Source: Citrobacter phage Shae_phiSM | Sequence record: OR565851 | Direction: 5' to 3' (one strand) | Length of the DNA stretch: 36,753 nucleotides | Part shown: in pieces, positions 1 through 36,753 of the stretch | How the letters are laid out: every line of letters begins with the position of its first letter | Position numbering within the stretch: position 1 is the first letter of the stretch | Position numbers and translations under genes: made by a program | The notes under the pieces: model-generated | What the model was told of the DNA's origin: nothing | Seen by the model: the letters and a program-made list of their open reading frames with translations, nothing else | Database searches by the model: none

Positions 1-93
1 ATCCTTGTTGATGAAAAAAATGATTACTTAATTTATTGATTTAAAAGGATTTATGTCGGCGCGTGTCCACGCAGTGACCACATTTTCGAGTTA

Positions 94-135
94 CAGATAA
101 CACAAAGCCCGTTTTCACGGGCTTTGTGTTATCTG
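94..135. repeat. perfect inverted repeat with 18-bp arms and 6-nt loop, downstream of the 297-aa ORF
   Basis: cagataacacaaagcccg / ttttca / cgggctttgtgttatctg; arms are exact reverse complements. No clear U-tract on either strand, so a terminator role is uncertain; could be an att-associated or REP-like palindrome. Confidence 0.5.
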
Positions 136-164
136 TGATTGTGGCTAAGCCACATGATTTAATA

Positions 165-1058
165 CTATTTCCAGTTACAAGCAGCTTGAAGCGGTTTTAG
201 CGCGTTTGACAGGCCGTTTAAATTGAAAGTTGCACTTACGGGGCTCTCATTATAAGGCGTTATTTTTGTATACATTTTGCTTGAGTTGGCTAGTTTTCGG
301 ATGAAATCAATGTCATTACCTTTATAAAAAACAGCCTTTGTATCTGTAGATACTAGCCAGTTTCGCTCAACTGCTTTCTGTTTATCAAGGCGATAAAGCA
401 TGCTGGTTTGTTCAAGGCCTAAATATACATCCCAACTAAGAAATACTTCGGTTTTCTTTTCTCGGCAAGCTATAAAAAGAGTAGGAGTAACCGCTTCTCC
501 AAATGGAGTTCTGATATAATCATCACTTTCTAACGATAAAATTACATTTTTCGAATCATCAATTGGCGATGTAGTAATGGATGTGTGCCATTTTCCTACA
601 TCTGTGGCTTTCTCTAATTTTGATTCAGCTTGAACGATTTTATCCTGTGGGAATAGTTTATCGTAGCAGTTTAGTCTGGCTTCTTTATCATTTTCTGCAC
701 GACATTTAGATATCTCAGAAAGATTTGGTTGCTGAGCCTCTGTTGTTACTGGCTTTTCCGTTTTAGATTTTGAGTTTACAGATGGAGTAAATGTTGGAGA
801 AAAGAAACGATCATAACAAGATAAACGTCTATCATCATCTTTCTCATCAGGGCATTGATCTCTGCTTTCGAATTTTTCAGCAACTTTCGTTCGAGTCGGT
901 TGTATTGACTTATCGTAACAAGAAAGTCTGTCTTTATTATTTTCTATTGCTCGGCACTGGAGTACTGCATTGAAGTTCTTATGTTCAGTTGCTGCGTGAA
1001 CAGGCAGTACACTAATTGATATAAATGATGCACCTATAGAAAAAATTATATTTTTCAT
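165..1058 (-). CDS. secreted protein with three Cys-containing repeats and a ~150-aa C-terminal domain, function unknown
   Basis: 297-aa ORF; N-terminal signal peptide MKNIIFSIGASFISISVLPVHA; three repeats of C-x(9-10)-RL-x-CYD-[KR]; SD AAGGG upstream; about 35% GC, far below the phage backbone. Confidence 0.75.
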   Translation of the reverse strand: MKNIIFSIGASFISISVLPVHAATEHKNFNAVLQCRAIENNKDRLSCYDKSIQPTRTKVAEKFESRDQCPDEKDDDRRLSCYDRFFSPTFTPSVNSKSKTEKPVTTEAQQPNLSEISKCRAENDKEARLNCYDKLFPQDKIVQAESKLEKATDVGKWHTSITTSPIDDSKNVILSLESDDYIRTPFGEAVTPTLFIACREKKTEVFLSWDVYLGLEQTSMLYRLDKQKAVERNWLVSTDTKAVFYKGNDIDFIRKLANSSKMYTKITPYNESPVSATFNLNGLSNALKPLQAACNWK

Positions 1059-1062
1059 TTTA

Positions 1063-1395
1063 TTATCCCTTTGGTTTAGTAAGAAATACTAAAATTCCGA
1101 TAATGATATCGCCAATAACCCATAAGCTTCCAATGGTAATTAAACCTAAGCCCGTACCAATAACTGCACCGGCTTTTTCGGCATCGGATGTGGCATTATT
1201 TATTATTTCACTAGTGCCTCCTAGTCCAACTAAAAGCGTATAGATCATAAAAATATTAAATAATATAAAAACCCACTTAATGACCCGTCCAAAAAATGAA
1301 CGCTTAAGTTTTTGCAGTTGTTTACCACAAGCAGGGCAATACAATGCTGAATCGCTCACCTCTTTCTGGCATTCAGGACATTTGATTAATGCCAT
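1063..1395 (-). CDS. zinc-ribbon membrane protein (CPxC...CPxC followed by three predicted TM helices), function unknown
   Basis: ORF 1063..1440 trimmed to ATG at 1395, which has a strong SD AAGGAGG; N-terminus MALIKCPECQKEVSDSALYCPACG; hydrophobic C-terminal two thirds; stop is 4 nt before the start of the 297-aa ORF (operon). Confidence 0.7.
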   Translation of the reverse strand: MALIKCPECQKEVSDSALYCPACGKQLQKLKRSFFGRVIKWVFILFNIFMIYTLLVGLGGTSEIINNATSDAEKAGAVIGTGLGLITIGSLWVIGDIIIGILVFLTKPKG

Positions 1396-1659
1396 GTAAT
1401 CCGCCTCCTTTGGATTAATACGAGTTGATATTTGTGACAAAACATTTTGATTTTATCAGATTTATTTTTATTGATAAGTGTCAATTTATTAGCTGGTATA
1501 TAGAGTGAGGCATATAGAAGGGCTGGTCTGTATCAGTATGTGATGCAAAAATCCCACAGTTTCATGGAATTTTTGCATTTAGAGCTGTGAGATAGGGTGC
1601 CTTATCGACCTTACCCTAGCAACCGATTGACGGGGGATTACTCCCCCGTCGCGGTTTCC

Positions 1660-1800
1660 TTACTGCTTACACTGTAAGAACGCCGCAAACTCCGCTCCCC
1701 AGAAGCTCATCCGTATTTCACACAGCGAACCGTGTAGCATCCAGATGATGAGGATTGCCGTCACGCAGAATGTGATGGCCATAAGCGATTTTTGCGACAT
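1660..1800 (-). CDS. hok: Hok/Gef-family type I toxin-like small membrane peptide (46 aa)
   Basis: Hand translation: MSQKSLMAITFCVTAILIIWMLHGSLCEIRMSFWGAEFAAFLQCKQ. One TM segment followed by SLCEIR...E-x-AAF, matching the Hok/Gef pattern as I remember it; SD AAGGAG 8 nt upstream; perfect hairpin gacggggga-tta-ctcccccgtc at 1629-1650 just past the stop. Below the ORF-track length cutoff. Confidence 0.5.
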   Translation of the reverse strand: MSQKSLMAITFCVTAILIIWMLHGSLCEIRMSFWGAEFAAFLQCKQ

Positions 1801-1930
1801 AGCGCTTGCTCCTTTTTTGGGGAGGCGCTAACCTATCACTTGCTAAGGTTAGATGGTCAGGGCCTCGGTTAAACAGAAATGTTTTCCGGGGCCTTTCCAC
1901 ATCTGGCCTTCGGGCATTCCCTCCGACCAT
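1718..1930 (-). other. overlapping 70-codon frame in mok-like position relative to the hok-like ORF
   Basis: 70-aa ORF starting 130 nt upstream of the hok-like ATG and ending inside it in another frame, like mok in hok/mok/sok loci; no sequence similarity claimed. Confidence 0.25.
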
Positions 1931-1990
1931 CAGCCGAAAGGCACCCGCGCGTAATCTATCGCTTTTTTGTTACTCCGGCAATTCTGCCTG

Positions 1991-2251
1991 TTAATTCTGA
2001 GGTAAAGGCAAACTCATCTGATTGTTTCCCCTGTGTGAAGCTGGCAGCTCATGCCACGGGATACCTTCTGAAGAGTGAACGCCGGAGGCGTGTTTCGATG
2101 TGAATTTATGGAAAGCTTCCAGTGTTGAGAAGCATACGCCGCATTCCAGATTGTTACACTGGTAATACTTTTGCCGCACGGTGTTTGAATCATTTTCCGG
2201 ACGACTGGTGCGGATACGGGCAGATGCGCCACAAAGCGGACAACGGAACAT
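1991..2251 (-). CDS. ogr: Ogr/Delta-family zinc-finger late transcription activator
   Basis: MFRCPLCGASARIRTSR...YYQCNNLEC: CxxC...CxxxxC motif and N-terminal similarity to P2 Ogr; SD AGGGAGG before the ATG at 2251; C-terminus is longer and divergent. Confidence 0.8.
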   Translation of the reverse strand: MFRCPLCGASARIRTSRPENDSNTVRQKYYQCNNLECGVCFSTLEAFHKFTSKHASGVHSSEGIPWHELPASHRGNNQMSLPLPQN

Positions 2252-2293
2252 AGCGACCTCCCTTAACGTGGTGCTGCCGCTATTCTAAGTTGC

Positions 2294-3403
2294 TCACTCT
2301 GTTTCCGCTATCCATTCCGGGATTTTTGCCTCAAGCTCAAGCTGCGTGGTAAAGCCGCTGTTATCAATGGTGTGCTCGGCTTTTGCAATAATCCAGTCCT
2401 GATTATCAATCTCGCTTTTAAATCCTGTTACCGTGCCATGCATTTCGGGGTAGAGTTCTGCGCGTCCACGTGCCAGTGTGATGGAGAATGATGCGGCTCC
2501 GCGTTGTAGCTGCTGCCACTTTGCCGCCGCTGCGCGTCTTGCTGCCTGCTCGTTCTGATAAGTCTTGCGTAACACAAACACATTGCCTTCTGCGCCTTCC
2601 ATATAATCACCTTCACGGCTGCTGCTTTTCTCTTTTTTGGGTTTTGGCGGTTTGCGGCGTTTCACGCTGACTTTTTTCTTTTTCCCGTAATTAAGATCAA
2701 GCCAGTAGGCGCGTACCCCCGTATACGCCTCGCGGTCAGCAATGCGGAACTGATGGCGATCGCTGCTGCTGCGTGTGATGGCGAACGATGGCAACGGCTG
2801 GCCCTGTGCGTTCACGCCACCGCCGGGCATGATGAATAACAGATTACCTCTTTTTACCGTGGTGATTGCACCCAACATTTCCGCCATGCGCGTAAGGAAG
2901 GACATGTCGCTTTCTTCGGTCTGGTCGGCGTGGTCGATTTCGATATCCATCAGCATTTCGCTGATTTGCGGTTTCAGACCATACCGATGAGCGATGGCGG
3001 ATACCACGCGCTCAACGGTCACATCATGCCAGGACACCTCACGTTTAACGTTAAATTCATCCCGAAAATCTGCGCTTCTGGCTGAAACCGTCAGCCTGTC
3101 CGGCGGTCCTTCGTGAGCGATTTCATCAACAATGTAAGTGCCTTTTTCTGTCAGCGGTTCTCCTTTCCAGCCAATGAGAACCGTCAGGCGCGCGCCCCGT
3201 GGCGGTAGCTGCAACTGACCATCTGCATCATCCATCGTGATGGTGAGCTGGTCCGCCTCAAATCCCCGGTTGTCGGTCAGTGACAGGCTCATCAGGCGCT
3301 CTGCCACGCCTGACAGCGTTTTACCCTCCGCGAGAATATCAAAATCCGGCATTTTCACGGGGTCTGTGCCCTGACTGAGCAATTGCATGGTGGTGTCGGT
3401 CAT
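2294..3403 (-). CDS. D: tail protein D (late control gene D family)
   Basis: ORF 2294..3535 trimmed to the ATG at 3403 (MTDTTMQLLSQ...) preceded by SD GGAGGG; gpD-like length and lysine-rich mid region; lies directly upstream of ogr as in P2. Confidence 0.8.
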   Translation of the reverse strand: MTDTTMQLLSQGTDPVKMPDFDILAEGKTLSGVAERLMSLSLTDNRGFEADQLTITMDDADGQLQLPPRGARLTVLIGWKGEPLTEKGTYIVDEIAHEGPPDRLTVSARSADFRDEFNVKREVSWHDVTVERVVSAIAHRYGLKPQISEMLMDIEIDHADQTEESDMSFLTRMAEMLGAITTVKRGNLLFIMPGGGVNAQGQPLPSFAITRSSSDRHQFRIADREAYTGVRAYWLDLNYGKKKKVSVKRRKPPKPKKEKSSSREGDYMEGAEGNVFVLRKTYQNEQAARRAAAAKWQQLQRGAASFSITLARGRAELYPEMHGTVTGFKSEIDNQDWIIAKAEHTIDNSGFTTQLELEAKIPEWIAETE

Positions 3404-3560
3404 CTGTTCCCTCCCTGTGCGGCATGGTCGCATGTGCGTGCGGAGGGGGTTACTGCTTTTTGTTGTCGCCGGGTCGGGAGAACGGCGCAGGGGTGAGATT
3501 ACGCGCGTGGTAGGTGATGATTGTTGCTGAATCATTTAACGGATACAAGGGGCTGAAGCT
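3404..3560. promoter_or_regulatory. divergent intergenic region between D and FI, presumed to hold late promoters
   Basis: 157-bp gap between divergently oriented D and FI starts; I could not identify an Ogr-type TGT-N12-ACA dyad by eye. Confidence 0.3.
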
Positions 3561-4745
3561 ATGAGTGAAACTCGTTTTCATGGTGCCCGTGTTACGGAAA
3601 ATACCGACCTGGTAACAGCGATTAACGATGTTGATTCCAGCGTTATCGGTATCGTGGCAACGGCGGATGATGCGGACGCGGAGCTGTTCCCGCTGAACAA
3701 GCCCACACTGCTGACCCGCGTCAATGACGTGCTGGGAAAATGCGGAACAACGGGGACGCTTTATCGTGCGCTTAAGGCCATCGCAGACCAGGTGAGCACA
3801 AAGGTGATCGTCGTTCGCGTGGCTGAACACAAAGAAGAAGACGGAAAGACGCAGGATCAACTGGTTATCGGTGGTTCTGAGGATGACGGCAGCTATACGG
3901 GGATGTATGCGCTGCTTGTTGCAGAGCAGGATGAAAGCATCGGATACCGTCCGCGTATTCTGGCCGCGCCGGAGCTGGACACGGAGGCGGTAACAAAATC
4001 CCTGTGCGTGATTGCGGGTAAACTGCGCGCGTTTGTGTATGCCACATGTCATGGTTGTAACACGATGGCTGAGGCGATTACCTACCGCCAGAAATTCAAC
4101 GAACGTGAGGTGATGCTCTTATGGCCTGACTTCATCGCCTACAACCCGAAAAGTGGCAAAAACGAAACGTTCCCCGCGCCTGCTTATGCGTGCGGCCTTC
4201 GTGCGTACATTGACCATGAGCAGGGCTGGCACAAATCGCTGTCCAACGTTCCGGTTAAAAATGTGCTGGGAATGTCCAGGCATGTGTTCTGGTCGTTGCA
4301 GGCCGAAGACAGTGATGCCAACAGCCTCAATAACAAAGAAATCACGACCATTATTCGTCGCAACGGGCTCCGCTTCTGGGGCAACCGCACACCGGAAACG
4401 AACGCCTACATCTTTGAGGTGTATACCCGAACCGCACAGGTGCTGGCTGATTCAATTGCGGAAGCGCAGTTTGAAACCATCGACAGTCCACTGACGCCTG
4501 CGAACGTGAAGGATGTTATCAGTGCCATCAGGGCAAAACTGGATTCGCTGGTTACTGCCGGGAAACTGATTGGTGCGGAGTGCTGGTATGACGTGGTGGA
4601 TAACGGCACCACGAATTTACGTCAGGGACGTGTGCGTATTCGCTACAAATATACGCCCGTTCCGCCACTGGAAGACATGGAGCTTTACCAGACGTTTACT
4701 GATGAATTCTTTGGTCCCGCATTTGCGGTGCTGGGAGGTGCCTGA
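3561..4745 (+). CDS. FI: contractile tail sheath protein
   Basis: 394-aa ORF with SD AAGGGG; P2 FI-like sequence and size; stop overlaps the FII start (ATGA). Confidence 0.9.
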   Translation: MSETRFHGARVTENTDLVTAINDVDSSVIGIVATADDADAELFPLNKPTLLTRVNDVLGKCGTTGTLYRALKAIADQVSTKVIVVRVAEHKEEDGKTQDQLVIGGSEDDGSYTGMYALLVAEQDESIGYRPRILAAPELDTEAVTKSLCVIAGKLRAFVYATCHGCNTMAEAITYRQKFNEREVMLLWPDFIAYNPKSGKNETFPAPAYACGLRAYIDHEQGWHKSLSNVPVKNVLGMSRHVFWSLQAEDSDANSLNNKEITTIIRRNGLRFWGNRTPETNAYIFEVYTRTAQVLADSIAEAQFETIDSPLTPANVKDVISAIRAKLDSLVTAGKLIGAECWYDVVDNGTTNLRQGRVRIRYKYTPVPPLEDMELYQTFTDEFFGPAFAVLGGA

Positions 4746-5257
4746 TGGCTGTACCAAAACATCTTCGCTTTTTTACGTTGTTTGTGGATGGTGAAAACGA
4801 AGTGGGTAAAGTGACATCCGTCACGCCGCCCAAACTGACGCGCAAAACCGACAGCTATCGTGGTGGTGGCATGATGGGGGCGGTAAGTATTGATCTCGGT
4901 CTGGACGACTCCGCGCTTGATGCGAGTTTTGTTATGGGGGGAGCTGTTCGTGCGCTGTTCCTTAAATATGGCGGCACGATTGACGGCACGCTGCTGCGTT
5001 TTGCGGGTGAATACTACACCGATGCAGAAAGCGATCTGTATGAAATCGAGATGCGCGGGCGTGTGACGGAAATTGATATGGGGGAAGCCAAACAGGGCGA
5101 AGCCACATCACACACTTACGCTGTCAAAAACACCTACTACAAGCTGAGCGTTAACGATCGCCCGCTGTGGGAAATCGACCTGTTGAACCACATCTACCGG
5201 AAGGACGGCAAGGACATTGTGCCTGACCGTATCCGTTCCGCGCTTGGGCTTGGCTGA
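4745..5257 (+). CDS. FII: tail tube protein
   Basis: 170-aa ORF immediately after the sheath gene; P2 FII-like. Confidence 0.9.
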   Translation: MAVPKHLRFFTLFVDGENEVGKVTSVTPPKLTRKTDSYRGGGMMGAVSIDLGLDDSALDASFVMGGAVRALFLKYGGTIDGTLLRFAGEYYTDAESDLYEIEMRGRVTEIDMGEAKQGEATSHTYAVKNTYYKLSVNDRPLWEIDLLNHIYRKDGKDIVPDRIRSALGLG

Positions 5258-5312
5258 TAAGTAATATGCAGGCGGCGCAGTGCGTCGCCTCTGACTGAAA
5301 AGGAGACAACTG

Positions 5313-5687
5313 ATGAAAGACATCGATACTGAAACCCGGAATAACACCGTGGCGGATGATGTGACGGCAGGTGAGGATATGGCTGTCGAACGTGGCGTAA
5401 AACTGACCCGACCAATTGAGCGTGGTGGCGAAAAAATCACGTATGTGGAGATCACCGGGGCTATTGAGCAGGCTGGATCCCTGCGTGGTCTGTCGCTGTC
5501 TGATGTGCTGAATCTGAAAGCGGATACCATGTTCACGCTGTTGCCTCGCGTGACCTCGCCACGACTGGATGAAGTGATGATTAAAAAAATGTCGTCACGC
5601 GATTTTATTCAGTTGTGCGCTGTGGCTGTAAATTTTATGAGCGAGCCAGACTCTGGCGCGAAGAGCGTGCAGGAGACGGCAGCGTAA
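5313..5687 (+). CDS. E: tail assembly chaperone E
   Basis: 124-aa ORF with SD AAGGAGA, located between tube and tape-measure genes. Confidence 0.85.
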   Translation: MKDIDTETRNNTVADDVTAGEDMAVERGVKLTRPIERGGEKITYVEITGAIEQAGSLRGLSLSDVLNLKADTMFTLLPRVTSPRLDEVMIKKMSSRDFIQLCAVAVNFMSEPDSGAKSVQETAA

Positions 5688-5851
5688 TCACCCTGGTGTG
5701 CTTTGAGCACATCGAAGATCTGGTGGCGGATATTGCCGCTATTTTTAACTGGTCGCCCGCCGAAATCTTCATGATGACGCCCGGCGAAGTGGTTAGCTGG
5801 CGCGAGCGGGCGGCACTTCGCAGCGGGAATGCAGATAATGAAGACTCTTGA
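5582..5851 (+). CDS. E': E' extension made by programmed -1 frameshift (E+E' fusion)
   Basis: -1 frame is open from 5585 (stop at 5582-5584 just upstream) to 5851 and overlaps the start of T; the A7 run at 5583-5589 (tt-aaaaaaa-tg) lies in the E frame at the overlap; same layout as E/E' in P2 and G/GT in lambda. Confidence 0.6.
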
Positions 5852-8645
5852 TATCCGGGTCGCTTTCAGCGCCGTTGACAGGCTGACCCGGCCTGCCGAA
5901 AACGCCCGCCGCCTGATGGGGCAGTTTGGTGACTCCATCCAGCGAACTCAGGGGGCGATCAAAAATCTCGAGCGTCAGGCGCGTTCATTTGAGCGCGCCC
6001 GTGACGCTGTCAGTAAAGCGGATGCTGGCATATTGAAAGCACGACGCCAGCTTAACGCCCTTAATCAGTTACAACGCACGGGTACAGTGCTCAGCGAAAA
6101 ACAACAAAAGCTGATGCAGCAGTTAAGCACCCGGCTTGAACGCCTGAATGAATCGCGCACACGGGAAATTCAGAAAATGCGGGAACTTGGCGGAGAGCTG
6201 AAACGCCACGGCATTTCCCTGACAGGCAGCGATAACACCATCCAGCAGGCCATCAGACGCACCGAACAGTATAACAACCAGCTTGAACGCGAACGGCAGG
6301 CGCTTGCGCGTGTAACGCGGGCGCGTGAGCGGTATTCGCGCGCGCAGGAAACAGCGGGAAAACTGAAAACAGGTGGTGCGCTGGCAATTGGTGCGGCAGC
6401 GGCGGGCGGCTATGCTGCCGGGCGTTTTTTGCAGCCTGCGATCGGGTTCGGCAAAGAGATGTCCCGCGTTCAGGCACTGACGCGAATCGACCAGAACAGC
6501 CCGCAGTTTAAGGCGATGCGTGAGCAGGCGTTAAAACTTGGCTCTGAAACGCAGTTCACCGCAGGCGATGCCGCCAGTGGACAGGCATTTCTTGCAATGG
6601 CTGGCTTCACTCCGCAGGCCATTCAGGCTGCGCTTCCCGGCGTGCTGAGCATGGCAACGGCTGGCGGTATGGATCTCGGCGAGACGGCAGATATTGGCTC
6701 AAATATCCTGACGCAGTTCGGCCTTTCTGCTGACCAGATGGACCGGGTCGGTGACACACTCACCGCAGCGTTTACCCGTACCAACACTGACCTTCGCGCA
6801 CTGGGCGAAACCATGAAATATGCAGGTCCGGTGGCGGGCAAGCTGGGAATATCGCTGGAGCAGGCCGCAGCGATGGCGGGCGTGCTGGCGAATATGGGTA
6901 TCAGGGGAAGTGATGCCGGGACGGCAATGCGTGCCAGCCTGGCTCGTCTGGCATCACCGCCAAAGGCGGCAGCAGAGGCGCTGAAAGAGCTGGGCGTGTC
7001 TGTCTCGGATGCCGGGGGCAAAATGCGCCCGATGGAGGATGTGCTGGCCGACCTTTATAAAGCCACCCGCAAATACGGGGAAGTTGACCGGGTATCGTTC
7101 TTTAAGGACATTGCCGGAGAAGAGGCTTTCACATCGTTTATGGCGCTCGTTGATGCAGCGGGTGACGGTTCCTTACCCAAACTGAGAAAAGAACTTGAAG
7201 GCGCGCGCGGTGAGGCTGAACGCACAGCAAAGGTTATGGCCAACAACCTTGACGGCGATCTGAAATCACTCGGCAGTGCATGGGAAGGGGTGCGCATCCG
7301 CATTGCAGATCTGATTGACGGTCCGCTGCGTTCTGTCACGCAGTGGCTCACGCGGGTGGTATCAAGGGTGACGGCGCTGGCGCAGGCCCATCCGGCACTG
7401 ACGCGCCAGCTACTGATAGCAGGCGGTGCGTTGCTGGCAATGACTGCAACGGTTGGCTCGTTGTCGCTGGCTATTGGTGTGCTTGCTGGTCCGCTGGCAA
7501 AACTGCGTCTTGGTTTTTCTCTCCTGACCGGATCAATGAATGCTGTCATGGTCCTGCCAGCGCTGTGGGGAATGGTGACGGGTTCCGTTTCTTTACTGGG
7601 AGGCGCTATCGGGGCGCTGTTCAGTCCGGTTGGTCTTATCGTGGCTGCGCTTGCCGGAGCTGCCGTTCTTATCTGGAAATACTGGGATCCCATCAGGGCA
7701 TTTTTTGCCGGGGTGTTCAGCGGGATTATGGAAAGGCTGACCCCGCTGCGCGAAACCTTTGAACGGTTTGGTCCTGTTTTTGACGCAGTCGGAAGCGGGA
7801 TCAGCCAGGTGTTTAACTGGTTTAAATCGCTGCTGTCACCGATGGAGTCCAGCAAGGAAACGCTGGATAAATGTACCAGTGCTGGCGAGATATTCGGTAA
7901 CGTTCTTGGCGGTGCGTTACAGCTTGTTCTGACACCTGCAAAAATGCTACTGGATACGCTGGCGTGGATACTTGAAAAACTTGGCGTCCTTCCGGATGAA
8001 GCGGAAAAGGCGCGCAAGAAAATCGAAGACGCACAGCGTGCGGCCATTCTTCAGGACAAGGTTGCCTTGCTTCAGGGGGACCTGGCGAAAATCAATCCGC
8101 CGAAGCCTGTGGAAAATGGCAATGGCACCGGAGGTGATAAACCCAAAGACAACAAACCGCTCACAGACAGCAATACCGGGACGCTACGCAGACTCAGCAA
8201 AATTGCTGATAACACAGGTAAGCTGGTTGATGAGACGAAAAAACGCATTGGCCCCGGCGATATTGTCTTTAAGAACCTGCCCCGCGCACTGGCTGTTCGT
8301 GGGGAGTGGCAGGAGCGGAAGATTGCGCAGGTCAGTAAGCCTGCCCCCGCAATTAATATCACACCCGTGGTCCCGGCTCCGCTGCCTCCGGCGCTGGTCC
8401 CTGTTGTTGCGGCCAGCTCCCGCCCGGTGGCGGAGGCCATACGATCGCCAGTGGCATCAGTTCCTGCAGCTTCCCGTAATCGGGAGCCGGTTGCCTCCGG
8501 ATTTGGCGGTGAAATTCATGTTCATCTGCATAACGTTGTTACGCAGAATCCCCGCGAACTTGCGAAACTGGTCGGTGAAATGGTCAGGGCAGAAATGGAA
8601 CGGCGCGCCCGTGCCGGGCGTGGCAGTTTTTACGATAAAGATTGA
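5829..8645 (+). CDS. T: tail tape measure protein
   Basis: 938-aa ORF, coiled-coil-rich N-terminus, Ala/Gly-rich hydrophobic middle; position after E/E'. Confidence 0.9.
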   Translation: MQIMKTLDIRVAFSAVDRLTRPAENARRLMGQFGDSIQRTQGAIKNLERQARSFERARDAVSKADAGILKARRQLNALNQLQRTGTVLSEKQQKLMQQLSTRLERLNESRTREIQKMRELGGELKRHGISLTGSDNTIQQAIRRTEQYNNQLERERQALARVTRARERYSRAQETAGKLKTGGALAIGAAAAGGYAAGRFLQPAIGFGKEMSRVQALTRIDQNSPQFKAMREQALKLGSETQFTAGDAASGQAFLAMAGFTPQAIQAALPGVLSMATAGGMDLGETADIGSNILTQFGLSADQMDRVGDTLTAAFTRTNTDLRALGETMKYAGPVAGKLGISLEQAAAMAGVLANMGIRGSDAGTAMRASLARLASPPKAAAEALKELGVSVSDAGGKMRPMEDVLADLYKATRKYGEVDRVSFFKDIAGEEAFTSFMALVDAAGDGSLPKLRKELEGARGEAERTAKVMANNLDGDLKSLGSAWEGVRIRIADLIDGPLRSVTQWLTRVVSRVTALAQAHPALTRQLLIAGGALLAMTATVGSLSLAIGVLAGPLAKLRLGFSLLTGSMNAVMVLPALWGMVTGSVSLLGGAIGALFSPVGLIVAALAGAAVLIWKYWDPIRAFFAGVFSGIMERLTPLRETFERFGPVFDAVGSGISQVFNWFKSLLSPMESSKETLDKCTSAGEIFGNVLGGALQLVLTPAKMLLDTLAWILEKLGVLPDEAEKARKKIEDAQRAAILQDKVALLQGDLAKINPPKPVENGNGTGGDKPKDNKPLTDSNTGTLRRLSKIADNTGKLVDETKKRIGPGDIVFKNLPRALAVRGEWQERKIAQVSKPAPAINITPVVPAPLPPALVPVVAASSRPVAEAIRSPVASVPAASRNREPVASGFGGEIHVHLHNVVTQNPRELAKLVGEMVRAEMERRARAGRGSFYDKD

Positions 8646-8657
8646 GGAGTCATGGCC

Positions 8658-9146
8658 ATGATGATGATCTACGGCATGTTTGTTTTTGAGCTGCGCACGC
8701 TGCCGCATCAGCAGTTACAGCAAAACAAAAGCTGGCGGCATGTGAAAAATGAACGCGTTAACCGTTCAGCAAGCTGGCAGTATATCGGTGCAGGAGATGA
8801 TCGCATCGTTCTTTCTGGTGTGCTTTATCCTGAAATTACAGGTGGCGAAGTATCGCTGTCGCTGCTGACCACGCAGGCGTATACAGGACGACCCTGGCCT
8901 CTGATTGATGGCGTCGGGCAGATTTACGGCATGTATGTGCTGACTGAAACGAATACGACCCGTTCCGAGTTTGATCGCTACGGTAAGGCGAAAAAGATAG
9001 AATTTTCACTGACCCTTGAACGCTGTGATGAGGATTTGCGGGAGCGCCTGCAATCCTCATCGTTCAGTGATATGCTATCCGGCTTCAAAGATAAGGTGAC
9101 ATCATCTCTTAACAGCGCGGCCAGTTCAGTTAAAGGGCTGTTCTGA
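8658..9146 (+). CDS. U: tail protein U
   Basis: MMMIYGMFVFELRTLPHQQ...; SD GAGGAG sits 8 nt before the ATG at 8658 (ORF track begins at 8652); P2 gpU-like size. Confidence 0.85.
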   Translation: MMMIYGMFVFELRTLPHQQLQQNKSWRHVKNERVNRSASWQYIGAGDDRIVLSGVLYPEITGGEVSLSLLTTQAYTGRPWPLIDGVGQIYGMYVLTETNTTRSEFDRYGKAKKIEFSLTLERCDEDLRERLQSSSFSDMLSGFKDKVTSSLNSAASSVKGLF

Positions 9147-9154
9147 TTTAACAC

Positions 9155-9190
9155 AAAAACCGCTAATGGTCAGATTAGCGGTTTTCATTT
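9155..9190. terminator. bidirectional rho-independent terminator between convergent U and invertase genes
   Basis: aaaaaccgctaat-ggtcag-attagcggtttt: 12-bp perfect stem flanked by an A-run and a T-run; the invertase stop codon lies in the stem. Confidence 0.7.
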
Positions 9191-9774
9191 TCCTGAGTCT
9201 GCCCGGTTGTTTCTTCAGTCTGTATATCGCCTACAGGGTGATAACGATAAATCGTCGATGTGCCAATGCCGTAAATTATTGCCAGTTGTTTTCTGTCGTG
9301 CCCGTTTTTGATTAGCCTTGCTATTTGCTCATGCTGTTCTTTTGTCAGCTTCGGTCGACGTCCGCCTGTGCGCCCCCTTGCGCGCGCTGCCGCCAGCCCG
9401 GCCAGTGTACGTTCAACAATTAATTCACGTTCCATTTCAGCCAGGGCACCCATCACGTGGAAGAAAAAACGCCCCATTGGAGAAGATGTGTCTATGCTGT
9501 CGGTCAGACTGCGAAAATTAATCCCTCGCTCCCGTAGTTCCCCGACGAGAGAAATCAGATGTTTCATGCTTCGCCCGAGGCGATCCAGTTTCCAGACAAC
9601 CAGCGTGTCACCTTTTTGAAGGCGCTTTAAAGCGCGTTTTAATCCCGGTCGGTCTGTCTTTGTCCCGCTTAATTTATCTTCAAATATTTGTTCACATCCT
9701 GCACAAACAAGAGCGTTTCGTTGCAGGTCTGTATTCTGGTCATTTGTTGATACCCTTACATAGCCAATCAGCAC
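9175..9774 (-). CDS. serine DNA invertase (Gin/Hin/Cin/Pin family)
   Basis: ORF 9175..9792 trimmed to GTG at 9774 (SD GGGAGA upstream); begins LIGYVRVSTNDQNTDLQRNAL... with the catalytic-Ser motif, a resolvase domain and a C-terminal HTH; adjacent to a gix/hix-like crossover site. Confidence 0.9.
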   Translation of the reverse strand: MLIGYVRVSTNDQNTDLQRNALVCAGCEQIFEDKLSGTKTDRPGLKRALKRLQKGDTLVVWKLDRLGRSMKHLISLVGELRERGINFRSLTDSIDTSSPMGRFFFHVMGALAEMERELIVERTLAGLAAARARGRTGGRRPKLTKEQHEQIARLIKNGHDRKQLAIIYGIGTSTIYRYHPVGDIQTEETTGQTQENENR

Positions 9775-9828
9775 ACTGAATCTCCCGTCCAAAAGCGCAA
9801 ATCATGCCATGCAGGCCAGAAACGGCCA

Positions 9829-9854
9829 TTATTTAAAACCTCGGTTTACGAGAA
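9829..9854. repeat. gix/hix-like crossover site 1 (left end of invertible segment)
   Basis: ttatttaaaacctcggtttacgagaa; inverted copy at 12507-12532; shared core aacctcggtttac; resembles invertase crossover sites as I remember them. Confidence 0.75.
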
Positions 9855-10550
9855 CTCGGCACAAGCGGGGAGAAAATACCGTTACTCAGTACAGCGAATA
9901 CCTGGACTAATCGACAAACATTCAGCGGTGGCCTTTCTGGGGAACTGTCCGGCAATGCCGCTACTGCAACAAAGCTGAAAACAGCACGAAAAATTGCTGG
10001 AGTTGGTTTTGATGGTTCTAGCGATATTTCAATTAGTGCCAAAAATGTCAATGCATTTGCACTCCGACAAACAGGTAATACTGTTAATGGTGATACATCC
10101 GTTGGATGGAATTGGGATAGTGGTGCATATAACGCCCTGATTGGTGGTGCATCTGCATTAATTCTTCACTTTAATATAAATGCTGGTAGCTGTCCTGCCG
10201 TACAATTCCGTGTGAATTATAAAAATGGTGGCATTTCCTACAGGTCAGCTCGTGATGGTTATGGGTTTGAATTAGGTTGGTCAGATTTCTATACCACGAC
10301 ACGAAAACCATCAGCGGGAGATGTTGGTGCATATACGCAGGCAGAATGTAACTCAAGGTTTATTACAGGTATTCGCCTTGGCGGTCTGTCATCTGTTCAG
10401 ACATGGAATGGTCCCGGCTGGTCTGACAGGTCAGGTTATGTCGTTACGGGTTCAGTTAACGGAAACCGTGATGAATTAATTGATACAACTCAGGCAAGGC
10501 CAATTCAGTATTGCATTAATGGAACGTGGTATAACGCGGGGAGTATTTAA
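9837..10550 (+). CDS. silent alternative tail-fibre C-terminal cassette (no start; fuses to H on inversion)
   Basis: Frame open from 9837 (just after a stop) through the crossover core to 10550; encodes NLGLRELGTSGEK...SGGLSGE... and ends INGTWYNAGSI, parallel to the current H C-terminus ...INGTWYNVAQV; core ctc-ggt-tta is in the same frame as in H. Confidence 0.7.
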   Translation, partial: NLGLRELGTSGEKIPLLSTANTWTNRQTFSGGLSGELSGNAATATKLKTARKIAGVGFDGSSDISISAKNVNAFALRQTGNTVNGDTSVGWNWDSGAYNALIGGASALILHFNINAGSCPAVQFRVNYKNGGISYRSARDGYGFELGWSDFYTTTRKPSAGDVGAYTQAECNSRFITGIRLGGLSSVQTWNGPGWSDRSGYVVTGSVNGNRDELIDTTQARPIQYCINGTWYNAGSI

Positions 10551-10552
10551 TT

Positions 10553-11086
10553 ATGATGCACTTAAAAAATATTACTGCTGGCAACCCTAAAACAAAAGAG
10601 CAATACCAGCTAACAAAGCAATTTAACATCAAATGGCTTTATACAGAGGATGGGAAAAACTGGTATGAGGAACAAAAGAACTTTCAGCCTGATACGTTGA
10701 AAATGGTCTATGACCACAACGACGTTATTATTTGTATTGAAAAGGATGTTTCAGCAATTAATCCAGAAGGCGCAAGCGTCGTTGAGGTTCCTGATATTAC
10801 AGCAAATCGCCGGGCTGATATTTCGGGTAAATGGATGTTCAAAGATGGCGTAGTGATAAAGCGAACTTATACCGAGGAGGAACAGAGGCAGCAGGCAGAG
10901 AATGAAAAGCAAAGCCTATTGCAACTTGTCAGGGATAAAACCCAGCTATGGGACTCACAGCTACGGCTGGGTATCATTTCCAACGAGAATAAACAAAAAT
11001 TAACCGAGTGGATGCTCTATGCGCAGAAGGTCGAATCCACAGACACCTCCAGCCTGCCAGTAACGTTTCCAGAACAACCAGAATGA
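10553..11086 (+). CDS. tail fibre assembly protein, alternative (silent orientation)
   Basis: 177 aa, [22 protein letters not shown]..., paralogue of the 11115..11642 gene; directly follows the alternative C-terminal cassette. Confidence 0.85.
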   Translation: MMHLKNITAGNPKTKEQYQLTKQFNIKWLYTEDGKNWYEEQKNFQPDTLKMVYDHNDVIICIEKDVSAINPEGASVVEVPDITANRRADISGKWMFKDGVVIKRTYTEEEQRQQAENEKQSLLQLVRDKTQLWDSQLRLGIISNENKQKLTEWMLYAQKVESTDTSSLPVTFPEQPE

Positions 11087-11114
11087 AACAAGGCCCGCTA
11101 TCGGGCCTTAATTT

Positions 11115-11642
11115 TTACTCAGGCTTTTGTGGCCATTCGGGATTTGCTGTATCCACACGGCTGACCAGAACGCTGTAGCGTTCCCATGACTCCAGTCGTG
11201 TGCGTTCCTCATCCGTCGCCATATTCAGCCTGACAGCGCGTTCCAGTGGCTGAATAACGCTTTCAGCTTCAGAAAGCAACGCGACCTTTTGTGATTCGGC
11301 CTGTTGTTGCTGTTCGTCTGCTGTATAAATCCGCTTAAACACAGTTCCGTCCTTAAACATCCACTTCCCTGAATCATCGGCACGACGATTGGCTGTTATA
11401 TCAGGAACTTCAACGACGCTATAGCCTTCAGGGTTAAGCGTGGAGGCATCTTTGGTGATGGCGACAATAATATTATTCTCGTCATAAAGAATTTTTATTG
11501 TGTCTTCCTGAAAGTTCTTTAATTCCTCGTACCAGTTTTTCCCGTCTTCGGACCATAACCAGATAACATCAAAATTCTTTGTTAGCTGATATTGTTCTTT
11601 TGTTTTTGGATTTCCGGACTTAATATTTTTTAAATGCTGCAT
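11115..11642 (-). CDS. G: tail fibre assembly protein (currently expressed orientation)
   Basis: 175 aa, [22 protein letters not shown]...; directly downstream of H. Confidence 0.85.
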
Positions 11643-11645
11643 AAT

Positions 11646-13664
11646 TTACACCTGTGCGACGTTATACCATGTGCCATTGATGTATTTTTGTATTGGTCTG
11701 AAGATGGCTTCATCATCGCCATCTACTTCACCAATGATTCTTAATCCGGTAATTGCGTGTCCGGCTTTTTCATAACGACCACCACGCGCCATCAATTGAA
11801 CAACACGCGTACCCAGGCGAACATCTTTTACATAGCGTGAATCAAAATTCCCCCAGTTGCTGGGCTGTATCTGACCGTTAACAGAAAATATTACCGAGTT
11901 ATCTGTATTTCGCTGGCTATAGAAATGCCATCCTGCCTCATCGCCTAACTCTGCAACTACTGGACGGGTTGAAGCACCCCATAAATTAAACGTTGCATTC
12001 TTTGTGGAGGTGTTGGAGCTGGATAGCGAGAACTTTTTACTATCACCTGCCTGAATGTTTTTAAAAGCAATAGCAACTCCATTCTGAAAGCGGAATACTC
12101 GCTGACTATTAGCGTAAACATCCAGAATACCATCACCATTCTGTTTGAATCCGGTGTCATTATCACCAAGAACAATAGAGCTACCACCTAACGCATTCGT
12201 CGTACCAACTCCAAGACTGCCATTAATGACGGCATTTACCAGAATATTTAGTGCATCCCATTTCAGCGTCATCAGGTCTTTTGTTGTGGTGCTCTGGCGG
12301 CTTCTCCATTTGAAATATTCATTGCCGTTGTCGCCTGTTTCAAACCACATGTATGAATCAGTGTCACCATCAGCATCATTTTTAAATCCAATCTTCGCCC
12401 AGTCAGTATTTCGAATCCAGGCAAGGATTGAGTCATTTTCAAAAGTAAGCCCACCGGACAAGGTATCGCCATTTTTTTGCACGGCGTTACCAGCCCTGTT
12501 TACCGTTTCCTGTAAACCGAGGTATTCGATAACGGCGGCAACGGTCGATTTCGCAAGAATATCCCGCCCGACTTTTGTCAGAGTTGCCAGGCTGGCGACA
12601 TCATTCCCCGTAAAATACGGAAACCTGTCTGCCGCAGTAGCAAGCCCGGCCAGCGCCGTCAGGGTGGCATCTTTCGGTTGCTTACCCGCAAGCGCGTTAG
12701 TCATGGTGGTCGCAAAATTCGGGTCGTTGCCCAACGCCGCCGCCAGCTCGTTCAGCGTGTTCAGTGCATCAGGTGACGAATCTACAAGGGCGGCAATCGC
12801 AGCCATAACGAAAGCCGTGTTTGCGATTTGGGTATTATTCGTTCCCTGTCGCGCAGTTGGTGTTGTTGGCGTTCCGGTCAGCGCAGGACTGTTTAAGGGC
12901 GCTTTCTTGTTCGTTTCATCCATTACCGCCTTAACCGCTTTCGATGTCGCGGCCAGTGTTTCAGACGTGCTGTTGGTGGCACTACTGAGCTGGACTATCC
13001 CTTTTTGTGCCGTCGTGGCGTCCTGAGCGGTATATTTTGCGTTAGCAAGGTCATACGCGGCCTTTACTGCTTTCGGCGTTGCAGCCTGCGTTTCAGACAC
13101 GCTGTTAGTGGCGCTACTGAGTTGAACAAAGCCTTTTGCGGTCAGCGAGGCGTCCGGGTGACGTCGTGACTGTTCATGCTCTTTCAGTTTGTCATCCACG
13201 TAATCCACTGTGGCCATCACCATGGTGTTATCCACGGTAAGCGCCACGGTGGCTGTGCTGGATACGGTCAGAATGGTGCGAAATGTTTGTGCACGTCCGG
13301 ACCCTTCGGCAACGGTTGGCTTGTAACTTTCGGCAGTATTGCCCACCGCGATTAAATCGCCGTGCTCATCAAACACACCAATTTCCCGGATCCAGAATCC
13401 GCCCGTTTCAGGAGGAATAACCAGCTCCGCAATAATGCGGTTCTGATGTGTTGCGTCCAGGATGACGCGATTAACAGTATGTCGCCACACCTCATGCACC
13501 AGACGGGTCTGCTTACTGTCTGGTGTGGGCAACGTGCCGCCACCGTCGCCCACGGCCATATGAGTCAGGCGGACAGGCTTACCATCTGGCGCGGCTGCCT
13601 GCGCTAATTTTTTTGCACCCGTATCGGTGATAACGGTTTTAAATTTTCGTGTTGTGGTACTCAT
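11646..13664 (-). CDS. H: tail fibre protein H; constant N-terminus outside and variable C-terminus inside the invertible segment
   Basis: 672-aa ORF; the crossover site at 12507-12532 lies inside the coding region (encodes ...IEYLGLQETV...). Confidence 0.9.
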   Translation of the reverse strand: MSTTTRKFKTVITDTGAKKLAQAAAPDGKPVRLTHMAVGDGGGTLPTPDSKQTRLVHEVWRHTVNRVILDATHQNRIIAELVIPPETGGFWIREIGVFDEHGDLIAVGNTAESYKPTVAEGSGRAQTFRTILTVSSTATVALTVDNTMVMATVDYVDDKLKEHEQSRRHPDASLTAKGFVQLSSATNSVSETQAATPKAVKAAYDLANAKYTAQDATTAQKGIVQLSSATNSTSETLAATSKAVKAVMDETNKKAPLNSPALTGTPTTPTARQGTNNTQIANTAFVMAAIAALVDSSPDALNTLNELAAALGNDPNFATTMTNALAGKQPKDATLTALAGLATAADRFPYFTGNDVASLATLTKVGRDILAKSTVAAVIEYLGLQETVNRAGNAVQKNGDTLSGGLTFENDSILAWIRNTDWAKIGFKNDADGDTDSYMWFETGDNGNEYFKWRSRQSTTTKDLMTLKWDALNILVNAVINGSLGVGTTNALGGSSIVLGDNDTGFKQNGDGILDVYANSQRVFRFQNGVAIAFKNIQAGDSKKFSLSSSNTSTKNATFNLWGASTRPVVAELGDEAGWHFYSQRNTDNSVIFSVNGQIQPSNWGNFDSRYVKDVRLGTRVVQLMARGGRYEKAGHAITGLRIIGEVDGDDEAIFRPIQKYINGTWYNVAQV
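12507..12532. repeat. gix/hix-like crossover site 2 (inside H)
   Basis: ttcctgtaaaccgaggtattcgataa; reverse complement matches site 1 at about 21 of 26 positions, with an identical 13-bp core. Confidence 0.75.
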
Positions 13665-13666
13665 GC

Positions 13667-14197
13667 TTAATCGCCTGGATAAATGGTAATAACTTCACCG
13701 TCATAAGTTGCCGCCGCTGCGAAAATATCCCCTGGAATTTCCTGAATGATATTCAGCCCTGTCATGTGGCGGCTGACCGGGCGGGCATCAGCAATCAACC
13801 GCTCCATTTCCAGATACATTTCCTCCGTCACGCCACTGTCCAGTGTGCCGACTTCAACGGTAAATGTTCCCGGTTCTCCGCCGAACTCCCACCACTCAGA
13901 CACGCGAATGAGGTATCCCAGCGGTTCAATGGCCCTGCGCAGTGCGCTGATGGTCCCTTTGTGTCGGTGTATCAGCCATGCATCACGAATAACCTGTCGC
14001 TTTGTCTCTTCCGGCCAGTTGCGATCCCAGCGGTCAACGGAAAATGCCCAGGCGAGATAAGGCAGCAGATGCACCGGGCAGGTATCCGGCGACCACAGTG
14101 TGTTGAGGTCTACCGGAATGTCTGTAATGCGTGTTCCGATGGCTTCGGCACAACGCATGAAATTGCTGGCTGATGGTGGTAACAACGAATTACTCAT
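13667..14197 (-). CDS. I: baseplate assembly protein I
   Basis: ORF trimmed to the ATG at 14197 (MSNSLLPP...); 8-bp overlap with the J stop; P2 gpI-like. Confidence 0.8.
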   Translation of the reverse strand: MSNSLLPPSASNFMRCAEAIGTRITDIPVDLNTLWSPDTCPVHLLPYLAWAFSVDRWDRNWPEETKRQVIRDAWLIHRHKGTISALRRAIEPLGYLIRVSEWWEFGGEPGTFTVEVGTLDSGVTEEMYLEMERLIADARPVSRHMTGLNIIQEIPGDIFAAAATYDGEVITIYPGD

Positions 14198-15086
14198 TGC
14201 GCCCACCTTCGCTGATGGTGAATGACTCACAGCGCGCCGCCTGTATGTCGCTGATGGCCATATTCTGTGTGGGTTCGATTATCTCCACGCGTTGCACACC
14301 GTGCACATGCAGTGCGGCAGCAATGGCGGACAACGCCACGTCCTGACCGATAAGCCCCTGCTCAGCCAGCCACTTCCTGAACGACGATTCAGCCGCAGCC
14401 AGAATAGGTTCGGATTCCGGGCCGGGATAAAAGTACAGTTTTGCATTCAGCCGCCATGTCACGATTCTGGCACTCTGTACGGTCAGGCGGTCGGCCACCG
14501 GGCGGGCATCCTCTGCATTCAGAACGGCGCTAACGGTATTAAGCAACGCCTCCGTTGCTGTGCCGTCGCCTTCAGTGGACAGGATGGAAACCGTCACATT
14601 TGCCGGAGACGGACTGATAGCCCGCGCATCACGCACCAGACCGCTGGCGCTGCGGGCAAAATACTCGTATGCACCTGACGGGCCAGCAACACTCAGGCCG
14701 TCGTACGCCCGCTGCGCCCGCAGTCTCAGCGAGGTGTCGCTCTCCATCACCGCGTCGGTGGTATCCGTTGCCGGAGTGATAACCAGGCGCTTTGTGTTCA
14801 TATTGCCCGCGAGGTTGTCCAGGTCTGTCCCGGCGCTGTGGCTTAACATGCAGGCGCGTGCACCCTCATTGACCCGCTGGCGTAACAGCATTTCACGAAA
14901 CGCTGTTGTCTGGGCGATAACGTTCAGTGGTTCCGATTCCAGCTCCAGCGCGGCGGAGACGGCTTCACGCTGTTCGGCGGGATAAGCCGCAATCATCATG
15001 GCCTTTGTGTCAGCCAGAATTGCCTCAAAGTCAGGCTCCGCGATGATGGCGGGTTCCGGTAACTGGGAAAGGTCAACGGCAGGCAT
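14190..15086 (-). CDS. J: baseplate assembly protein J
   Basis: 298-aa ORF in gpJ position and size. Confidence 0.85.
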   Translation of the reverse strand: MPAVDLSQLPEPAIIAEPDFEAILADTKAMMIAAYPAEQREAVSAALELESEPLNVIAQTTAFREMLLRQRVNEGARACMLSHSAGTDLDNLAGNMNTKRLVITPATDTTDAVMESDTSLRLRAQRAYDGLSVAGPSGAYEYFARSASGLVRDARAISPSPANVTVSILSTEGDGTATEALLNTVSAVLNAEDARPVADRLTVQSARIVTWRLNAKLYFYPGPESEPILAAAESSFRKWLAEQGLIGQDVALSAIAAALHVHGVQRVEIIEPTQNMAISDIQAARCESFTISEGGRNE

Positions 15087-15089
15087 GAT

Positions 15090-15440
15090 TTACTCCCTCA
15101 GCGTGATGGTTAATTCAACATTCTGCATGGTCTGCATGACAGTGCCCGACAGAGTCACCCCGGCGCGGCCTCCTGCCTTCCAGACAACGTCGATGGCATC
15201 CAGGGCAATGCGGGGTTCCCATCGTGTCAGCGCAATCACGGCAGCACTCATGCATTGCAGACGCGTGGTGTTATTCATGGGTTCGTCAATCAAATCAGGC
15301 ACAAGGCTGCCATATTCCCGTCGCATAACCCGGCTTGCCAGCGGGGTGGTCAGGATGTCCCTGACTGACTGTTTCAGGTGCTCCATATCGTTCAGGTTTC
15401 CCGTCCCGTCCGGATTCATTCCTGTGTAGCGGGTTGTCAC
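15090..15440 (-). CDS. W: baseplate protein W (gp25-like)
   Basis: 116-aa ORF between V and J. Confidence 0.8.
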   Translation of the reverse strand: MTTRYTGMNPDGTGNLNDMEHLKQSVRDILTTPLASRVMRREYGSLVPDLIDEPMNNTTRLQCMSAAVIALTRWEPRIALDAIDVVWKAGGRAGVTLSGTVMQTMQNVELTITLRE

Positions 15441-16018
15441 TGCGGGCCTCCTGTCGAATCGCTGCCGCCTTTCACGCCACCGTGTTTATGCGTATGCACG
15501 GTAATGCCGTTTGAGGTGAAATTGCCGCCGCTGTGCGTGATATTGCCGCTCATCTTTCCTCCTTTTGTGACGTCAAGCGTCGCCGTTCTCAGAAGGTTTG
15601 TGCATTCCACGACGGGCGTATCCAGTTTCACGCTGACGGATGCCTGCAAAGTGGCCGTTTTCATGCCGCTGGCGCTCAGTGCGCCTGCGTCCGCGTCGTA
15701 GCGGAACACCGCGCCATCCGGCGCGCTGACCACGATTTCTTTCAGGCTTTTGCCGGGGGCCGGAATGGTATCACTCCACAGACTGCCGATTATCATGGCG
15801 GTTTCCGGGTTGCCGCCGATGCAGGCAATTGCCACCTGTTCGCCTGGTGATGGCGGCAGCCACACATTGAAGGCTCCCGCGCGCGTGGTGTTCCAGCGCA
15901 ACCAGCCTGTTTCCAGTTCGCCGCTGCGAACGCGCACGCACCAGGATTCCTCATCAACTTCAGAGATGATCCCGGTGCGGATGATGTTGCTCAGCAGTCG
16001 CATGAGTTCTGCGCTCAC
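15437..16018 (-). CDS. V: baseplate spike/assembly protein V
   Basis: 193-aa ORF with Gly-rich C-terminus; 4-bp overlaps with its neighbours. Confidence 0.8.
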   Translation of the reverse strand: MSAELMRLLSNIIRTGIISEVDEESWCVRVRSGELETGWLRWNTTRAGAFNVWLPPSPGEQVAIACIGGNPETAMIIGSLWSDTIPAPGKSLKEIVVSAPDGAVFRYDADAGALSASGMKTATLQASVSVKLDTPVVECTNLLRTATLDVTKGGKMSGNITHSGGNFTSNGITVHTHKHGGVKGGSDSTGGPQ

Positions 16019-16659
16019 CGTACAGCCTCCGCAATCCGGCCCAGCACCGTGTTATAAATCAGGCGCTCATCTGCCTGGCTGATACCCAACAGCTCACGTA
16101 CCGGGTAATCGGTGAAAATGCCCGGCGCAACCTGATCGCGCTCACCGAACTGATGAACGCGTGCAATACGTGCGGCCACGCCGCTGTAACCCACCGTCAC
16201 ACCGGAAGTATCCGCACGGGCTTTCAGGTAGCGGGCGGTGCGCAGTTTTACGAACATGGGGACGCGCTTTGTGCTGTCCTGGTTGATGCGCCGGGTGCGT
16301 ATTTCCAGAAAACGGTCGATGTCATCCCGGTAAAACGTGCGGATATTGTTTTTATCCTCATCCCACCCGGTAATGGTTCGCCCGTATTTCCCCGTGTCGT
16401 GATGCCAGTTTTTCAGCGTGCGTGCTTCGTTATTCCAGATAAAGCGAATGCGTTCCTGTATCCGGGTTACGCGGCGTCTGCGTGGTGTCCACGCGGTCCC
16501 GTCCGGCGCTTTCTGTGACCGGATACGCGCCTGCTGGGCGCGGCGTAAATCCTGTGCCAGCTTTCTGGCGATGTTATTAATGGCCTGCTGATTCAGGCTG
16601 TCGCGGATGGCCTCAAAGGTTTCATCCACACGGGTGAATGCCTTATCCATCGCTTTCAC
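16015..16659 (-). CDS. S: virion morphogenesis / tail completion protein (gpS-like)
   Basis: 214-aa ORF in gpS position; longer than P2 S, start uncertain. Confidence 0.65.
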   Translation of the reverse strand: MKAMDKAFTRVDETFEAIRDSLNQQAINNIARKLAQDLRRAQQARIRSQKAPDGTAWTPRRRRVTRIQERIRFIWNNEARTLKNWHHDTGKYGRTITGWDEDKNNIRTFYRDDIDRFLEIRTRRINQDSTKRVPMFVKLRTARYLKARADTSGVTVGYSGVAARIARVHQFGERDQVAPGIFTDYPVRELLGISQADERLIYNTVLGRIAEAVR

Positions 16660-17110
16660 CCCACGTCACATCCTGGAATACATGCGACCAGTCGCCTTCG
16701 GAAGAGGGCAGGCGGGGTTTTGGCTCCGGCAGGTGTTCTGCCTGCGGTGTGCCCTGACTGCTGCGCGTGATGCGAACGCGTTCCCGCAGGGGGAGCGTAA
16801 ACAGGAGATCGGCGCTGTCATCGTCATTGATAACGGCGGAGAATTTGATGTCCTGATTACGCTCAGGGTTGAGCAACAACTGTGGCTGATTTTCGGATAA
16901 CCACGCCAGCAGCGGCAGCGTGAGGTCATCCAGCTCCCCGGCGTAATCCATGACAAACATCACCATCTGATAGCGGTAAACAAACGATGGGGTTTCTCCT
17001 GTCGTTTCAATGTTGCCGCTCTCCACGAAAATGGTGAATTTTTCCGGGTTGGCCTGACACCATCGGCATGAACGGGTCATGGCTTCACGCAGGGAATCAG
17101 TTTTCAGCAT
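16643..17110 (-). CDS. R: tail completion protein R
   Basis: 155-aa ORF in gpR position. Confidence 0.75.
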   Translation of the reverse strand: MLKTDSLREAMTRSCRWCQANPEKFTIFVESGNIETTGETPSFVYRYQMVMFVMDYAGELDDLTLPLLAWLSENQPQLLLNPERNQDIKFSAVINDDDSADLLFTLPLRERVRITRSSQGTPQAEHLPEPKPRLPSSEGDWSHVFQDVTWGESDG

Positions 17111-17387
17111 GGTTGTTATCCTCGTTGTTCAGTCGTTGCAGCCTGCGCTGTTCCAGTAATTCAATGGCCCGTTTATCCGCGTTACAGGTTTCCAGTGCAT
17201 CCAGAAGGCGGTCGCCCCATATACCGAGATTTCCCCATGTGGGAGTATCAGGGAAGGGGGGAGGCGTTACCGGTATGGTCAGCGTCTGTGGTATAAGCCG
17301 GACTGACGGCGCTGGCAGTGGCGCGTTCTGCGTGCCTGCGCAACCTGTCAGTAAAACGAGCGTCAGGCAAAGCGTGGGCGCATTCAT
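17097..17387 (-). CDS. lysC: o-spanin lipoprotein (LysC/Rz1-like)
   Basis: MNAPTLCLTLVLLTGCAG...: lipobox LTGC, proline-rich; overlaps the 3' end of the i-spanin gene in another frame; ORF trimmed to the ATG at 17387. Confidence 0.7.
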   Translation of the reverse strand: MNAPTLCLTLVLLTGCAGTQNAPLPAPSVRLIPQTLTIPVTPPPFPDTPTWGNLGIWGDRLLDALETCNADKRAIELLEQRRLQRLNNEDNNHAEN

Positions 17388-17655
17388 CTTTTGCAATATC
17401 GTTACGTAGCTGTTCACGTCTGGCCTCTCCGTCCTGATTGCGTTGCTGATTTTCCGTGCGGAGTTGTGCCAGCACCTGCTGCATATCCTGTACCCCGGCG
17501 CTGATGATATTCAGGGTGTCGACGGTACTTTTCAGGGTGCTGGCCTGCGCTTCGTTTCTGGCGTTCTCCCGGCCCAGCGACCACGACAGACGCACGGATG
17601 CTCCCCATACGGCAATCAGAAGAAAAGCGACGCCCGGAGAAGTCCATAACCTCAT
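17248..17655 (-). CDS. lysB: i-spanin (LysB/Rz-like)
   Basis: 135 aa with N-terminal TM helix then a charged, coiled-coil-like region; directly downstream of the endolysin gene. Confidence 0.7.
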   Translation of the reverse strand: MRLWTSPGVAFLLIAVWGASVRLSWSLGRENARNEAQASTLKSTVDTLNIISAGVQDMQQVLAQLRTENQQRNQDGEARREQLRNDIAKDECAHALPDARFTDRLRRHAERATASAVSPAYTTDADHTGNASPLP

Positions 17656-18197
17656 ACCGCCACGCGTTCCTTTATCCAGCCGTAGACAAACGACTCGTTG
17701 GCTTCGCGTTTTTCTGCCAGCTCCAGATAGCGTTCACCCTGTGTACAGTTCAGTGCAGCTAACATCACCATCTCGCCGTCCCGACCGCGTTTTTCCAGAT
17801 ATGCACGCAATGCGTTAATCGTGCGTGGGCCAGTGCGTCCGTCCGTGTCCATATCGGGATACAGTTTCCCGCCCTGATTGAATGCGTTCAGCCAGCGCTG
17901 AAGCATTCTGGTTGCCACAGACGGTCCCATATTTACTCCGGTGTCACACAGTTCTGCGGCAATATCCGGGGACAGCTTCGCTATCTGATCAAAACGCGGT
18001 CCGTACCAGTAATCAGCTTCAAGGATTTCCAGTGCCTGTCCGCGCGTTAAATCACGCATATCGCCACGGTATCCGTGCGCCCGTGCCACCTTTTCAGTGA
18101 TGCCCCATTTTGTCGGACCGCCTCTGTCATCCGGGTGATTGACGTAGCCGCCTTCTTTGCCAAGAACGGCATCAAAAATTTCGTCTTTCGATTTCAT
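17652..18197 (-). CDS. endolysin, GH108-type muramidase with C-terminal peptidoglycan-binding domain
   Basis: 181 aa; N-terminal EGGYVNHPDDRGGPTKWGIT motif typical of glycoside hydrolase family 108; sits between holin and spanins. Confidence 0.75.
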   Translation of the reverse strand: MKSKDEIFDAVLGKEGGYVNHPDDRGGPTKWGITEKVARAHGYRGDMRDLTRGQALEILEADYWYGPRFDQIAKLSPDIAAELCDTGVNMGPSVATRMLQRWLNAFNQGGKLYPDMDTDGRTGPRTINALRAYLEKRGRDGEMVMLAALNCTQGERYLELAEKREANESFVYGWIKERVAV

Positions 18198-18251
18198 TTC
18201 GTCACCTCTGTGAATGATTTTTATGGTGATTACCGGCTTTAAGCCTGCGAC

Positions 18252-18575
18252 TTATTCATCTCCCTTTTGGGTTATGCGGTTAAAGGCGGCAATGATCTTG
18301 TCGCGTGCTTTTTCTGCGCCCATAAAACCGATAGATGCGCCGAAAAACGTCACGGCATCTTCAGGAACTCCGAAGAAGCGCAACGACCCGGCCACGGCCA
18401 TGGCAAGAACGCCGCACGCCAGCGATCCCGTTACGGTCTGAACCAGCGTTCGTCCGTCATAAAGACTCATCAGCGCGGAAATGCTGACCGCCGCGCCTGC
18501 TGCATACACCGCTGGCAGGTGGTCAAAGAGCCACGCAATAACCTGCTCTGTGATCCCTGTTTGAATGGTGCTCAC
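18252..18575 (-). CDS. holin
   Basis: ORF 18252..18794 trimmed to GTG at 18575 (SD GGGGAGAG upstream; 18576+ overlaps gpX); about 107 aa with 2-3 predicted TM helices and a charged C-terminus. Confidence 0.65.
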   Translation of the reverse strand: MSTIQTGITEQVIAWLFDHLPAVYAAGAAVSISALMSLYDGRTLVQTVTGSLACGVLAMAVAGSLRFFGVPEDAVTFFGASIGFMGAEKARDKIIAAFNRITQKGDE

Positions 18576-18577
18576 TA

Positions 18578-18778
18578 CTACTCTCCCCACAACTGAATCA
18601 TTTCTCGTTTCTTCTTCTCCGGCTCCGGCATCTCCACGTCCTGCCCGGCGTCCAGAAATACCTGCTGACAGAGTCCGGGGTTGGCATCCAGCACCTTTTC
18701 GGTGACGCCCTGCGTCGTGCCGTAGTACCGGAAACAGAGCGAATCCACGGTGTCGCCTTCCAGTGCCTTCACTTTCAT
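18578..18778 (-). CDS. X: tail protein X
   Basis: MKVKALEGDTVDSLCFRYYG...VLDANPGL... is P2 gpX-like; its ATG overlaps the gpL stop by 1 nt. Confidence 0.8.
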   Translation of the reverse strand: MKVKALEGDTVDSLCFRYYGTTQGVTEKVLDANPGLCQQVFLDAGQDVEMPEPEKKKREMIQLWGE

Positions 18779-19281
18779 CAGCACAACTCCGCAAAGATTC
18801 GCGGGCGGCACAGAATGTCAGAGATGGCCCAGCTCACATCGCGCCACAAATCCGATGTCTGTATATCCAGTGCGTCCGCCCGGCGGTCGCCCTTGTCCGT
18901 TGTGTCCGCATCGCGGTAACGCTCCAGAATCAGGGCGCGTGTGGCGGTATAAACAGCATTGCGCCAGTGCCAGAGATTGACGCTTTCTCCGTTAATTACG
19001 GGTGCCGGAACATCGGCCAGCGTCTGATGGCCAGCCGCCTGCTGTTCCTGCTGCCATGCTTCCAGCTCGCGGGTAACGTGTGCCACAGCCCCGGTGGCGG
19101 TATGCAGCAGGCGGGAGGTGGTCACACGTCCCGGCAGTCGTACCGCCAGACGCAGCTCACGCAGCACAATATCCGGCCAGAATGCACCCGCTGAAATACG
19201 GGTATCACCATCATCGGTATCGGTGATGTCGTCCTCTGCGGGTCTGGGGTTGGTTCTGGCAACCATACTCATGGGGTTCAC
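18778..19281 (-). CDS. L: head completion/stabilisation protein L
   Basis: 167-aa ORF with SD AGGAGTG, directly downstream of M. Confidence 0.8.
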   Translation of the reverse strand: MNPMSMVARTNPRPAEDDITDTDDGDTRISAGAFWPDIVLRELRLAVRLPGRVTTSRLLHTATGAVAHVTRELEAWQQEQQAAGHQTLADVPAPVINGESVNLWHWRNAVYTATRALILERYRDADTTDKGDRRADALDIQTSDLWRDVSWAISDILCRPRIFAELC

Positions 19282-19374
19282 TCCTGAAAAAAATCGGGCG
19301 GTGGGTGCGCGGTGTAAACGGTCACGGAGTCAGACCGGAACACCGCGTACGCCGCCCGCTGACGGGGTCAGTCG

Positions 19375-20175
19375 TTAACCGCGCTTCGCCTTCTGCGTCG
19401 CGGTGGTTTTTCGTGTTGCAGGCTTCCGCGTTGTCTTTTTACTTTTGCTGCTTTCGTCCTGCGCCTGCTGTGCGCTGGCGTCTTCTGGTGCGGCTGCGGA
19501 ATCGGCTTTTTTCAGGGCGCGGGAAAGGGTTGCAATCTCGCGTTTCACACCTGCGTTCGGGTTCAGGTGCATCGCTTCGCGCAGCAGCTTCAGTGATAAG
19601 GCCATGTTGTCTGCATCGGTCAGACCACGACGGGCAAAGGCGCACGCCTTGCATAATTTGGCGCGTACTTCGTCCGGCATATCCTGGTCTGTGACAATCT
19701 CCCGGAGGATGTCCAGTGGTTCGATAAAGGCGGACAAATCCGCGTCGGCATCCGTCCCGGCCTGCGTCAGCACCGGGTTGCAGATTTCTTCGGTCAGCAC
19801 TGTGGCAGCAGTACGGCCAAAGTTATCCGGCATGATGAGGTTGTGACGGACCACATACGCACCAATACGCAACGCCAGCGGAAGATCGCCGCAGTCAATC
19901 GCCCACACCATCAGCGTGGCAATCACTTCATCCTGCTGCCCGCCGTCAGCCTCCAGCGTTCCCTCAATCCAGCCGGAAAAATCCGGCAACAACTCTTTTT
20001 TGATGGCGGCTTTCGCGCTTCTGGCCTGTACGCCCTTAAGCCGGGCCTGTGCCAGACGCAGACGATACAGCACCTCTTCATGCGCGGTACGCGCGGCGTG
20101 GTCCACGCCTTCATTCGCCCGGCCTGCGCGCTGTGCCATCACGTTCTGCCAGTGTTGCTGTGCAGGAGTAATCAT
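19375..20175 (-). CDS. M: terminase endonuclease (small) subunit M
   Basis: 266-aa ORF with SD GGAGAG, basic C-terminal tail, gpM position. Confidence 0.8.
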   Translation of the reverse strand: MITPAQQHWQNVMAQRAGRANEGVDHAARTAHEEVLYRLRLAQARLKGVQARSAKAAIKKELLPDFSGWIEGTLEADGGQQDEVIATLMVWAIDCGDLPLALRIGAYVVRHNLIMPDNFGRTAATVLTEEICNPVLTQAGTDADADLSAFIEPLDILREIVTDQDMPDEVRAKLCKACAFARRGLTDADNMALSLKLLREAMHLNPNAGVKREIATLSRALKKADSAAAPEDASAQQAQDESSKSKKTTRKPATRKTTATQKAKRG

Positions 20176-20220
20176 TTGTTCTCTCCGTTACTGGCGGGCA
20201 TGATGCCCGCCGTGAGTTGA

Positions 20221-21273
20221 TTAGCTGTCGGCGAACTTCAGGCCAGTGACCATCGCGCACTTGCCATAGTCTTCAACGACATAAGCGTCATTGATGGACT
20301 GGTAGGTGGCGATGCGGTTGTATTCCGGCTCGTCTTTCATCAGGCGACGCATTGAACCTTTCTGCCAGTAAATCGACAGGTTGTTGAACGAGGTGATCAG
20401 CATCGTTGCATCCGGGAAGAACGGCGCAAGGAACACGCCCAGCCCGCCAATGGTGCGCGATGACAGGATGAGCTGCCCGGCAAGTAATTCCGCATTGGGA
20501 TTCTGGCCGCTGATGCTGTTCAGCACGGGCAGACGCAGCGAGTTAAACAGGTTGCGCCCCATAATCACCACAAGGTCGTCAGCTTCCTTGTGCCATTCAT
20601 CCAGCAGGGATGAACGCGCGTCCTGTACCAGTGCATCAGCGTTCGCATACTTACCCGCGTGCGCCACGGTGTTGTCCATGTTGCGGGAGGTCAGCGTCAC
20701 GTCATTCATAACGCGTTCGCTGGCGTCGGTTCTGATGTGCTCCAGCCATCCCACGTTAACGTCCTGAAGCAGCTTGTTGGTGCTGAAGTTGGACTCATCC
20801 GCGTGAGACGTGCCGTTGAAACCGATCATGATGCGGTCAAGCGCCACCTGTCGGGCAATCTGTGCGCTGATGCGGGACTGAAAATCAGGATGTGCCGCCC
20901 AGGCATCAAGCTGCGGATATGAAATAAACGTGTCGTAGTTCACCTGTTCGCACTGGTATTTGCGGTTTTTCAGATCAACCACGTTATTCGGGTTACGGCG
21001 TTTTGTGCCGTCATAACTGGTATTCGTGCGTGCAATTGGCCCGGTGGTGTCCAGGAGGATTTTTTCGCCTTTCTGGTCGGTCACGCCGATCACGTTAATT
21101 CTTTTCGTAAATTCGGTGCTTTCCTTTGAGGCGTTTTCAAAACGCTGCTGCACCGAGGGTTCCACGGTAAATCGCGATACCAGTGCGGAAACCGGAATAT
21201 TATTAAGCGACGCCTGCTGCGCCATATAGCAACCCAGCTTGTTGCGGGTAATATCTGACATCACCAGATTCAT
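20221..21273 (-). CDS. N: major capsid protein N
   Basis: 350-aa ORF; ...FTVEPSV... and overall P2 gpN-like. Confidence 0.9.
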   Translation of the reverse strand: MNLVMSDITRNKLGCYMAQQASLNNIPVSALVSRFTVEPSVQQRFENASKESTEFTKRINVIGVTDQKGEKILLDTTGPIARTNTSYDGTKRRNPNNVVDLKNRKYQCEQVNYDTFISYPQLDAWAAHPDFQSRISAQIARQVALDRIMIGFNGTSHADESNFSTNKLLQDVNVGWLEHIRTDASERVMNDVTLTSRNMDNTVAHAGKYANADALVQDARSSLLDEWHKEADDLVVIMGRNLFNSLRLPVLNSISGQNPNAELLAGQLILSSRTIGGLGVFLAPFFPDATMLITSFNNLSIYWQKGSMRRLMKDEPEYNRIATYQSINDAYVVEDYGKCAMVTGLKFADS

Positions 21274-21296
21274 AAAAAATTTGCTCCTTTGTCTTA

Positions 21297-22133
21297 TCAG
21301 AAGTCAGCCAGCTGGTCGGAGGCTGCACCTGTTGTGGTGAACCGGTTCTGCGGATCGCCGTCCTGCGTGCGCAGTTTTTCCTTCAGTGCTGCCAGCTCTG
21401 TGGTCAGTGACGTAATTTTCTGGCTGTCCTGCTGATGGCGGGTTTCCAGCACATTAAAACGGTCGATAATGTCGGCCTGTGACGTTGCGACGCCTTCCAC
21501 CGCTTCCTGAATACGGGAAAAACTGGCGTCATCCGCTTTGCGGCCACGGCCAATAATCCCCATTACGCGGTTAAACCACTGGGTGCCTTCTTCCTGGCGT
21601 TGTTCTGCCATTTCGATGATTTCAGACTCGATGGCTTCGGAAATGAGCGGTGCTTCACCCTGGACACTGTTGAACGTCATCACCGCCTGACGTTGCTGTG
21701 CCGTGAATTTCAGGCGCTCAGTGCCCAGGCTTGCCGGGGTGTCGGTCATCGCCAGCCCGACCAGATAGGCGCGCCCGTTAACGGAGAACTGCGGGTGCAG
21801 TTCGATACTGGAATAGATTTTCTTGCCGTCCGCGACAAGCTGCTTCATGCGCTCGGTCGGTTCGATTTCTGCATACAGCGCAGTACGTCCGGCCAGCGGA
21901 CCTTCCGTAATGTCTTCCGTACTCAGTGCGGTGACATCGCCCATTGCGGAAAATTCGCTTGACGGGCATGGCGAGAGATAGTGCTCAACGTTCACGCGGG
22001 CAGCGTAAACATCCGGGTTGAAGTTCTCGGCGGCTTCACGCAGATGTACCGGGCTGATTTCGCGGCCATCAACAGTTGATCCGGAGACAGCCACGCGAAA
22101 CTTTTTGCGGGATGTCTTTTTTTCATTAGCCAT
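21297..22133 (-). CDS. O: capsid scaffolding protein O
   Basis: ORF trimmed to ATG 22133 (MANEKKTSRKKFR..., SD GAGGGG); gpO-like. Confidence 0.85.
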   Translation of the reverse strand: MANEKKTSRKKFRVAVSGSTVDGREISPVHLREAAENFNPDVYAARVNVEHYLSPCPSSEFSAMGDVTALSTEDITEGPLAGRTALYAEIEPTERMKQLVADGKKIYSSIELHPQFSVNGRAYLVGLAMTDTPASLGTERLKFTAQQRQAVMTFNSVQGEAPLISEAIESEIIEMAEQRQEEGTQWFNRVMGIIGRGRKADDASFSRIQEAVEGVATSQADIIDRFNVLETRHQQDSQKITSLTTELAALKEKLRTQDGDPQNRFTTTGAASDQLADF

Positions 22134-22287
22134 AGTTTTTGCCCCTCTGACTGGTTCTTCAGTCATGATGGCAAAGCGTAACAGGCTGATACAAAGGGCT
22201 TTTGTTGTAAGAAAACGGCCAGAACAGGGGGTTAAGGAGAACGGTTTCGCGCGCGGGTAATCTTCCTGTAATTACTCAGGGGGAGCA
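22134..22287. promoter_or_regulatory. divergent late promoter region between O and P
   Basis: 154-bp gap between divergent capsid and terminase operons, as at P2 P_O/P_P; no motif confirmed by eye. Confidence 0.35.
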
Positions 22288-24039
22288 ATGATTCAGGACG
22301 CTTTTGTGCGCCAGCGTGCGCGGCAACTTTACTGGCAGGGTTATCCGCCCGCAGAAATATCACGTCTGATGGGAATAAACCCGAACACGATTTATGCGTG
22401 GAAAAAACGCGACCAGTGGGATGAAACGCCACCCGTGCAGCGTGTCACGCAGTCCATCGATGCGCGCCTCATCCAGCTTACTGAAAAACAGAATAAAACA
22501 GGCGGTGACTTTAAGGAAATAGACCTGCTGACCCGGCAGCTTAAAAAGCTGCATGATGGCCAGCCGGATGTGATGGCCGCAGGAAAGAAAGGCCGGGCGA
22601 AAAAACTCAAAAATCATTTCACGCCGGAACAGATTGCCGCACTGCGGGAAAAAATCATCAGCAGGCTGGAGTGGCATCAGCGGGGCTGGTTTGACTCCCT
22701 GACACTTTGCAGGGAAGCCGGGATACGTAACAGGATGATCCTGAAATCCCGACAGATTGGGGCGACCTGGTATTTTGCACAGGAAGCTCTGCTGATGGCG
22801 CTGCGTGACGATGTGGCGCAACCTTACCAGCGTAACCAGATTTTTTTGTCTGCGTCGCGTCGTCAGGCGTTCCAGTTTAAAAGCATTATTCAGAAGGCCG
22901 CGGCTGAAGTTGATGTGGAGCTGAAAGGGGGCGATAAAATCATCCTCTCCAACGGCGCAGAGCTGCATTTTCTCGGCACTTCTGCTGCGTCGGCACAGTC
23001 CTATACGGGCAATTTTTATTTTGATGAATTTTTCTGGGTCAGTCGCTTTGCTGAACTGCGCAAGGTGGCTGGCGCTATGGCAACCCTCAGCGGACTGCGG
23101 CGCACCTACTTCTCCACGCCATCCACCGAAACGCACGAGGCATACGCCTACTGGAACGGCGACCGCTGGAACGAGAAAAAGGCCTCGCATAAACGCCAGC
23201 GTTTTTCTGTGGACTGGAAAACGCTGCATAACGGGCTTATCTGCCCTGACCGGACGTGGCGGCAAATTGTCACGCTGGAAGATGTGGTTAATCACGGCTG
23301 GAAACACACCGATATCGACGAAATTCGTGATGAAAACACCGAAGACGAGTTCCTCAATCTCTATATGTGTGAGTTTGTCCGCGAAGGGGAATCGGCATTT
23401 AACCTGAATATCCTGATTGGCTGCGGTGTTGACGGATACGACGACTGGAAAGACTGGAAACCTTTTGCTCCCCGCCCGATGGGGAATCGTCCGGTATGGA
23501 TTGGGTATGACGCAAACGGCAGCAGTGGCAACGGCGACAGCGGCGCTGTGTCCGTGGTGGTTCCTCCGTCTGTTCCTGGTGGCCGTTTTCGAACGGTGGA
23601 GACGCGACGCGTTCAGGGGCTGGAGTTTGAAGAACAGGCCAGAGTCATTGAAGAGTTCACGTGTCGCTACAACGTGGAACACATCGGCATTGATGTGACG
23701 GGCGGGAACGGGGAGGCTGTTTATCAGATAGTGAAACGGTTTTTCCCTGCCGCTATTCCGTACACCTTCACGCTGTCATCAAAACGGTCGCTGGTACTGA
23801 AAATGCTGCAAATAATGCGTGCCGGGCGGTGGGAATACGATCGCGCCGAACGCGAGCTGGTCGCGGCCTTTAACGCCGTGCGTAAGGTGAAAACACCGGG
23901 CGGCTTTATCACTTACGAAACGGACCGCGCGAGGGGGATCAGCCACGGCGACCTTGCGTGGGCAACCATGCTTGCTGTCATTAACGAACCAATTGGCGGC
24001 GAAGGAGAAAACGAGCGTTTCACGGTTATGGAGTTCTGA
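22288..24039 (+). CDS. P: terminase ATPase (large) subunit P
   Basis: 583-aa ORF with SD AGGGGGAG; gpP-like. Confidence 0.9.
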   Translation: MIQDAFVRQRARQLYWQGYPPAEISRLMGINPNTIYAWKKRDQWDETPPVQRVTQSIDARLIQLTEKQNKTGGDFKEIDLLTRQLKKLHDGQPDVMAAGKKGRAKKLKNHFTPEQIAALREKIISRLEWHQRGWFDSLTLCREAGIRNRMILKSRQIGATWYFAQEALLMALRDDVAQPYQRNQIFLSASRRQAFQFKSIIQKAAAEVDVELKGGDKIILSNGAELHFLGTSAASAQSYTGNFYFDEFFWVSRFAELRKVAGAMATLSGLRRTYFSTPSTETHEAYAYWNGDRWNEKKASHKRQRFSVDWKTLHNGLICPDRTWRQIVTLEDVVNHGWKHTDIDEIRDENTEDEFLNLYMCEFVREGESAFNLNILIGCGVDGYDDWKDWKPFAPRPMGNRPVWIGYDANGSSGNGDSGAVSVVVPPSVPGGRFRTVETRRVQGLEFEEQARVIEEFTCRYNVEHIGIDVTGGNGEAVYQIVKRFFPAAIPYTFTLSSKRSLVLKMLQIMRAGRWEYDRAERELVAAFNAVRKVKTPGGFITYETDRARGISHGDLAWATMLAVINEPIGGEGENERFTVMEF

Positions 24040-25085
24040 TGAGCAGAAAAAATAAAAAAGTGCGCATGAGTTCACGCATTGATCTCGCTGATGCGCTCAG
24101 GAAAGAATCGTCTCTCAGTGCATTCACATTTGATGGTCCTTATCGCCTGACCGGGCATGATTTGCTGGACAATATGTACTGTGCTGATAACGGGCGGTGG
24201 TATGAAACCCCGGTGGACTGGTACGGTCTGGCAAGAGCCGCCCGGCAAACGTCCTGGCATCAGTCTGCGCTTTACTTTAAGCGCAATGTATTGCTCGGTT
24301 GCTATATTCCGCACCCGCTGCTTTCCCGGCAGGATTTCTCGGCGCTGGCGCTGGACTGGTTTGTGTTCGGTAACGCATTCCTTGAGCTTCGGAGCAATAT
24401 GCTCGGCGAACCGCTTAAATTACGGCACGCCCTGGCGAAATACATGCGACGCGGAAGTGATCTTGAATCATGGTGGTATGTGCAGGATGGCAAGGATGCG
24501 TTTCAGTTTCGCCCTGGCAAAGTGTGCCACCTGATGAATCCGGATATTAACCAGGAAATCTACGGCATGCCGGAATATCTCGGCGCATTACTCTCGGCCA
24601 GCCTGTCTCATTCGGCGGACATGTTCAGAAAACTGTACTACGACAATGGATCCCACGCCGGGTGCATTATCTACATCGGTGCAGCGCAGGTAAACCGCGA
24701 AAGCATGGACTCCCTGAAAGAAACGTTACAGGGTGCACGTGGTGGTGGTGCGTTTAAAAATGTGCTCATTCATGCGCCCAACGGGGGCAAAGAGGGGGTG
24801 CAAATTTTGCCGTTCCAGCAGATCACCGCAAAGGATGAGTTCATGAATGTTAAGGCGGCATCCCGTGATGATGTGCTGGCTGCGCACCGCGTTCCGCCGC
24901 AACTGATGGGGGCGATGCCGGGTGAAAAAAGTGCGTTTGGTGATGTGGAGAAGGCCGCGCGGGTTTACGCAATTAACGAGCTGATGCCCGTCATGGAGGC
25001 CATGAAGCACATCAATGACTGGCTTGGCGAAGAGGTGATCCGCTTTAACCCTTACGCACTGTTAGACACCCAGCCCACATCCTGA
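24039..25085 (+). CDS. Q: portal protein Q
   Basis: 348-aa ORF, ATGA overlap with P; gpQ-like. Confidence 0.9.
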   Translation: MSRKNKKVRMSSRIDLADALRKESSLSAFTFDGPYRLTGHDLLDNMYCADNGRWYETPVDWYGLARAARQTSWHQSALYFKRNVLLGCYIPHPLLSRQDFSALALDWFVFGNAFLELRSNMLGEPLKLRHALAKYMRRGSDLESWWYVQDGKDAFQFRPGKVCHLMNPDINQEIYGMPEYLGALLSASLSHSADMFRKLYYDNGSHAGCIIYIGAAQVNRESMDSLKETLQGARGGGAFKNVLIHAPNGGKEGVQILPFQQITAKDEFMNVKAASRDDVLAAHRVPPQLMGAMPGEKSAFGDVEKAARVYAINELMPVMEAMKHINDWLGEEVIRFNPYALLDTQPTS

Positions 25086-25112
25086 CGCGCTTCGCTTGTC
25101 TGCTGCTTCGCC

Positions 25113-25135
25113 GGGGCATAAAAAATTTATGCCCC
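25113..25135. repeat. hairpin downstream of Q (terminator or packaging-region element)
   Basis: ggggcataaa-aaa-tttatgcccc, 10-bp perfect stem; no following T-run. Confidence 0.35.
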
Positions 25136-25509
25136 GACTCTCCAGCTCCTGTATCAATCAGATAATTTCACGACGCCTTCCAGTATATCGCCACCATCGA
25201 CGGTCAGACTCTTACGCAATCCCACCGCGTTGACTGTATTTTCTCGCCGCCTCAGTGCGATTTTGACGGCCTTACCTTTCACCCCATCAAATCAAAAGCC
25301 CTCACGTCTTTTTCACGCTCAGCGTGAGAAATATGGACATTCTGTTGTGTCGCTGCGACATCGCTCAGGGAATGCTATTTACCTCCTGAAACGCGGGCTG
25401 TTCCCCCGTCACCTGCGCGCAGAAAAAACGCGTTTTTTTGTGCACGCACGGATCCTTGACGGATCCAGCCGCCACGCGGGCCGGAAGGGCAAAAAGTCGT
25501 TCAAAAAAA

Positions 25510-25536
25510 TTGTGCAAATTTGTGCACTATTGTGCA
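25510..25536. repeat. three direct repeats of TTGTGCA at exact 10-bp spacing (iteron/operator-like)
   Basis: ttgtgcaaat ttgtgcacta ttgtgcag; helical phasing suggests a regulator binding site; lies upstream of a TTGACA -35-like hexamer at 25557-25562. Confidence 0.5.
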
Positions 25537-25695
25537 GTCAGAAAATGGCCATATATTTGACATGCGGGTTAGCTTTGCGTTAATTTGGATTGACTAAAAA
25601 TTTCAGTGAATCGGGCGAAGTGGATCTGTAAACACAAAATCCCGGTTAACTAAGTAACGTTAATCTAAGAACATGTTTGAAGCGGAGGGGTTAAT

Positions 25696-25731
25696 ATGAA
25701 AAAAGTGTTTGATGAATTTGATGGTTTCTAA
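25696..25731 (+). CDS. 11-codon leader ORF (MKKVFDEFDGF)
   Basis: ATG 6 nt after SD GGAGGGG, stop TAA; ends 20 nt before a terminator hairpin that abuts the downstream gene. Confidence 0.45.
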   Translation: MKKVFDEFDGF

Positions 25732-25750
25732 ATGCGTTAACCTCTATGAG

Positions 25751-25776
25751 GCGGAGAGTCTATCTCCGCCTTTTTT
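25751..25776 (+). terminator. intrinsic terminator/attenuator just upstream of the hotspot membrane-protein gene
   Basis: gcggaga-gtcta-tctccgc followed by TTTTTT; T-tract ends 15 nt before the ATG at 25792, with SD AAGGA in between. Confidence 0.6.
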
Positions 25777-25791
25777 ATGGGTGAAGGAAAG

Positions 25792-26295
25792 ATGACTCTG
25801 GATTCAACAGCGATACAAATCATTAGTAACGTGATAGTCCTGTTTGGCGTCATAGTTGCTATCTGCACGATTATCTATAACATTCGTACAGCCAAAAAAA
25901 CACAGACTGCTAATTTTTTATTTGAAAGTCGCCAGGACAAAGAATACCTGGAATCGCTACATCTTCTCAGACGCATTCATCGTTCAGGAAAATCGTTTCG
26001 TGCTTATGTCTTTCCCTGTGAAGGCGGGGTGATTACGGAAGAAGAGATGACTGAACGTCGCAAATTCCAGTACATTCTTAACTTTTATGAGAGAGTGGCC
26101 GTAAGTATCCGTGAAGGGATTTACGATGAAAGGATGATTAAGCGAACATCCTTTACAACGGTCGTTACGACTTATGATATTGCGGAACCCCTGATTAAAG
26201 CCATCAGAGAGGATACCCAATCAAAAACGGCTTACCAGGAATTTGAGTGGTTGGTGAAGAGATGGAAAGCCAGGCCACTTGAGAAAGATGTGTAG
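25792..26295 (+). CDS. membrane-anchored protein of unknown function (one N-terminal TM helix plus ~130-aa cytoplasmic domain); candidate defence/exclusion cargo
   Basis: ORF 25777..26295 trimmed to the ATG at 25792 (SD AAGGA); TM helix IQIISNVIVLFGVIVAICTIIYNI; about 40% GC; sits where P2 carries old/tin between gene A and the packaging genes. Confidence 0.7.
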   Translation: MTLDSTAIQIISNVIVLFGVIVAICTIIYNIRTAKKTQTANFLFESRQDKEYLESLHLLRRIHRSGKSFRAYVFPCEGGVITEEEMTERRKFQYILNFYERVAVSIREGIYDERMIKRTSFTTVVTTYDIAEPLIKAIREDTQSKTAYQEFEWLVKRWKARPLEKDV

Positions 26296-26316
26296 ATCTT
26301 CTGATTGGTTGTATTG

Positions 26317-26356
26317 GAACGGGGTGCATAGTGCTTTGCACCCCGTTCTTTATGTT
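26317..26356 (+). terminator. rho-independent terminator after the membrane-protein gene
   Basis: gaacggggtgca-tagtgctt-tgcaccccgttc, 12-bp stem, followed by tttatgtt. Confidence 0.65.
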
Positions 26357-26385
26357 GTGAGATGGGATATCGGGGCGAATACGTG

Positions 26386-26697
26386 TTATTCGGGAAATAA
26401 CGCCCGGATATTTCCGGCCATCTGACAGGTTATCTGTGCGGTTGGTGCTGGTTGTGATACGGGGCGTTCTGTCCTGGTTTGCGTCAGGGATAACGCTTCA
26501 TCGTCAGCCCATGCAGCCAGTCGGTAAGCCTCTGCCGGATTCATTTTCAGAAGTGCCAGCCCTGCCAGAAAAGCCACGCGTTGGCCACTTTTGCGGGCTT
26601 CTGGTGTAAGGCTGTCCAGCCAGGCGCATGCTTCGCCTTCGTTCTTGACGGCGGCGGGCTTCAGATAGAAACTTATCCGTCTGGTTGGTGTCGTCAT
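26386..26697 (-). CDS. parR: ParR-like centromere-binding adaptor (ribbon-helix-helix)
   Basis: ORF trimmed to ATG 26697 (SD AAGGAG); RRISFYLKPAAVKNEGEACAWLDSLTPEARKSGQRVAFLAGLALL resembles the plasmid R1 ParR N-terminus as I recall it; directly downstream of the parM-like gene. Confidence 0.65.
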   Translation of the reverse strand: MTTPTRRISFYLKPAAVKNEGEACAWLDSLTPEARKSGQRVAFLAGLALLKMNPAEAYRLAAWADDEALSLTQTRTERPVSQPAPTAQITCQMAGNIRALFPE

Positions 26698-26701
26698 TGG
26701 T

Positions 26702-27661
26702 TTACTCCTTGTCCATTGCGTACAGCCCATTAACCAGAGCAAACTGTGGCACCCCGTCCGCGATGAAAGTCGCATTAACTCCGCAGGCTTCGCGGATAGC
26801 GGGTGCCACAATCTCCGCCCCGCCACCGACAACCATCACCCGCCCGTAACCCGAAAAACCCGCCAGCGCGCGGATCACGCGTTGTTTCAGTGTTTCTTCC
26901 TTTTCACGAATAACCGCCATCAGGCTGGCGTAATGCGCGTCATTGTGGATGTGCTGGCGCAACCAGGCTTCATCATGGCGATGTTCGATAATGGTATTGG
27001 CGATGTGGTGACTGGTACGCATACCGTTAGTGGCCATCACCGACAGTACGGCATCGGCCATCAGGGAAACGCCTACGTGTGGATCGCAAAACACCTGGCT
27101 GATACCTGCCAGTTGTCCCTGAACCTTTGCCACATCCAGCGTGGTTCCGCCCAAATCCACAATCAGCAGGGATTCAAACGGACTCATGTCAGCCAGTGCT
27201 TTAAAGCCAGCCGGAATGGATTCAGGCATAACCCGTACATTACGGATAGTGAATGCCTCACCGTTCTGGTACTCCACCGGGCGCATAACGTTCGCTTTTT
27301 TGCGGTTGATGTTGGTCATATCCGGCTGGGCGTTTGTGTCGAAATACTCGCTCAGTGGCAGGGTGACAACAACATCCACCTCCTGTGGCGTGATGCCTGA
27401 TTTGACCAGCGCGTGATGAATGGCAATGACATTCACATCGCTGTACTGGTATTGCGTGTCGGTCGTCTGGACAAAGCGATCGCTGACCGGATCAAAACCA
27501 TAGCGCACGCCATCAAGCATATAGTTCGCGGGCTGCGTGCCACCGAACGGCGCAGACCATTCCGACTTGAAGCTGTTCGGGCTGATGGCGTTGCGGCGTT
27601 CGCCGTTCTCAGTCCATGCCAGCTTGATGTTGGTGGAGCCGTCGTCGATACAAATTTTCAT
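26702..27661 (-). CDS. parM: ParM/StbA-like actin-type segregation ATPase
   Basis: 319 aa; MKICIDDGSTNIKLAW...YSDVNVIAIHHAL...LIVDLGGTTLDV...VMVVGGGAEI matches the ParM actin-fold motifs (R1 ParM begins MLVFIDDGSTNIKLQW from memory); SD AAGGA. Confidence 0.85.
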   Translation of the reverse strand: MKICIDDGSTNIKLAWTENGERRNAISPNSFKSEWSAPFGGTQPANYMLDGVRYGFDPVSDRFVQTTDTQYQYSDVNVIAIHHALVKSGITPQEVDVVVTLPLSEYFDTNAQPDMTNINRKKANVMRPVEYQNGEAFTIRNVRVMPESIPAGFKALADMSPFESLLIVDLGGTTLDVAKVQGQLAGISQVFCDPHVGVSLMADAVLSVMATNGMRTSHHIANTIIEHRHDEAWLRQHIHNDAHYASLMAVIREKEETLKQRVIRALAGFSGYGRVMVVGGGAEIVAPAIREACGVNATFIADGVPQFALVNGLYAMDKE

Positions 27662-27692
27662 GTCGTTTTTCCTTATGTTGATTAATTAATCG

Positions 27693-27803
27693 TTTACGGG
27701 ATTCTGAAATCCCGTTTTTGCCTGTTTTATGCGCGCTTCATATATCGCGGCGCGTTTTTTGCTCATTTACGGGATTTGTGAATCCCGTTTTTGTCTGTTT
27801 TTT
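27693..27803. repeat. two ~36-bp direct repeats, each with an internal hairpin (parC-like or recombination footprint)
   Basis: 27693-27728 tttacgggattctgaaatcccgtttttgcctgtttt and 27766-27803 tttacgggatttgtgaatcccgtttttgtctgtttttt, about 86% identical; the second copy lies within the last ~20 codons of gene A, the first in the A-parM intergenic region. Confidence 0.6.
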
Positions 27804-30560
27804 GTTTCCACTGGTCAGGCCACCCCGCAGCAGGTCTGCTTTGCGGCGGGCGCGTTCAGTGGTTTCACTGATTCTCTGTGCGTGCTCTGCGTCGCGGATG
27901 GCGCGCAGCATGTCAGAAAGCACGGTAACGGGTGTTTTCATGGTGTTCTGGTCTTGCTGAAGTGTGGATGCCAGGCGTGCGGCGGCTTCAGGGTCTGATA
28001 CCCCCAGCTGTTCCAGATAGCTGGCGACCGGGTTATGGCGGATCTCCGTGCTGCTTACGCCGTGATTACGGCTCAGGCGTTGCCAGAGCTGCGTGATTCG
28101 GCTGTCCGGGCGGGTATCCGGTTTGCGTACAATTTCAAATCCCTGCGGTGCAATGATGCTGCCGTCAACGTACAGACTGCCGCCCCGTAACAGGTGCTGC
28201 ATCTGCTGTTCACCGATATGCAGGCCGAGAGATTCAGCAGACTCCCGCCATTCTTTAGCGAGTAATTCGTGGTTATCAGGCAAAGGCCGCGGCTGTTTGC
28301 GGCTCTGTGTCCAGCTCTGCATTTCATCACTGCTGTTTTTTGCCTGTTTGTCACGAAGCGAACGCATCAGCGCCCGGCGTTCGTGCCGTTTCAGTGAGCG
28401 CATCCATTCATTCACTTCAACGCCGTCAGGAAGCTGCGGCCACGGTGTTGGCCGTTCTTCCGGCTGTTCTGTCCCGTTGTTGTCCGTTTCTTGTACACTG
28501 GGACAGTTATTGCCACGAGTCCAAGGGGCGGCAGGGCCGCCCTGAAGGTCAAAACCATTTTCGTGGGCGCTGCCTTCCTGTTCCGGTTTACGTCTTACCA
28601 GCTTCCAGTTATCCGGGTGCGTGCACACACGGGAGGATTCCCCGATGAGTGGTGACCAGATCCCGTAAATCTGTACACTCTGTTCGCCGTAATCGTTCAG
28701 CTCATCGGCGAGGTCGTAGGCGGTGCGAATCAGGTAGTCTTTGCGTGGAACAAGTACGCCGCCCTGTTTCTCTATGTAGGTGGCAAAACATCCGGCATCA
28801 GCGGCAGCGAGTACCGCATCCATTGCGTCATCCTTCAGCCGTTGCGGGCCTTCCGGGTTGCGTGCCATCTGGCTGGCAAGGCGGCGGAGTTCACGCCACA
28901 CCTGACGGGAGGGGATGCCAAAGAACTGGAACTGGCGGACCCGGTGAAGGCGTGCCCAACCGATGGCGCGCTCCACGCTCTCGGCCATTGATTTTCCGGT
29001 TTCGTGGTCAACGCGTGGTTTGCCCGTTTTCGGGTCGATGCCATCCACGGCGCGGCTGTCCAGGTTTTTCCCGATGTAGGTCGCGATATAGCTGGTTGGT
29101 GTGCCTTTTGAGCCGTCGACATACTCCACTTTAAAGCGCGGAGTAATATCATTGCCCAGCTCGTGGCGGTCTTCCTGAATGGCAATATCGCGGGTGATGG
29201 CCACGATGCTGTCGATTTCTTCCGGATGAGCAAAGACCATCATATGCCAGTGCACGGTGCCGTCATGGTGAGGCTCCACCGTGCGGATGCCATACCAGCG
29301 CAGGCCGTCGCGGTTCAGTTTTTTGCGGACCGCCGCAAAAAACGTGTTAACCAGGTAATCGCTGGAGTCGCGCATGGTGGCCCCGTTCCATTTGGGGTTC
29401 GGATGACCGTTCTCCGTTGTTGCGTGGTATTTTGACGGGCAGGTGACAGTCAGAAACACCGCTCTGTCGCCACGGGCTTCGGCCAGAAGTTCCAGTCCCT
29501 TCATGGTGGCCATCATTTCTGCCTTACGGTGAACCGGGTTACTTACTCCCGCGTAATACACTGTCTCGAGATCAATCGTGAACCCGTCTTCGTTTTCCAG
29601 CATGAAACTTTTCAGGAAATCGCGTGTTTTCTCGCGCTGTGCGCGAAACTCGCTTAACGCGTCCTGGCTCAGATAGGGCGATGTTTTTCTGGAAACCAGA
29701 CAGGCGGCGCGGAGTTGTTCTTCTCTCCACTCGCAACGTAACAGCCATAGTTTGCGTTTCCACCATTCCGCACAGGTCAGGCGAAGGATTGCGCCCGGCA
29801 GCAGCTCTGTGTCCGGTTCGTTCCTCCGGTCTTTGTCTGTTGTCAGTGCGTCATAATGTGGAGGCATGGCGTGCAGGTGTAACGCCATGCGGGCCAGCAT
29901 CTGATACGCCTTCAGCGTTACATCCATGGTCAGTTCGCCATCAGTCGCGCCAAAGCCATCGCAGAGTTTTTCGAAGGTGCTGCTGAACATCGCCGCCGTC
30001 ATGGTGGCCAGCGTCTGTATCTGGTGTTTGTTGAGCTGCGGCAGGTAAAGCAAATCGTCCAGGCGTTCGCGTCCAGCAAGGGAGCGATAACCCGGTGTCA
30101 GCCAGCGGTGATCGGTGCGGTCCAGACGTTCGAATATTTTGCGCAGGGTTCCGCGTGCATAGCGTTCCGCCTGCCAGCTCTTTTTGCCTTTCCGGCGATC
30201 GGCTTCCTGTTTTTTGCGCAGGAAGGAGAGGTGGCGAATAAGCGGATCGCGCAGATAGGACGGCAGCAGGCGCAGCGAGGCCATGGCTTCATCCACCGCG
30301 CCGCGTGCCTGTTTTCTGGCGTCTCCTGCCAGTGTGATGGTTTTGTCCTGTTTTTCCTGTGCGTCCAAGCTTTTATTAATCAGGTTGCCCAGCGGCGTGG
30401 CGGAGAACGCCGCATCAGCCATTTCCTGGCGGCGCTCGTTCTCTACCCGGTAGGCACCCAGCCAGGAGGAAAGCGCGGATTCAGGAGCGGGGATCCCCGT
30501 TCCTTCACGCCCCACCGCGTGGCGCGGTTGTTGCCAGTCCCTGATGTACTCTGCCGTCAT
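27738..30560 (-). CDS. A: rolling-circle replication initiation endonuclease (gpA family)
   Basis: 940-aa ORF with HUH-like motif TVHWHMMVF; gpA-like; longer than I recall for P2 A, so start or extensions are uncertain. Confidence 0.85.
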   Translation of the reverse strand: MTAEYIRDWQQPRHAVGREGTGIPAPESALSSWLGAYRVENERRQEMADAAFSATPLGNLINKSLDAQEKQDKTITLAGDARKQARGAVDEAMASLRLLPSYLRDPLIRHLSFLRKKQEADRRKGKKSWQAERYARGTLRKIFERLDRTDHRWLTPGYRSLAGRERLDDLLYLPQLNKHQIQTLATMTAAMFSSTFEKLCDGFGATDGELTMDVTLKAYQMLARMALHLHAMPPHYDALTTDKDRRNEPDTELLPGAILRLTCAEWWKRKLWLLRCEWREEQLRAACLVSRKTSPYLSQDALSEFRAQREKTRDFLKSFMLENEDGFTIDLETVYYAGVSNPVHRKAEMMATMKGLELLAEARGDRAVFLTVTCPSKYHATTENGHPNPKWNGATMRDSSDYLVNTFFAAVRKKLNRDGLRWYGIRTVEPHHDGTVHWHMMVFAHPEEIDSIVAITRDIAIQEDRHELGNDITPRFKVEYVDGSKGTPTSYIATYIGKNLDSRAVDGIDPKTGKPRVDHETGKSMAESVERAIGWARLHRVRQFQFFGIPSRQVWRELRRLASQMARNPEGPQRLKDDAMDAVLAAADAGCFATYIEKQGGVLVPRKDYLIRTAYDLADELNDYGEQSVQIYGIWSPLIGESSRVCTHPDNWKLVRRKPEQEGSAHENGFDLQGGPAAPWTRGNNCPSVQETDNNGTEQPEERPTPWPQLPDGVEVNEWMRSLKRHERRALMRSLRDKQAKNSSDEMQSWTQSRKQPRPLPDNHELLAKEWRESAESLGLHIGEQQMQHLLRGGSLYVDGSIIAPQGFEIVRKPDTRPDSRITQLWQRLSRNHGVSSTEIRHNPVASYLEQLGVSDPEAAARLASTLQQDQNTMKTPVTVLSDMLRAIRDAEHAQRISETTERARRKADLLRGGLTSGNKKQTKTGFTNPVNEQKTRRDI

Positions 30561-30566
30561 AGTGAT

Positions 30567-30932
30567 TTACTTCGTCATGCCATTCAGGGTGTCGCGGCAG
30601 ACGGCAGCCAGCCGCTGAATTTCCAGCACGGTGTCTTCTGTGTCGGCATGGCGATGTGTGATGCGGATGCTGTCGGCAATCACATCGACGATTGCAGAGG
30701 ATGGGCGCTGGTAAATGCCAATAACGGACGGGGTGCCACCTTCAATGCGGTAAAGCCTGTAATTTCCCTCGTGGCTGTCAATCATGTAGCGGCCATCAAT
30801 AACAATCTTTCCGTCAGCGAGCTGCGGTACAGGCAGGGATTTCAGGTACATGTCATAACGGTCACGCACGCGAACGGCAAGATCACGCTCTGTGTTGAGC
30901 AGGTATTCAAGAAAGTCGTTGGCGAGAATCAT
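30567..30932 (-). CDS. hypothetical early protein
   Basis: 121-aa ORF directly upstream of A, same strand, 6-bp gap. Confidence 0.6.
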   Translation of the reverse strand: MILANDFLEYLLNTERDLAVRVRDRYDMYLKSLPVPQLADGKIVIDGRYMIDSHEGNYRLYRIEGGTPSVIGIYQRPSSAIVDVIADSIRITHRHADTEDTVLEIQRLAAVCRDTLNGMTK

Positions 30933-31004
30933 TGCGGCAATCCTCTGGTTACAGATGTGCGAAGGCCTCCCGCCGCAAGGTGCAAGAAAGGCCCGGAACA
31001 GGAA

Positions 31005-31235
31005 TTAATGGAGTTTGTTTTGCTGCTGGATGAGATCCTGAAGAGACAGGAGGTCTTCCGCCAGATAGCTGAATACAGCGGCGCAGTAGTCGGCTGAAAT
31101 AGTGCTGTTGAGTCTGTGCAATGTGTTGGATTGCATGATAAAGGCGATGTGTGCGGCGCGGGTGAGTCTGCGATCGATTTCAGTCTGGATGTGACGACGC
31201 TCCGCGATAGCGCGGTGCTGTTTGCGGTTTGCCAT
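31005..31235 (-). CDS. hypothetical early protein (76 aa)
   Basis: ORF with basic N-terminus MANRKQHRAIAERRH...; overlapped by a longer low-complexity ORF in another frame that I reject. Confidence 0.5.
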   Translation of the reverse strand: MANRKQHRAIAERRHIQTEIDRRLTRAAHIAFIMQSNTLHRLNSTISADYCAAVFSYLAEDLLSLQDLIQQQNKLH

Positions 31236-31411
31236 GGTGTGGCCTCTTTGGTTGTAAGTTTTGAAAACTCACCATCCAGAGGTTCCAAGCTCGGGGTGGT
31301 GAGACGTACAGGGTTGGAACTACCGGCAACCAAAGAACCCGGCCCGACCGAAGTCGGCCCCATACGCCTCACCATAATTCGTGTGCGAAAAAGACGTGGC
31401 GATACGGTACG

Positions 31412-31436
31412 CACAAAAAAACCGCTGGCGCGGTTG
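31412..31436 (-). terminator. possible rho-independent terminator on the minus strand inside a 320-bp structured intergenic region
   Basis: minus-strand accgc-gcca-gcggt followed by T7; stem is short (5 bp). Confidence 0.35.
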
Positions 31437-31555
31437 TGCGCTTTGGTTGTCAGCGGGGTTCCAATCCCGGCACCCGTTTTATGAGGCGCAGCGGAAATGT
31501 AACCTGACTGATTGCGGCATGGCAAGCGGTTTTTTTGTGTGTGCATAGTGGTTAC

Positions 31556-32107
31556 TCAGTCCGGTAGCAGTTCGCAAAGCACGGTGTCAGCGGCGGTATA
31601 TCGTGCGTAAAGCCGGGCGGGAACCCATCTTTTAAGGGATATCCCGGCTGTGTCCCGGATGTGCTTCCTGATTTCGCTGAATGTCATCCCCTTCTCATCA
31701 CGCAGTTCAGTTACCAACTCCACCAGGTGATCGCTGTATCTGGTTCTGTGGTGGAGTTCCCCGTATTTCCTGAACCGATACCCTCTTTTTCTCAGGTTCA
31801 GTTCCACCGTGGATGGCGAGCGCCCCAGCTCATTCGCGAGTTCCCGGATAGTTTTTGTGTGGCGATTCCTGATGAGCATGCTGAGTTCTTTTGTGCTCAG
31901 GTGGGGGCGTTTGGCGTGAATAACCCCCTGAGAGAGCAAAAGACGGATGCGACTTCGTATTGCTGACTCGGTTCTCTGAAGGTGCTTTGTCAGCTCCGGC
32001 GCTGTGTGGGAGTGGTATAACGTGGCTAAAAGTTCATCCTCCTGCTGTGTCCATGGTTTTACATGTGCCGGAGCCACACCAGGTGTACCCATTGGTTTGA
32101 GTTTCAT
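31556..32107 (-). CDS. hypothetical early protein with three ~50-aa helix-rich repeats (putative DNA-binding)
   Basis: 183-aa ORF; internal repeats beginning WTQQEDELLATLY / LSTKELSMLIRNRH / RYSDHLVELVTELR; basic. Confidence 0.6.
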   Translation of the reverse strand: MKLKPMGTPGVAPAHVKPWTQQEDELLATLYHSHTAPELTKHLQRTESAIRSRIRLLLSQGVIHAKRPHLSTKELSMLIRNRHTKTIRELANELGRSPSTVELNLRKRGYRFRKYGELHHRTRYSDHLVELVTELRDEKGMTFSEIRKHIRDTAGISLKRWVPARLYARYTAADTVLCELLPD

Positions 32108-32121
32108 TGTGATTTACTCCC

Positions 32122-32421
32122 TTACTGGTTAAGGAAAAAATCGAAAACGTTGTCGATGCGTTGCAGCAGCTCCTGCTGCATTGCTTCCGGCGTTTCTGAT
32201 TCACCTGGTGACTCCAGCGTCGCGCAGAAATCCTTGATTTCATGATGGAGCGTCAGACGAATGGCAGGAGCCATGGTTCTGGCGTGCTCCAGCTCATCCA
32301 GCAGTGCCAGCACGGCAGATGGCGAGAGCATTGCGCGAAACGCCAGTAATTTTTGATGCGTTGCCATTCGTTGCAGGTCAGTCGCCAGTTCGCGTAGTTC
32401 CTGGTGGTTGATGGTGCTCAT
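32122..32421 (-). CDS. hypothetical early protein (99 aa)
   Basis: ORF in tightly packed minus-strand operon; 4-bp overlap with the upstream gene. Confidence 0.55.
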   Translation of the reverse strand: MSTINHQELRELATDLQRMATHQKLLAFRAMLSPSAVLALLDELEHARTMAPAIRLTLHHEIKDFCATLESPGESETPEAMQQELLQRIDNVFDFFLNQ

Positions 32422-32663
32422 GCTCTGGCTTCCTTCAGTAGCTGGTTAAACATGTTGGTAAGTGGATTGCCGCACCCGAACGGCATCGGGTTTATCTGGT
32501 AAGAAAAGCGACCACCTGTTTTGCGCTCTTTTCTTATGACTGAACCGCTGCGCCAGAGTCGGCGTAACTCCGCATTAATGGCTGTGGTTGGGGTATTCAG
32601 TGCTGCGGCGATTTCTCCACCGCTACAACCCGGATTGGCGGCGATGTAGTCCAGAATGGTCAT
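32418..32663 (-). CDS. small winged-helix-like DNA-binding protein (81 aa)
   Basis: MTILDYIAANPGCSGGEIAAALNTPTTAINAELRRLWRSGSV... has an HTH-like pattern; 4-bp overlaps on both sides. Confidence 0.55.
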   Translation of the reverse strand: MTILDYIAANPGCSGGEIAAALNTPTTAINAELRRLWRSGSVIRKERKTGGRFSYQINPMPFGCGNPLTNMFNQLLKEARA

Positions 32664-32863
32664 CTGCGTGACTCCTGTACCAGTCTGATAAGATTCACCT
32701 GCACCACGTTGGTGGCGCAGAAGTAAGTGTCGTCAGTGAGATAAATGTGATGCGCGTCAGGTTGCGAACGGTGACGGTCGATCGTTTTAATCAGCCGTTC
32801 GTCAACTTCGTATTCACGCCCTCTGGAGGTGAAACGAATGACGGAAAAACGCTTAATTGCCAC
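32660..32863 (-). CDS. hypothetical early protein (67 aa)
   Basis: ORF with operon-style overlap. Confidence 0.45.
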   Translation of the reverse strand: MAIKRFSVIRFTSRGREYEVDERLIKTIDRHRSQPDAHHIYLTDDTYFCATNVVQVNLIRLVQESRR

Positions 32864-32886
32864 TGCGCCCCCTTTGTCCAGTAACC

Positions 32887-33297
32887 CTATGCGTTAAATA
32901 CGGTGCGCTGTGCGTCATCAATGAATGCGACTTGAGAGCGCTCTATCAGGCGGAGATTTGTCAGAATTTCTGATTCCCTTATGGGGTGAGGAGTGATCAG
33001 GTATTTATCCTGTAATCCGGCGATAATGGTGTATCGCTGTAGCTCCGAGCCAATTGTGTAAATAAGGCGTCCGGTGTTAGACAAATCCAGTCCGGTGACT
33101 GGTTGTGTTCTGAGAACCGCCAGTTCAGCATCCTGTTTTGCGATAATTTCGGCTGCTTCTGCCGTGACTCTTGCGACTATCAGTGTGTGGGTTGCGACGT
33201 CCATATGTGCATTTGCCACGGCTTTTTTCGCTACTTCGTTTTCTGTCTTTGAAATTTCTTTCAGTGCTCTGATGATACCTTCTTCTTTTGCGTGCAT
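32887..33297 (-). CDS. hypothetical early protein (136 aa)
   Basis: ORF with SD GGAG upstream of the ATG at 33297. Confidence 0.55.
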   Translation of the reverse strand: MHAKEEGIIRALKEISKTENEVAKKAVANAHMDVATHTLIVARVTAEAAEIIAKQDAELAVLRTQPVTGLDLSNTGRLIYTIGSELQRYTIIAGLQDKYLITPHPIRESEILTNLRLIERSQVAFIDDAQRTVFNA

Positions 33298-33390
33298 TTT
33301 TGTATCTCCGTTATTTGCGTGTGCGAATACCTCCGTTAATACGGAAGGTTTTCACGTTTTCTTATTTAATTTGATGCTTTATTTGTATCG

Positions 33391-33504
33391 TTATTCACCA
33401 GTGAAAAAGCGTTCAATCTTTTTTACTGAATGAATAATTCGCATAATCCCAATGGCGCAGGCCACCGAAATAATCAGAACAAGCCATGAGATAAATATAC
33501 TCAT
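33391..33504 (-). CDS. 37-aa single-TM peptide (MSIFISWLVLIISVACAIGIMRIIHSVKKIERFFTGE)
   Basis: Hand translation; start overlaps the stop of the upstream 80-aa gene as ATGA (translational coupling); hydrophobic core then basic tail; below the ORF-track cutoff. Confidence 0.4.
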   Translation of the reverse strand: MSIFISWLVLIISVACAIGIMRIIHSVKKIERFFTGE

Positions 33505-33743
33505 GCAATATTCCCCAGCTTATACGGTTCAATATGTTCCCCGCATTCTGCGGCACAGATCAGCTCGGAAAGTTCGTTAAGTGCATCCAGATCATCAGCG
33601 TAAAAAGCCACGTCATACAGACTCCGGATTGCCCTGGTCAATGAGTCACGGGCTGCACGTTCAGCATGAGCGCCTGATGCACTTAAGCGAAAATAAAAAC
33701 GCTCAAGTGCTTTGTTAATGAGAGTTTTATATTCTTTGCCCAT
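33501..33743 (-). CDS. hypothetical early protein (80 aa)
   Basis: ORF in the early operon. Confidence 0.5.
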   Translation of the reverse strand: MGKEYKTLINKALERFYFRLSASGAHAERAARDSLTRAIRSLYDVAFYADDLDALNELSELICAAECGEHIEPYKLGNIA

Positions 33744-33754
33744 CGCAACGCCCT

Positions 33755-34042
33755 TTAATCTGCTTTCTGAATTTCAGTTTCTGAATCCATACAAATAATT
33801 TCGATATAGGGTTCATCGCCATTAGCCAGGCGTGCCTTTTCAGCTTCACTAATGATTTCTCGTACGGTCTGGTACGGAAGTTCCACAAGCAGTCGCGTGC
33901 CGTTCAGATAAACGTAAGTGGCTTCGTCGGCTCCGTTTTTACCCGCCGGAGCCACTCCATCAATAGCGGATGCGCGTAATAACAGTTCACCGCGAAAATC
34001 AATAAAACGGATAAATACACCTTGTGCATGCTCTTTGGTCAT
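33755..34042 (-). CDS. hypothetical early protein (95 aa)
   Basis: ORF 33755..34102 trimmed to the ATG at 34042 (MTKEHAQGVF..., SD AGGTG). Confidence 0.5.
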   Translation of the reverse strand: MTKEHAQGVFIRFIDFRGELLLRASAIDGVAPAGKNGADEATYVYLNGTRLLVELPYQTVREIISEAEKARLANGDEPYIEIICMDSETEIQKAD

Positions 34043-34052
34043 AAAGCACCTG

Positions 34053-34511
34053 TTATAAATCAGCCTGTTTAATAAAACTTTGCCCGCGAAGCAGACGATC
34101 AACCGTGCGAAGTGCTTCGTATAATGTGAAATCCTGTCCGAAGTGATTGTCGCCGTTGCTCAGAGCAAAAATGCGGTTTCCGGTAAACGGATTGCGTGGG
34201 CATCTGTGAACCACGATTCCTGCTTTCTCAATCAGCCAGGTGTGCTCGCCGATTTGTTTTACAGCGTGTCCGTCTGGTGTTGCATGCGTTTCGCTCAGGC
34301 TGTAGCGAGAGCTGCTGCGTGATGCACTGGTAGCGAAACGGTTAGCATGGCGTTCCGCACCGTTGCGGAAGCGCTGCTGTGAAGAATTGCACTGTTGCTT
34401 CATGTCAAAAACTCCGTACCTATTTACTTCCCCGGCATAACGCCCATTTTCAAAGTAATTGCGACGAAGTCCCGTGTTATGGGGCTTGCCATTTCGCTGT
34501 TGCTTATTCAT
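34053..34511 (-). CDS. hypothetical early protein (152 aa), in the position of P2 gene B
   Basis: ORF 34053..34538 trimmed to ATG 34511; assignment is positional only. Confidence 0.5.
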   Translation of the reverse strand: MNKQQRNGKPHNTGLRRNYFENGRYAGEVNRYGVFDMKQQCNSSQQRFRNGAERHANRFATSASRSSSRYSLSETHATPDGHAVKQIGEHTWLIEKAGIVVHRCPRNPFTGNRIFALSNGDNHFGQDFTLYEALRTVDRLLRGQSFIKQADL

Positions 34512-34522
34512 TTTTCGTGCCT

Positions 34523-34729
34523 CTACCCGATGAGCCAAATAACAAACGCCATGAGCACCGCACCAATGGTGATCGGAAAAAGACCTCTGGCATAAGCGGC
34601 GAGGTAATGAACGTTGAGAACAATAAAGCGTTCTTTTTGTCCTGTTAGCTTGCTAAGCAGATAAATCGCTATTACACCCACTTCTAGGAATACAAGGTCC
34701 AAAATGGCGCTGGTGATATTGCTGGTCAT
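34523..34729 (-). CDS. small membrane protein (68 aa, two predicted TM helices)
   Basis: ORF directly downstream of cox; strongly hydrophobic. Confidence 0.5.
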   Translation of the reverse strand: MTSNITSAILDLVFLEVGVIAIYLLSKLTGQKERFIVLNVHYLAAYARGLFPITIGAVLMAFVIWLIG

Positions 34730-34735
34730 TTATGA

Positions 34736-35023
34736 TTAAAGCCCCAGCCACAACAACCATGCATCGCGGCGTTCTTTCGGCTGATCAAAAAACGCTTTGC
34801 GCATACCTGCGTTAAATGCTGGCAGATATACCCAGTTTTCTGATGCTCGCGTCTTCACTGAACCTGGTTTTACAAAGTCAATCGTTGGTAACTTTGCAGC
34901 GTCAATCATGGTTCTGACGGTTGATTCTTTGCGACCAATCATCTTGGCAAATAGTTGATATGGCACCGCTTCAAGTGGATATGGTGCTACCTGAATGAAC
35001 CCCTCAAGCTCTGATTCGCTCAT
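34736..35023 (-). CDS. cox: Cox-like excisionase / transcriptional regulator
   Basis: 95 aa; ...PYQLFAKMIGRKESTVRTMIDAAKLPTIDF...ENWVYLPAFNAG...RDAWLLWLGL resembles P2 Cox; divergent from C. Confidence 0.8.
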   Translation of the reverse strand: MSESELEGFIQVAPYPLEAVPYQLFAKMIGRKESTVRTMIDAAKLPTIDFVKPGSVKTRASENWVYLPAFNAGMRKAFFDQPKERRDAWLLWLGL

Positions 35024-35138
35024 TGTGGTAATCTCCTTAATTCGTCCAAATGGCCCAAAATGGCTTATATAGGCTTATTTTGGCTATTTGAATGTTTTGT
35101 ATCACATGTAACCCAATAGCATGGAGTTTAGATCACAT
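35024..35138. promoter_or_regulatory. immunity-region operator / divergent promoters between cox and C
   Basis: Four 10-bp-phased repeats tggcccaaaa / tggcttatat / aggcttattt / tggctatttg at 35051-35090, like the direct-repeat operators of P2-type C repressors. Confidence 0.55.
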
Positions 35139-35459
35139 ATGATCCATAAATCAAGCCTTGGAGAAAAACTTCGCCTGATTCGAGAGGCAGAGGGATTGTC
35201 ACGTAGAGAGATGGAGGAGGTGACAGGGGTATCTCAATACAATCTCAAAAATTATGAAATATTGGGAAGAATGATACCTGGAGAAACGTTACTCCTGATT
35301 TTGAATCATCCTCGTTTTCGGAAGTATTCGGATTGGGTGATGTTTAATCAAACTAATGCTGCGACGGGGCAGATTGCTCCGCCTCTCTCTCTTGATGGCT
35401 TCTTCGATTCGGAGGGCGATCAGGTTTCAACCGAAACAAACCAAAAATCACCCCGCTAA
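35139..35459 (+). CDS. C: immunity repressor C (HTH)
   Basis: ORF 35121..35459; start placed at ATG 35139 by alignment to P2 C; C-terminal ...GQIAPPLSLDGFFDSE... resembles P2 C; start uncertain. Confidence 0.75.
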   Translation: MIHKSSLGEKLRLIREAEGLSRREMEEVTGVSQYNLKNYEILGRMIPGETLLLILNHPRFRKYSDWVMFNQTNAATGQIAPPLSLDGFFDSEGDQVSTETNQKSPR

Positions 35460-35555
35460 GGCCAGAAAACTGGTTAGACCTGCTCTTTGTCTGGTCTGAT
35501 TATTGCTGGAAAGAGGCTGGAGAAATTGTAGGGCGGTTCATTGGAGGGCTTCGCA

Positions 35556-36560
35556 ATGTCAATTAAGAAGCTCGAAGATGGTCGTTATTTGCTGGACATC
35601 AGGCCGAACGGACGCAAGGGAAAGCGCGTGCGTAAGGTATTTGACAAAAAATCGGTAGCGGTGGCCACTGAACGCTACATCATGGCGAACGCTGAAAAGC
35701 GGGAATATATACAGGGCTACCGTGATCGCCGAACGCTAAATGATTTGCTTGAGTTGTGGTGGATGTATCACGGTCAACACAGGCGTAAGGCGGAAGAAGA
35801 CCGAAAACAACTGTGCAACATAATCAATGAGCTTGGCGCTGATATGCAGGCTGTGGATCTTGATAAGCTGAAAATTATCGCGTGGCGTTCTCAAAAGATA
35901 GCTGCTGGATTGAAACCGTCATCTGCTAACAGGTACATGAACCGACTATCCGGCATGTTTACTGTTCTGAAAAGAATAGGCCTTTGGGATGCAGAACATC
36001 CGGTAAGGGGAATTTCTATTCTTTATGTATCCCCGCGAGAAATGGCTTTCCTGTCCCAGAAGGAAGTAGCGCTATTGCTCGATACACTGGAGGGCGACTA
36101 CTGGCGTGTTGCGCTTTTGTGTTTAAGCACAGGGGCGCGCTGGAGTGAAGCTTGTAAGCTTCGTGGTGAACAGATAGTTCATAACCGTGTAACGTTTCTT
36201 GAAACCAAAAATGGCCGGAAGAGAACGGTGCCAATTTCACAGGCGGTTTGTGAGGCGATCAGAACCAGAGAAACAGGCAACTTGTTTGAGGTGAAGTACC
36301 GGGAATTCTGCCTAGCGCTGAAAAGGGTTAAGCCCGATTTGCCAAAAGGCCAGGCTGCGCATGTGCTGCGGCATACGTTCGCCAGCCATTTTGTGATGAA
36401 CGGAGGAAACATTATTGCGCTTCAGAAGATTCTTGGCCACGCAACCATTCAGCAAACAATGGCATATGCACATTTTGCACCGGATTACCTGCAGGATGCG
36501 GTGGCCCTTAATCCGCTGAAAGGTGGCGTGAGTGTCCACGCAGTGTCCACGGGGGATTAA
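35556..36560 (+). CDS. int: tyrosine integrase (P2 Int family)
   Basis: ORF 35541..36560 trimmed to ATG 35556 (SD GGAGGG); MSIKKLEDGRYLLDIRPNGRKGKR... N-terminus and C-terminal HxxR...Y catalytic-region pattern (...HVLRHTFASHF...GHATIQQTMAYAHF). Confidence 0.9.
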   Translation: MSIKKLEDGRYLLDIRPNGRKGKRVRKVFDKKSVAVATERYIMANAEKREYIQGYRDRRTLNDLLELWWMYHGQHRRKAEEDRKQLCNIINELGADMQAVDLDKLKIIAWRSQKIAAGLKPSSANRYMNRLSGMFTVLKRIGLWDAEHPVRGISILYVSPREMAFLSQKEVALLLDTLEGDYWRVALLCLSTGARWSEACKLRGEQIVHNRVTFLETKNGRKRTVPISQAVCEAIRTRETGNLFEVKYREFCLALKRVKPDLPKGQAAHVLRHTFASHFVMNGGNIIALQKILGHATIQQTMAYAHFAPDYLQDAVALNPLKGGVSVHAVSTGD

Positions 36561-36564
36561 TTTT

Positions 36565-36660
36565 ATATAGCCTGAAACGGCTTAAAGGGTGATACTGAAT
36601 AACAATTTTTCAGTATTGCCCGTCTAAATGGTTATGTTGTTATCTGTATGATTATGAATG
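36565..36660. other. candidate attL region (core not resolved)
   Basis: Lies just past the int 3' end, where P2-type phages keep their att core; ttaaagggtgat loosely resembles the P2 core as I recall it; tgttatctgt at 36638-36647 also occurs at 127-136 in the left-end palindrome. Confidence 0.25.
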
Positions 36661-36753
36661 TTTTTTCAGATTAAACAGCAGTTTGCAAATGGGCGTTTGT
36701 TAATAAAGGAGCCTTAGATTGTCAGAGACTGAAAAAGGGTTAAAAATCCTTGT

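Follow-up and report, generated by a model that had tools for sequence, protein, structure and literature searches.

Two minus-strand genes between the ogr/hok region and the attachment site of a P2-like prophage encode a zinc-ribbon inner-membrane protein and an exported protein of the VasI/DUF3121 family. We tentatively regard the pair as a lysogenic-conversion (moron) envelope cassette in an att-proximal slot, which would be made in the lysogen and would most likely exclude superinfecting phage. The window, that is, the whole stretch of DNA analyzed here, is the 36,753-nucleotide record OR565851 of Citrobacter phage Shae_phiSM.

Organization of the gene pair

The gene of the VasI-like protein (297 residues) spans 165–1058 and that of the zinc-ribbon protein (110 residues from its ATG) spans 1063–1395, both on the minus strand. 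A gap of 4 nt separates the two genes, which are translationally coupled, and their GC content is 36.5% versus 52.9% for positions 1601–36753. The tight linkage and low GC described in a sequence-only reading of this DNA are thus confirmed. The zinc-ribbon gene starts at the ATG at 1395, not at the upstream TTG at 1440, because direct reading of the sequence places a Shine-Dalgarno AAGGAGG (1404–1410, minus strand) 8 nt before this ATG and all 26 aligned homologues open with M-A/S/T-L/I.

Upstream of the pair, a candidate sigma-70-like promoter with an extended -10 element, TTATCA-16-TGaTAAAAT, is located at 1450–1477 on the minus strand, in a region where promoter-like matches occur at chance level (4 found versus 5.2 expected from shuffles). 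An inverted repeat with 14-nt arms (1543–1578), lying between hok and the promoter candidate, is a possible operator or terminator. On the other side of the pair, between the att core and the stop codon of the VasI-like gene, positions 93–136 form a perfect hairpin with 20-bp arms (100% complementary) and a 4-nt loop. The hairpin carries no T-run, and a compensated version is kept in phage P88_4B11. Judged from its sequence, this element likely terminates transcription or insulates the cassette.

The window is an exact prophage

The window represents an exact attL-to-attR P2-like prophage integrated in the first codons of pdxB. The 8-base core ATCCTTGT opens the window as attL (1–8) and is found again at its end as attR (36746–36753); the core common to host and phage forms extends to AAAATCCTTGTTGA. 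Just upstream of the attR core, the phage arm provides AAGGAG and a TTG start, re-heading pdxB. In the virion-form record of P88_4B11 we read ...GGGTTAAAAATCCTTGTTGAGG..., which links the window end to the window start, while the lysogen junction is GTGAAAATCCTTGTTGATGAA, where the pdxB start adjoins flk. A second repeat, GTGTCCACGCAGTGaCCAC, occurs at 62–82 (plus strand) and at 36531–36551 inside the 3' end of int, and it is also present on both attP arms of P88_4B11; from its sequence and arrangement it is probably an Int arm-type binding site. The related string GTGTCCACGCAGTG at the same two positions was considered as the att core and rejected, since the virion and lysogen junctions place the core ATCCTTGT at the window ends.

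The pair sits 157 bp inside the att core. The earlier suggestion that it might be host DNA flanking the prophage draws on nothing but its position at the window edge and its deviant GC. Against it stand the two core copies, the virion junction in P88_4B11, the host junction at the pdxB start, and the presence of the pair in just 236 (4.3%) of the 5426 complete E. coli genomes, and this explanation is refuted. The pair is neither a set of core host genes nor outside the prophage boundaries, the two outcomes under which the reading as acquired cargo would have had to be given up.

A variable cargo slot between ogr/hok and attP

The neighbors of the pair are hok, ogr (1991–2251, Pfam Ogr_Delta), gpD and the att site, and the same surroundings are found in Klebsiella and Enterobacter prophages. 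The content of this slot varies among close relatives. In P88, nothing similar lies beyond the hok region. Phage Chuche carries Com and a DNA methyltransferase at this place, P88_4B11 has the pair with three extra ORFs, and other E. coli prophages have a different VasI-like gene with a Zn-ribbon/TM2 protein. The Zn-ribbon/TM2 protein, which stands beside a VasI-like gene in E. coli locus L009 and Izhakiella locus L025, was considered as an alternative dedicated partner and set aside as unproven: of 72 viral loci, 17 have it in the ogr slot and lack any VasI-like gene.

The pair thus lies inside the att sites, flanked by conserved phage genes, in an interval with changing content, as expected of a P2-like cargo hotspot. 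The described hotspots of these phages (old/tin between gpA and gpQ, Z/fun, and the interval from the tail protein to CI) likewise hold variable, AT-rich and interchangeable genes. These observations, together with the distribution in E. coli, support the earlier view of the pair as cargo of the phage, acquired horizontally and placed beyond ogr. The papers on P2-like cargo hotspots that we consulted single out neither the ogr-to-att interval nor VasI/Zn-ribbon cargo. PADLOC-DB 2.0 returned no family for either protein at E ≤ 1, and eight further ORFs from the window, mostly cargo of the gpA-gpQ region, likewise gave no match.

The zinc-ribbon membrane protein

The 110-residue protein begins with a zinc ribbon, CPxC-x10-CPxC (C6-P-x-C9 and C20-P-x-C23), which was noticed before and is now matched by Pfam Zn_Ribbon_1 (PF13240) with 31.8 bits against a threshold of 25. 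The same model matches 25 of 26 homologues. In the 26 aligned homologues, C6, C20 and C23 are invariant and C9 is nearly so. The protein belongs to PHROG 6586, and 332 representative clusters match it at E ≤ 1e-10.

Three transmembrane helices had been proposed for this protein. The AF2 model and hydropathy instead indicate two long helices (residues 34–66 and 71–105), and the most likely arrangement is a two-helix membrane hairpin with both termini inside, which would leave the ribbon in the cytoplasm. The loop predicted to face the periplasm (SDAE+AGA) and the C-terminus (TRPK) are conserved. Within the hairpin family, the only fusions to other domains that we found involve a tRNA_anti-like OB-fold, in two distant relatives.

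We notice that DrpB (YedR), a small two-TM divisome-associated protein of E. coli, resembles the hairpin in size and topology and has the end motifs R-S-x-x-G-K and T-R-P-K/R in common with it. Unlike the phage protein, DrpB has no zinc ribbon. The links to DrpB are weak: the DrpB model NF038392 gave 20.2 bits against a cut-off of 50 (E = 5e-4), and hhalign gave a probability of 17.9% (E = 0.0013). Among ten ribbon-less relatives of the hairpin, none reached the cut-off and two matched weakly, with at most 24 bits.

The VasI-like exported protein

The second protein carries a Sec signal peptide (residues 1–22), as previously recognized. It reads MKNIIFSIGASFISISVLPVHA and is followed by AT, with cleavage between VHA and A and no lipobox. 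Downstream, the motif C-x8-RL-x-CYD occurs three times, beginning at residues 35, 69 and 119. The three copies had been seen correctly, but their spacing, given before as x9-10, is x8, with 12 residues from Cys to Cys. Each copy forms a helical hairpin with a Cys pair (35/47, 69/81 and 119/131). Shuffling the protein 200,000 times never produced even a single match to the motif.

The C-terminal domain of about 150 residues that had been postulated was recovered at residues ~150–297. It is modeled with pLDDT above 90 as a beta-sandwich of the IalB fold and includes the fourth conserved Cys pair of the protein, 198/294. Pfam VasI (PF11319) matches with 88.6 bits against a cut-off of 26.5, aligning residues 118–296 to positions 1–184 of the 184-position model, and the two extra N-terminal repeats add partial matches. 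In 30 homologues, C119, R128, L129, C131, D133 and C198 are invariant, and C294 is nearly so. The protein belongs to PHROG 1848, and PGAP names it TagO. The HMM and structure-prediction searches suggested earlier place the second protein in the VasI/DUF3121 family with an IalB-fold domain and predict a two-helix hairpin for the first, and the statement that neither is recognizable as a known phage or defence family does not hold in that form. The sequence search of the PDB gave a chance match only (a tubby-related protein, E = 0.1), and all fold matches in BFVD are uncharacterised phage proteins.

Linkage, selection and distribution

In P2-like phages, the two genes are almost always adjacent. 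When IMG/VR was queried with the VasI-like protein, the zinc-ribbon gene was located directly upstream in 64 of 78 loci, 63 of which also contain ogr and gpD; conversely, a VasI-like gene adjoins the zinc-ribbon gene in 65 of 80 viral loci retrieved with the zinc-ribbon protein. Adjacency is kept at identities of 47–64% for the VasI-like protein and 66–75% for the zinc-ribbon protein, across genera and several att sites, with a gap of a few bases retained in relatives. One natural in-frame Zn-ribbon-TM-VasI fusion was found in the same ogr-att slot.

Both genes are under purifying selection: in comparisons with the Klebsiella and Enterobacter orthologues, pN is 0.14–0.24 versus a saturated pS of 0.69–0.84. 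The genes have also been retained where only remnants of a prophage are left at P2 att sites (cpxP-fieF and cueR-copA) and on an ETEC plasmid, where the VasI-like gene is broken into two pieces. A lone zinc-ribbon gene exists in Pantoea, in Haemophilus paracuniculus and in at least nine viral loci where a partner gene would have fitted, and a lone VasI-like gene exists in many phages and bacteria.

Expression context in other temperate phages

In five other temperate-phage contexts, a VasI-like gene lies directly 3' of the repressor gene. Two loci (L118 and L119) have CI/S24-type repressors followed by the VasI-like gene, and a third (L114) has the order HTH repressor, VasI, int. In Brucella phage BiPBO1, the repressor gene gp68 is followed by the VasI-like gene gp67, and Klebsiella phage ST11-VIM1phi8.1 shows the same arrangement. 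The position directly after the repressor is the classic site of exclusion genes, and other conversion genes are found there too. By analogy with these phages, we infer that the pair would be expressed in lysogeny. In the lytic cycle, read-through from gpD-ogr-hok on the same strand may contribute.

Comparison with known systems

The closest known relative of the exported protein is the T6SS protein TagO/VasI (VCA0118; PF11319; TIGR03360), which shares the signal peptide, the C-x8-RL-x-CYD motif, the beta-sandwich and a C-terminal C-x-W. E. coli TagO is 26% identical to the phage protein over residues 113–296. On the other hand, the equivalog model TIGR03360 has a cut-off of 124.2 bits, and the phage protein scores 75.4, other phage or orphan members 34–78, and E. 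coli TagO 259.5. The phage protein further differs by its triplicated Cys motif, its att-adjacent position and its zinc-ribbon partner, which is absent from the T6SS clusters examined. The gene of true E. coli TagO lies between tssH and tssA. Reading ORF translations within 3.5 kb of orphan copies at 14 non-enteric loci, we recognized no T6SS genes. Based on sequence, the phage protein is a paralogue of T6SS TagO but a distinct protein.

VCA0118 of V. cholerae, the only tested member of the family, promotes T6SS killing and is dispensable for Hcp secretion (PMC3166118); that it aids an attack and does not block one speaks against an exclusion role of the phage protein. Our comparison shows a large paralogous TagO/VasI branch without T6SS linkage, in phage positions typical of lysogen-expressed genes. 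The public naming of this branch as 'T6SS-associated TagO' is likely misleading for T6SS surveys.

IalB of Bartonella (PDB 3dtd; PF06776) has a similar fold, with a sequence identity of 14–18%, but lacks the Cys-hairpin repeats. The IalB HMM scored 20.4 on the phage protein, below its gathering cut-off of 22.1. To our knowledge, the molecular function of IalB has not been established.

In compartments and logic, the pair would correspond to the exclusion systems Imm (inner membrane) and Sp (periplasm) of T4, Sim of P1 and Glo of K139. None of these has a sequence or fold relationship to the pair, and none is among the fold matches. K139 is a P2-related phage, and its periplasmic Glo is described as an immunity gene of the K139 family (PMC4870250). 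Spackle of T4 acts in the periplasm, where it inhibits the tail lysozyme gp5 (PMC7677548). Glo itself was considered as a VasI relative and rejected, K139 being missing from the tblastn matches.

Proposed role in the lysogen envelope

The signal peptide, the paired cysteines and the two-helix membrane hairpin predict an envelope location for both products. We propose that the small inner-membrane protein keeps its zinc ribbon on the cytoplasmic side and exposes its short conserved loop to the periplasm, where the Sec-exported, disulfide-stapled VasI/DUF3121 protein would present its IalB-like beta-sandwich and would probably be anchored at the membrane by its partner. Produced in the lysogen, the module would block something that enters at the envelope. 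The most likely target would be a superinfecting phage, stopped after adsorption as by T4 Imm/Sp, P1 Sim or K139 Glo, and the range could include other contractile injectors. That the two proteins bind each other and that they exclude phage are both inferences. In other phages, the VasI-like gene stands behind repressor genes without the partner, which suggests a leading role for the periplasmic protein and an auxiliary one for the membrane protein, itself able to stand alone.

A broader proposal, which we hold with less conviction and judge rather unlikely, is that the pair is a previously unrecognised envelope-level exclusion system, located adjacent to att or following the repressor gene in several temperate lineages, in which incoming phage tails, and possibly tailocins or T6SS, would be intercepted in the periplasm as contractile or tube-forming injectors. 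In the literature, we found no report on TagO/VasI/DUF3121 in phages or in P2. If the pair does intercept injectors, it would offer the first molecular handle on what TagO/VasI binds. If it excludes phages or injectors, an envelope-acting module would join the P2-like defence repertoire, the known P2 hotspots would extend to the ogr-att interval, and a simple two-gene system would be available for learning about VasI-fold binding. Without such activity, the pair would be an ordinary moron.

Alternative explanations

The two proteins may also alter the envelope for the benefit of the host, with the exported IalB-fold protein and its membrane partner changing stress tolerance, adhesion or host interaction and having no anti-phage role. 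We consider such a fitness or virulence function unlikely: the IalB model stays under its gathering cut-off, the VasI-like gene is in two pieces on the ETEC plasmid, and the post-repressor position in several phages is typical of exclusion genes, though not exclusively. Slightly less probable still is a role at the interface with contractile weapons, in which the TagO/VasI paralogue would shield the lysogen periplasm from T6SS or tailocins, or would tune the T6SS of the host. P2 tails and the T6SS are both contractile injection machines. The homology to E. coli TagO runs over the full length and includes the Cys motif and the C-terminal C-x-W, and full T6SS killing, but not Hcp secretion, needs VCA0118. 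However, the phage clade stays far below true TagO on TIGR03360, and T6SS genes are missing near the phage and orphan copies examined. A 2026 review of T6SS accessory factors lists the function of TagO/VasI as unknown (PMC13584744), which leaves this explanation without a mechanistic base.

Two further explanations appear improbable to us. As a helper of the lytic cycle, the pair would be read through from gpD-ogr-hok and act in lysis timing, egress or envelope preparation. It does share a strand with these genes, without a T-rich terminator between them on that strand, and a membrane protein next to a periplasmic one superficially resembles a holin or spanin pair. The architecture of spanins is nevertheless unmatched, as the exported protein lacks a lipobox and the predicted topology of the membrane protein is N-in/C-in with only a short periplasmic loop, and a spanin pair was rejected on these grounds. 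In addition, no Ogr-type late-promoter dyad (TGT-N12-ACA) occurs near the pair, the window-wide count being at chance; the genes are dispensable and absent from close relatives; and in other phages the VasI-like gene lies in the repressor operon. Finally, since each gene is also found alone and the pair is not obligate, the two could be independent morons whose adjacency in one slot reflects common descent of the cassette instead of joint function, and the 17 viral loci in which a Zn-ribbon/TM2 protein fills the slot without a VasI-like gene are in line with this. On the other hand, the adjacency outlasts sequence divergence across genera and att sites, the short gap is retained, and nature has fused the two genes in frame at least in the one case described above.

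The gene pair lies inside the prophage boundaries

Two minus-strand genes, encoding a zinc-ribbon membrane protein (1063–1395, 110 aa) and a VasI-like exported protein (165–1058, 297 aa), read in the same direction with a gap of 4 nt in the ORF list. The mechanical ORF list starts the zinc-ribbon gene at a TTG at 1440. The sequence-only reading had placed this start at 1395, and its coordinates for the pair are correct, because a strong AAGGAGG lies 8 nt 5' of the ATG at 1395 and the N-terminus is M-A/S/T-L/I in 26 of 26 aligned homologues. Both genes are under purifying selection. The GC content of the pair is 36.5% versus 52.9% in the remainder of the window, and the left 1.6 kb (1–1600) forms an AT-rich island of 36.3% GC.

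Upstream of the pair, on the minus strand, lie a Hok/Gef toxin ORF (1660–1800; Pfam HOK_GEF, 30 bits), ogr (1991–2251) and gpD (2294–3535). The hok region (1595–1967) shares 83% identity with hok loci of Stx-converting phages, and the toxin is of type I. A complete P2-like prophage makes up the remainder of the window; its integrase gene (int) is at 35541–36560.

The suggestion that the pair might be flanking host DNA is refuted by both ends of the element. The sequence ATCCTTGT is present at both the window start and the window end. In the packaged-genome record of Xuanwuvirus P88_4B11, the spacer from int to the VasI-like gene contains ...GACTGAAAAAGGGTTAAAAATCCTTGTTGAGG..., which is the right end of the window fused to its left end, as expected of the virion form. 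The left junction in lysogens reads GTG AAA ATC CTT GTT GAT GAA, which is the start of pdxB (MKILVDE), with flk adjoining; at the other junction, an annotated pdxB lies immediately beyond the integrase. The end repeats, the P88_4B11 join and the pdxB junctions thus define the window as an exact attL–attR prophage. The pair is phage DNA, 157 bp inside it.

A perfect hairpin with 20-bp arms (93–136) is located between the att core and the pair. The insertion point falls in the first codons of pdxB (window 36690–36753 and 1–30; comparison loci L001, 7985–8010, and L135, 305–1462). The right arm supplies pdxB with AAGGAG and a TTG start, giving MSETEKGL-KILVDE..., in line with the 385-aa PdxB annotated by PGAP in lysogens, and a short truncated reading frame remains at the left junction.

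The VasI-like protein is a TagO paralogue

The exported protein matches Pfam VasI/DUF3121 at 88.6 bits (cut-off 26.5), with an IalB match below the Pfam threshold, and belongs to PHROG 1848. A Sec signal peptide, with VHA|A as its cleavage site, precedes three copies of C-x8-RL-x-CYD, a motif found in none of 200,000 shuffles of the protein. In the homologue alignment, C198 of the C-terminal domain is invariant and C294 nearly so. AlphaFold2 models the Cys repeats as helical hairpins joined by disordered linkers, and residues ~150–297 as a confident beta-sandwich (pLDDT >90); no enzyme fold appears among the fold matches. The number of hairpins among homologues is one, two or three, at lengths of ~210, 250 and 298 aa. 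Matches in BFVD to our structure model (m087cf6c6fd31) place the IalB/VasI fold in phage proteins that are themselves uncharacterised; the phages are annotated as Escherichia RB16, Klebsiella KP15, Aeromonas 65.2 and Vibrio VH7D. RB16, KP15 and 65.2 are T4-like lytic phages, so the fold is not confined to temperate phages.

PGAP labels this protein 'type VI secretion system-associated protein TagO', which is misleading. Judged by profile scores, it is a TagO paralogue by homology and falls outside TagO by the family's own definition: against TIGR03360 it reaches 75.4 bits (cut-off 124.2) and five further phage or orphan members reach 34–78 bits, against 259.5 bits for the gene between tssH and tssA of an E. 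coli T6SS cluster. Over the entire domain, the phage protein and this true E. coli TagO share 26% identity. The function of TagO itself is given as unknown in a 2026 review (PMC13584744).

Just 3' of VasI-like genes in Photobacterium and Brenneria (L016, 8653–8745; L026, 8997–9083), we notice integrase-like fragments of 29–31 aa, ~61% identical to residues 276–332 of the window Int. They are convergent with the VasI-like genes, as in the circular phage form, which suggests that orphan copies descend from integrated elements.

The zinc-ribbon protein is a predicted two-helix membrane hairpin

The N-terminus carries CPxC-x10-CPxC (Pfam Zn_Ribbon_1). Three transmembrane helices had been proposed; we read two instead, in a predicted N-in/C-in topology, because the model has two long helices after the ribbon (34–66 and 71–105), hydropathy gives two hydrophobic blocks, and positive charges flank both cytoplasmic ends. 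Conservation is tight, and aligned homologues share 42–89% identity with the window protein; N47, W92, G95 and T106-x-P108-K109 are invariant, D96 is nearly so, and an SDAE+AGA segment in the predicted periplasmic loop is kept across the alignment. The exhaustive profile search gave 332 representative clusters (E<=1e-10), among them hairpins that lack the ribbon and a small number fused to further domains. The resemblance to DrpB, a protein of the divisome, is weak and below every threshold.

A distant hairpin homologue with 43% identity (P0146; L122, 1361–2360) is translationally coupled to a different upstream gene, whose 223-aa product has an N-terminus resembling a signal peptide and, in precomputed results, matches Rv1352 weakly. 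The protein preceding this partner has a weak SLT-transglycosylase match.

Linkage, expression and possible function

The two genes belong together mostly, not obligatorily. Among IMG/VR loci retrieved with the VasI-like query, the zinc-ribbon gene lies directly upstream in 64/78, 63 of these 64 also having ogr and gpD; conversely, among loci retrieved with the zinc-ribbon profile, 65/80 have the VasI-like gene. Adjacency and the short gap are kept in Escherichia, Klebsiella, Raoultella, Enterobacter, Salmonella and Brenneria prophages, and paired prophages use differing att sites (pdxB, yccJ, fieF, copA). In one P2-like prophage next to copA, the ogr–att slot holds an in-frame fusion of zinc ribbon, single transmembrane helix and VasI domain (P0052; L018, 7001–7732), known from a single contig of one sequencing run.

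These pairings stand beside the rival reading of two independent morons, for which solitary copies are the relevant observation. The zinc-ribbon gene is alone in Pantoea (cueR/copA interval), in Haemophilus paracuniculus (between uvrB and a dehydrogenase gene) and in at least nine viral loci having space for the partner; the VasI-like gene is alone at many sites. Remnants at P2 att sites retain one or both genes: Phytobacter has the VasI-like gene alone, and Izhakiella an intact VasI-like gene with a stop-interrupted zinc-ribbon gene. Among these remnants, too, Enterobacter mori keeps the pair without a phage, between cueR and copA (L020, 4983–6755, minus strand), and ETEC IncF plasmids carry gpD fragment–ogr–hok–zinc-ribbon–VasI (L133, pCss165Kan NC_022333.1, 3448–5911), which has an integrase gene and IS elements on its flanks, with the VasI-like gene in two pieces and the zinc-ribbon gene intact. 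The E. mori pair adjoins a 590-aa GmrSD_N + Schlafen/AlbA_2 protein, likely a defence gene in a prophage remnant.

Two further rivals are a host-fitness or virulence factor and a T6SS or tailocin interface; no T6SS genes lie near the phage copies in any locus examined, and none was recognisable, from ORF translations read by eye only, at 14 orphan copies including those of Vibrio, Photobacterium, Caulobacter and Sulfurovum. A lytic-cycle helper is the remaining rival, and it turns on expression timing, the weakest link of our argument. No Ogr-type dyad lies near the pair. A sigma-70-like candidate promoter (TTATCA-16-TGaTAAAAT) is present, and such matches are no commoner in the upstream region than in shuffles. 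The best support for timing comes from comparison with five other temperate-phage contexts, where a VasI-like gene lies immediately 3' of a repressor gene: a CI/S24-type repressor in L118, where the genes overlap at its stop, and in L119; an HTH repressor in L114, with int following; gp68, followed by VasI-like gp67, in Brucella phage BiPBO1; and the repressor of Klebsiella phage ST11-VIM1phi8.1. This position is a classic place for lysogen-expressed genes, such as lambda rexAB.

As the most likely mechanism, and with a confidence somewhat short of even, we infer that the pair is an envelope module made in the lysogen. The hairpin protein would keep the periplasmic VasI-fold domain, as a binding module, close to the inner membrane, and this domain would probably stop superinfecting phages from entering. 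Functional analogues would be T4 Imm/Sp, P1 Sim and Glo, a periplasmic protein of K139, which is related to P2; none is a detectable homologue of the pair.

Neither the VasI/DUF3121 family nor the zinc ribbon is new, and P2 cargo hotspots are likewise an established idea. So far as found in the literature and PADLOC, three features are undescribed: a large VasI/DUF3121 branch as phage cargo apart from T6SS loci, its conserved zinc-ribbon hairpin partner in the P2-like ogr–att slot, and the VasI-like gene in repressor operons of other phages.

The pair occupies a variable cargo slot

The pair is present in 236 of 5426 complete E. coli genomes and in the phage records PhiR44_2, 500465-2, P88_4B11 and Klebsiella 3LV2017-type phages. 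Slot content differs between relatives. P88 has no match to the window past the hok region; Chuche lacks the pair and encodes a Com-like translational regulator along with a DNA methyltransferase (L005, 3126–4068); P88_4B11 has the pair and three further ORFs; in other E. coli prophages, a zinc-ribbon/TM2 protein accompanies a VasI-like gene different from that of the window. Minor hotspots close to int and att are listed in a 2026 survey, and this cargo is mentioned neither in its examined text nor in that of other hotspot literature.

The 98-aa zinc-ribbon/TM2 protein (L025, 7561–9009; L009, 6830–7126; L138–L164) is itself frequent cargo of the ogr/hok-proximal slot (17/72 viral loci), usually without a VasI-like gene. 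In Izhakiella (L025), its gene sits beside the interrupted zinc-ribbon gene and the intact VasI-like gene. The classical gpA–gpQ hotspot of the window carries a plasmid-type partition module, a ParM/StbA actin-like ATPase with a Plasmid_stab_B protein, and a DUF4760 protein (26386–27661, minus strand; 25777–26295, plus strand); PADLOC matched none of these three proteins. A Cin/Hin-type invertase gene (9175–9792, minus) and two opposed tail-fibre assembly genes (10553–11086, plus; 11115–11642, minus) adjoin one another, and this region (9175–11642) looks like an invertible host-range segment.

Follow-up and report, generated by a model that had tools for sequence, protein, structure and literature searches.

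A predicted hok/sok-type type I toxin-antitoxin locus beside ogr in a P2-like prophage

A short open reading frame next to ogr raises the question of whether it encodes a toxin of the Hok/Gef family and, if it does, whether the RNA elements of a hok/sok locus can be recognised around it. The window, meaning the whole stretch of 36,753 nucleotides analysed here (Citrobacter phage Shae_phiSM, OR565851), had been read earlier from its letters in a first-pass annotation, which proposed a hok/gef-like gene with a mok-like overlapping frame and a 3' hairpin. Following the analyses described below, we consider that a P2-like prophage very probably carries here, as cargo, a type I toxin-antitoxin locus of the hok/sok type.

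The hok-family toxin gene occupies positions 1660..1800 on the minus strand, and its 46 codons translate to MSQKSLMAITFCVTAILIIWMLHGSLCEIRMSFWGAEFAAFLQCKQ, which is exactly the peptide that had been proposed. A single transmembrane helix covers residues ~6-22 and is followed by the conserved tail SLCEIR...E-x-AAF. The good Shine-Dalgarno (SD) sequence claimed upstream was found as AAGGAG, with GGAG at 1812-1809, 8 nt 5' of the AUG (1800). Alignment of the 46-aa peptide to the Hok/Gef profile, which had been suggested as a check, gave 30.2 bits with Pfam HOK_GEF (PF01848), whose gathering score is 22; the E-value was 3.5e-07, with residues 7-44 aligning with positions 5-42 of the 42 in the profile, and PHROG 251, labelled 'MokW-like host killing', was matched over the full length (E 1.6e-22). 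The 'MokW-like' in this PHROG label derives from hokW-sokW. In a recent catalogue of Hok loci, the residues kept in more than 80% of 1264 peptides are M1, C16, T18, L30, C31, E32 and E41 in the numbering of the logo (bioRxiv 10.1101/2025.08.07.668861, Escalera-Maurer et al., 2026), and all seven are present in our peptide, as M1, C12, T14, L26-C27-E28 and E37. The Pfam score above gathering, the PHROG match and the conserved residues bear out the identification as a Hok/Gef type I toxin, and the profile scores and conserved residues indicate that this family assignment is not due to chance.

Which Hok this peptide resembles most is a separate matter. The top NCBIfam model was HokA, yet the score was far under the equivalog cut-off (NF007290, 33.3 bits versus 89), and the cut-off of the Hok subfamily model NF007279 was not reached either (21.7 bits versus 73). 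In the alignment, the peptide shares 41% identity with K-12 HokA and 28% with HokC, with the LCE and E..A motifs invariant. Because the NCBIfam Hok scores are so far under their cut-offs, the peptide represents a distinct cluster of the Hok/Gef family, referred to below as cluster 72, and is neither HokA nor an orthologue of another studied Hok.

The gene had been described as unannotated, which is true only of the open reading frame track used at that time, since RefSeq WP_000078910.1 is the identical protein at the same position. In E. coli 95NR1 the identical 141-nt gene, also beside ogr, is annotated under this accession as 'Hok/Gef family protein'. The locus is also widely distributed. 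Among 5426 complete E. coli genomes, 1753 contain matches to a 441-nt segment covering it, at a median of one and at most nine places per genome, and further matches occur in 197 phage records; identity to the segment is 94-97% in P88 and other Xuanwuvirus/Peduoviridae phages and 82% in a large group of Stx-converting phages. In the latter phages, the 82%-identical locus is a second hok locus, separate from hokW-sokW. The position of the gene beside ogr is common to many E. coli prophages and to phage P88. No specific report on hok in P2-like phages turned up in a search of the literature.

At a larger scale, 32,532 Hok loci have been catalogued in RefSeq genomes, with 6290 homologs in phages or prophages (10.1101/2025.08.07.668861). 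Table S2 of that work lists cluster 72 as a high-abundance Hok cluster with two tested peptides, 72_1621 and 72_1589 (10.1101/2025.08.07.668861). The first of these is one residue apart from the peptide of the present locus (M7T), and the second is exactly the variant of the Stx phages, 74% identical to the present peptide. The protein catalogued in cluster 72 is thus near-identical to the one described here and the difference is not substantial. The catalogue holds the coding sequence only and leaves Mok, Sok and the mRNA structure unassigned, whereas here these were mapped by prediction. Of 45 Hok homologs tested in E. coli, only 19_179, 60_1482 and 69_1540, all belonging to other clusters, were non-toxic (10.1101/2025.08.07.668861), and both 72_1621 and 72_1589 were in the tested set and are absent from the non-toxic list (10.1101/2025.08.07.668861). 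Because cluster-72 variants were tested and only three other peptides were non-toxic, the toxicity test that had been proposed for the 46-aa frame has in effect been covered by the published data on the M7T variant. The locus is consequently an ordinary, already annotated and catalogued member of the classic Hok/Gef family, and given its RefSeq annotation, its own PHROG family and its catalogued Hok cluster, it matters little as a discovery.

The first-pass annotation had also set the toxin gene beside ogr and at a prophage end. The upstream neighbour is indeed an Ogr/Delta zinc-finger protein gene at 1991-2251 on the minus strand (PF04606, 52.4 bits), and the next gene past ogr encodes the baseplate hub gpD. 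The window is a whole prophage, both of its ends falling inside the 20-bp att core AAAATCCTTGTTGATGAAAA, which lies within the 5' end of pdxB, flk being the neighbour on the opposite side. Another candidate for the attachment site, the 14-mer GTGTCCACGCAGTG found at 63 and 36532, was rejected, the composite empty site having no contiguous match in 5426 genomes. The toxin locus does lie between ogr and att, but not at the very end, because two cargo genes at 165-1440, encoding a zinc-ribbon membrane protein and a VasI/TagO-domain protein, intervene between it and the att core. The hok locus is therefore cargo of a P2-like (P88/Xuanwuvirus-like) prophage, between ogr and att. P88 and several other relatives lack these two cargo genes and have a canonical terminator ~25 nt past fbi, the 3' element described below; no canonical terminator was found 3' of fbi in the window.

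If this is a hok/sok locus, the mRNA should be able to fold back on itself. A hok promoter is predicted at 1953..1981 on the minus strand, with a -35 hexamer TTGCCG (1981-1976), a 17-nt spacer and a -10 hexamer TAGATT (1958-1953), overlapping the last bases after ogr and giving a predicted start site at G1946, 7 nt past the -10. A TAGATT-like -10 is kept in the relatives at the same distance to GGGTGCC, and K-12 hokC has TATAAT. A generic promoter scan did not call this promoter; by our own count its hexamers have 8 of 12 matches, under the cut-off of 9 of 12. The predicted full-length hok mRNA of ~352 nt (1595..1946, minus strand) has the 5' end GGGUGCC, and its 3' end would be at or beyond fbi. 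Its leader was aligned by Rfam RF01794 over the full model, from 1946 to 1812 and thus over the first 135 nt, with 42.7 bits (E 2.3e-07), which is under the gathering score of 59; this model is named sok, but it aligns with the hok leader in the sense orientation.

In the fold of the region 1946-1590, the two ends of the RNA are closed on each other (-162.3 kcal/mol, z = -6.8 versus shuffles). The two sides of this closure are the tac element GGGUGCCUUUCGGC at 1933..1946 and the fbi element GGUCGAUAAGGCACCC at 1595..1610, both on the minus strand, tac pairing with fbi in the full-length mRNA through the complementarity of fbi to the mRNA 5' end. Upstream of fbi, the perfect 9-bp hairpin that had been claimed just past the stop codon was found as described, with arms GACGGGGGA and UCCCCCGUC and loop GUAA, at 1629..1650 on the minus strand and 9 nt after the TAA (1662-1660). 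This 3' stem-loop is the expected protective end of the processed, active mRNA. When the 3' tail was removed in silico up to this stem-loop, two hairpins formed, one from 1946 to 1888 that is closed by tac and another, the target hairpin GAGGC...GCCUC, at 1822..1866 (minus strand) with an apical loop at 1851-1838. In the ensemble fold, the unpaired probability of this apical loop rises from 0.22 in the full-length mRNA to 0.86 in the truncated one. A hairpin at 1802..1826 (minus strand) sequesters the hok SD, pairing the anti-SD CCUCC (1825-1821) with AGGAG (1813-1809).

These structures were compared in a consensus fold of eight relatives, from E. coli, P88, a Stx phage, E. albertii, two Salmonella and C. 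braakii. The tac-fbi helix, the SD/anti-SD hairpin and the 3' stem-loop are all kept, and both-sided changes occur in 17 pairs of the consensus fold. For tac-fbi, the paired columns are 1-7/366-372, which are invariant, and 10-15/357-362. Being invariant, the 7-bp core gives no covariation signal by itself; in the pairs adjoining it, the 3' sequences differ among the relatives and the pairing to the 5' end is kept. Pairs 123-127/147-151 and 130-133/140-143 of the SD hairpin are kept in the relatives, and the 3' stem-loop has compensatory changes, with pair 320/329 being GC in five sequences and AU in three, and 321/328 and 314/335 covarying. These results suggest that the RNA architecture of hok/sok is present at this locus, as predicted by the folding models.

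A Sok-like antisense RNA had been expected and had not been located. A candidate with its own predicted promoter could now be placed at ~1841-1900 on the plus strand. The predicted promoter (1806..1834, plus strand) consists of a -35 hexamer TTGCTC at 1806-1811, a 17-nt spacer and a -10 hexamer TAACCT at 1829-1834. Across 42 distinct relatives the -10 never varies and the -35 reads TTGCTC in 39, so that the hexamers of this promoter are conserved, and its layout matches that of the R1 sok promoter (TTGCGC-17-TATCCT). It was not called by the generic promoter scan. The predicted antitoxin RNA itself (1841..1900, plus strand) is ~57-60 nt long, each end being uncertain by ~3 nt, and was delimited by its fold and by projection from sokC. 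It folds into a 13-nt single-stranded 5' tail, UGCUAAGGUUAGA, a G+C-rich hairpin and then UUUCC (-24.5 kcal/mol, z = -3.7); having only three U after the hairpin, this is a weak terminator. The apical loop of the target hairpin has its exact complement in this 5' tail. The annotated ends of K-12 sokC (RefSeq), projected via the alignment, fall at ~1844 and ~1902, within ~3 nt of those of the predicted RNA.

Sequence variability across the locus is highest over the 20 nt at 1856-1837, inside the 70-codon overlapping frame discussed below, and these correspond exactly to the apical loop of the target together with the 5' tail of the Sok-like RNA; a natural variant reads GUCAAGGUAAUGC where the present sequence has UGCUAAGGUUAGA. 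As part of a rather unlikely reading taken up below, in which the cluster works without a canonical mok, this coincidence suggests diversifying selection for private recognition between toxin mRNA and antitoxin, which might operate among the up to nine matching places in one genome.

With the toxin, the fold-back mRNA and a candidate antitoxin in place, the remaining element of a classic locus is mok. The first-pass annotation had put a 70-codon overlapping frame (1718..1930, minus strand) in the mok position. This frame exists, but it is doubtful as a functional mok and its position is not that of mok, there being no start at the canonical site. The mok frames of R1 and of K-12 hokC both begin shortly after a conserved GAGG, the mok SD, whose counterpart here is at 1866-1863. 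No start codon (ATG, GTG or TTG) was found after this GAGG, the sequence there being CCCUGACCAUCUAACC, and the 70-codon frame begins ~70-100 nt further upstream than the canonical site.

The locus could nevertheless be a canonical hok/mok/sok system in which the frame running from 1930, or from a GUG at 1900, to 1718 is the true mok, its translation opening the SD hairpin and Sok acting by blocking mok. Such a role for mok is known from R1, where mok translation opens the hok SD (PMC9841398). Something must also open the SD here, given that in the ensemble folds its unpaired probability is 0.01 in the full-length mRNA, 0.06 in the truncated mRNA and 0.01 in the Sok-blocked state, and it is thus at least 94% paired throughout the three states. 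The window has the frame open, as do the relative L001 and, of 80 close relatives from IMG/VR, 60, and an SD-like GAAGG precedes overlapping AUG and GUG starts at 1902-1900 and 1900-1898, a start site which the Sok-like RNA abuts. Of 46 distinct sequences, 30 have a frame that runs from one or the other of these two starts at least as far as the hok SD (15 do not, and one has lost the site), several variants with 1-nt indels having the other of the two starts in frame, and in the Citrobacter relative the upstream frame stops in UGAUG on the hok start.

Against a true mok stands, besides the missing start codon at the site homologous to those of R1 and hokC, the ATG at 1930 itself, which falls within the tac helix, 16 nt away from where the mRNA begins, and has no SD. 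Moreover, the frame is closed in six of seven less similar complete relatives, namely P88, the Stx phage, L005, two Salmonella and the Citrobacter relative, E. albertii being the one in which it is open; there is no start either in P88, the Stx-phage variant, the two Salmonella and C. braakii. Of the 80 close IMG/VR relatives, 20 also have it closed, which corresponds to 13 of 38 distinct sequences, likewise without a start, and the stops differ in position; in the S. diarizonae relative the GAAGG/AUG site is deleted. The 1-nt indels and the peak of variability lie inside the frame. One frame of ~33-43 codons would be open with a probability of ~0.1-0.2 according to a rough (61/64)^n estimate for random sequence, and an open frame of this length, expected in ~10-20% of random cases, is therefore unsurprising. 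Because of the patchy openness, the length within reach of chance, and the variability peak and indels inside it, the 70-codon frame does not appear to be a conserved coding feature in these comparisons, and we regard a true mok at this position as possible but somewhat doubtful.

Regarding the start of hok translation, the minimum-energy fold hinted that the hok SD might be freed by 3' truncation without any need for mok; the ensemble (0.01 to 0.06) is against this, and the model was kept only as a possibility. Since the hok SD is paired in every fold, coupling to some upstream frame seems to be needed, and we think that hok translation may still be coupled to some upstream reading frame. That cluster 72 works without a canonical mok, as might be read from the absence of a start after GAGG and from the repeated breakage of the frame in relatives with an intact toxin, is an idea that we hold to be rather unlikely. 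If it were so, hok translation would be gated otherwise, for example by Sok binding that frees the anti-SD CCUCC to hold the SD, or by a switch made of short upstream frames of variable length.

Returning to the preferred reading, a hok/sok-type locus carried as prophage cargo, we infer the following course, covering the ends and 3' processing of the transcript, the way in which the Sok-like RNA acts and how translation starts. The minus strand would be transcribed from ~1946 into a stable mRNA of ~350 nt, in which tac pairs with fbi (1610-1595), so that in the predicted fold the mRNA is closed, with the hok SD paired and the loop targeted by the antisense RNA hidden. Slow trimming of the 3' end to the stem-loop at 1650-1629 would remove fbi, and the trimmed RNA is predicted to refold into the 5' tac hairpin and the target hairpin with its apical loop exposed. 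The plus-strand antisense RNA (~1841-1900), presumably unstable, would pair through its 5' tail with this loop, and the pairing would block expression and probably trigger cleavage of the duplex. Once antisense synthesis stops, the 46-aa Hok would be translated and inserted into the inner membrane, and the cell would be killed or arrested.

The locus might instead be a silent relic, in which the toxin frame is intact and the locus, like several chromosomal hok loci of K-12, is unexpressed or non-lethal, being simply carried along by the prophage. K-12 hokA, the best NCBIfam match, is a precedent, being annotated with a pseudogenised mokA and an IS150 interruption, and the uncertain route to translation, with a patchy mok frame and a paired SD, would fit the same picture. 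The gene here is intact, in contrast to the IS150-disrupted hokA, and none of 78 analysable close relatives has a disrupted toxin frame. From E. coli to Salmonella and Citrobacter the promoter, tac, fbi, the target hairpin, the SD, the toxin frame, the 3' hairpin and the antisense promoter are also intact and conserved, the helices have compensatory changes, and the tested cluster-72 peptides are not on the non-toxic list. We consequently find a relic very improbable.

With the hok/mok/sok (parB) system of plasmid R1, whose paradigm of truncation, refolding and target exposure is summarised in PMC9841398, the locus shares a Hok-family toxin, the tac/fbi fold-back, a 3' stem-loop expected to be protective and a predicted refolding on truncation, as well as an antisense RNA, predicted here, with a single-stranded 5' tail and a hairpin, and a predicted antisense promoter between the target hairpin and the hok start. 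It differs in that the peptide has 46 aa here versus 52 aa in R1, the sequences not being closely similar, in scoring under the Rfam gathering threshold, in having no mok start after GAGG and in being carried by an integrating prophage rather than by a plasmid. The leader of K-12 hokC aligns with that of the present locus, including GGGUGC, GCCCCG and CCGAGGCC, and projection of the annotated ends of sokC leads to the predicted Sok-like RNA, whereas mokC starts 9 nt after its GAGG and there is no such start here. The hokW-sokW locus of the Stx2 prophage Sp5 is likewise a prophage-borne hok/sok, and for that locus toxin and antitoxin function have been proven experimentally (PMC8621323). An identity of the present locus with hokW-sokW was considered and rejected, HokW being a HokD-like peptide of 51 aa with an MKQQKAM start and the leader differing, according to the published primers.

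Regarding the biological role, we infer a selfish module that would serve the prophage in maintenance or exclusion. The alternative is that the locus is no addiction module and acts as a lysis helper on prophage induction or as an abortive-infection defence against other phages. For the lysis helper, hokW-sokW is the precedent: after mitomycin C the sokW RNA of Sp5 disappears and HokW then appears, in a RecA-dependent manner (PMC8621323), and deletion of hokW-sokW halves phage release (PMC8621323). HokW is, however, a different, HokD-like paralogue. For the defence role, R1 hok/sok reduces T4 plating, according to a citation given in PMC8621323, but the catalogue describes hok genes as not enriched beside defence systems (10.1101/2025.08.07.668861). 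The same work reports hok genes as ~four-fold enriched in prophages (10.1101/2025.08.07.668861), in agreement with either of these alternative roles. The prophage also carries ParM/StbB partition-type genes, which fit a theme of maintenance equally well, and the sequence features favour none of addiction, lysis help and exclusion. A role in lysis or defence instead of addiction thus seems to us a reasonable prospect, falling only a little short of even.

The locus serves as a worked example in which a 46-codon type I toxin was recognised correctly from sequence alone. For this prophage cluster, the analysis has added a predicted promoter, the pairing elements tac and fbi, a target hairpin, a candidate Sok-like gene and the limits of the prophage, with the 3' stem-loop now placed within the full anatomy. 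For specialists of type I toxin-antitoxin systems, the apparent lack of a canonical mok and the hypervariable antisense recognition loop are mildly novel. The function of hok genes in prophages is called open in the literature, and this P2-like prophage would be a tractable system in which to test it.

The window corresponds to the entire prophage, because both of its ends fall inside the 20-bp att core AAAATCCTTGTTGATGAAAA, which occupies positions 1-20 and again 36742-36753, where it runs on past the window end. The same core is found at approximately 4985-5005 in L001 and 605-625 in L013, two of the database loci compared. The integration site lies within the 5' end of pdxB, and flk flanks the prophage on its opposite side; the pdxB 5' end annotated in RefSeq is a substitute start (TTG..., LSETEKGLKILVDENMPYA) supplied by the integrase-side prophage end.

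Two cargo genes, both on the minus strand, lie between hok and att (165-1440). The first, at 1063-1440, encodes a zinc-ribbon protein (PHROG 6586) whose C-terminal half is hydrophobic, and the second, at 165-1058, a VasI/TagO-domain protein (PF11319) that RefSeq names 'type VI secretion system-associated protein TagO'. Neither gene is present in phage P88 or in several further relatives; homology to these phages stops at about 1585, and there a canonical terminator is found 3' of fbi, the mRNA element complementary to the 5' end of the hok message.

IMG/VR prophage contigs L016, L030 and L032, together with about 40 other loci, end exactly 3 nt past the hok stop codon. The predicted boundaries of these contigs cut the hok mRNA, with loss of the 3' stem-loop and fbi, and the prophage end is misplaced in these records. 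The same E. coli-phage hok locus, at 72-96% amino-acid identity, was also found in three genome contigs (L004, L005 and L008) from assemblies labelled as a Planococcaceae MAG, Vagococcus sp. and Xanthomonas pisi, most likely as a result of contamination.

Elsewhere in the prophage, a serine invertase gene (Resolvase and HTH_7 domains; 9175-9792, minus strand) adjoins two tail-fibre assembly genes in opposite orientations (10553-11086, plus; 11115-11642, minus), and 9175-11642 looks like an invertible host-range segment. In the early region, adjacent matches above the Rfam gathering scores were obtained on the minus strand for the C4 antisense RNA (31292-31379; RF01695, 84.1 bits) and the Hfq-binding RNA isrK (31415-31489; RF01394, 66.6 bits).

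Profile matches at 26386-27661 (minus strand) identified a ParM/StbA actin-like segregation protein (PF06406 and PF21523, E 3e-82) and a StbB-like 'plasmid stability protein' (PF10784). Adjoining these genes, in a variable region, is a DUF4760 gene (25777-26295, plus strand; PF15956, E 1.7e-35). In plasmid R1, the parB locus is hok/sok and the parA locus is parM/parR; if these identities hold, homologues of both R1 stability systems are present on one integrating P2-like prophage.

Among 43 distinct close relatives the hok toxin gene is nearly invariant, and variability of the locus peaks over 20 nt at mRNA positions 91-110 (window 1837-1856), a stretch that coincides with the target hairpin's apical loop and with the 5' tail of the putative Sok RNA. 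Here the mean minor-allele frequency is 0.13-0.23; most other 10-nt windows show 0.00-0.07, and two further ones reach 0.11-0.12. The pattern may stem from diversification of antitoxin specificity between co-resident copies.

Follow-up and report, generated by a model that had tools for sequence, protein, structure and literature searches.

The window, that is, the whole 36,753-nucleotide stretch of Citrobacter phage Shae_phiSM (OR565851), is a P88-type prophage (genus Xuanwuvirus, family Peduoviridae) opened at its attachment site. At the nucleotide level, positions 2003-10000 were 98.1% identical to P88_4B11 and positions 2000-9849 were 95.7% identical to P88; the part at 10001-35000 was 96.3% identical to P88 across 86% of that further 25 kb. 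Both the high genome-wide identity to P88 and the P88 gene order place it in Xuanwuvirus. According to their annotated tables, P88 and P88_4B11 have the order and strands of the window from ogr to H, including a 157-bp gap between D and FI and an invertase gene adjoining U, and differ from it only in cargo genes and in details of the tail fibre. A PADLOC scan of the cargo ORFs of the window returned no defence-gene matches.

The minus strand carries ogr, D, the invertase gene, G and H, and the plus strand FI-FII-E/E'-T-U (3561-9146). The ogr homologue (1991-2251, minus strand; 86 aa; Pfam Ogr_Delta, E=5e-14) encodes a late-gene activator with 36% identity to P2 Ogr; comparison of the translations gave a zinc finger of the form CX2CX24CX4C here and CX2CX22CX4C in P2. 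It adjoins D, the gene for the baseplate hub or "late control D" protein (2294-3403, minus strand; 369 aa; Pfam Phage_GPD), which is 48% identical to D of P2 and 53% to D of Fels-2, and the presence of an Ogr/Delta zinc-finger activator gene next to D is as expected for late control of the P2 type. At its longest, the D reading frame reaches 3535. Alignment of the start codon over 16 loci of different genera showed that the start kept across genera is the ATG at 3403, accompanied by a GGAGGG Shine-Dalgarno sequence, and the D-FI gap is therefore 157 bp long (3404-3560).

On the plus strand, the tail sheath gene FI (3561-4745; Pfam sheath domains; 45% identical to P2 FI) and the tail tube gene FII (4745-5257; Phage_tube, E=2e-45) are followed by E (5313-5687; a weak match to TAC_7) and a predicted -1 frame extension, E', open at 5615-5851. 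The slippery heptamer A_AAT_TTT at 5630-5636 is canonical and in the E frame, suggesting an E/E' -1 frameshift design just upstream of T; a "GpE family" ORF is annotated at this position in relatives. The tape measure gene T (start at 5829 or at 5838, the latter as annotated in relatives, to 8645; PhageMin_Tail, E=4e-58) and the tail protein gene U (8652-9146; Phage_P2_GpU, E=5e-39) complete the block. With Pfam matches to all six of FI, FII, E (weak), T, U and D, the window contains a P2-like tail module, the proteins of which, H and G apart, are 33-48% identical to their P2 counterparts. The GC skew tracks the coding strand and moves with the genes, and is therefore uninformative on the age of any inversion.

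At its far end, U converges on the gene for a Gin/Hin-type serine invertase (9175-9792, minus strand; Pfam Resolvase and HTH_7), the 5' part of which is 93-97% identical to gin of Mu and D108. A predicted bidirectional intrinsic terminator lies at 9156-9185, with a 12-bp stem, AAAACCGCTAAT/ATTAGCGGTTTT, whose folding energy is -15.7 kcal/mol for the plus strand and -17.1 kcal/mol for the minus strand (z about -5 per strand; none of 200 shuffles was equally stable). T-runs trail the hairpin on both strands, as in the sequence of a bidirectional intrinsic terminator, and its 3' arm covers the final 11 nt of the invertase ORF (stop codon at 9175-9177). Beyond the invertase is an invertible tail-fibre segment (9838-12523), delimited by inverted crossover sites GTAAACCGAGGT at 9838-9849 and 12512-12523; the inverted repeats I1-I3 support these boundaries. 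It contains G (11115-11642, minus strand), an alternative G' (10553-11086) and fibre C-terminal ends, both chaperones matching Caudo_TAP, and the FI-U block lies outside it. The fibre gene H (11646-13664, minus strand; Pfam tail-fibre domains) encodes a protein 89% identical to P2 H. The convergence of U on the invertase, described in an earlier note on this DNA, is real in the window but is found in some members of the lineage only: in the many flipped relatives without an invertase, U converges directly on G or on cargo genes. A GC-rich but non-homologous hairpin comes after the stop codon of U in most flipped relatives.

The same note had regarded the FI-U block as inverted relative to P2. 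Our comparison bears this out, as P2 and Fels-2 have FI...U-D-ogr co-directional with H-G, and the window lacks the single co-directional FI...U-D operon that in P2 follows H-G on the same strand. The reported divergence of D and FI across 157 bp (3404-3560) proved exact with the D start at 3403, and D is indeed cut off from the F operon. The suggestion that D must have its own promoter also gained support, since the footprint kept in the gap across genera fits a dedicated D promoter.

The flipped order is not confined to this phage. It was found in 12 phage records, and annotated records of P88, P88_4B11 and E. coli (RefSeq) have the same strand order. A collinear match to at least 80% of the 8-kb region was present in 1108 of 5426 complete E. 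coli genomes and the D-FI junction (757 bp) was intact in 1358 of the 5426, so that about a quarter of complete E. coli genomes carry flipped-order prophages. Species-representative genomes were surveyed as well, with the best 80 of 477 loci kept, a sample in which reversions or independent inversions in other branches of the family, if rare, would go unseen. Within these best 80, all 59 loci with D 60-98% identical to that of the window were flipped (about 27 enterobacterial genera), and none of the 21 with D 48-53% identical was; 15 of the latter were fully co-directional from FI to D, four had U and D co-directional and two had other neighbours. Xenorhabdus, Photorhabdus, Providencia, Yersinia and Hafnia are among those sharing the order, with identity down to 60% for D and 53% for FI, and a second ICTV genus, Reipivirus, also shows it. 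In neighbour-joining trees of D, FI and U rooted on P2, used as a simple test of monophyly, the flipped loci formed one clade with no canonical loci inside, on stem branches of 0.19-0.26. The xenorhabdicin tailocin was considered as a further sharer of the layout and rejected, for in its published description the variable region stands between the sheath gene and the fibre gene, as it does canonically (PMC13280938), so the flipped loci of Xenorhabdus belong to other prophages.

The arrangement is thus established, as had been supposed, and it is the norm across its lineage, a result that the earlier note had said would make it unremarkable there. The flipped order, already present in annotated genomes of a named genus, is ordinary and no artefact. 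P88 itself is an inducible, plaque-forming, viable myovirus with a contractile tail (PMC5285337), and the flipped order is therefore functional.

The 12 phage records, the E. coli genomes, the 59 loci and the single clade exclude the misassembly or recent inversion that had been held open earlier. An assembly error in this one sequence has nothing in its favour but the formal possibility raised in that note, and we give it practically no credence: both junctions recur in the 12 phage genomes and, collinear over 8 kb, in the 1108 E. coli genomes, the D-FI junction recurs in the 1358 genomes, the 59 loci of other genera among the best 80 of 477 show the same order, and there are no flanking repeats able to mislead an assembler. 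That the block was turned recently, in this strain or only in E. coli P88-like prophages, is suggested by the contrast with P2 and by nothing more; it is hardly conceivable for an order common to distant relatives (D to 60%, FI to 53% identity), carried by a single clade on a long stem branch, in which the D side of the gap has evolved a conserved promoter-like layout and the ends of the block keep no inverted repeats. A search for inverted repeats at the ends of the FI-U block found only short chance pairs in the window, an example being I22 (15 nt, arms at 3301 and 8612). The invertase gene, which abuts the U end of the block, might raise the idea that FI-U is a second switchable segment flipped by this Gin-type enzyme. 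This we consider exceedingly improbable. The crossover core GTAAACCGAGGT bounds only the fibre segment, occurs nowhere else in the window and has nothing similar to it at 3404-3560 or 9147-9174; a flip back would separate FI from the promoter region only with a site inside the gap, and none is present there. Furthermore, every locus examined showed one orientation, and many flipped relatives possess no invertase.

The divergent D-FI region (3404-3560) is predicted to act as a bidirectional late promoter. Among 16 aligned relatives of different genera, its length is 145-157 bp and its internal geometry is fixed. In the window, a candidate Ogr-type activator dyad, TGT-N12-AGA, lies at 3464-3481 (centre 3472.5), with a right half-site that is degenerate by one mismatch, AGA for ACA, relative to the consensus TGT-N12-ACA. 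A strict search of the window for that consensus gave six matches, no more than expected by chance, and none of them in the D-FI gap; the dyad was recognised by comparing this gap with the divergent O-P gap, and then with relatives. The extended pattern TTGTTGT-N12-AGAAC has exactly two matches in the window (0.01 expected by chance), one in each of these gaps. The O-P site (22202-22225) has its centre at 22214.5, which is 73.5 nt away from the start codon of P (ATG at 22288) and 81.5 nt away from the probable one of O (ATG at 22133), so the geometry is alike in both gaps. A third Ogr-like site, at 17563-17586 on the minus strand, has two mismatches and lacks the downstream blocks.

Conservation of the dyad was evident in both types of loci. 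At the same distance from FI, 34 of the 57 flipped loci and 12 of the 15 canonical ones have the exact TGT-N12-ACA, and 52 of 57 and 15 of 15, respectively, have a dyad with at most one mismatch, against a background expectation per locus of 0.004 (exact) and 0.09 (one mismatch). The gap contains one conserved dyad only, and over 16 genera its centre is 67.5-71.5 nt away from the ATG of D and 78.5-88.5 nt away from that of FI. On either side, -10-like hexamers occur 43.5-48.5 nt from the centre (52 non-redundant loci). Those on the FI side are conserved nAnnAT hexamers (GATTAT, GAATAT, GATGAT and others, in 52 relatives), and in the window the predicted PF -10 is GATGAT at 3516-3521 (plus strand), with a predicted FI start near 3528. 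At the D-side offset, the 52 non-redundant relatives have AATCAT-like hexamers, 30 of them with a preceding TG; the window has a predicted extended -10 for PD, TGC GACCAT, at 3424-3432 (minus strand), with a predicted D start near 3417 and a weak hexamer, GACCAT. A scan of the D-FI gap for the sigma-70 consensus found nothing, as expected for activator-dependent promoters. A GC-rich block on the D side of the gap is kept in both subclades. As a general late-promoter signature, CGCGCGCG was rejected; it shows no overall enrichment in the window, and therefore only its conserved position counts.

Taken from the sequence, these features suggest that one shared activator site would drive both PF and PD, like the PP/PO pair of P2. 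We lean, by a modest degree, toward promoter capture: the inversion would have set D beside the existing PF site, giving one Ogr dyad with two mirror-image promoters, a layout that would be a derived character of a deep clade with at least two ICTV genera and about 27 host genera. A possible but less probable reading is that transcription of D comes from a constitutive or early promoter independent of Ogr, leaving the dyad to FI alone. The conserved CGCGCGCG together with TGnAATCAT could be a self-sufficient extended -10 or the site of another factor, and the imperfect right half-site of the window points the same way. This reading is opposed by the fixed distance of the D-side hexamer from the dyad centre, a spacing that mirrors the FI side, and by a distance from the D ATG to the centre that varies by only 4 nt over 16 genera. 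The O-P gap of the window has the same site and geometry, P2 offers a precedent of one site for two divergent late promoters, and D, as a virion protein, is needed late.

In the 42-bp spacer between D and ogr, a -10-like TAGAAT box (2282-2287, minus strand) is a candidate for ogr's own promoter. It is retained as TAAAAT in one relative (L085), where cargo genes separate D from ogr. The D-FI gap was also considered as a cargo hotspot and rejected; insertions in relatives sit in the D-ogr spacer instead.

Based on these results, FI-U and PF were very probably inverted in place once, in the clade ancestor of these enterobacterial P2-like phages, and the order became fixed as the normal one. The FI-FII-E/E'-T-U block would have turned together with its PF late promoter and become an operon of its own, presumably ending at a hairpin common to the convergent fibre/invertase transcript. 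D, having lost its place at the end of the F operon, now stands back to back with FI and may be transcribed from a new late promoter, PD, through the other face of the Ogr-binding dyad of PF; the predicted PF and PD starts are each about 55 nt away from the centre of the dyad, like those of PP/PO in P2. Downstream of D, ogr has probably retained a promoter of its own, and read-through from PD may reach it too. The insertion of a foreign sheath-to-U module backwards, replacing the original, is an improbable alternative, although the genomes of P2-like phages are mosaic: in the window, H and G share about 90% identity with P2, against about 45% for the other proteins, the invertase is in part about 95% identical to gin of Mu, and in E. 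coli relatives a mosaic boundary lies just after U. D, FI, FII, U, N, P and Q are each 42-48% identical to their P2 counterparts, and inversion in place therefore fits better than the import of a foreign module; D, FI, FII, U and the head genes are equally distant from P2 and Fels-2. Moreover, one and the same flipped clade comes out of the trees of D, FI and U, and the distance from the PF site to FI is that of canonical phages. In formal terms, an ancient replacement by a related module, set in backwards, would look the same as an inversion in place.

As a discovery, the order matters little: deposited genomes of a named genus already have it, as do about a quarter of the complete genomes of E. 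coli. An explicit description of the FI-U inversion or its layout was not found in the literature searched, and the text of the P88 paper (PMC5285337) does not mention inversion, sheath, synteny or gene order. For prophage typing, the divergent D/FI junction offers a clean synteny marker by which the P88/Reipivirus clade can be told from P2-like phages of the canonical order, and the locus offers a natural example of a late operon split and, as predicted here, re-wired through an existing activator site. For annotators, the layout should not be flagged as an assembly error, and D should be annotated from the conserved ATG (3403) instead of from the start of the longest ORF (3535).

Among named phages, Klebsiella phage ST16-OXA48phi5.4 (Reipivirus) has the same plan, with U-T-E-FII-FI on one strand and D and an Ogr-like gene divergent on the other; its D is 70% identical to that of the window. 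Unlike the window, it has no invertase, and cargo (DUF262 and a hypothetical protein) occupies the convergent fibre/U junction. Salmonella phage Fels-2 (Felsduovirus) is P2-like with a fibre invertase between G and the sheath gene, but one strand carries its invertase gene together with FI...U, D and ogr; this layout likely shows the arrangement before the inversion.

In P2, the F operon runs from PF through FI FII E E' T U D, seven genes co-directional with H-G, and is followed by ogr. P2 D overlaps the end of U, whereas in the window FI-U is reversed and D stands alone; the E/E' -1 frameshift design, predicted in the window, is common to both. In P2 as in the window, the FI ATG is preceded at about 83-89 nt by an Ogr-type site; the centre of the P2 PF site is 83 nt from that ATG. 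The consensus TGT-N12-ACA and the four P2 late operons have been described (PMC3931495). Stenotrophomonas phage Smp131 has rearranged tail operons in which the TGT-N12-ACA late promoters are kept, and one of its dyads is read both ways for PP'/PO' (PMC3931495); its rearrangement is an exchange of membership between the V and F operons, not an inversion of FI-U. The closest parallel to the predicted D/FI promoter pair comes from the P2 record, where one activator site (3057-3087) serves the divergent PP and PO, with starts 55-56 nt from its centre. Those starts are mapped and drive P and O, whereas the D and FI starts of the window are predicted only; the predicted -10 hexamers of the window are symmetric about the dyad at the corresponding offset.

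The gene calls of the earlier note were upheld in the window by an ORF map and Pfam scans. The genes ogr (1991–2251), D (2294–3403), the Gin/Hin-type invertase (9175–9792), G (11115–11642) and H (11646–13664) lie on the minus strand, and FI (3561–4745), FII (4745–5257), E (5313–5687), T (5829/5838–8645) and U (8652–9146) on the plus strand. The frame of the E′ extension is open over 5615–5851, with a canonical −1 slippery heptamer (A_AAT_TTT) at 5630–5636. The longest ORF of D extends to 3535; however, the ATG at 3403 is preceded by a GGAGGG ribosome-binding site and is aligned with the D start of 15 relatives from other genera, and the alignment indels 5′ of it are not multiples of three. Therefore, D starts at 3403, and the D–FI gap spans 157 bp (3404–3560), as had been proposed. 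Since FI…U-D-ogr is co-directional with H-G in P2 and Fels-2, the claim that the block is inverted relative to P2 is fully borne out.

The window represents a member of a known genus, and its layout is already present in public annotated genomes. It has 98.1% identity to Xuanwuvirus P88_4B11 over 2003–10000 and 95.7% to Escherichia phage P88 over 2000–9849; a further 25 kb has 96.3% identity to P88, with 86% of the length covered. The annotations of both phages give the same strands and order, including the 157-bp D–FI gap. Because the window extends from just past the attachment point on the integrase side as far as the integrase gene, it is a P88-type prophage, or a phage genome opened at attP. 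Induction, plaque formation and a contractile tail have been described for P88 (PMC5285337), so the gene order is functional.

The earlier note regarded the arrangement as established, leaving misassembly or a recent inversion possible. The former view is supported and both reservations are refuted: among 5426 complete E. coli genomes, 1108 match the 8-kb region collinearly over at least 80% of its length, and a 757-bp probe over the D–FI junction was intact in 1358 of the 1377 matching genomes. No inverted repeats flanking the block were found in the window. The invertase crossover core, GTAAACCGAGGT, occurs in the window only at 9838–9849 and 12512–12523, where it bounds the tail-fibre segment, so the block is not an invertase substrate.

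The D proteins from diverse matches were aligned, and the FI, FII, T, U, D, ogr, H, I, J and V of the window were placed by tblastn on the best 80 of 477 loci, in a survey with one genome per bacterial species. Among these 80, the inverted order proved to be the norm of the lineage, the outcome under which the earlier note had said that it would be unremarkable: FI was divergent from D in all 59 loci with D at 60–98% identity. U lay beyond FI on the FI strand, and the other strand carried D, ogr, H, I, J and V. These flipped loci come from about 27 named genera, including Salmonella, Citrobacter, Enterobacter, Klebsiella, Kosakonia, Serratia, Pectobacterium, Brenneria, Erwinia, Pantoea, Edwardsiella, Xenorhabdus, Photorhabdus, Providencia, Morganella, Hafnia and Yersinia. 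None of the other 21 loci among the best 80, with D at 48–53%, was flipped; 15 had the full co-directional FI-to-D order, four had U-D co-directional with FI absent or partly beyond the fetched sequence, and two had other neighbours. In two Yersinia loci with canonical-type D (L080, Yersinia sp. HM-2024; L083, Y. nurmii), baseplate genes V, J and I lie directly upstream of U-D or D, and no sheath or tube genes were found within 10 kb; these represent a different rearrangement or a degraded element. A Firmicute-labelled contig (NZ_JBQPOM010000071.1, "Vagococcus sp. WN89Y") carries a prophage with D, FI and U 95–98% identical to the E. coli type; contamination or mislabelling of the assembly is the probable cause. 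The phage collection also has 47 records with D at ≥60% identity, among them Klebsiella phage ST16-OXA48phi5.4 (Reipivirus), whose annotation shows the flipped order as in the window.

Neighbour-joining trees of D, FI and U, with P2 as the root, grouped the flipped loci into one clade that contained no canonical locus, on stem branches of 0.19–0.26 substitutions per site. The D, FI, FII, U, N, P and Q proteins of the window all have 42–48% identity to their P2 counterparts; by this measure the block is not more foreign than the genes around it. The simplest reading of the distribution, trees and identities is that the block was inverted in place once, long ago.

Between U and the invertase lies a hairpin with a 12-bp stem (9156–9185), flanked by an A-run 5′ and a T-run 3′. 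Its folding energy is −15.7 kcal/mol on one strand and −17.1 kcal/mol on the other (z about −5 for both), and its 3′ arm overlaps the invertase stop codon. A GC-rich hairpin soon after the U stop is present in most flipped relatives, followed by G, H or an invertase gene in convergent orientation. The sequences of these hairpins are not homologous to one another, a pattern that would fit selection for a terminator at the junction. In E. coli relatives, homology often stops 5–6 nt past the U stop (about 9152 in the window), and Klebsiella phage ST16-OXA48phi5.4 has cargo genes (DUF262 and a hypothetical protein) at its convergent tail-fibre/U junction (778–2681 of its locus, L088), whereas the window has the invertase in that place. 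These cargo genes and homology breaks indicate that the fibre/U junction is a mosaic boundary. Over about 9419–9850, which comprises the 5′ portion of the invertase gene and the fibre fragment next to it, identity to the gin/S′ region of Mu, D108 and SfMu is 93–97%, an identity not shared by the 3′ part of the gene; this looks like a recent exchange with Mu-like phages. H and G (11115–13664) have 89–91% protein identity to those of P2, and the other virion proteins 25–61%. Judging from sequence, the tail fibre was gained through horizontal exchange.

The motif TTGTTGT-N12-AGAAC has exactly two matches in the window (0.01 expected by chance), in the D–FI gap and in the divergent O–P gap, and can be read as the P2-type activator site TGT-N12-ACA, for which consensus and operons have been described (PMC3931495), with one mismatch. 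Of 57 non-redundant flipped loci, 34 have an exact TGT-N12-ACA 74–95 nt ahead of the FI start codon (52 with one mismatch allowed); upstream of FI in canonical loci, the counts are 12 of 15 exact and 15 of 15 with one mismatch. The background expectation per locus is 0.004 exact and 0.09 one-mismatch sites. In P2, too, 83 nt separate the centre of the PF site from the FI start codon. Retention of the dyad at a like distance from FI in both types of loci suggests that PF, the predicted late promoter of FI, travelled with its gene.

The D–FI gap measures 145–157 bp in 16 aligned genera, where the centre of its single dyad is 67.5–71.5 nt from the D ATG and 78.5–88.5 nt from the FI ATG. Ungapped anchoring of 52 non-redundant loci on the dyad revealed a −10-like hexamer on both sides, 43.5–48.5 nt from its centre (GATTAT, GAATAT and GATGAT on the FI side; AATCAT, AACTAT and GACCAT on the D side, where TG comes before the hexamer in 30 of the 52). 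At this spacing, each predicted start is about 55 nt away from the centre. A GC-rich block on the D side is conserved in both subclades. In the window, predicted PF (GATGAT) is located at 3516–3521, with a predicted start near 3528, and the predicted D promoter, PD (TGC-GACCAT), at 3424–3432 on the minus strand, with a predicted start near 3417. From the footprinting of the dyad and mirrored hexamers, we infer that one Ogr dyad serves divergent PF and PD. The conserved dyad and D-side hexamer thus support the earlier proposal that D needs its own promoter.

In the start region of scaffold gene O (22131–22166), the longest ORF starts at 22166, but the ATG at 22133 (MANEKK…, aligning with P2 MAKKVSKF…) is probably the true start; this would make the O–P gap 154 bp, nearly equal to the D–FI gap. 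On the minus strand at 17563–17586, inside an ORF of the lysis-gene region, there is a third Ogr-like site (TCGTGGTCGCTGGGCCGGGAGAAC), which has two mismatches; its spacer closely resembles that of the D–FI site, and it may be the counterpart of the P2 PV promoter.

D and ogr are only 42 bp apart with no hairpin between them, so read-through from predicted PD is possible. About 30 nt ahead of the ogr start codon lies a TAGAAT box (2282–2287), which persists as TAAAAT in an E. coli relative (L085) where cargo genes part ogr from D; this suggests that ogr has its own promoter, like P2 ogr. The D–ogr spacer (2252–2293), free of cargo in the window, is an insertion hotspot in E. coli relatives (L085, 753–2245; L086, 753–4566; L087, 753–4270), holding a DUF3800 gene, an hxsDBCA His-Xaa-Ser system with IS66, or a GapS6a gene with a 2.8-kb ORF. 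The DUF3800, Hxs and GapS6a genes run in the opposite direction to D and ogr.

Elsewhere in the window, an AT-rich cargo segment beside the attachment end (165–1440; 35–37% GC) has two genes, one for a 297-aa protein in which a type VI secretion VasI domain was recognised (E = 5e-25) and one for a zinc-ribbon protein of 125 aa; PADLOC gave no match for either. ParM/StbA actin-like segregation and Plasmid_stab_B (ParR-like) proteins are encoded at 26386–27661, in an integrating P2-like prophage, near a DUF4760 gene (25777–26295).

Overall, the inverted order is real but ordinary. A literature search found no paper giving an account of the inversion or its promoter consequences; what is mildly new is limited to the PF/PD promoter with its inferred shared dyad and to the D–FI junction as a clade marker. 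Smp131, another P2-like phage, has rearranged tail operons with TGT-N12-ACA sites retained (PMC3931495). The P2 record itself lists one site (3057–3087) for the divergent PP and PO, with starts at 3016 and 3127, the same design as that predicted here for PF and PD.

Follow-up and report, generated by a model that had tools for sequence, protein, structure and literature searches.

A Gin/Mu-type invertible segment that very probably switches the tail-fibre tip of a P88-like, P2-related temperate phage

Our analysis indicates that the tail-fibre region of Citrobacter phage Shae_phiSM (record OR565851) very probably undergoes Gin/Mu-type programmed inversion, which switches the receptor-binding tip of the tail fibre in a P88-like (Xuanwuvirus, P2-related) temperate phage. 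The window, i.e. the whole stretch of DNA analysed, comprises 36,753 nucleotides, and the anatomy of the locus, its reading frames, its homology to Gin, gix and the Mu G segment, and the exact core inversion in near-identical prophages were computed here. Switches of this coding-end type in tail fibres are classic bet-hedging host-range switches. The present one is of a known, textbook kind, and the phage type has already been sequenced and annotated.

The window is a complete phage genome, with an integrase, a GPA replication protein, sheath, tube, gpD and a full baseplate. It is a P88-like Xuanwuvirus that is 97% identical to phage P88_4B11, and this closest record is classified in Peduoviridae, genus Xuanwuvirus. 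The P2-type tail module proposed in the original prediction was recovered, with the baseplate and fibre genes V-W-J-I-H-G together with FI, FII, T, U and D, and with the P2 Pfam set (Tail_P2_I, Baseplate_J, Phage_P2_GpU, Phage_tube, Phage_sheath_1 and Phage_GPD). P88-type relatives share 97% identity with the window, both over the region and over 25 kb, and the gene order is kept in P88/P88_4B11 and in prophages of UTI89, NU14, IHE3034, SE11 and O145 strains. In the RefSeq annotation of these relatives, a DNA invertase gene is accompanied by two tail-fibre and two assembly genes. Most of them carry an extra 132-bp repeat unit in H, which gives a protein of 716 aa versus 672 aa in the window. 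The features of the switch region are as follows.

9175 to 9774, minus strand: Gin-type serine DNA invertase, 199 aa, with the most likely start at a GTG (Pfam Resolvase 1.4e-50 and HTH_7 4e-13)
9690 to 9752: putative Fis-dependent recombinational enhancer (sis), within the 5' coding part of the invertase gene
9829 to 9854: left gix-like recombination site, 22/26 to Mu gix, with the NU14/UTI89 and 33E/32F4 breakpoints inside its core
9837 to 10550, plus strand: silent, start-less alternative tail-fibre C-terminus (S'v-type), an open frame of 237 codons (Pfam gp37_C)
10553 to 11086, plus strand: silent tail-fibre assembly chaperone (U'-type), 177 aa (Pfam Caudo_TAP 5.7e-36; 98% to Mu U')
11089 to 11110: bidirectional terminator-like hairpin between the convergent chaperone genes, with a GC-rich stem-loop and, on either strand, a T-run after it
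11115 to 11642, minus strand: tail-fibre assembly chaperone (P2 G/Mu U type) of the expressed orientation, 175 aa (Pfam Caudo_TAP 6e-36)
11646 to 12520, minus strand: variable C-terminus of H in the present orientation (Sv), a P2-H-type tip encoded within the segment (H and P2 H share 89% identity across 666 aa)
12507 to 12532: right gix-like recombination site, inside H, 24/26 to Mu gix
12521 to 13664, minus strand: constant N-terminal part of H, about 381 codons, outside the segment (Pfam Phage_tail_fib and Phage_fiber_2)

The original prediction had placed two inverted 26-bp sites at the ends of a 2.7-kb segment, and both were found where it put them. The left site is TTATTTAAAACCTCGGTTTACGAGAA and the right site, within H, is TTCCTGTAAACCGAGGTATTCGATAA; when they are aligned as inverted repeats, 21/26 positions agree. 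Both contain the exact core GTAAACCGAGGT, which is 12 nt long, a trivial discrepancy from the 13 bp claimed, and this 12-mer has just two occurrences in the window, namely the two sites. The crossover dinucleotides, TC at 9841-9842 on the left and GA at 12519-12520 on the right, are identical on the recombining strands, and the distance between the crossover centres is 2,678 bp, i.e. a 2.68-kb segment. Like the sites of Din-family recombinases, these are two inverted 26-bp sequences of imperfect dyad symmetry with the same central 2 bp. The prediction had also called for alignment to known sites; the matches to gix listed above, with gix read from the Mu record, compare with a chance expectation of ~2e-5 for 26-mers this gix-like in the window.

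Hin moves a promoter, not coding ends, and the hin gene lies inside its own segment. That the window holds a Hin-type promoter switch, or a multi-site shufflon making several tips, is extremely improbable. Its crossover lies inside the H coding sequence and swaps 3' coding ends in frame, its invertase gene is outside the segment, and the promoter-like matches (3 versus 7.3 in shuffled sequence) include none that reads out across a site. A three-site, four-variant shufflon is indeed known from a P2-like prophage of EPEC E2348/69 (PMC4272514), but the 36.7-kb window has two sites only, in contrast to shufflons of the p15B Min type. A multi-inversion system was considered as well, and the further recombination sites sought across the window were not found: there is no third gix-like site, every other 26-mer matching gix at 17/26 positions or fewer.

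Consistent with an exchange of coding ends in a Gin/Mu-type switch, H (11646-13664, minus strand, 672 aa) reads across the right site as ...VIEY/LGLQE... (the slash marks the junction) into one C-terminal variant, followed by its assembly gene at 11115-11642, as had been predicted. H is co-oriented with the upstream genes I, J, W and V, of which those with Tail_P2_I and Baseplate_J domains lie directly upstream on the same strand, and by analogy its constant part is probably transcribed together with them. In its proximal part Sv is almost the same as Mu S, from which it departs distally. The chaperone of this orientation matches PDB 5YVQ chain B (Mu U) at 8.8e-108; it is 57% identical to the silent chaperone, and the likeness resides mostly in the N-terminal two-thirds.

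At the opposite end of the segment, the plus strand is open from 9837 to a stop at 10548-10550 without a start codon, and a TAA lies upstream in the outer half-site. Both the start-less alternative C-terminus and the second, reverse-oriented assembly gene of the original prediction are therefore present. Over residues 73-237, S'v shares 89% identity with the Mu S' tip and 88-90% with the tips of D108, P7 and P1, and S'v matches PDB 8JU3 (Mu S/S' fibre) at 7e-97. P88, as Mu does, matches the silent tip from residue 73 onward only. Because the first 72 residues of S'v are unrelated to Mu S', we infer how the alternative fibre folds and what its specificity would be. Both sites have the core in one and the same frame, and inversion in silico yielded an in-frame H of 617 aa, ...VIEY/LGLRELGTSGEK...GSI, in agreement with the in-frame fusion foreseen. 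The locus thus has the makeup of a G segment, with a constant 5' part outside and two opposed 3' parts, each with its own chaperone and both in frame; the Mu-like arrangement of an expressed and a silent cassette in a P2-type module has held up. The hairpin between the chaperone genes would terminate whichever cassette is expressed.

The invertase ORF spans 9175-9792. The true start is most likely the GTG at 9774 and not the TTG at 9792, because the N-terminus then becomes the Gin-like MLIGYVRVS and Mu gin has a GTG at the aligned position. The gene lies outside the invertible segment and adjoins it, as in Mu and P1. Its assignment to the Gin/Hin family was borne out by the Resolvase and HTH_7 domains, which provide the N-terminal resolvase-type catalytic domain and the C-terminal helix-turn-helix of Din-family recombinases. 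Chains of Gin crystal structures were matched at 3e-100, and both the catalytic Ser9, which falls within MLIGYVRVSTNDQ in the alignment to Gin structures 4M6F and 3UJ3, and the wild-type Met114 are present. Identity to Mu Gin is 85% overall, with 118/119 residues identical over residues 1-119 and ~58% identity over residues 120-181.

The first ~215 bp of the invertase gene differ from Mu gin at 3 positions, and the Mu enhancer reportedly lies within the 5' part of gin, as Kahmann and colleagues are said to have located it in 1985. Within the putative enhancer, two Fis-like motifs are centred at 9697 and 9745, 48 bp apart, one fitting the strict and the other a relaxed consensus; these are weak matches alone, and a degenerate Fis-motif scan is by itself uninformative, the strict motif occurring about 2 times per kb across the window.

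The invertases Gin, Cin, Pin and Hin can substitute for one another, and related invertases encoded elsewhere in the host could also flip the segment. Two further proposals, both unlikely in our view, are that the P88-type invertase is a natural chimera with its own site preference, or that flipping in the prophage excludes other phages in the manner of PinQ/PinR. In the chimera, the catalytic and enhancer module of Gin would be followed, from about residue 120 on, by a DNA-binding domain that has diverged. Site preference should be read with the caveat that the DNA-binding domain is ~58% identical to that of Gin and that the outer half-sites, TTATTTAAAACC and TTATCGAATACC, are unlike their gix counterpart TTATCCAAAACC, from which they differ at 2 and 4 positions. 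Co-variation of the invertase domain and the sites, if it has occurred, would shield the switch in part from Gin, Pin and further Din invertases of the same cell.

The Gin/Mu-type switch is evidently active in nature, and no feature of the sequence speaks against it. Some match to the region was found in 2,525 of 5,426 E. coli genomes. Full-length matches to the window arrangement occur in 184 complete genomes and those to the computed inverted one in 206, so that the two orientations are about equally frequent. Over 12,733 bp, NU14 and UTI89 differ only in that the 2,662 bp between the cores are exactly reverse-complemented (0 mismatches), and the same was found, with the same lengths and 0 mismatches, for 33E and 32F4. 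The relatives in this isogenic comparison carry sites and an invertase identical to those of the window, and the inversion ends inside the sites. The occurrence of a single orientation only, which the original prediction had named as grounds for refutation, is contradicted by this split and by the two exactly inverted near-isogenic pairs, which together form a clean, purely computational demonstration of an active switch. Recombination of the RecA type between the two chaperone arms (351 nt, 72% similar) was rejected as the source of inversion because the breakpoints of both isogenic pairs sit in the 12-nt cores. A literature search combining NU14, UTI89, prophage and inversion returned nothing, and the P88 host-range paper (PMC5285337) makes no mention of inversion or an invertase.

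The same comparison bears on the idea of a frozen relic, in which the anatomy of a Gin switch is retained but the window copy no longer flips, through poor invertase expression or site drift, and the second cassette is a fossil. Deviation of the outer half-sites from gix would fit such decay, and relics do occur in the lineage, as P2 H carries a lone, non-functional gix-like sequence at the same codon (25/26 to the right site of the window). However, the invertase ORF is intact, with Ser9 present and 100% identity to the NU14 invertase, the sites are identical to those of NU14/UTI89, where near-isogenic strains differ by an exact inversion, the two silent ORFs are unbroken, with 89-98% identity to functional genes of Mu, and the orientations are split 184:206 across genomes. 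A relic is thus very improbable.

For the active switch, a mechanism can be proposed in which Fis/enhancer dependence, strand-exchange chemistry, late-operon expression and the change of host range are inferred from the Mu, P1 and Hin literature. Invertase dimers would bind both 26-bp gix-like sites and, by analogy, would be activated by the enhancer in the invertase's own 5' coding region bound by host Fis. Ser9 would then cut both sites at the central GA, one subunit pair would rotate by 180 degrees and the ends would be religated, so that the 2,678 bp between the crossover points would be flipped while the constant 5' part of H and the late promoter would remain outside. In the window orientation, H is predicted to end in the P2-H-type tip, followed by the Mu-U/P2-G-type chaperone; when inverted, it would be fused in frame at ...IEY/LGL... 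to the Mu/P1 S'-type tip, followed by the U' chaperone. A lysogen population would be expected to release two kinds of virion that recognise different LPS cores. Different adsorption specificity of the two orientations is likewise suggested by the 89-98% identity to Mu S'/U' and by a functional engineered P2-P1(S') fibre, in which P2 H(1-370) fused to P1 S' and supplied with U' retargets particles to Shigella flexneri (PMC9942202).

Alternatively, flipping of the segment in a prophage might mainly benefit the bacterium, for example through a fibre fragment at the surface or in the periplasm that blocks other phages. Tail-fibre inversion in cryptic prophages (PinQ, PinR) is reported to inhibit T2 adsorption (PMC12529663; bioRxiv 10.1101/2025.03.28.646004), and prophages matching the region are widespread in E. 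coli, as the above count indicates. We consider such a host-serving role highly improbable here: the window holds an entire phage genome, of a type that is inducible (PMC6456863, PMC5285337), the switched gene sits in a late structural operon together with its constant part and its cognate chaperones, just as in Mu, and no separate promoter was predicted for the silent cassette.

With respect to a switch that serves the phage, P88-like prophages are common in pathogenic E. coli, including UTI89, NU14, IHE3034 and O145 strains, and induced P88-like lysates should therefore hold two adsorption types, which bears on prophage spread and on P2/P88-type delivery particles. In RefSeq, the silent cassette is called a pseudogene or a hypothetical protein, and otherwise identical prophages get different H proteins. 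The two orientations are best treated as one locus by annotators and comparative-genomics pipelines.

P2 resembles the window in H, in the G-type chaperone that follows and in the upstream genes I, J and W, but has neither an invertase nor a second cassette. The tail block from sheath to gpU runs in opposite directions in the window and in P2; Gin-mediated inversion was considered as an explanation and set aside, as no gix-like site lies at its borders, and the orientation of the window is common to P88_4B11, NU14 and UTI89. Similar in organization are the P2-like prophages of EPEC E2348/69, in which a serine invertase adjoins convergent tip and chaperone cassettes and both orientations coexist in clonal cultures, as found by paired-end sequencing and PCR (Goldberg et al. 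2014, PMC4272514). Their segments are different and smaller (~1.9-2.2 kb): the one at 2977580-2979467, considered as the same element and rejected, belongs to a remnant prophage whose genes are in the order of P2, and the other is the three-site, four-variant system described above. The C segment of P1/P7 with Cin, the P segment of e14 with Pin and Salmonella Hin share the invertase family and the 26-bp site type, and over its residues 73-237 the silent cassette shares 88-89% identity with the S' tips of P1 and P7, but the phage backbones of these systems differ from that of the window. The layout is that of the Mu G segment, with the invertase outside and adjacent, two 26-bp sites, Sc outside and two convergent tip-plus-chaperone cassettes inside; DNA identity to Mu is ~92% across 9418-12539 of the window (G segment and 5' part of gin). 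The Mu segment measures 3.06 kb between annotated boundaries versus 2.68 kb in the window, S'v is ~81 aa shorter than Mu S', and the distal tip of Sv is of the P2-H type, at 46% identity to Mu S overall. Unlike in Mu, the constant fibre part and the whole virion are P2-type.

The open reading frame list and a repeat search reproduced the anatomy of the original prediction, in which two inverted sites bound a segment carrying the 3' end of the tail-fibre gene H and a silent cassette, consisting of a start-less alternative tip and a second chaperone gene. The main features are as follows:

9175-9792, minus strand: serine recombinase (invertase) reading frame with Pfam Resolvase and HTH_7 domains
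9829-9854: site 1, 26 bp, TTATTTAAAACCTCGGTTTACGAGAA, inside a 30-nt inverted repeat
9837-10550, plus strand: silent tip, a start-less open frame
11089-11110, bidirectional: terminator-like hairpin between the two convergent chaperone genes
11646-13664, minus strand: H, 672 aa, with a P2-type N-terminal collar-fibre domain and fibre repeats
12507-12532: site 2, 26 bp, TTCCTGTAAACCGAGGTATTCGATAA, inside the 30-nt inverted repeat

The arms of this repeat, which are 80% complementary, lie at 9825-9854 and 12507-12536, and the two sites match at 21 of 26 positions when compared as inverted repeats. Their exact common core is the 12-nt GTAAACCGAGGT, not 13 nt as originally predicted, and is confined to these two sites across the 36.7-kb window. 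Compared with gix, the 26-bp recombination site of Mu Gin, whose sequence was taken straight from the Mu record, site 2 showed 24/26 and site 1 22/26 matches, with a chance expectation for such matches in the window of ~2e-5 and a next-best 26-mer of 17/26. Din-family invertases need a matching central dinucleotide for inversion, and GA is central in both sites on the recombining strand.

The invertase gene likely starts at the GTG at 9774, which has GGGAGA just upstream and gives the N-terminus MLIGYVRVSTNDQ...; both the N-terminus and the GTG start are as in Mu gin. Its product matches the chains of Gin crystal structures (3e-100) and possesses both Ser9 and the wild-type Met114. The invertase (9175-9774, minus strand) is a mosaic, being identical to Mu Gin at 118 of 119 positions over residues 1-119 but diverged over residues 120-181 (about 58% identity), and it ends in an acidic, Thr/Gln-rich tail of 15 aa. 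DNA homology to Mu ends at ~9418, at the junction of the catalytic and DNA-binding domains. In addition, the convergent gpU and invertase genes are separated by a terminator-like hairpin, which is formed by a perfect 12-bp inverted repeat (AAAACCGCTAAT / ATTAGCGGTTTT, 9156-9185) and probably terminates both.

H shares 89% identity with P2 H over 666 aa, and P2 I-like and J-like genes lie upstream on the same strand. The H frame continues across site 2 (...VIEYLGLQE...) and is followed by a gene for a 175-aa Caudo_TAP chaperone matching Mu U (PDB 5YVQ_B, 8.8e-108). In the constant part of H, a tail-fibre repeat unit of 132 bp (44 aa) occurs twice (12928-13155), as it does in P2; most close relatives, including NU14, UTI89, P88_4B11 and many more, have an extra 132 bp here, and their H is 716 rather than 672 aa long. 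This would fit the presence of one additional unit and thus copy-number variation of the fibre-shaft repeat. On the silent side, residues 73-237 of the tip share 89% identity with the tip of Mu S' and 88-90% with the S' tips of D108, P7 and P1, and they match PDB 8JU3. Residues 1-72 (9837-10052) are unrelated to Mu S'; they resemble fibres from other P2-like phages of Escherichia and Yersinia (about 71% identity), and the silent cassette is thus itself a mosaic, about 81 aa shorter than S'v, the variable C-terminal part of Mu S'. The second chaperone, encoded after the silent tip, has 177 aa and is 98% identical to Mu U'. When 9841-12520 was inverted in silico as a frame test, H became an uninterrupted frame of 617 aa, in which ...AAVIEY is joined to LGLRELGTSGEK... 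and the stop follows ...WYNAGSI. Therefore, the key claim of the original prediction, that inversion would yield an in-frame H, proved correct in silico.

Two queries of 4,601 bp, one with the segment as in the window and one with it inverted in silico, were searched against all complete RefSeq E. coli genomes. Since no more than about 58% of a query can align on one strand with a genome of the opposite orientation, coverage of at least 80% in one place is diagnostic; by this measure, 184 genomes carried the window arrangement and 206 the inverted one. A cleaner test came from two near-isogenic pairs, the uropathogenic NU14 and UTI89 and the Swiss farm isolates 33E and 32F4, the chromosomes of the latter two differing by 2 bp in length. 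Each pair is identical over 12,733 bp except for an inverted stretch of 2,662 bp, which in both pairs is an exact reverse complement with 0 mismatches, bounded by the 12-nt cores. The sites of all four strains are those of the window, and the NU14 invertase is identical to that of the window. Such exact, core-bounded inversion is characteristic of conservative site-specific recombination at precisely these sites, and it excludes homologous exchange through the 351-nt chaperone arms. The predicted element is confirmed, and its reading as a switch is supported. Across the four strains, the RefSeq label of the silent cassette varies with orientation (a pseudogene with 'missing N-terminus', 'hypothetical protein' or 'phage tail fiber protein'), and automatic annotation gives H a different protein accession in prophages that are identical apart from orientation.

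Based on homology, the whole system would be expected to work like Mu Gin. Each site would be bound by invertase dimers, and an enhancer within the 5' portion of the invertase gene, itself bound by Fis, would activate the synaptic tetramer on supercoiled DNA; Ser9 would then cleave at the central GA, followed by 180-degree subunit rotation and religation of the DNA (PMC3575834 and established knowledge). The putative enhancer region has only 3 differences from Mu in about 215 bp, and in it lie two Fis-like motifs at a spacing of 48 bp, motif evidence being weak alone. Inversion exchanges coding 3' ends with their chaperones rather than a promoter, since the segment includes neither the promoter nor the constant part of H. 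The alternative fibre is probably functional and of changed specificity, given its near-identity to Mu S'/U' and a published engineered fibre: with U' supplied, a fusion of P2 H(1-370) and the P1 S' tip retargeted particles to Shigella flexneri (PMC9942202).

The region is 97.4% identical to P88_4B11 (Xuanwuvirus, Peduoviridae) at 100% coverage and 94% identical to P88. Since the window matches P88_4B11 at 97% over 25 kb and also encodes an integrase, a GPA replication protein, sheath, tube and gpD, it is essentially a whole P88-like genome. Three genes are apparent cargo:

165-1058, minus strand: VasI-like (type VI secretion-associated) protein
25777-26295, plus strand: DUF4760 protein
26702-27661, minus strand: ParM-like actin-type segregation protein

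Compared with P2, the sheath-tube-E-tape measure-gpU block (3561-9146, plus strand) is reversed, whereas gpD (2294-3535) and the V-W-J-I-H-G block (within 9175-15086), both on the minus strand, keep the P2 direction, and therefore the invertase and the switch sit at the convergence point. This arrangement is common to P88_4B11, NU14 and UTI89, and a 26-mer scan of the window against gix found no gix-like site at the block borders.

Switches of this kind are textbook systems, such as Mu G, P1 C and e14 P. The element itself is already known, and P88-type records are annotated with an invertase, two fibre genes and two assembly genes. In the Mu-like and P2-like prophages of EPEC E2348/69, coexisting orientations were found in clonal cultures by sequencing and PCR (PMC4272514); the one E2348/69 locus compared here lies in a remnant prophage and is a distinct segment of smaller size. 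A survey reported that a DNA invertase often occupies this hotspot of P2-like phages, with inversion of adjacent genes (bioRxiv 10.1101/2024.10.15.618418). We found no explicit description of a P88-like phage flipping in the literature, and the P88 host-range paper (PMC5285337) is silent on flipping; this gap is one of documentation, not of biology. The Mu G segment with gin and window 9418-12539, which covers the segment and the 5' 60% of the invertase gene, share about 92% DNA identity, and the module is in effect a P2-type H/G with a Mu-type S'/U'/gin unit attached. P2 itself (NC_001895.1) is without the invertase, the second site and the second cassette, but a solitary gix-like relic, TTCCTGTAAACCGAGATATTCGATAA, persists in its H at the same codon; this relic is 25/26 identical to site 2 and looks like a footprint of common ancestry between the P2 and Mu/P88 fibre modules.

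Follow-up and report, generated by a model that had tools for sequence, protein, structure and literature searches.

The window analysed here is the whole stretch of 36,753 nucleotides of Citrobacter phage Shae_phiSM (sequence record OR565851). Three exact primers and the published ORF table match it to Citrobacter rodentium phage PhiSM (prophage CRP38), which is temperate and P88-like (Xuanwuvirus). The window carries a lysis cassette on the minus strand at positions 17097-18575, where 17097 is the o-spanin stop and 18575 is the GTG start of the holin. A first-pass annotation made from the letters had proposed four lysis genes at this place, in the order holin, GH108 muramidase with peptidoglycan-binding domain, i-spanin, and o-spanin. 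Pfam and PHROG matches, all on the minus strand, confirmed both the genes and their order. The cassette is located in the late structural operon, between the tail genes X and R. Its upstream neighbour encodes tail protein X (18578..18778, minus strand; PF05489, 1.7e-20; 98.5% identity to P88 X) and belongs to the same late operon, and its downstream neighbour encodes the tail completion protein R (16643..17110, minus strand; PF06891, 4.6e-40; 100% identity to P88 R).

The genes of the lysis cassette

The holin (18252..18575, minus strand, 107 aa) has a GTG start preceded by GGGGAGAG. It matches PF05106 (6.6e-19; 68.6 bits against a cutoff of 23.8, with 94 of 99 model positions aligned) and phrog_126 (5.7e-33), which is a holin/anti-holin family, and its sequence places it in the lambda S family. 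The score against the NCBIfam equivalog TIGR01594 was 51.5 bits, under the cutoff of 55.05, and we regard the protein as a diverged member of this family and not as an equivalog. In a crude hydropathy scan of the holin, the charge-free hydrophobic stretches at residues 19-39 and 43-65 are clear and a third, at residues 74-87, is shorter and weaker. The C-terminal tail is charged (KARDK...RITQKGDE). The holin has no dual-start (antiholin/holin) motif, as its N terminus reads V/M-S-T-I-Q-T-G, without a second Met and without a basic residue. There is also no lysA-like gene in the cassette.

Between the holin and endolysin genes is a non-coding spacer of 54 nt (18198..18251, minus strand), which holds the endolysin's own Shine-Dalgarno sequence (AGAGGTGA). 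The RNA fold of this spacer is not significant (z = -1.8), and therefore we do not claim a regulatory hairpin. It accompanies only the GH108 allele of P88-like prophages and is absent from lambdoid loci.

The soluble endolysin (17652..18197, minus strand, 181 aa) consists of two domains. Residues 9-91 (nt 17925-18173, minus strand) form the GH108 catalytic domain and align to positions 2-85 of the 85 of the PF05838 (Glyco_hydro_108) model (1.1e-26; 93.6 bits, cutoff 21.2). C-terminal to it, residues 95-179 (nt 17661-17915, minus strand) form the PG_binding_3 domain (PF09374, 4.8e-25; 88 bits, cutoff 24.6). Both families had been named in the first-pass annotation. The score against NCBIfam NF040573 was 68.8, under its cutoff of 240. 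No signal or SAR segment was found in the endolysin, where the top hydropathy over a 19-residue span was 0.54. A SAR or signal-anchored endolysin was considered and rejected, because the protein lacks a hydrophobic segment.

The i-spanin (17248..17655, minus strand, 135 aa) begins with an ATG that overlaps the endolysin stop by 4 nt (ATGA). It matches phrog_214, an Rz-like spanin family (1.1e-39), and its weak match to the Pfam family DUF2570 is below the gathering score. It has a single N-terminal membrane anchor, with the hydrophobic segment at residues 7-23, and one periplasmic cysteine, C92. The o-spanin is a LysC/Rz1-like outer-membrane lipoprotein (17097..17417, minus strand, 106 aa when counted from GTG 17417) that matches PF23793 LysC (7.8e-13), phrog_3001 (3e-25), and phrog_456 (2.6e-15). 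Its start is ambiguous and may be GTG 17417, which has the Shine-Dalgarno sequence GGAGAGG 6 nt upstream, ATG 17387, or the 17366 chosen by PGAP. The lipobox is L-T-G-C with Ala at +2 (there is no Asp at this position), the protein contains 10% Pro, and a second Cys is present at position 78. Relatives share the GTG, the ATG, and the lipobox, the last in one case as the variant LTSC.

As had been proposed, the o-spanin gene overlaps both the 3' end of the i-spanin gene and gene R. It lies in the +1 frame of the i-spanin gene, overlaps it by 170 nt (GTG start) or 140 nt (ATG start), and extends 151 nt past the i-spanin stop, with the final 14 nt inside R. Both overlapping spanin ORFs are full length in 16 of 17 related loci, and this length conservation, together with the E-values, rules out chance ORFs. 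P2 lysB/lysC is the paradigm of the 'overlapped' spanin architecture (PMC6139136), and the layout here is the textbook P2 lysB/lysC/R arrangement, a two-component overlapped architecture. PGAP annotates lysC at the o-spanin site in E. coli relatives with a truncated start. Neither the published ORF table of PhiSM nor the RefSeq record of P88 lists the o-spanin, which can now be given its correct place.

Based on the lambda/P2 paradigm, lysis would proceed as follows. The lambda-S-family holin would build up in the inner membrane and then trigger, which would result in large holes. The soluble GH108 N-acetylmuramidase would exit through these holes and cut the glycan strands of the peptidoglycan, while its PG_binding_3 domain may dock on the peptide stem. 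The i-spanin, anchored in the inner membrane, and the o-spanin, an outer-membrane lipoprotein, would already be linked across the periplasm, and once the wall is gone the pair would disrupt the outer membrane. E. coli K-12 supports plaque formation by PhiSM, which is also released spontaneously (PMC6456863), and because the phage forms plaques the cassette must work. No ORF in the window is disrupted. We are confident that the cassette is functional in lysis and belongs to a temperate phage of the P88-like type (Xuanwuvirus, P2-type).

A scan for promoters and terminators over positions 15000-22600 gave no signal above that expected from shuffled sequence. Within the cassette, the coding strand had one weak hairpin, in the holin gene, and nothing else. 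The tRNA scan of the window found none, and in NCBIfam no cassette protein has an equivalog-level match. All four genes are already annotated in relatives by RefSeq. The paper on P88 gives no lysis-gene detail, and a 2026 survey of P2-like virus diversity (PMC13100340) is silent on endolysins, holins, and spanins. Elsewhere in the window, the VasI-like protein encoded at the left end is widespread. Overall, the cassette is ordinary for a P2-type phage, and finding it carries little weight beyond good annotation. Its one notable feature is the clean exchange of the endolysin for one of an unrelated type in comparison to the closest relatives.

Two endolysins in one conserved backbone

The closest comparison is with Escherichia phage P88 (Xuanwuvirus) and about 1,000 P88-like E. 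coli prophages, whose backbone is 97-98% identical and has the same gene order. The holin, i-spanin, and o-spanin are 91%, 91%, and 96% identical to the P88 proteins, respectively. The endolysin is different. P88 encodes an endolysin of 130 aa, an M15_4 metallopeptidase (PF13539 / phrog_465), and its start overlaps the holin stop (ATGA), whereas here the 181-aa GH108 protein follows the 54-nt spacer. A module of 640 bp (17635..18274, minus strand), delimited by blastn breakpoints, alignment, and identity in 60-nt blocks, replaces the 429-bp block that encodes the M15 enzyme in P88. This module runs from the last 8 codons of the holin gene through the spacer and the complete endolysin gene to the first 7 codons of the i-spanin gene, so that one breakpoint falls in the tail of the holin and the other in the head of the i-spanin. 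Its flanks are 97-98% identical to P88, and at both ends identity falls from this level to alignment noise within a few bases. The first-pass annotation had suggested modular exchange of lysis genes, and this suggestion holds in the form of a clean replacement of a single gene, as the same slot in P88 and about 1,000 E. coli prophages carries the M15 peptidase.

Lysis genes evolve quickly, and some relatives are degraded, with both spanin genes lost in ETEC1730 and in an IMG/VR locus (L053). The difference from the relatives might thus mean that one gene has diverged fast, or that the prophage is a remnant in decay, without any exchange of a module. This is extremely improbable, as identity to P88 drops sharply at both module ends, the two endolysins have unrelated folds (PF05838 and PF09374 versus PF13539), no ORF of the window is broken, and the phage is viable. 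The cassette is very probably mosaic: in a conserved backbone, only the endolysin gene is present as an alternative allele, exchanged by recombination with breakpoints in the holin and i-spanin genes.

The flanks of the cassette are present in about 1,065 of 5,426 complete E. coli genomes, and about 38 of these flank-bearing genomes have the GH108 module with at least 95% identity. M15 occupies the endolysin slot in 55 of 60 evenly sampled flank-bearing E. coli records. Outside P88-like backbones, related endolysins are found in lambdoid cassettes with two holins (Rac-SA53, SerU-LTIIb, and 67 IMG/VR contigs), and these are 86-90% identical to the endolysin here. However, the holins of those cassettes belong to PF16931 and PF05449 and not to PF05106, and no P2-type spanins or tail genes are nearby. 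In Rac-SA53 the endolysin gene is followed by LT-II toxin genes. Among the 35 loci of species-representative genomes and 80 IMG/VR loci searched, there was no direct donor of the 640-bp module, and both the endolysins at least 96% identical and the 54-nt spacer were confined to P88-like backbones.

The swap may have gone in either direction, with GH108 or M15 as the incoming allele. It is possible, although we consider it rather unlikely, that GH108 is the ancestral endolysin of the phage lineage and that the M15 peptidase is an incomer that later swept through E. coli. The GH108 alleles of P88-like loci form their own clade, with at least 96% identity in all 13 loci, whereas no lambdoid copy exceeds 90%, and therefore there is no recent donor. 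In addition, the GH108 allele is present in Citrobacter, Salmonella, and E. coli backbones, and the junction sequences differ among its carriers. On the other hand, M15 is the majority allele and is joined to both of its neighbours by tight ATGA overlaps, which one would expect if the gene had resided there for long, whereas the GH108 allele has the 54-nt non-coding spacer and divergent codons in the holin tail and i-spanin head that resemble imported flanks. Neither of these arguments against an ancestral GH108 is decisive.

More speculatively, and with a lower probability than we give to an ancestral GH108, the endolysin slot of P88-like prophages, located between holin and spanin genes that are nearly identical, might be a maintained polymorphism of two alleles and not a single chance event, with GH108 in the minority and M15 in the majority in E. 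coli, Citrobacter, and Salmonella alike. If so, selection would act on the choice of the peptidoglycan bond to be cut, with wall modifications, the LD-crosslink content, or host inhibitors as examples of its cause, and nature would provide near-isogenic phage pairs for testing such selection. PhiSM and P88 are a natural near-isogenic pair that differs in endolysin chemistry, and they could be used to see whether bond specificity has an effect on lysis timing or burst size.

Relation to the muramidases Sen1395 and TtsA

The endolysin is carried by a phage and closely related to the Sen1395/TtsA muramidases, which have been studied in Salmonella toxin secretion. Sen1395 of Salmonella Enteritidis, which has been crystallised, and TtsA of S. 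Typhi belong to the same family with a GH108 plus PG_binding_3 two-domain fold. In ungapped comparison, the endolysin is 86.6% identical to Sen1395 (PDB 6V3Z) and 69% identical to TtsA (6V40). The catalytic triad was defined in TtsA as E14, D19, and T28 (PMC6996933). In the endolysin, the catalytic glutamate E15 of the EGGY motif and T29 are conserved, and the third triad position is N20, as in Sen1395. In purified form, Sen1395 hydrolyses Salmonella peptidoglycan, and overexpression of this enzyme stops growth (PMC6996933). An N-acetylmuramidase activity of the endolysin is predicted from its 87% identity to Sen1395.

The similarity to TtsA, the typhoid-toxin secretion muramidase, raises the question of whether the GH108 enzyme could be a domesticated TtsA-like muramidase of 'type 10 secretion', which would make local openings in the wall so that a toxin or other cargo is exported without lysis. 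The 69% identity is in line with this, and the nearest non-P2 homologues (86-87% at the amino acid level) directly adjoin the LT-II enterotoxin genes of two lambdoid prophages, Rac-SA53 and SerU-LTIIb. The substrate groove, however, argues against it. In TtsA the groove is uncharged (I116, Q120, Q164, and N166), which confers LD-crosslink specificity, while Sen1395 cuts ordinary but not LD-crosslink-enriched peptidoglycan and cannot substitute for TtsA (PMC6996933). The corresponding residues in the endolysin are D117, R121, E165, and N167, of which the first three, all charged, are of the Sen1395 type and only N167 is of the TtsA type. Moreover, TtsA is an orphan, LD-crosslink-specific secretion muramidase, whereas the gene here belongs to a complete lysis cassette: a holin gene precedes it, a spanin pair follows it, and all of them lie in the late structural operon of a phage that forms plaques. 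Its neighbours include no toxin or cargo gene. Both hallmarks of the TtsA type, an uncharged groove and an orphan gene beside cargo outside a lysis operon, are thus missing, and a secretion role is very improbable.

Comparison with P2

The endolysin had also been suggested to be of a different type from that of P2 itself, and this is correct. P2 K has no GH108 match and belongs to phrog_90, the endolysin here belongs to phrog_315, and BLASTP between them gave E = 1.5. The holins differ as well, with PF05106 (lambda S family) here versus PF04550 for P2 Y, and lysA is present in P2 and absent here. The i-spanin is of phrog_214 versus phrog_89 in P2 and has no BLASTP similarity to LysB. None of the three elements of the P2 lysis cassette sensu stricto (Peduovirus; Y-type holin, K-type endolysin, and lysA) is therefore present. 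Because L, X, and R are only 36-49% identical to those of P2, the holin family differs too, and lysA is absent, P2 is a distant comparator, and the difference from P2 alone is no proof of exchange. The overall plan is nevertheless shared. The P2 lysis region (Y, K, lysA, lysB, and lysC, with lysC overlapping R) occupies the same late-operon slot between X and R. Both o-spanins belong to PF23793 LysC, and that of P2 is also in the +1 frame, begins inside the i-spanin gene, and ends inside R, although the overlap with R is 38 nt in P2 and 14 nt here.

Endolysin replacement in a P88-like backbone

The modestly new point of this analysis is solely the precise replacement of an M15 by a GH108 endolysin allele in a nearly identical backbone, together with its frequency in E. 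coli. The flanks of the lysis cassette are 97 to 98% identical to those of Escherichia phage P88 (Peduoviridae, Xuanwuvirus). Nucleotide identity to P88 is 96.6% from 19400 to 18275 and 98.2% from 17634 to 16500, and between 18275 and 17634 nothing can be aligned to P88. A multiple alignment and a profile of identity in 60-nt blocks against P88 showed that the break is sharp at both ends. The left joint comes after the holin codons ...A-A-F-N-R, so that the C-terminal residues are ITQKGDE in the window and RVKEKDE in P88, and the right joint lies about 7 codons into the i-spanin gene (MRLWTSPG versus MKLWPTLG in P88). The exchanged module measures 640 bp in the window (17635-18274) and 429 bp in P88, where it encodes a 130-aa Peptidase_M15_4 endolysin (PF13539, phrog_465) that has an ATGA overlap with both neighbors. 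The difference is a clean nonhomologous replacement of a single gene, and both breakpoints fall within flanking genes that are homologous. What the first-pass annotation proposed as modular exchange of lysis genes is thus seen, relative to P88, as the replacement of the endolysin gene. Mere divergence of one gene, or decay of the prophage, is contradicted by the sharp joints, by the unrelated folds of the GH108 and M15 endolysins, and by the viability of the phage.

Holin and i-spanin flanks are present in 1,065 of 5,426 complete E. coli genomes, but the whole GH108 version with the spanins is covered in just 32 of these 1,065. An "M15 family metallopeptidase" occupies the slot in 55 of 60 evenly spaced sampled records. 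In 38 of the 5,426 genomes, the GH108 module is present with an identity of at least 95%; a few of these genomes, ETEC1730 among them, have lost both spanin genes by deletion. In the ETEC1730 locus (L003; locus positions 3055-3641) and in IMG/VR locus L053, the segment corresponding to about 17150-17650 of the window is missing and R directly follows the endolysin gene. Outside this genome set, the GH108 allele is present in one Salmonella enterica genome and 13 IMG/VR contigs, every time in a P88-like backbone. Endolysin copies at least 96% identical occur only in P88-like loci (13/13), whereas copies at 86 to 90% occur solely in lambdoid two-holin cassettes with PF16931 and PF05449 holins (67/67). 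The 54-nt spacer between holin and endolysin genes is seen only with the P88-like GH108 allele. No direct donor of the module was found among 35 loci from species-representative genomes and 80 IMG/VR loci. GH108 as the incoming allele is mildly favored, because M15 is the majority allele and has tight gene overlaps; an exchange in the reverse direction is less likely but plausible.

Two further observations concern carriers of related endolysins. The nearest non-P2 homologue (87% at the amino acid level), a lambdoid endolysin in Rac-SA53 (locus L004; locus positions 2501-4276), is immediately followed by LT-IIa enterotoxin genes, and the holins are directly preceded by a pertussis-like toxin pair. 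An assembly labelled Vagococcus sp. WN89Y, a Gram-positive organism, contains (in two loci) a P88-like prophage that has spanins and a GH108 endolysin of 98% identity; probably the contigs are enterobacterial contamination or the assembly carries the wrong label.

Organization of the cassette

The late operon lies entirely on the minus strand, in the order capsid, terminase small subunit, L, X, lysis genes, and then R, S, V onward. Tail gene X (18578-18778) stops 2 bases before the holin gene (18252-18575; 107 aa), which starts with a GTG at 18575 preceded by GGGGAGAG. The holin matches PF05106, the lambda S holin family (68.6 bits; cutoff, 23.8), and phrog_126, "holin/anti-holin" (5.7e-33). 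There is no apparent antiholin, since no dual-start motif was found in the holin and no lysA homologue in the window. The 54-nt spacer carries the endolysin's own Shine-Dalgarno sequence, and its RNA fold is not significant; promoter and terminator scans inside the cassette gave nothing above chance. As in P2, the late operon promoter presumably drives expression. The endolysin (17652-18197; 181 aa) has a Glyco_hydro_108 domain at residues 9 to 91 (1.1e-26) and a PG_binding_3 domain at residues 95 to 179 (4.8e-25) in Pfam searches. Hydropathy analysis of the 181-aa protein revealed no hydrophobic segment, which rules out a signal-anchored endolysin and therefore indicates a soluble, holin-dependent enzyme. 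The endolysin stop and i-spanin start overlap as ATGA. The i-spanin (17248-17655; 135 aa) matches phrog_214, "Rz-like spanin" (1.1e-39), and has a single N-terminal hydrophobic anchor (residues 7 to 23). The o-spanin gene (17097-17417) begins within the i-spanin gene in the +1 frame, overlapping it by 170 nt from a GTG at 17417 or 140 nt from an ATG at 17387, and overlaps tail gene R (16643-17110; PF06891, 4.6e-40) by 14 nt. Its product matches PF23793, "Rz1-like lysis system protein LysC" (7.8e-13), as well as phrog_3001 and phrog_456, and has the lipobox L-T-G-C followed by Ala and 10% proline. The first-pass annotation had delimited a cassette at 17097-18575, limits that coincide exactly with the stop of the o-spanin and the start of the holin; it had read the order holin, GH108 muramidase with PG-binding domain, i-spanin, and o-spanin, with the o-spanin overlapping the i-spanin 3' end and R. 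All four products are profile matched in that order and both overlaps are present, so its finding was correct and well read.

We favor GTG 17417 as the probable o-spanin start. It has GGAGAGG six bases upstream and would give a signal peptide of 25 residues whose n-region contains a Lys, whereas ATG 17387 has no obvious ribosome-binding site and would give one of 15 residues. The PGAP starts, CTG 17366 in E. coli SW070912 and an ATG arising from a Thr-to-Met change in IHE3034, are merely about 8 residues ahead of the lipobox Cys and shorten the signal peptide. The GTG, the ATG, and the lipobox are conserved in relatives, and both overlapping spanin reading frames are full length in 16 of 17 loci. 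Neither the published PhiSM open reading frame table nor the P88 RefSeq record lists the o-spanin, in line with the way that gene callers are known to overlook o-spanins of the overlapped type (PMC6139136). A single periplasmic Cys is present in each spanin (C92 in the i-spanin and C78 in the o-spanin), which would be compatible with disulfide-linked complexes like those of lambda Rz/Rz1 (PMC6139136).

Phage identity and lysis enzyme

Three published PhiSM/CRP38 primers match the window exactly (21789-21807, minus strand; 19252-19273 and 36666-36685, plus strand) (PMC6456863), and the PhiSM table in the supplement of that paper agrees with the window end to end in order, strands, and sizes, including GpR (155 aa), DUF2570 (135 aa), "phage lysozyme" (181 aa), holin (107 aa), and X (66 aa). 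The window is therefore Citrobacter rodentium phage PhiSM (prophage CRP38) or a nearly identical copy. PhiSM is spontaneously released and forms plaques on E. coli K-12 (PMC6456863), which is indirect experimental evidence that the cassette works. The same paper assigned PhiSM to the Siphoviridae, with a noncontractile tail, from electron micrographs; P2-type tail sheath and tube genes lie at 3561-4745 and 4745-5257 (plus strand), and the paper's own table includes a 394-aa sheath protein, so morphology and genome are at odds. A 2-kb query (16900-18900) matched prophages in E. coli SW070912, IHE3034, and others over its full length at 98 to 99.6% identity; RefSeq names the products there "phage holin family protein," "glycoside hydrolase family 108 protein," "DUF2570 domain-containing protein," and "lysC: Rz1-like lysis system protein LysC."

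Elsewhere in the prophage, a ParM actin-like plasmid segregation protein (PF06406 and PF21523; 26702-27661, minus strand) has a small open reading frame adjoining upstream, and an E. coli relative has a partition/stability protein beside ParM, which suggests a plasmid-like maintenance function in this integrated phage lineage. The left end (165-1440, minus strand; GC, 37 to 41%) carries low-GC cargo that encodes a zinc-ribbon protein and a protein of the VasI family, which is associated with type VI secretion; in relatives, Hok/Gef and Ogr genes come next. The same VasI-like protein, identical in sequence, has a very wide distribution (1,818 index blocks). A resolvase-type DNA invertase adjoins two oppositely oriented tail-fiber assembly genes (9175-9792, minus; 10553-11086, plus; 11115-11642, minus). 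This region looks like an invertible host-range segment and is noncollinear with the closest E. coli relative, with about 9800-12600 lacking alignment.

The endolysin shares 86.6% identity, ungapped over 179 residues, with Salmonella Enteritidis Sen1395 (PDB 6V3Z) and 69% with S. Typhi TtsA (PDB 6V40). Purified Sen1395 hydrolyzes peptidoglycan prepared from ordinary cultures, and cells that overexpress it stop growing; TtsA acts specifically on LD-crosslinked peptidoglycan and serves in the export of typhoid toxin (PMC6996933). At the positions of the TtsA catalytic triad E14, D19, and T28 (PMC6996933), our enzyme carries E15, T29, and, like Sen1395, N20. The specificity groove consists of I116, Q120, Q164, and N166 in TtsA and D117, R121, E165, and D167 in Sen1395 (PMC6996933); the window protein has D117, R121, E165, and N167, and thus matches the phage/Sen1395 type at three of the four positions. 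These residues suggest a general N-acetylmuramidase acting on the normal DD-crosslinked wall. A secretion role like that of TtsA is unlikely, given the lysis operon context and the groove residues.

Lambda and P2 lysis is an established model, from which the mechanism here is taken by analogy. The holin would build up in the inner membrane and then trigger to form holes, the cytoplasmic muramidase released through this step would degrade the sacculus, and the preformed bridge of i-spanin and o-spanin would then disrupt the outer membrane.

Comparison with P2

The P2 gene order is X, Y, K, lysA, lysB, lysC, with lysC beginning within lysB and ending 38 nt into R. The spanin architecture of the window is that of P2, the paradigm of the "overlapped" spanins, which are the commonest class (228 of 528 two-component systems) in a spanin survey (PMC6139136). 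The o-spanins have PF23793 in common but are just about 27% identical; the i-spanins belong to phrog_214 in the window and phrog_89 in P2, with weak cross-matches; the holins belong to PF05106 and PF04550, respectively; and P2 has lysA, which the window lacks. As the first-pass annotation had proposed, the endolysin is unlike that of P2, since P2 K belongs to phrog_90, has no match in the GH108 search, and is unrelated. This difference is real, yet alone it is weak evidence for exchange, because even the structural proteins L, X, and R share no more than 36 to 49% identity between the two phages. The cassette is ordinary: it is already annotated, it comes from a published phage, its spanin architecture is textbook, and a close crystallized relative of its endolysin is already known.

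Follow-up and report, generated by a model that had tools for sequence, protein, structure and literature searches.

Genes and features downstream of the portal gene

The window, by which we mean the whole stretch of 36,753 nt that was analysed, carries head and packaging genes in a P2-like order. Pfam searches identified the genes for the small terminase subunit (TerS), the capsid, the scaffold, the large terminase subunit (TerL) and the portal protein, followed by a non-coding stretch, cargo genes and the replication gene A, with the capsid (gpN) and scaffold (gpO) genes sitting between those of TerS and TerL. The head and packaging proteins are only 35–47% identical to their P2 counterparts, the terminase proteins only 36–44%. 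The gpM homologue is presumed to be the cos-recognition protein and the gpP homologue the nicking and packaging enzyme. Coordinates of the genes and of the features discussed below are presented in Table 1.

The prophage is a member of the P88 group (Xuanwuvirus, Peduoviridae), and its nearest phages, all of this group, are 93–95% identical to it at the DNA level across positions 25000–25555. Two of them, P88 and P88_4B11, are plaque-forming phages (PMC5285337; PMC6969025), and the conserved block described below is at least 94% identical between them and the window. Among the cargo genes, the ParM-like segregation gene is of a partition type and is unusual cargo for an integrating P2-like phage; in the record of P88_4B11 (LR595891) its homologue is labelled as a plasmid partition protein. 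The same record annotates as a hypothetical protein (positions 205–333 there) a 42-aa open reading frame which lies between the portal gene and the cos region of the window, at 25154–25282 on the minus strand.

Table 1. Positions of the packaging genes, the elements of the proposed cos site and the neighbouring features in the window.
Feature	Positions	Strand	Basis and remarks
TerS, small terminase subunit, gpM homologue	19375-20175	-	Pfam PF05944, E = 1.3e-36; 36% identity to P2 gpM
TerL, large terminase subunit, gpP homologue	22288-24039	+	Pfam Terminase_6N, Terminase_6C, Terminase_5; 44% identity to P2 gpP
Portal protein, gpQ homologue	24039-25085	+	Pfam PF04860; 47% identity to P2 gpQ
Hairpin, perfect 11-bp stem	25112-25136	+	starts 27 nt past the portal stop codon
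Portal-side 7-nt flank AACGCGG	25390-25396		columns of GCGCGCA in the P2/186 bottom strand
Predicted cohesive-end segment (cosN)	25397-25415		plus strand GCTGTTCCCCCGTCACCTG, minus strand 5'-CAGGTGACGGGGGAACAGC; columns of the P2/186/P4 19-nt ends
Nick-to-box spacer CGCGCAGAAAAAACGCGTT with CGCG...CGCG dyad	25416-25434		19 nt as in P2/186/P4, which also have a dyad here
Box 2, TTTTTGTGCA (minus strand TGCACAAAAA)	25435-25444		homologue of TTTTAATGCA (TGCATTAAAA) in the 55-bp P2/186/P4 core
Long spacer, variable in sequence and fixed in length	25445-25504		GGATCC-N5-GGATCC 25450-25466; dyad CCGC-CAC-GCGG 25469-25479; purine-rich box GGGCCGGAAGGGCAAAAAG 25478-25496
A-run followed by three TTGTGCA repeats with 10-bp spacing	25505-25537		repeat starts 25510, 25520, 25530; right-hand edge of cos
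DUF4760 protein gene, cargo directly past cos	25777-26295	+	Pfam
ParM-like actin-type segregation protein, cargo	26702-27661	-	Pfam StbA_N and ParM C-terminal domains
Replication gene A (gpA), adjoining the cargo	27738-30560		Pfam

A conserved non-coding block and its distribution

A block of 148 bp (25390–25537) is the only non-coding DNA that the window has in common with three kinds of relatives, namely phages whose portal proteins are only 54–78% identical, satellites which contain neither portal nor terminase genes, and a phage in an IMG/VR locus (L113) with a portal protein of 70% identity, in which 25401–25536 has been swapped in as a unit at 96% identity. An example of the first kind is Enterobacter phage phiT5282H (portal ~69% identical), which has only 25392–25536 in common with the window, at a non-coding position. 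The copies of the block are uniform in length, 176 of 193 being identical in this respect, and fall into 11 sequence types. Of 5426 complete E. coli genomes, 1148 contain the stretch 25380–25545, and in most of these the homology ends at 25536–25538, where variable cargo starts. This position of the block agrees with the cos-adjacent cargo hotspot of P2-like phages (Rousset 2022, PMC9122126).

To avoid ascertainment through a DNA motif, loci were gathered by their portal protein. The 52 loci obtained represent at least 18 genera, and their portal identities range from 31% to 100%. A profile of the block finds it after the portal gene and on the same strand in 39 of these loci, again from at least 18 genera, mostly ~150–330 nt past the portal gene and ~800–1100 nt past it in three loci.

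The first-pass annotation had reasoned from P2 organisation that cos should lie beyond gene Q and had marked 25086–25500 as a candidate region. The location downstream of the portal gene is borne out by the present analysis, and the marked interval contains the predicted cut site; its right boundary falls short, since the conserved block continues to 25537.

Homology to the cos sites of P2, 186 and P4

A 55-bp conserved core and 5' cohesive ends of 19 nt are described for the cos sites of P2, 186 and P4 (Ziermann & Calendar 1990, as cited in PMC3931495 and PMC9122126). The profile was rebuilt from the 39 portal-ascertained blocks together with the window's own block and run against the three experimentally defined cos junctions, as annotated in their records. 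It matches P4 with 21.4 bits (E = 8e-8) and 186 with 13.8 bits (E = 1.8e-5), scores that none of 1000 dinucleotide shuffles reached in either case, and P2 with 4.9 bits (E = 0.0098; reached by 6 of 1000 shuffles). All three matches have the orientation that the portal gene predicts. This rebuilt profile gave no second match anywhere in the 36.7-kb window. The alignment pairs the 19-nt end of the P2 family with GCTGTTCCCCCGTCACCTG, TTTTAATGCA with TTTTTGTGCA, the spacer hairpin of P4 and 186 with the G/C-rich dyad of the window, and the TGCA motifs clustered distally in P4 with the TTGTGCA repeats.

Alignment to the cos regions of P2, 186 and relatives had been named as a check in the first-pass annotation. 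Sequence against sequence, local alignment (Smith-Waterman) of the window to the cores of P2, 186 and P4 is weak, with scores that are not significant or marginal: the best alignment, with P4, is equalled by 3–14 of 500 shuffles according to the scoring scheme, and that with P2 by 18–48 of 500. For 186, two of the three scoring schemes put the best pairwise alignment elsewhere, and the remaining one puts it here with a chance-level score. A reciprocal search with a profile of 111 P2-type cos sequences, which is very narrow, gave no match at the window's cos.

Architecture of the proposed cos site

When anchored on TTTTTGTGCA (in P2, TTTTAATGCA), the window aligns without gaps with P2, 186 and P4. 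The P2 register reads GCGCGCA / GTGCTTTCCCCGCCTCGCC / CGCCCGCTTCACGGGGCGG / TTTTAATGCA and that of the window AACGCGG / GCTGTTCCCCCGTCACCTG / CGCGCAGAAAAAACGCGTT / TTTTTGTGCA. The order of elements is shared throughout: a 7-nt flank, the cohesive end and a first spacer of 19 nt each, the anchor box with its T-run and TGCA, a second spacer of ~60 nt and the triplet of TGCA motifs. The sites also agree in lying downstream of the portal gene, in the same orientation to it, and in adjoining the cargo hotspot, and in each case the block is common to helper phages and satellites. The cuts, in contrast, have been measured in P2 and 186 and are predicted by position in the window.

The segment 25397–25415, which occupies the columns of the cohesive end, is the best conserved unanchored segment of the block, with 1.45 bits per column over 31 non-redundant portal-ascertained loci; in the same loci the long spacer reaches 0.72 bits per column and the sequence beyond 25537 only 0.26. 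Its sequence has diverged from that of P2. The canonical G+C-rich 19-nt end, GGCG(A/T)GGCGGGGA..., is not present in the homologous columns of the window, where the predicted end CAGGTGACGGGGGAACAGC stands in place of GGCG(A/T)GGCGGGGAAAGCA(C/T). The predicted end and that of P2 agree at 10 of 19 positions, only the CGGGG core being kept. Because of this partial match, and because the two are linked by intermediates with GGCGAGGCGGGGGAGCAAG, we interpret the window as carrying a diverged end, the canonical one being absent.

The intermediates are prophages of Morganella, Pantoea, Pectobacterium, Brenneria, Kosakonia and Yokenella with portal proteins of 54–70% identity. They combine a P2-like CTTGCTCCCCCGCCTCGCC (or ATTGCT...) in the 19-mer columns with box 2 and repeats of the P88 type, and the one from Morganella has an exact word of 15 nt in common with P2. 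These bridging sites resemble the window in box 2, in the TGTGCA repeats and in the spacing. They differ from it in the P2-like end (the reverse complement of GGCGAGGCGGGGGAGCAAG), 8 of 19 positions having changed in the lineage of the window, and in having GCGCGC on both sides of the end. In the portal-side flank columns the window has CCGCGTT against TGCGCGC in P2 (across P2, 186 and P4, (T/C)GCGCGC) and GCGCGC in the bridging lineages; the window's own GCGCGC (25415–25420) lies on the other side of the 19-mer.

On the strength of positional homology to the measured cuts of P2 and 186, the plus strand is predicted to be nicked at 25396|25397 and the minus strand at 25415|25416, to within ~2 nt. 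The tolerance of ~2 nt is allowed because the terminase is only 36–44% identical to that of P2, and with such identity the cuts could have shifted away from their places with respect to the boxes.

Of 24 distinct nick-to-box spacers, 46% can form a stem of 4 bp or more as against 14% of shuffles, and the largest clade is without one. A dyad beside the nick is thus unproven as a feature of cos. Box 2 is at least 95% conserved over the 39 portal-ascertained loci from at least 18 genera, is identical to the P2/186/P4 box TGCATTAAAACC at 8 of 10 bases, and stands in the register of that box, which lies 19 nt from the top-strand nick. It is itself a fourth copy of TTGTGCA. In the long spacer, the G/C-rich dyad of the window corresponds in its offset, +20 to +40 counted from box 2, to the GC hairpin of P4 and 186.

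The TGCA motifs of the distal repeats keep their distance from box 2 across the family. They are located at +69, +79 and +89 in the window, at +69, +79 and +91 in P2, at +69, +79 and +88/92 in 186, and at +69, +79 and +92 in P4. Among 111 P2-type sequences, 79 and 68 have TGCA at these positions; among 36 portal-ascertained loci of the P88 type, 31–34 do. It is from the present analysis that we count the TGCA triplet as a feature of the P2/186/P4 cos family. The repeat unit itself differs, being TTGTGCA in the window and (A/G)TGCA(T/A/C) in P2, 186 and P4.

Palindromes of the spacers and the hairpin of the portal operon

The first-pass annotation had listed four features in its candidate region: a hairpin at 25113–25135, a palindrome at 25423–25439, the element GGATCC-TTGAC-GGATCC at 25450–25466 and a G/C-rich stretch partly resembling the P2/186 ends. 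All four exist as DNA features and none of them is the predicted cut site, the 19-mer at 25397–25415 having gone unlisted. The hairpin lies inside a perfect 11-bp stem, CGGGGCATAAA/TTTATGCCCCG, with arms at 25112–25122 and 25126–25136 and the loop AAA; the palindrome AAAAAACGCGTTTTTTT is found where it was placed, its perfect part being 16 nt long; the GGATCC element is present as described; and the G/C-rich stretch is CCGCCACGCGGGCC at 25469–25482. Chance levels were estimated with 2000 dinucleotide-preserving shuffles of 25086–25500. A perfect stem of 11 bp was attained in 3 of them, a perfect palindrome of 16 nt in 18, and a palindromic hexamer repeated within 20 nt in 64. The hairpin folded as RNA has −26.4 kcal/mol (z = −4.2). 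From these counts and the fold, the named features are real and rarer than chance. The partial likeness noted between the G/C-rich stretch and the ends of P2/186 did not hold up: it consists, for 186, of a 9-nt word on the minus strand, GCGTGGCGG, and this match is at chance level since the local alignment is equalled in 104–233 of 300–500 shuffles.

The palindromes noted earlier either are spacer sequence between the elements of cos or, in the case of the hairpin, mark where the portal operon ends. The A6CGCGT7 palindrome is made up of sequence from the nick-to-box spacer of 19 nt and the T-run of the conserved box, and it is peculiar to the window's own sequence type. The two GGATCC copies and CCGCCACGC fall within 25451–25477, where the sequence of satellites is unrelated but equally long. 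A short G/C dyad recurs in most types, and also in P4 and 186, where the window has CCGC-CAC-GCGG.

The hairpin at 25112–25136 is an element of the end of the portal operon and a module boundary, outside cos. Its position is that of tQ in P2 and of tW in 186, as annotated in their records, and relatives carry inserts just past it, at 25148|25158. No T-run follows the hairpin, and a terminator scan made no call there; a promoter and terminator scan of the conserved block likewise gave nothing above chance. The sole Rfam match, a sub-threshold gyrA RNA at 25091–25144 on the minus strand (22 bits, with a gathering score of 45; E = 0.0097), overlies the hairpin, and we regard it as fortuitous and due to the hairpin. 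Some close relatives have inserts of ~580–640 nt, located just past the hairpin (~580 nt) in two loci (L030 and L103) and at the portal stop codon (25061|25082) in L042 and about ten others, and such inserts stretch the distance from portal to cos from 426 to ~1049 nt.

Alternative cut sites within and outside the block

The conserved block could be cos and still be cut at a place other than 25397–25415. One such reading makes the 19-nt overhang the AT-rich palindrome GAAAAAACGCGTTTTTTTG (25422–25440), cut beside the inverted heptamers GCGCGCA (25415–25421) and TGCACGC (25441–25447). The two heptamers are exactly 19 nt apart within a 15-nt inverted repeat that is 87% complementary, GCGCGCA precedes (5') the bottom-strand nick in P2 and 186, and CCGTCA...GCGCGCA resembles the P2 flank. 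However, the flank TGACGG of P2 is not conserved in P4 or 186, the right-hand heptamer varies (TGCATTT, TGCACTT and TGCAGGC in types B, D and F), the symmetry centre is not kept across types and phage and satellites have different sequences in the first half of the segment. Both the profile and the gap-free register place the segment in the columns of the 19-nt spacer of P2 and not in those of the overhang. Nicks at 25421|25422 and 25440|25441 were accordingly dropped, the heptamer and the symmetry being type-specific and the P2 register assigning the segment to the spacer, and we regard an overhang here as improbable.

The G/C-rich or purine-rich stretch at 25469–25496, the candidate of the first-pass annotation, is also a quite unlikely place for the cut. 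What speaks for it is the minus-strand word GCGTGGCGG that matches 9 nt of the 186 end, the similar composition of GGGCCGGAAGGGCA and P2 GGCGGGGAAAGCAC, and the start of record LR595891 (P88_4B11) at window position 25491. The 9-nt match is nevertheless equalled by 218–233 of 500 shuffles, and in the profile alignment the stretch pairs with the hairpin in the spacer of P4 and 186. Moreover, 25451–25477 is swapped for unrelated sequence in satellites with the same cos, and in one locus (L008) the purine-rich box is gone with the spacing, box 1, box 2 and the repeats all retained. Nucleotide 1 of LR595891 falls at 25491|25492, 76 nt from the predicted minus-strand nick; its authors removed repeats from the contig ends and set nucleotide 1 relative to reference genomes, so it is not a measured terminus. 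The purine-rich box and this record start were rejected as an end on these two grounds, the absence of the box in L008 and the choice of nucleotide 1 by the authors. An overhang formed by the GGATCC-TTGAC-GGATCC element (25450–25468), between GCACGCA and the CCGC-CAC-GCGG dyad, has even less to recommend it and is very improbable. Its series of dyad, 19 nt and minus-strand TGCGTGC superficially mimics the dyad, 19 nt and TGCGCGC of P2, but the element is out of register with P2, 186 and P4, and it was discarded as the least conserved part of the block, where satellites are wholly different. It is likewise highly unlikely that the block is a regulatory or recombination element of the cargo hotspot and that packaging starts elsewhere. 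The block does adjoin a site of gene exchange; against this reading stand its significant and colinear homology to three experimentally defined cos sites, its retention by satellites with unrelated cargo, and the lack of any other copy for the profile to find in the window.

The block in satellites

Three satellites (L009, L123 and L106) carry 25371–25537 at ~80% identity and have no portal and no terminase gene. They encode an integrase and a Toprim primase, and the annotated L009 also an ogr/delta-like protein. Apart from the cos block, L009 and L123 match the window only in an integrase-like stretch, and L106 matches it in the cos block only. To share nothing but the packaging site is the classic signature of a helper and its satellite. 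The 19-mer of the three satellites is identical to that of the window, as that of P4 is to that of P2.

The integrase-like match of L009 and L123 is to 35577–36499 of the window, at ~74% identity on the opposite strand, and it overlaps the integrase gene of the satellites. This suggests that the phage and these satellites have related integrases and perhaps related attachment sites.

Some satellite-like elements have P2-type head genes in addition to the cos block. L009 (2984–3256 region) and L123 contain a P2-family major capsid gene alongside the integrase and Toprim primase genes. A further element, L109, has its own gpM-like small terminase, gpN capsid, gpO N-terminal protease, Toprim primase and integrase, and of the cos elements it keeps only box 2 and three TGTGCA repeats. 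The cos motif is located at 4032 of the oriented locus in L123 and at 10634 in L109. In de Sousa 2023 we came across no reference to capsid genes in P4-like satellites. One other locus deserves a remark: L250 (NZ_JBQPOM010000071.1, 'Vagococcus sp. WN89Y') shows a portal protein of 100% identity and the cos block in an assembly labelled as a Firmicute, and is most likely enterobacterial DNA contaminating a Vagococcus assembly.

Proposed mechanism of packaging

Taken together, 25390–25537 is probably the cos site of a P88-type P2-like prophage, one that has diverged from its relatives in the P2/186/P4 cos family but remains colinear with them. The mechanism is the one already known, and the site an ordinary, diverged cos of this family. 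The terminase (gpM and gpP homologues) would recognise the cargo-side arm, consisting of box 2 (25435–25444) and the three TTGTGCA repeats (25510–25537); box 2, itself a TTGTGCA copy, and the repeats, which are one helical turn apart and separated from box 2 by the ~60-bp spacer of fixed length and variable sequence, are putative binding sites of the small terminase subunit. Nicks ~19 nt apart, at or within ~2 nt of the positions predicted above, would leave virion DNA with 5' overhangs, that of the left, portal-proximal end being 5'-CAGGTGACGGGGGAACAGC and that of the opposite end its complement. These ends are expected to anneal and to be ligated after injection, as is established for P2. 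By the precedent of P2 and P4, the same terminase may also package satellites with the same block.

The arrangement is reminiscent of lambda, whose cos comprises the nicking site cosN and the terminase-binding repeats of cosB and gives a 12-nt overhang. The analogy is functional: a nicking site is flanked on one side by repeats for the small terminase, and 5' overhangs anneal after injection. The two sites differ in having no sequence relation, in the length of the overhang (12 nt as against ~19 nt here) and in the families to which their terminases belong. Circular monomers are reported to be what P2 packages.

Physical ends were also looked for in public sequence data. None of 93 metagenome contigs, no IMG/VR locus and no phage-sized plasmid record ends inside the block; the truncated IMG/VR loci are cut in mid-contig, and the matches to plasmid records are all internal. 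A limited literature search found no paper that gives a P88-type cos or the predicted end sequences, and the P88 paper makes no mention of cos.

Implications for the P2 family

The finding is useful rather than surprising. P88-type cos blocks occur in about a fifth of complete E. coli genomes. A testable prediction of cos at base level becomes available for a very common group of E. coli prophages, whose deposited genomes now start at positions that are arbitrary or chosen by analogy. At 25537, the right-hand edge of cos is also the left border of the defence and cargo hotspot known in P2-like phages.

It is also conceivable, and we offer it tentatively, that the P88-type phages form a separate packaging-specificity group in the P2 family, with their own end CAGGTGACGGGGGAACAGC, their own repeat TTGTGCA and their own guild of satellites, such that P2-type and P88-type helpers would not package each other's satellites. 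If this were true, the guild of P88-type satellites would include P4-like elements with capsid, scaffold and even small-terminase genes of the P2 type.

The cos of the P2 family is better defined by a colinear architecture of ~148 bp, comprising box 2, spacers of fixed length and the TGCA triplet, than by the canonical 19-mer. A definition of this kind would help in finding cos in diverged Peduoviridae and their satellites, and in the design of cosmids and transducing particles for P88-type helpers.

Follow-up and report, generated by a model that had tools for sequence, protein, structure and literature searches.

What does a complete actin-type partition module do in a phage that integrates into the chromosome of its host? 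The DNA that raises this question, hereafter the window, is the whole stretch of 36,753 nucleotides from Citrobacter phage Shae_phiSM (OR565851) that was analysed. Nucleotide similarity to P88 and synteny with it place the window among the P88-like phages (Xuanwuvirus, Peduoviridae), and int, C and cox are all present, the integrase being a tyrosine integrase. The first-pass annotation had described a complete ParM and ParR, with repeats placed like parC, in a prophage of the P2 family that carries int, C and cox, and this description stands. The coding features that the argument needs are the following.

35541-36560: integrase (Int)
35121-35459: HTH repressor
34736-35023: Cox
27738..30560, minus strand: gene A, a rolling-circle replication endonuclease of 940 aa, directly 5' of parM and in the same orientation
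27670..27674, minus strand: parM Shine-Dalgarno sequence AAGGA, read from the sequence and invariant across the aligned loci
26702..27661, minus strand: parM, an actin-fold ATPase of 319 aa (Pfam and R1 ParM matches, dN/dS)
26386..26697, minus strand: parR, a 103-aa adaptor (Pfam Plasmid_stab_B, PHROG 2515) made up of a DNA-binding domain (residues 1-67), a hypervariable linker (68-94) and a C-terminal tail N-I-x-x-L-F-P-E

Both proteins had been named from their sequences in the first-pass annotation, and the profile searches bear the names out. In the 319-aa protein, residues 1-157 match Pfam StbA_N (E 2.9e-82) and residues 159-316 the Pfam ParM C-terminal domain (E 1.3e-68); R1 ParM structures (1mwk) match it over its full length (residues 2-316, E 8.9e-93). 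A search of NCBIfam profiles gave sub-threshold matches only. The nucleotide-binding motifs DDGSTNIK, MPESIPAG, DLGGTTLD and GGGAE align with R1 ParM, and their positions are invariant with respect to two plasmid ParMs, so that the two-domain, motif-bearing ParM ATPase of type II (ParMRC) systems is present. The dN/dS ratio is 0.02-0.07 for parM versus 0.18-0.25 for gene A, and in a Hafnia relative ParM is 94.6% identical, A only 62%. The protein is a ParM, a full-length ATPase of the actin fold, and purifying selection on it is strong, stronger than that acting on the replication gene A.

The 103-aa protein matches positions 1-71 of the 72-position Plasmid_stab_B profile with its residues 6-76 (E 2.2e-24) and PHROG 2515, 'partition protein', at E 8.7e-58. 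A gap of 4 nt separates the start of its gene from the parM stop codon, which gives the type II arrangement of a small adaptor gene directly 3' of parM whose product has an N-terminal DNA-binding domain. In an alignment of 20 ParR alleles the RRISFYLKP strand is invariant, the linker is variable and the tail is conserved; its terminal motif, of the form N-I-x-x-[LFM]-F-P-[EDKQ], recurs in the ParRs of IncI and IncF plasmids. Judging by these alignments, ParR has the canonical three-part build of conserved N-terminal DNA-binding domain, variable linker and conserved tail. A sequence search of the PDB with ParR returned no match, and the AF2 monomer model, of low confidence (pLDDT 55), has helices within residues 20-61 and, beyond a disordered stretch (62-88), a helix at the C-terminus (89-100); the ribbon-helix-helix fold assigned to the protein is putative. 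As to origin, identity falls from at least 95% to at most 52% between the phage ParM clade and all plasmid ParMs, which suggests an old phage-specific clade. A recent capture of the module from a plasmid was rejected, since no plasmid ParM exceeds 52% identity and tblastn with the phage ParR (1e-3) matched no plasmid ParR.

How common the module is in its lineage was initially left open; it turns out to be essentially universal in the lineage with this type of gene A. Six phages (P88, 520873, 503458, P884B11, PhiR44_2 and Chuche) are 94-97% identical to the window in the shared parts of 25086-27810 and 90-97% in gene A, and parM is found in 13/13 phage records with this gene A type. The order A-parM-parR recurs in every locus with upstream DNA, in E. 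coli, E. albertii, Citrobacter, Cronobacter and Hafnia. Among 5426 complete E. coli genomes, parMR DNA is present in 1307 (24%), including O157:H7, O104:H4 and O145 strains, and occupies 1455 places (1453 of them chromosomal) versus 1540 for this A type. One and the same A-parMR block adjoins two portal types with a mutual identity of only 30%, and decayed chromosomal remnants beside IS elements still keep the module. Searches of contigs with a single ParM query found just three near-identical loci, while an alignment query of viral contigs found 80, all 99-100% identical, a set that suits counts and not deep divergence. A ParM homologue (E<=1e-5) is absent from P2, 186 and other Peduoviridae of the phage collection. 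We conclude that parMR is a lineage-fixed core of the early replication block in P88-like phages and not exchangeable cargo.

Exchangeable DNA lies immediately beyond it, in the following interval.

25555..26385, no strand: cargo slot (P2-family gpA-gpQ hotspot), one edge of which is the parR stop codon
25777-26295, plus strand: DUF4760 gene (Pfam DUF4760, E 1.7e-35)
26316-26349, plus strand: hairpin terminator 3' of the cargo gene, from a terminator scan

The gpA-gpQ interval of P2-like phages is described as a defence hotspot (PMC9122126). Homology breaks at 26383-26387 in 53/89 loci, and by this measure the hotspot, or cassette exchange, begins exactly at the parR stop codon. The first-pass annotation had noticed a repeat overlapping the end of gene A and read it as the mark left by a cassette exchange at the 3' end of A. 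The overlap is real, with the second repeat copy lying in the last A codons. The exchange at this point was rejected, since the junction is the same in 88 loci and survives in Hafnia, and the breakpoints fall at or inside parR.

The repeats themselves, reported earlier as direct repeats of about 36 bp with internal hairpins, do exist but measure 42 nt.

27690..27731, minus strand: repeat 1, proximal and intergenic, an A-rich tract plus a palindrome (27696-27715); candidate ParR site and half of a parC-like centromere
27732..27762, minus strand: inter-repeat spacer, in which lie the A stop codon (27738-27740) and a short inverted repeat, rich in GC, that encloses GATATAT
27763..27804, minus strand: repeat 2, distal, in the last codons of gene A, an A-rich tract plus a palindrome (27769-27788)

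The two copies are 83% identical, lie 73 bp apart from start to start and flank the gene A stop codon; each holds a perfect palindrome with 8-bp arms, ACGGGATT-N4-AATCCCGT, which includes GGGATT-N4-AATCCC. A 19-nt repeat core has two exact occurrences, both here, and with up to 3 mismatches there are 4 sites versus 0.11 expected from shuffles; no further good copy of the palindrome was found within the 36.7-kb window. The junction of A, repeats and parM is unchanged across the 88 loci (61 distinct sequences). Hafnia keeps both repeats and the 73-bp spacing though its A stop codon is shifted and sits in the loop of the repeat 2 palindrome, and repeat 2 is thus conserved independently of the A reading frame. 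As far as the alignments tell, a bipartite repeat directly 5' of parM is maintained irrespective of the A frame. Some alleles swap GCGATATAT in the spacer for CATAAAACA, and GATATAT is therefore not a conserved -10 element.

Whether this site is read by a protein or acts as a folded nucleic acid can be judged from how it varies. It might be argued that the repeats are no centromere at all and serve as plus-strand intrinsic terminators against antisense transcription into A, or as RNA or single-stranded DNA hairpins for processing or priming, with ParR binding elsewhere or only regulating. A T-run does follow both palindromes on the plus strand, a scan flagged them as terminator-like, and the predicted fold of the region is far more stable than that of shuffled sequences (z = -5.8 for DNA, -5.4 for RNA). 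However, such z-scores follow automatically from two copies of one palindrome. The 61 distinct junction sequences contain not one double compensatory change, the inner GG/CC pairs are invariant, and single palindrome changes are tolerated on opposite strands in copies 1 and 2. Moreover, the conserved unit reaches 18 nt beyond the palindrome on one side at a fixed 73-bp spacing, no plus-strand transcription is directed toward the repeats through the 1.3-kb antisense stretch, and a much stronger plus-strand terminator already stands at 26316-26349, after the cargo gene. The variation fits a protein site, not a hairpin; RNA or DNA hairpins were rejected on the changes and z-scores just given, and we regard this whole explanation as quite improbable. 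The two-palindrome site could nonetheless be an operator rather than a centromere. A promoter inside the repeats was also rejected, as neither the scan nor inspection by eye found one; for the minus strand from 27662 to 28200 the scan showed no sigma-70-like promoter, though weak promoters can escape it. The par promoter that in type II systems is embedded in the centromere and autoregulated by ParR was not found by this simple consensus scan.

Upstream of the module lies the replication gene, whose product matches Pfam Phage_GPA (E 1.8e-130) and is 30% identical to P2 A (E 2e-78). The P2 record places its rep_origin at 29892, inside A, and the annotated P2 nick site has a homologue here.

28503..28532, minus strand: putative ori with the nick site of A, located through its homology to the site annotated in P2; the expected nick position is close to 28524/28525

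The aligned origins read GCCGCGCCTCGGAGTCCTGTCAATAACTGT in P2 and GCCGCCCCTTGGACTCGTGGCAATAACTGT in the window. This putative ori lies about 720 bp from the repeats, and the repeats were for that reason rejected as the replication origin. The scan found neither a terminator nor a promoter on the minus strand between A and parM, and parMR is thus probably co-expressed with the replication genes, although a missing consensus promoter in a simple scan is no proof of co-transcription with A.

Based on these observations, we tentatively favour, at somewhat less than even confidence, an intact type II (ParMRC-type) DNA-segregation machine that belongs to the early replication block and acts on free circles. 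Most likely, it would segregate or position the phage genome during the extrachromosomal, rolling-circle phase, for as long as the early operon is active. ParR would bind both GGGATT-N4-AATCCC palindromes, whose half-sites, one helical turn apart, would suit a dimer of dimers of a ribbon-helix-helix protein; at a distance of 73 bp, or seven turns, both palindromes would face the same side of the helix. Growing ParM filaments, captured by the ParR tail, might then push ParR-bound circular phage genomes apart. Expression would be limited to the time when the phage genome is a free circle replicating by the rolling-circle mode, after infection or excision, and sharing the circles out to both daughter cells would keep the element from being lost before integration or re-integration; the stabilisation of SXT/R391 ICEs by srpMRC is the precedent. 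On this account, permanent maintenance as a plasmid prophage would not be the purpose of the module. As a rule, however, rolling-circle replication of the P2 type ends in lysis, and dividing cells may not often carry free circles in need of partition. The literature searched contained neither an experiment on this module nor a publication on its function, and the part of the O157:H7 proteome supplements that was covered (PMC3210124) held no match for a prophage ParM or ParR.

The closest competitor, with which the data are also compatible, keeps the filaments but moves their benefit to the lytic cycle: in a role like that of AlpAC in Corynebacterium, ParMR would move or position replicating circles for efficient replication and packaging, and the gain would be in burst size rather than in inheritance when the cell divides. 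P2-family phages package from monomeric circles. Within the replication block the module comes immediately behind A, some 720 bp away from the putative ori, and has no detected promoter of its own; it travels with A and not with the head genes, and purifying selection on parM exceeds that on A. There is also a precedent in CGP3, in which AlpC and its adaptor AlpA are needed for efficient phage DNA replication (PMC4446434). Nevertheless, P2, 186 and other Peduoviridae replicate well with no such homologue, so a lytic role is not a general need of this replication mode, and we consider it possible but doubtful. In certain hosts or conditions, for instance where attB is missing, the module might let the phage persist stably as a plasmid prophage of low copy number; this option was raised by Rousset et al. 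(PMC9122126) and, as an episomal phage-plasmid lifestyle, in the first-pass annotation, and it is still speculation. In its favour are a complete circular 'plasmid' record (NZ_CP148288.1, strain Z1323PEC0009, from outside the surveyed E. coli genome collection) whose 34,461 bp are a whole P88-like genome including int, and the plasmid prophage D6, which uses a ParM 48% identical to this one. The circular record contrasts with 21 plasmid records that carry a P2-type A gene, every one a replicon of 66-730 kb, with 0/21 stand-alone phage circles. Yet all but two of the 1455 E. coli places are chromosomal, this 34.5-kb record is the one stand-alone circle found, and the module persists even in the decayed remnants beside IS elements. 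A lone circular record can also be an excised, replicating phage caught by assembly; plasmid typing of it names no replicon, and no plasmid-type replicon was seen in the early block, the only replication function seen there being the rolling-circle A under repressor control. A 26.8-kb Shigella 'plasmid' match was rejected as an episome, being a linear fragment of a decayed prophage. Instead of plasmid-type replication, the window has an integrase, Cox, a repressor, a P2-type gpA and a P2-like ori. A stable plasmid prophage is thus unlikely.

It could also be that parMR is cargo of the hotspot and that ParR or ParM interferes with incoming plasmids or phages, whether by exclusion, defence or incompatibility, in the manner of P2 tin/old. 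The module does lie between gpA and gpQ, the described defence hotspot (PMC9122126), and tin/old occupy the same map position in P2. PADLOC, however, gave no match (E<=1) for ParM, ParR or the DUF4760 protein. The module is tied to one A type and continues the early operon, whereas tin/old use their own promoter on the other strand, and the variable slot starts only at the parR stop codon. Furthermore, the DNA-reading strand of ParR and the repeats are co-resident and conserved, which points to a target on the phage's own genome. Of all the explanations weighed, we find this one the least credible, and a very remote one.

Segregation or positioning of free circles therefore remains our preferred reading, and it is tempting to go one step further. 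P88-like phages may apply an actin spindle of plasmid origin to their own rolling-circle genomes, either to maintain a heritable episomal state (carrier or pseudolysogenic) from infection until integration or to organise phage replication through actin in a Gram-negative host, with the two 42-bp repeats as a minimal two-site centromere; this is a speculation that we think could well be wrong. If true, this would in either case be the first demonstration of a functional ParMRC in an enterobacterial tailed phage that integrates. It bears on how temperate phages survive the vulnerable free-circle stage and on how sharp the line is between prophages, ICEs and plasmids. The module itself is already annotated in RefSeq and the idea of plasmid maintenance is already in print (PMC9122126), so that the sequence observation as such adds nothing new. 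The additions made here are modest: parMR is a lineage-fixed core and not hotspot cargo, the edge of the hotspot is the parR stop codon, and a two-palindrome candidate centromere is defined.

Among known systems, the closest likeness is to R1 ParMRC (1mwk, 4a62, 5aey). ParM matches end to end (E 9e-93) with intact nucleotide-binding motifs, the order is cis site, parM, parR, and ParR falls into Plasmid_stab_B and shares its tail motif with plasmid ParRs; the nearest plasmid ParMs are about 52% identical to the phage protein. The replicon here, unlike that of R1, is an integrating rolling-circle phage, and no promoter was detected inside the cis site. R1 parC consists of ten 11-bp iterons. The regions upstream of plasmid parM with the same ParR family carry differing T-rich multi-iteron arrays, whereas the phage has two 42-nt palindromic repeats, and its ParR has 103 aa versus 138-140 aa in the compared IncI and IncF plasmids.

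A second comparison is offered by srpMRC of the SXT/R391 ICEs, also a type II actin-type locus on an integrase-bearing element that is normally integrated and turns to rolling-circle replication after excision; srpMRC has been demonstrated to stabilise both this element and a mini-replicon, its expression is linked to activation of the element through a promoter that depends on the element's activator, and its centromere has only four 13-bp repeats (PMC4489591). Whereas the phage ParM is a close ParM homologue, the kinship of SrpM and SrpR with R1 ParM and ParR is only distant; srpMR is in an operon with int, whereas parMR follows the replication gene, and SXT/R391 elements are conjugative and not viral. 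AlpAC/alpS of the Corynebacterium prophage CGP3 resembles the present module in being carried by an integrated prophage and in pairing an actin-like ATPase with a co-transcribed adaptor, AlpA, that binds upstream of its own operon. Induction of AlpC and AlpA comes early after excision, and the two proteins connect circular phage DNA with filaments (PMC4446434, PMC5539076). AlpC, however, is a distant actin-like protein from a Gram-positive host with another gene order, and the phenotype shown is efficient phage replication, not partition.

Within the phage collection, the only other record with a homologous ParM is D6, whose note calls the protein 'similar to phage P88 StbA protein'. D6 is a 91-kb P1-like plasmid prophage, in which a partition system is expected, and its ParR partner is a separate allele. 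Finally, Rousset et al. (2022) counted a partition system among the contents of the gpA-gpQ hotspot and reported it from roughly one in four P2-like prophages of E. coli (PMC9122126). In P88-like phages, by contrast, parMR behaves as core: it is fixed to one gpA type, and the variable slot starts only at the parR stop codon.

The ParM/ParR module of the phage is genuine: it is complete, and selection on it is strong. It is also already known: its genes bear RefSeq labels ('plasmid segregation protein ParM'; 'partition protein' or 'plasmid partitioning/stability family protein'), and both the observation and the main speculation of the first-pass annotation have been published (Rousset et al. 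2022, PMC9122126). The module is of value not as a discovery but for the question of its function, which could easily be put to the test. The relevant features are as follows.

25777-26295, plus strand: DUF4760 gene, 172 aa (Pfam 1.7e-35; PHROG 2284, unknown function)
26316-26349: terminator hairpin beside the DUF4760 gene
26386-26697, minus strand: parR, 103 aa (Pfam Plasmid_stab_B, the ParR/StbB family, 2.2e-24; PHROG 2515 'partition protein' 8.7e-58)
26702-27661, minus strand: parM, 319 aa (Pfam StbA_N 2.9e-82; ParM C-terminal domain 1.3e-68)
27690-27731: proximal direct repeat, 42 nt (repeat finder)
27738-30560, minus strand: gene A (Pfam Phage_GPA 1.8e-130)
27763-27804: distal direct repeat, 42 nt, in the last codons of gene A

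The initial assignment of the two proteins to ParM and ParR is borne out. Both Pfam ParM domains match the 319-aa protein, the crystal structure of R1 ParM (1mwk) aligns with it end to end (E 8.9e-93), and that alignment reveals the phosphate- and adenosine-binding motifs DDGSTNIK, PESIPAG, DLGGTTLD and GGGA. The 103-aa protein matches both the Pfam and the PHROG partition families. Among parR alleles, the encoded protein has the classic three-part layout of N-terminal domain, linker and terminal motif: the RRISFYLKP strand of the N-terminal domain is invariant, linker residues 68-94 are hypervariable, both protein ends are fixed, and IncI and IncF plasmid ParRs share the terminal N-I-x-x-L-F-P-E. 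In an AlphaFold monomer of low confidence (pLDDT 55), the helices are as expected, the linker is disordered and the C-terminus is helical. The two genes are co-oriented on the minus strand within 26386-27804, with four bases between the parM stop and parR. Judged by sequence, the proteins and their arrangement are those of a type II partition system, and we infer a partition activity for the module.

Two direct repeats with internal hairpins had been noticed upstream of parM, one of them overlapping the end of gene A, and this description holds. The 42-nt repeats are 83% identical, lie 73 bp apart (repeat finder) and both contain the perfect palindrome ACGGGATT-N4-AATCCCGT; since gene A stops between them, the distal copy falls within its last codons. 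No other good copy of the repeat core occurs in the 36.7-kb window (0.11 matches expected by chance). Across 61 distinct junction sequences, neither repeat is lost, and their orientation and 73-bp spacing do not change. Even in Hafnia, where the flanking sequence has diverged and gene A stops in the loop of the distal palindrome, both palindromes and the spacing are still kept, so conservation of the repeats does not stem from the A reading frame. Counted pair by pair, the two inner G-C pairs never vary and no stem pair has changed on both sides; single changes would be tolerable as G-U, on one strand for one copy and on the other strand for the second. A protein-binding site accounts for this pattern better than a hairpin does. 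Half-site centres 10 bp apart would suit two ribbon-helix-helix dimers on one face, and 73 bp would amount to seven helical turns. The repeats are a putative parC-like centromere. We also considered them as a replication origin and rejected this, because the annotated P2 ori nick site has a clear homologue inside gene A, near 28524 (~28503-28532, minus strand; P2 GCCGCGCCTCGGAGTCCTGTCAATAACTGT vs window GCCGCCCCTTGGACTCGTGGCAATAACTGT). The A protein itself has 940 aa compared with 761 aa in P2, the extra residues being at both ends of the alignment and in internal gaps, and nothing in P2 corresponds to its final ~140 residues.

Identity of the region to Escherichia phage P88 and its relatives (520873, 503458, P884B11, PhiR44_2, Chuche and others) is 94-97%; these phages belong to the genus Xuanwuvirus (family Peduoviridae). 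As noted at first pass, int, C and cox accompany the module (tyrosine integrase, HTH repressor and Cox). At the left prophage end, a 297-aa protein (165-1058, minus strand) has a T6SS VasI domain (5.1e-25) and matches the 'T6SS VasI family protein' that PMC6456863 lists as ORF1 for PhiSM, a related phage of Citrobacter rodentium. In the phage collection, exactly the same 13 records hold this gene A type and this parM, and no other Peduoviridae record (P2, 186 etc.) has a ParM at E<=1e-5. The only other phage there with a ParM homologue (48% identity) is the plasmid-prophage D6, whose annotation itself cites 'phage P88 StbA'. Of 5426 complete E. coli genomes, 1307 contain parMR DNA (at 1455 places) and 1375 contain this type of gene A (at 1540 places). 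All loci examined that include upstream DNA have A tail, parM and parR in this order; they derive from IMG/VR, E. albertii, Citrobacter, Cronobacter, Hafnia and O157:H7 remnants. The module is universal in its lineage.

Rousset et al. 2022 (PMC9122126) regard the gpA-gpQ interval as a hotspot. In 53 of 89 related loci, the homology block running through parM extends precisely to the parR stop codon (26383-26387); where a locus has the alternative parR allele, the break falls within parR. On the opposite side, homology from Q stops near 25536-25554. The exchangeable slot is therefore ~25555-26385. This refines the published view: the slot is bounded by the parR stop, and the A/parM junction lies outside it. 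The 3' end of A is not the cassette-exchange footprint that had been suspected; breaks occur at or inside parR. There are two main parR allele classes, ~52% identical to each other (window 26386-26697 vs 3741-4055 of the O157:H7 locus L004, alignment A5), with recombination breakpoints at 26474-26626. The same A-parM-parR block is joined to two portal/terminase sets only ~30% identical to each other, and hence it travels with the replication gene, not the head genes. The second P2-family prophage group (loci L007 [7344-10158], L022, L035-L037, L056, L059, L061, L062, L065, L090 and L095) has a portal ~30% identical to the window Q, a different terminase, a ParM 99% identical to that of the window and mostly the 52-53% parR allele; the block is therefore swapped as a unit between structural lineages. 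The DUF4760 gene of the slot is present in none of the 89 loci. Its product has a hydrophobic segment at the N-terminal end and no PADLOC match, and the gene is a candidate for an uncharacterised exclusion or defence function. The cos site probably lies at ~25536-25670. For phage 500465-2, extrapolating the match places the end of its linear record at ~25667. In two decayed remnants, L004 (O157:H7 strain 3-5-1, 2706-5019) and L010 (6332-7346), IS elements abut parR and occupy the place expected for Q and P. Both retain intact A and parM ORFs; parR is intact in L004, and its middle looks twice frameshifted in L010.

Measured against the P88, 520873, O157, Cronobacter and Hafnia copies, dN/dS is 0.02-0.07 for parM, 0.18-0.25 for gene A and 0.20-0.50 for parR. 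Between Hafnia and the window, ParM is 94.6% identical and the A protein only 62% (dS 0.65 and 1.52, respectively). The higher conservation of parM could reflect either its more recent spread or extra constraint. No plasmid-borne ParM (PLSDB) exceeds 52% identity to that of the phage, and tblastn found no plasmid ParR with the phage ParR; the phage proteins thus represent an old, phage-specific clade rather than a recent acquisition from a plasmid.

What might the module do? A scan between A and parM found neither a sigma-70-like promoter nor a minus-strand terminator, which suggests that parMR is expressed by read-through from the early operon. Given its position behind gene A, the module would be made while this operon is on, that is, while the phage genome, after infection or excision, replicates as a free rolling circle, and ParMR might then separate or position free phage circles. 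A stable plasmid-prophage lifestyle as the norm is unlikely: 1453 of the 1455 parMR places in complete E. coli genomes are chromosomal, and the A-parMR block lacks a plasmid-type replicon. A single case points weakly the other way, namely NZ_CP148288.1, a 34,461-bp circle deposited as an E. coli 'plasmid', which comprises an entire P88-like phage genome including int, cox, A, parMR and the full set of structural genes. By contrast, each of the 21 plasmid records that carry a P2-type gene A is a large replicon into which the prophage has integrated. Defence or exclusion by parMR finds no support, there being no PADLOC match, and the linkage and orientation of the genes speak against it.

Two experimentally studied systems come closest in logic to the phage parMR. 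One is srpMRC of the SXT/R391 ICEs, integrative elements with rolling-circle replication, in which the centromere has four repeats and stabilisation of the element has been demonstrated (PMC4489591). By analogy, parMR may serve inheritance of the phage genome, a reading to which we give slightly less than even chances. The other is AlpAC of prophage CGP3, which is induced early after excision and required for efficient phage replication (PMC4446434); a corresponding role of parMR in lytic replication is the less likely of the two readings.
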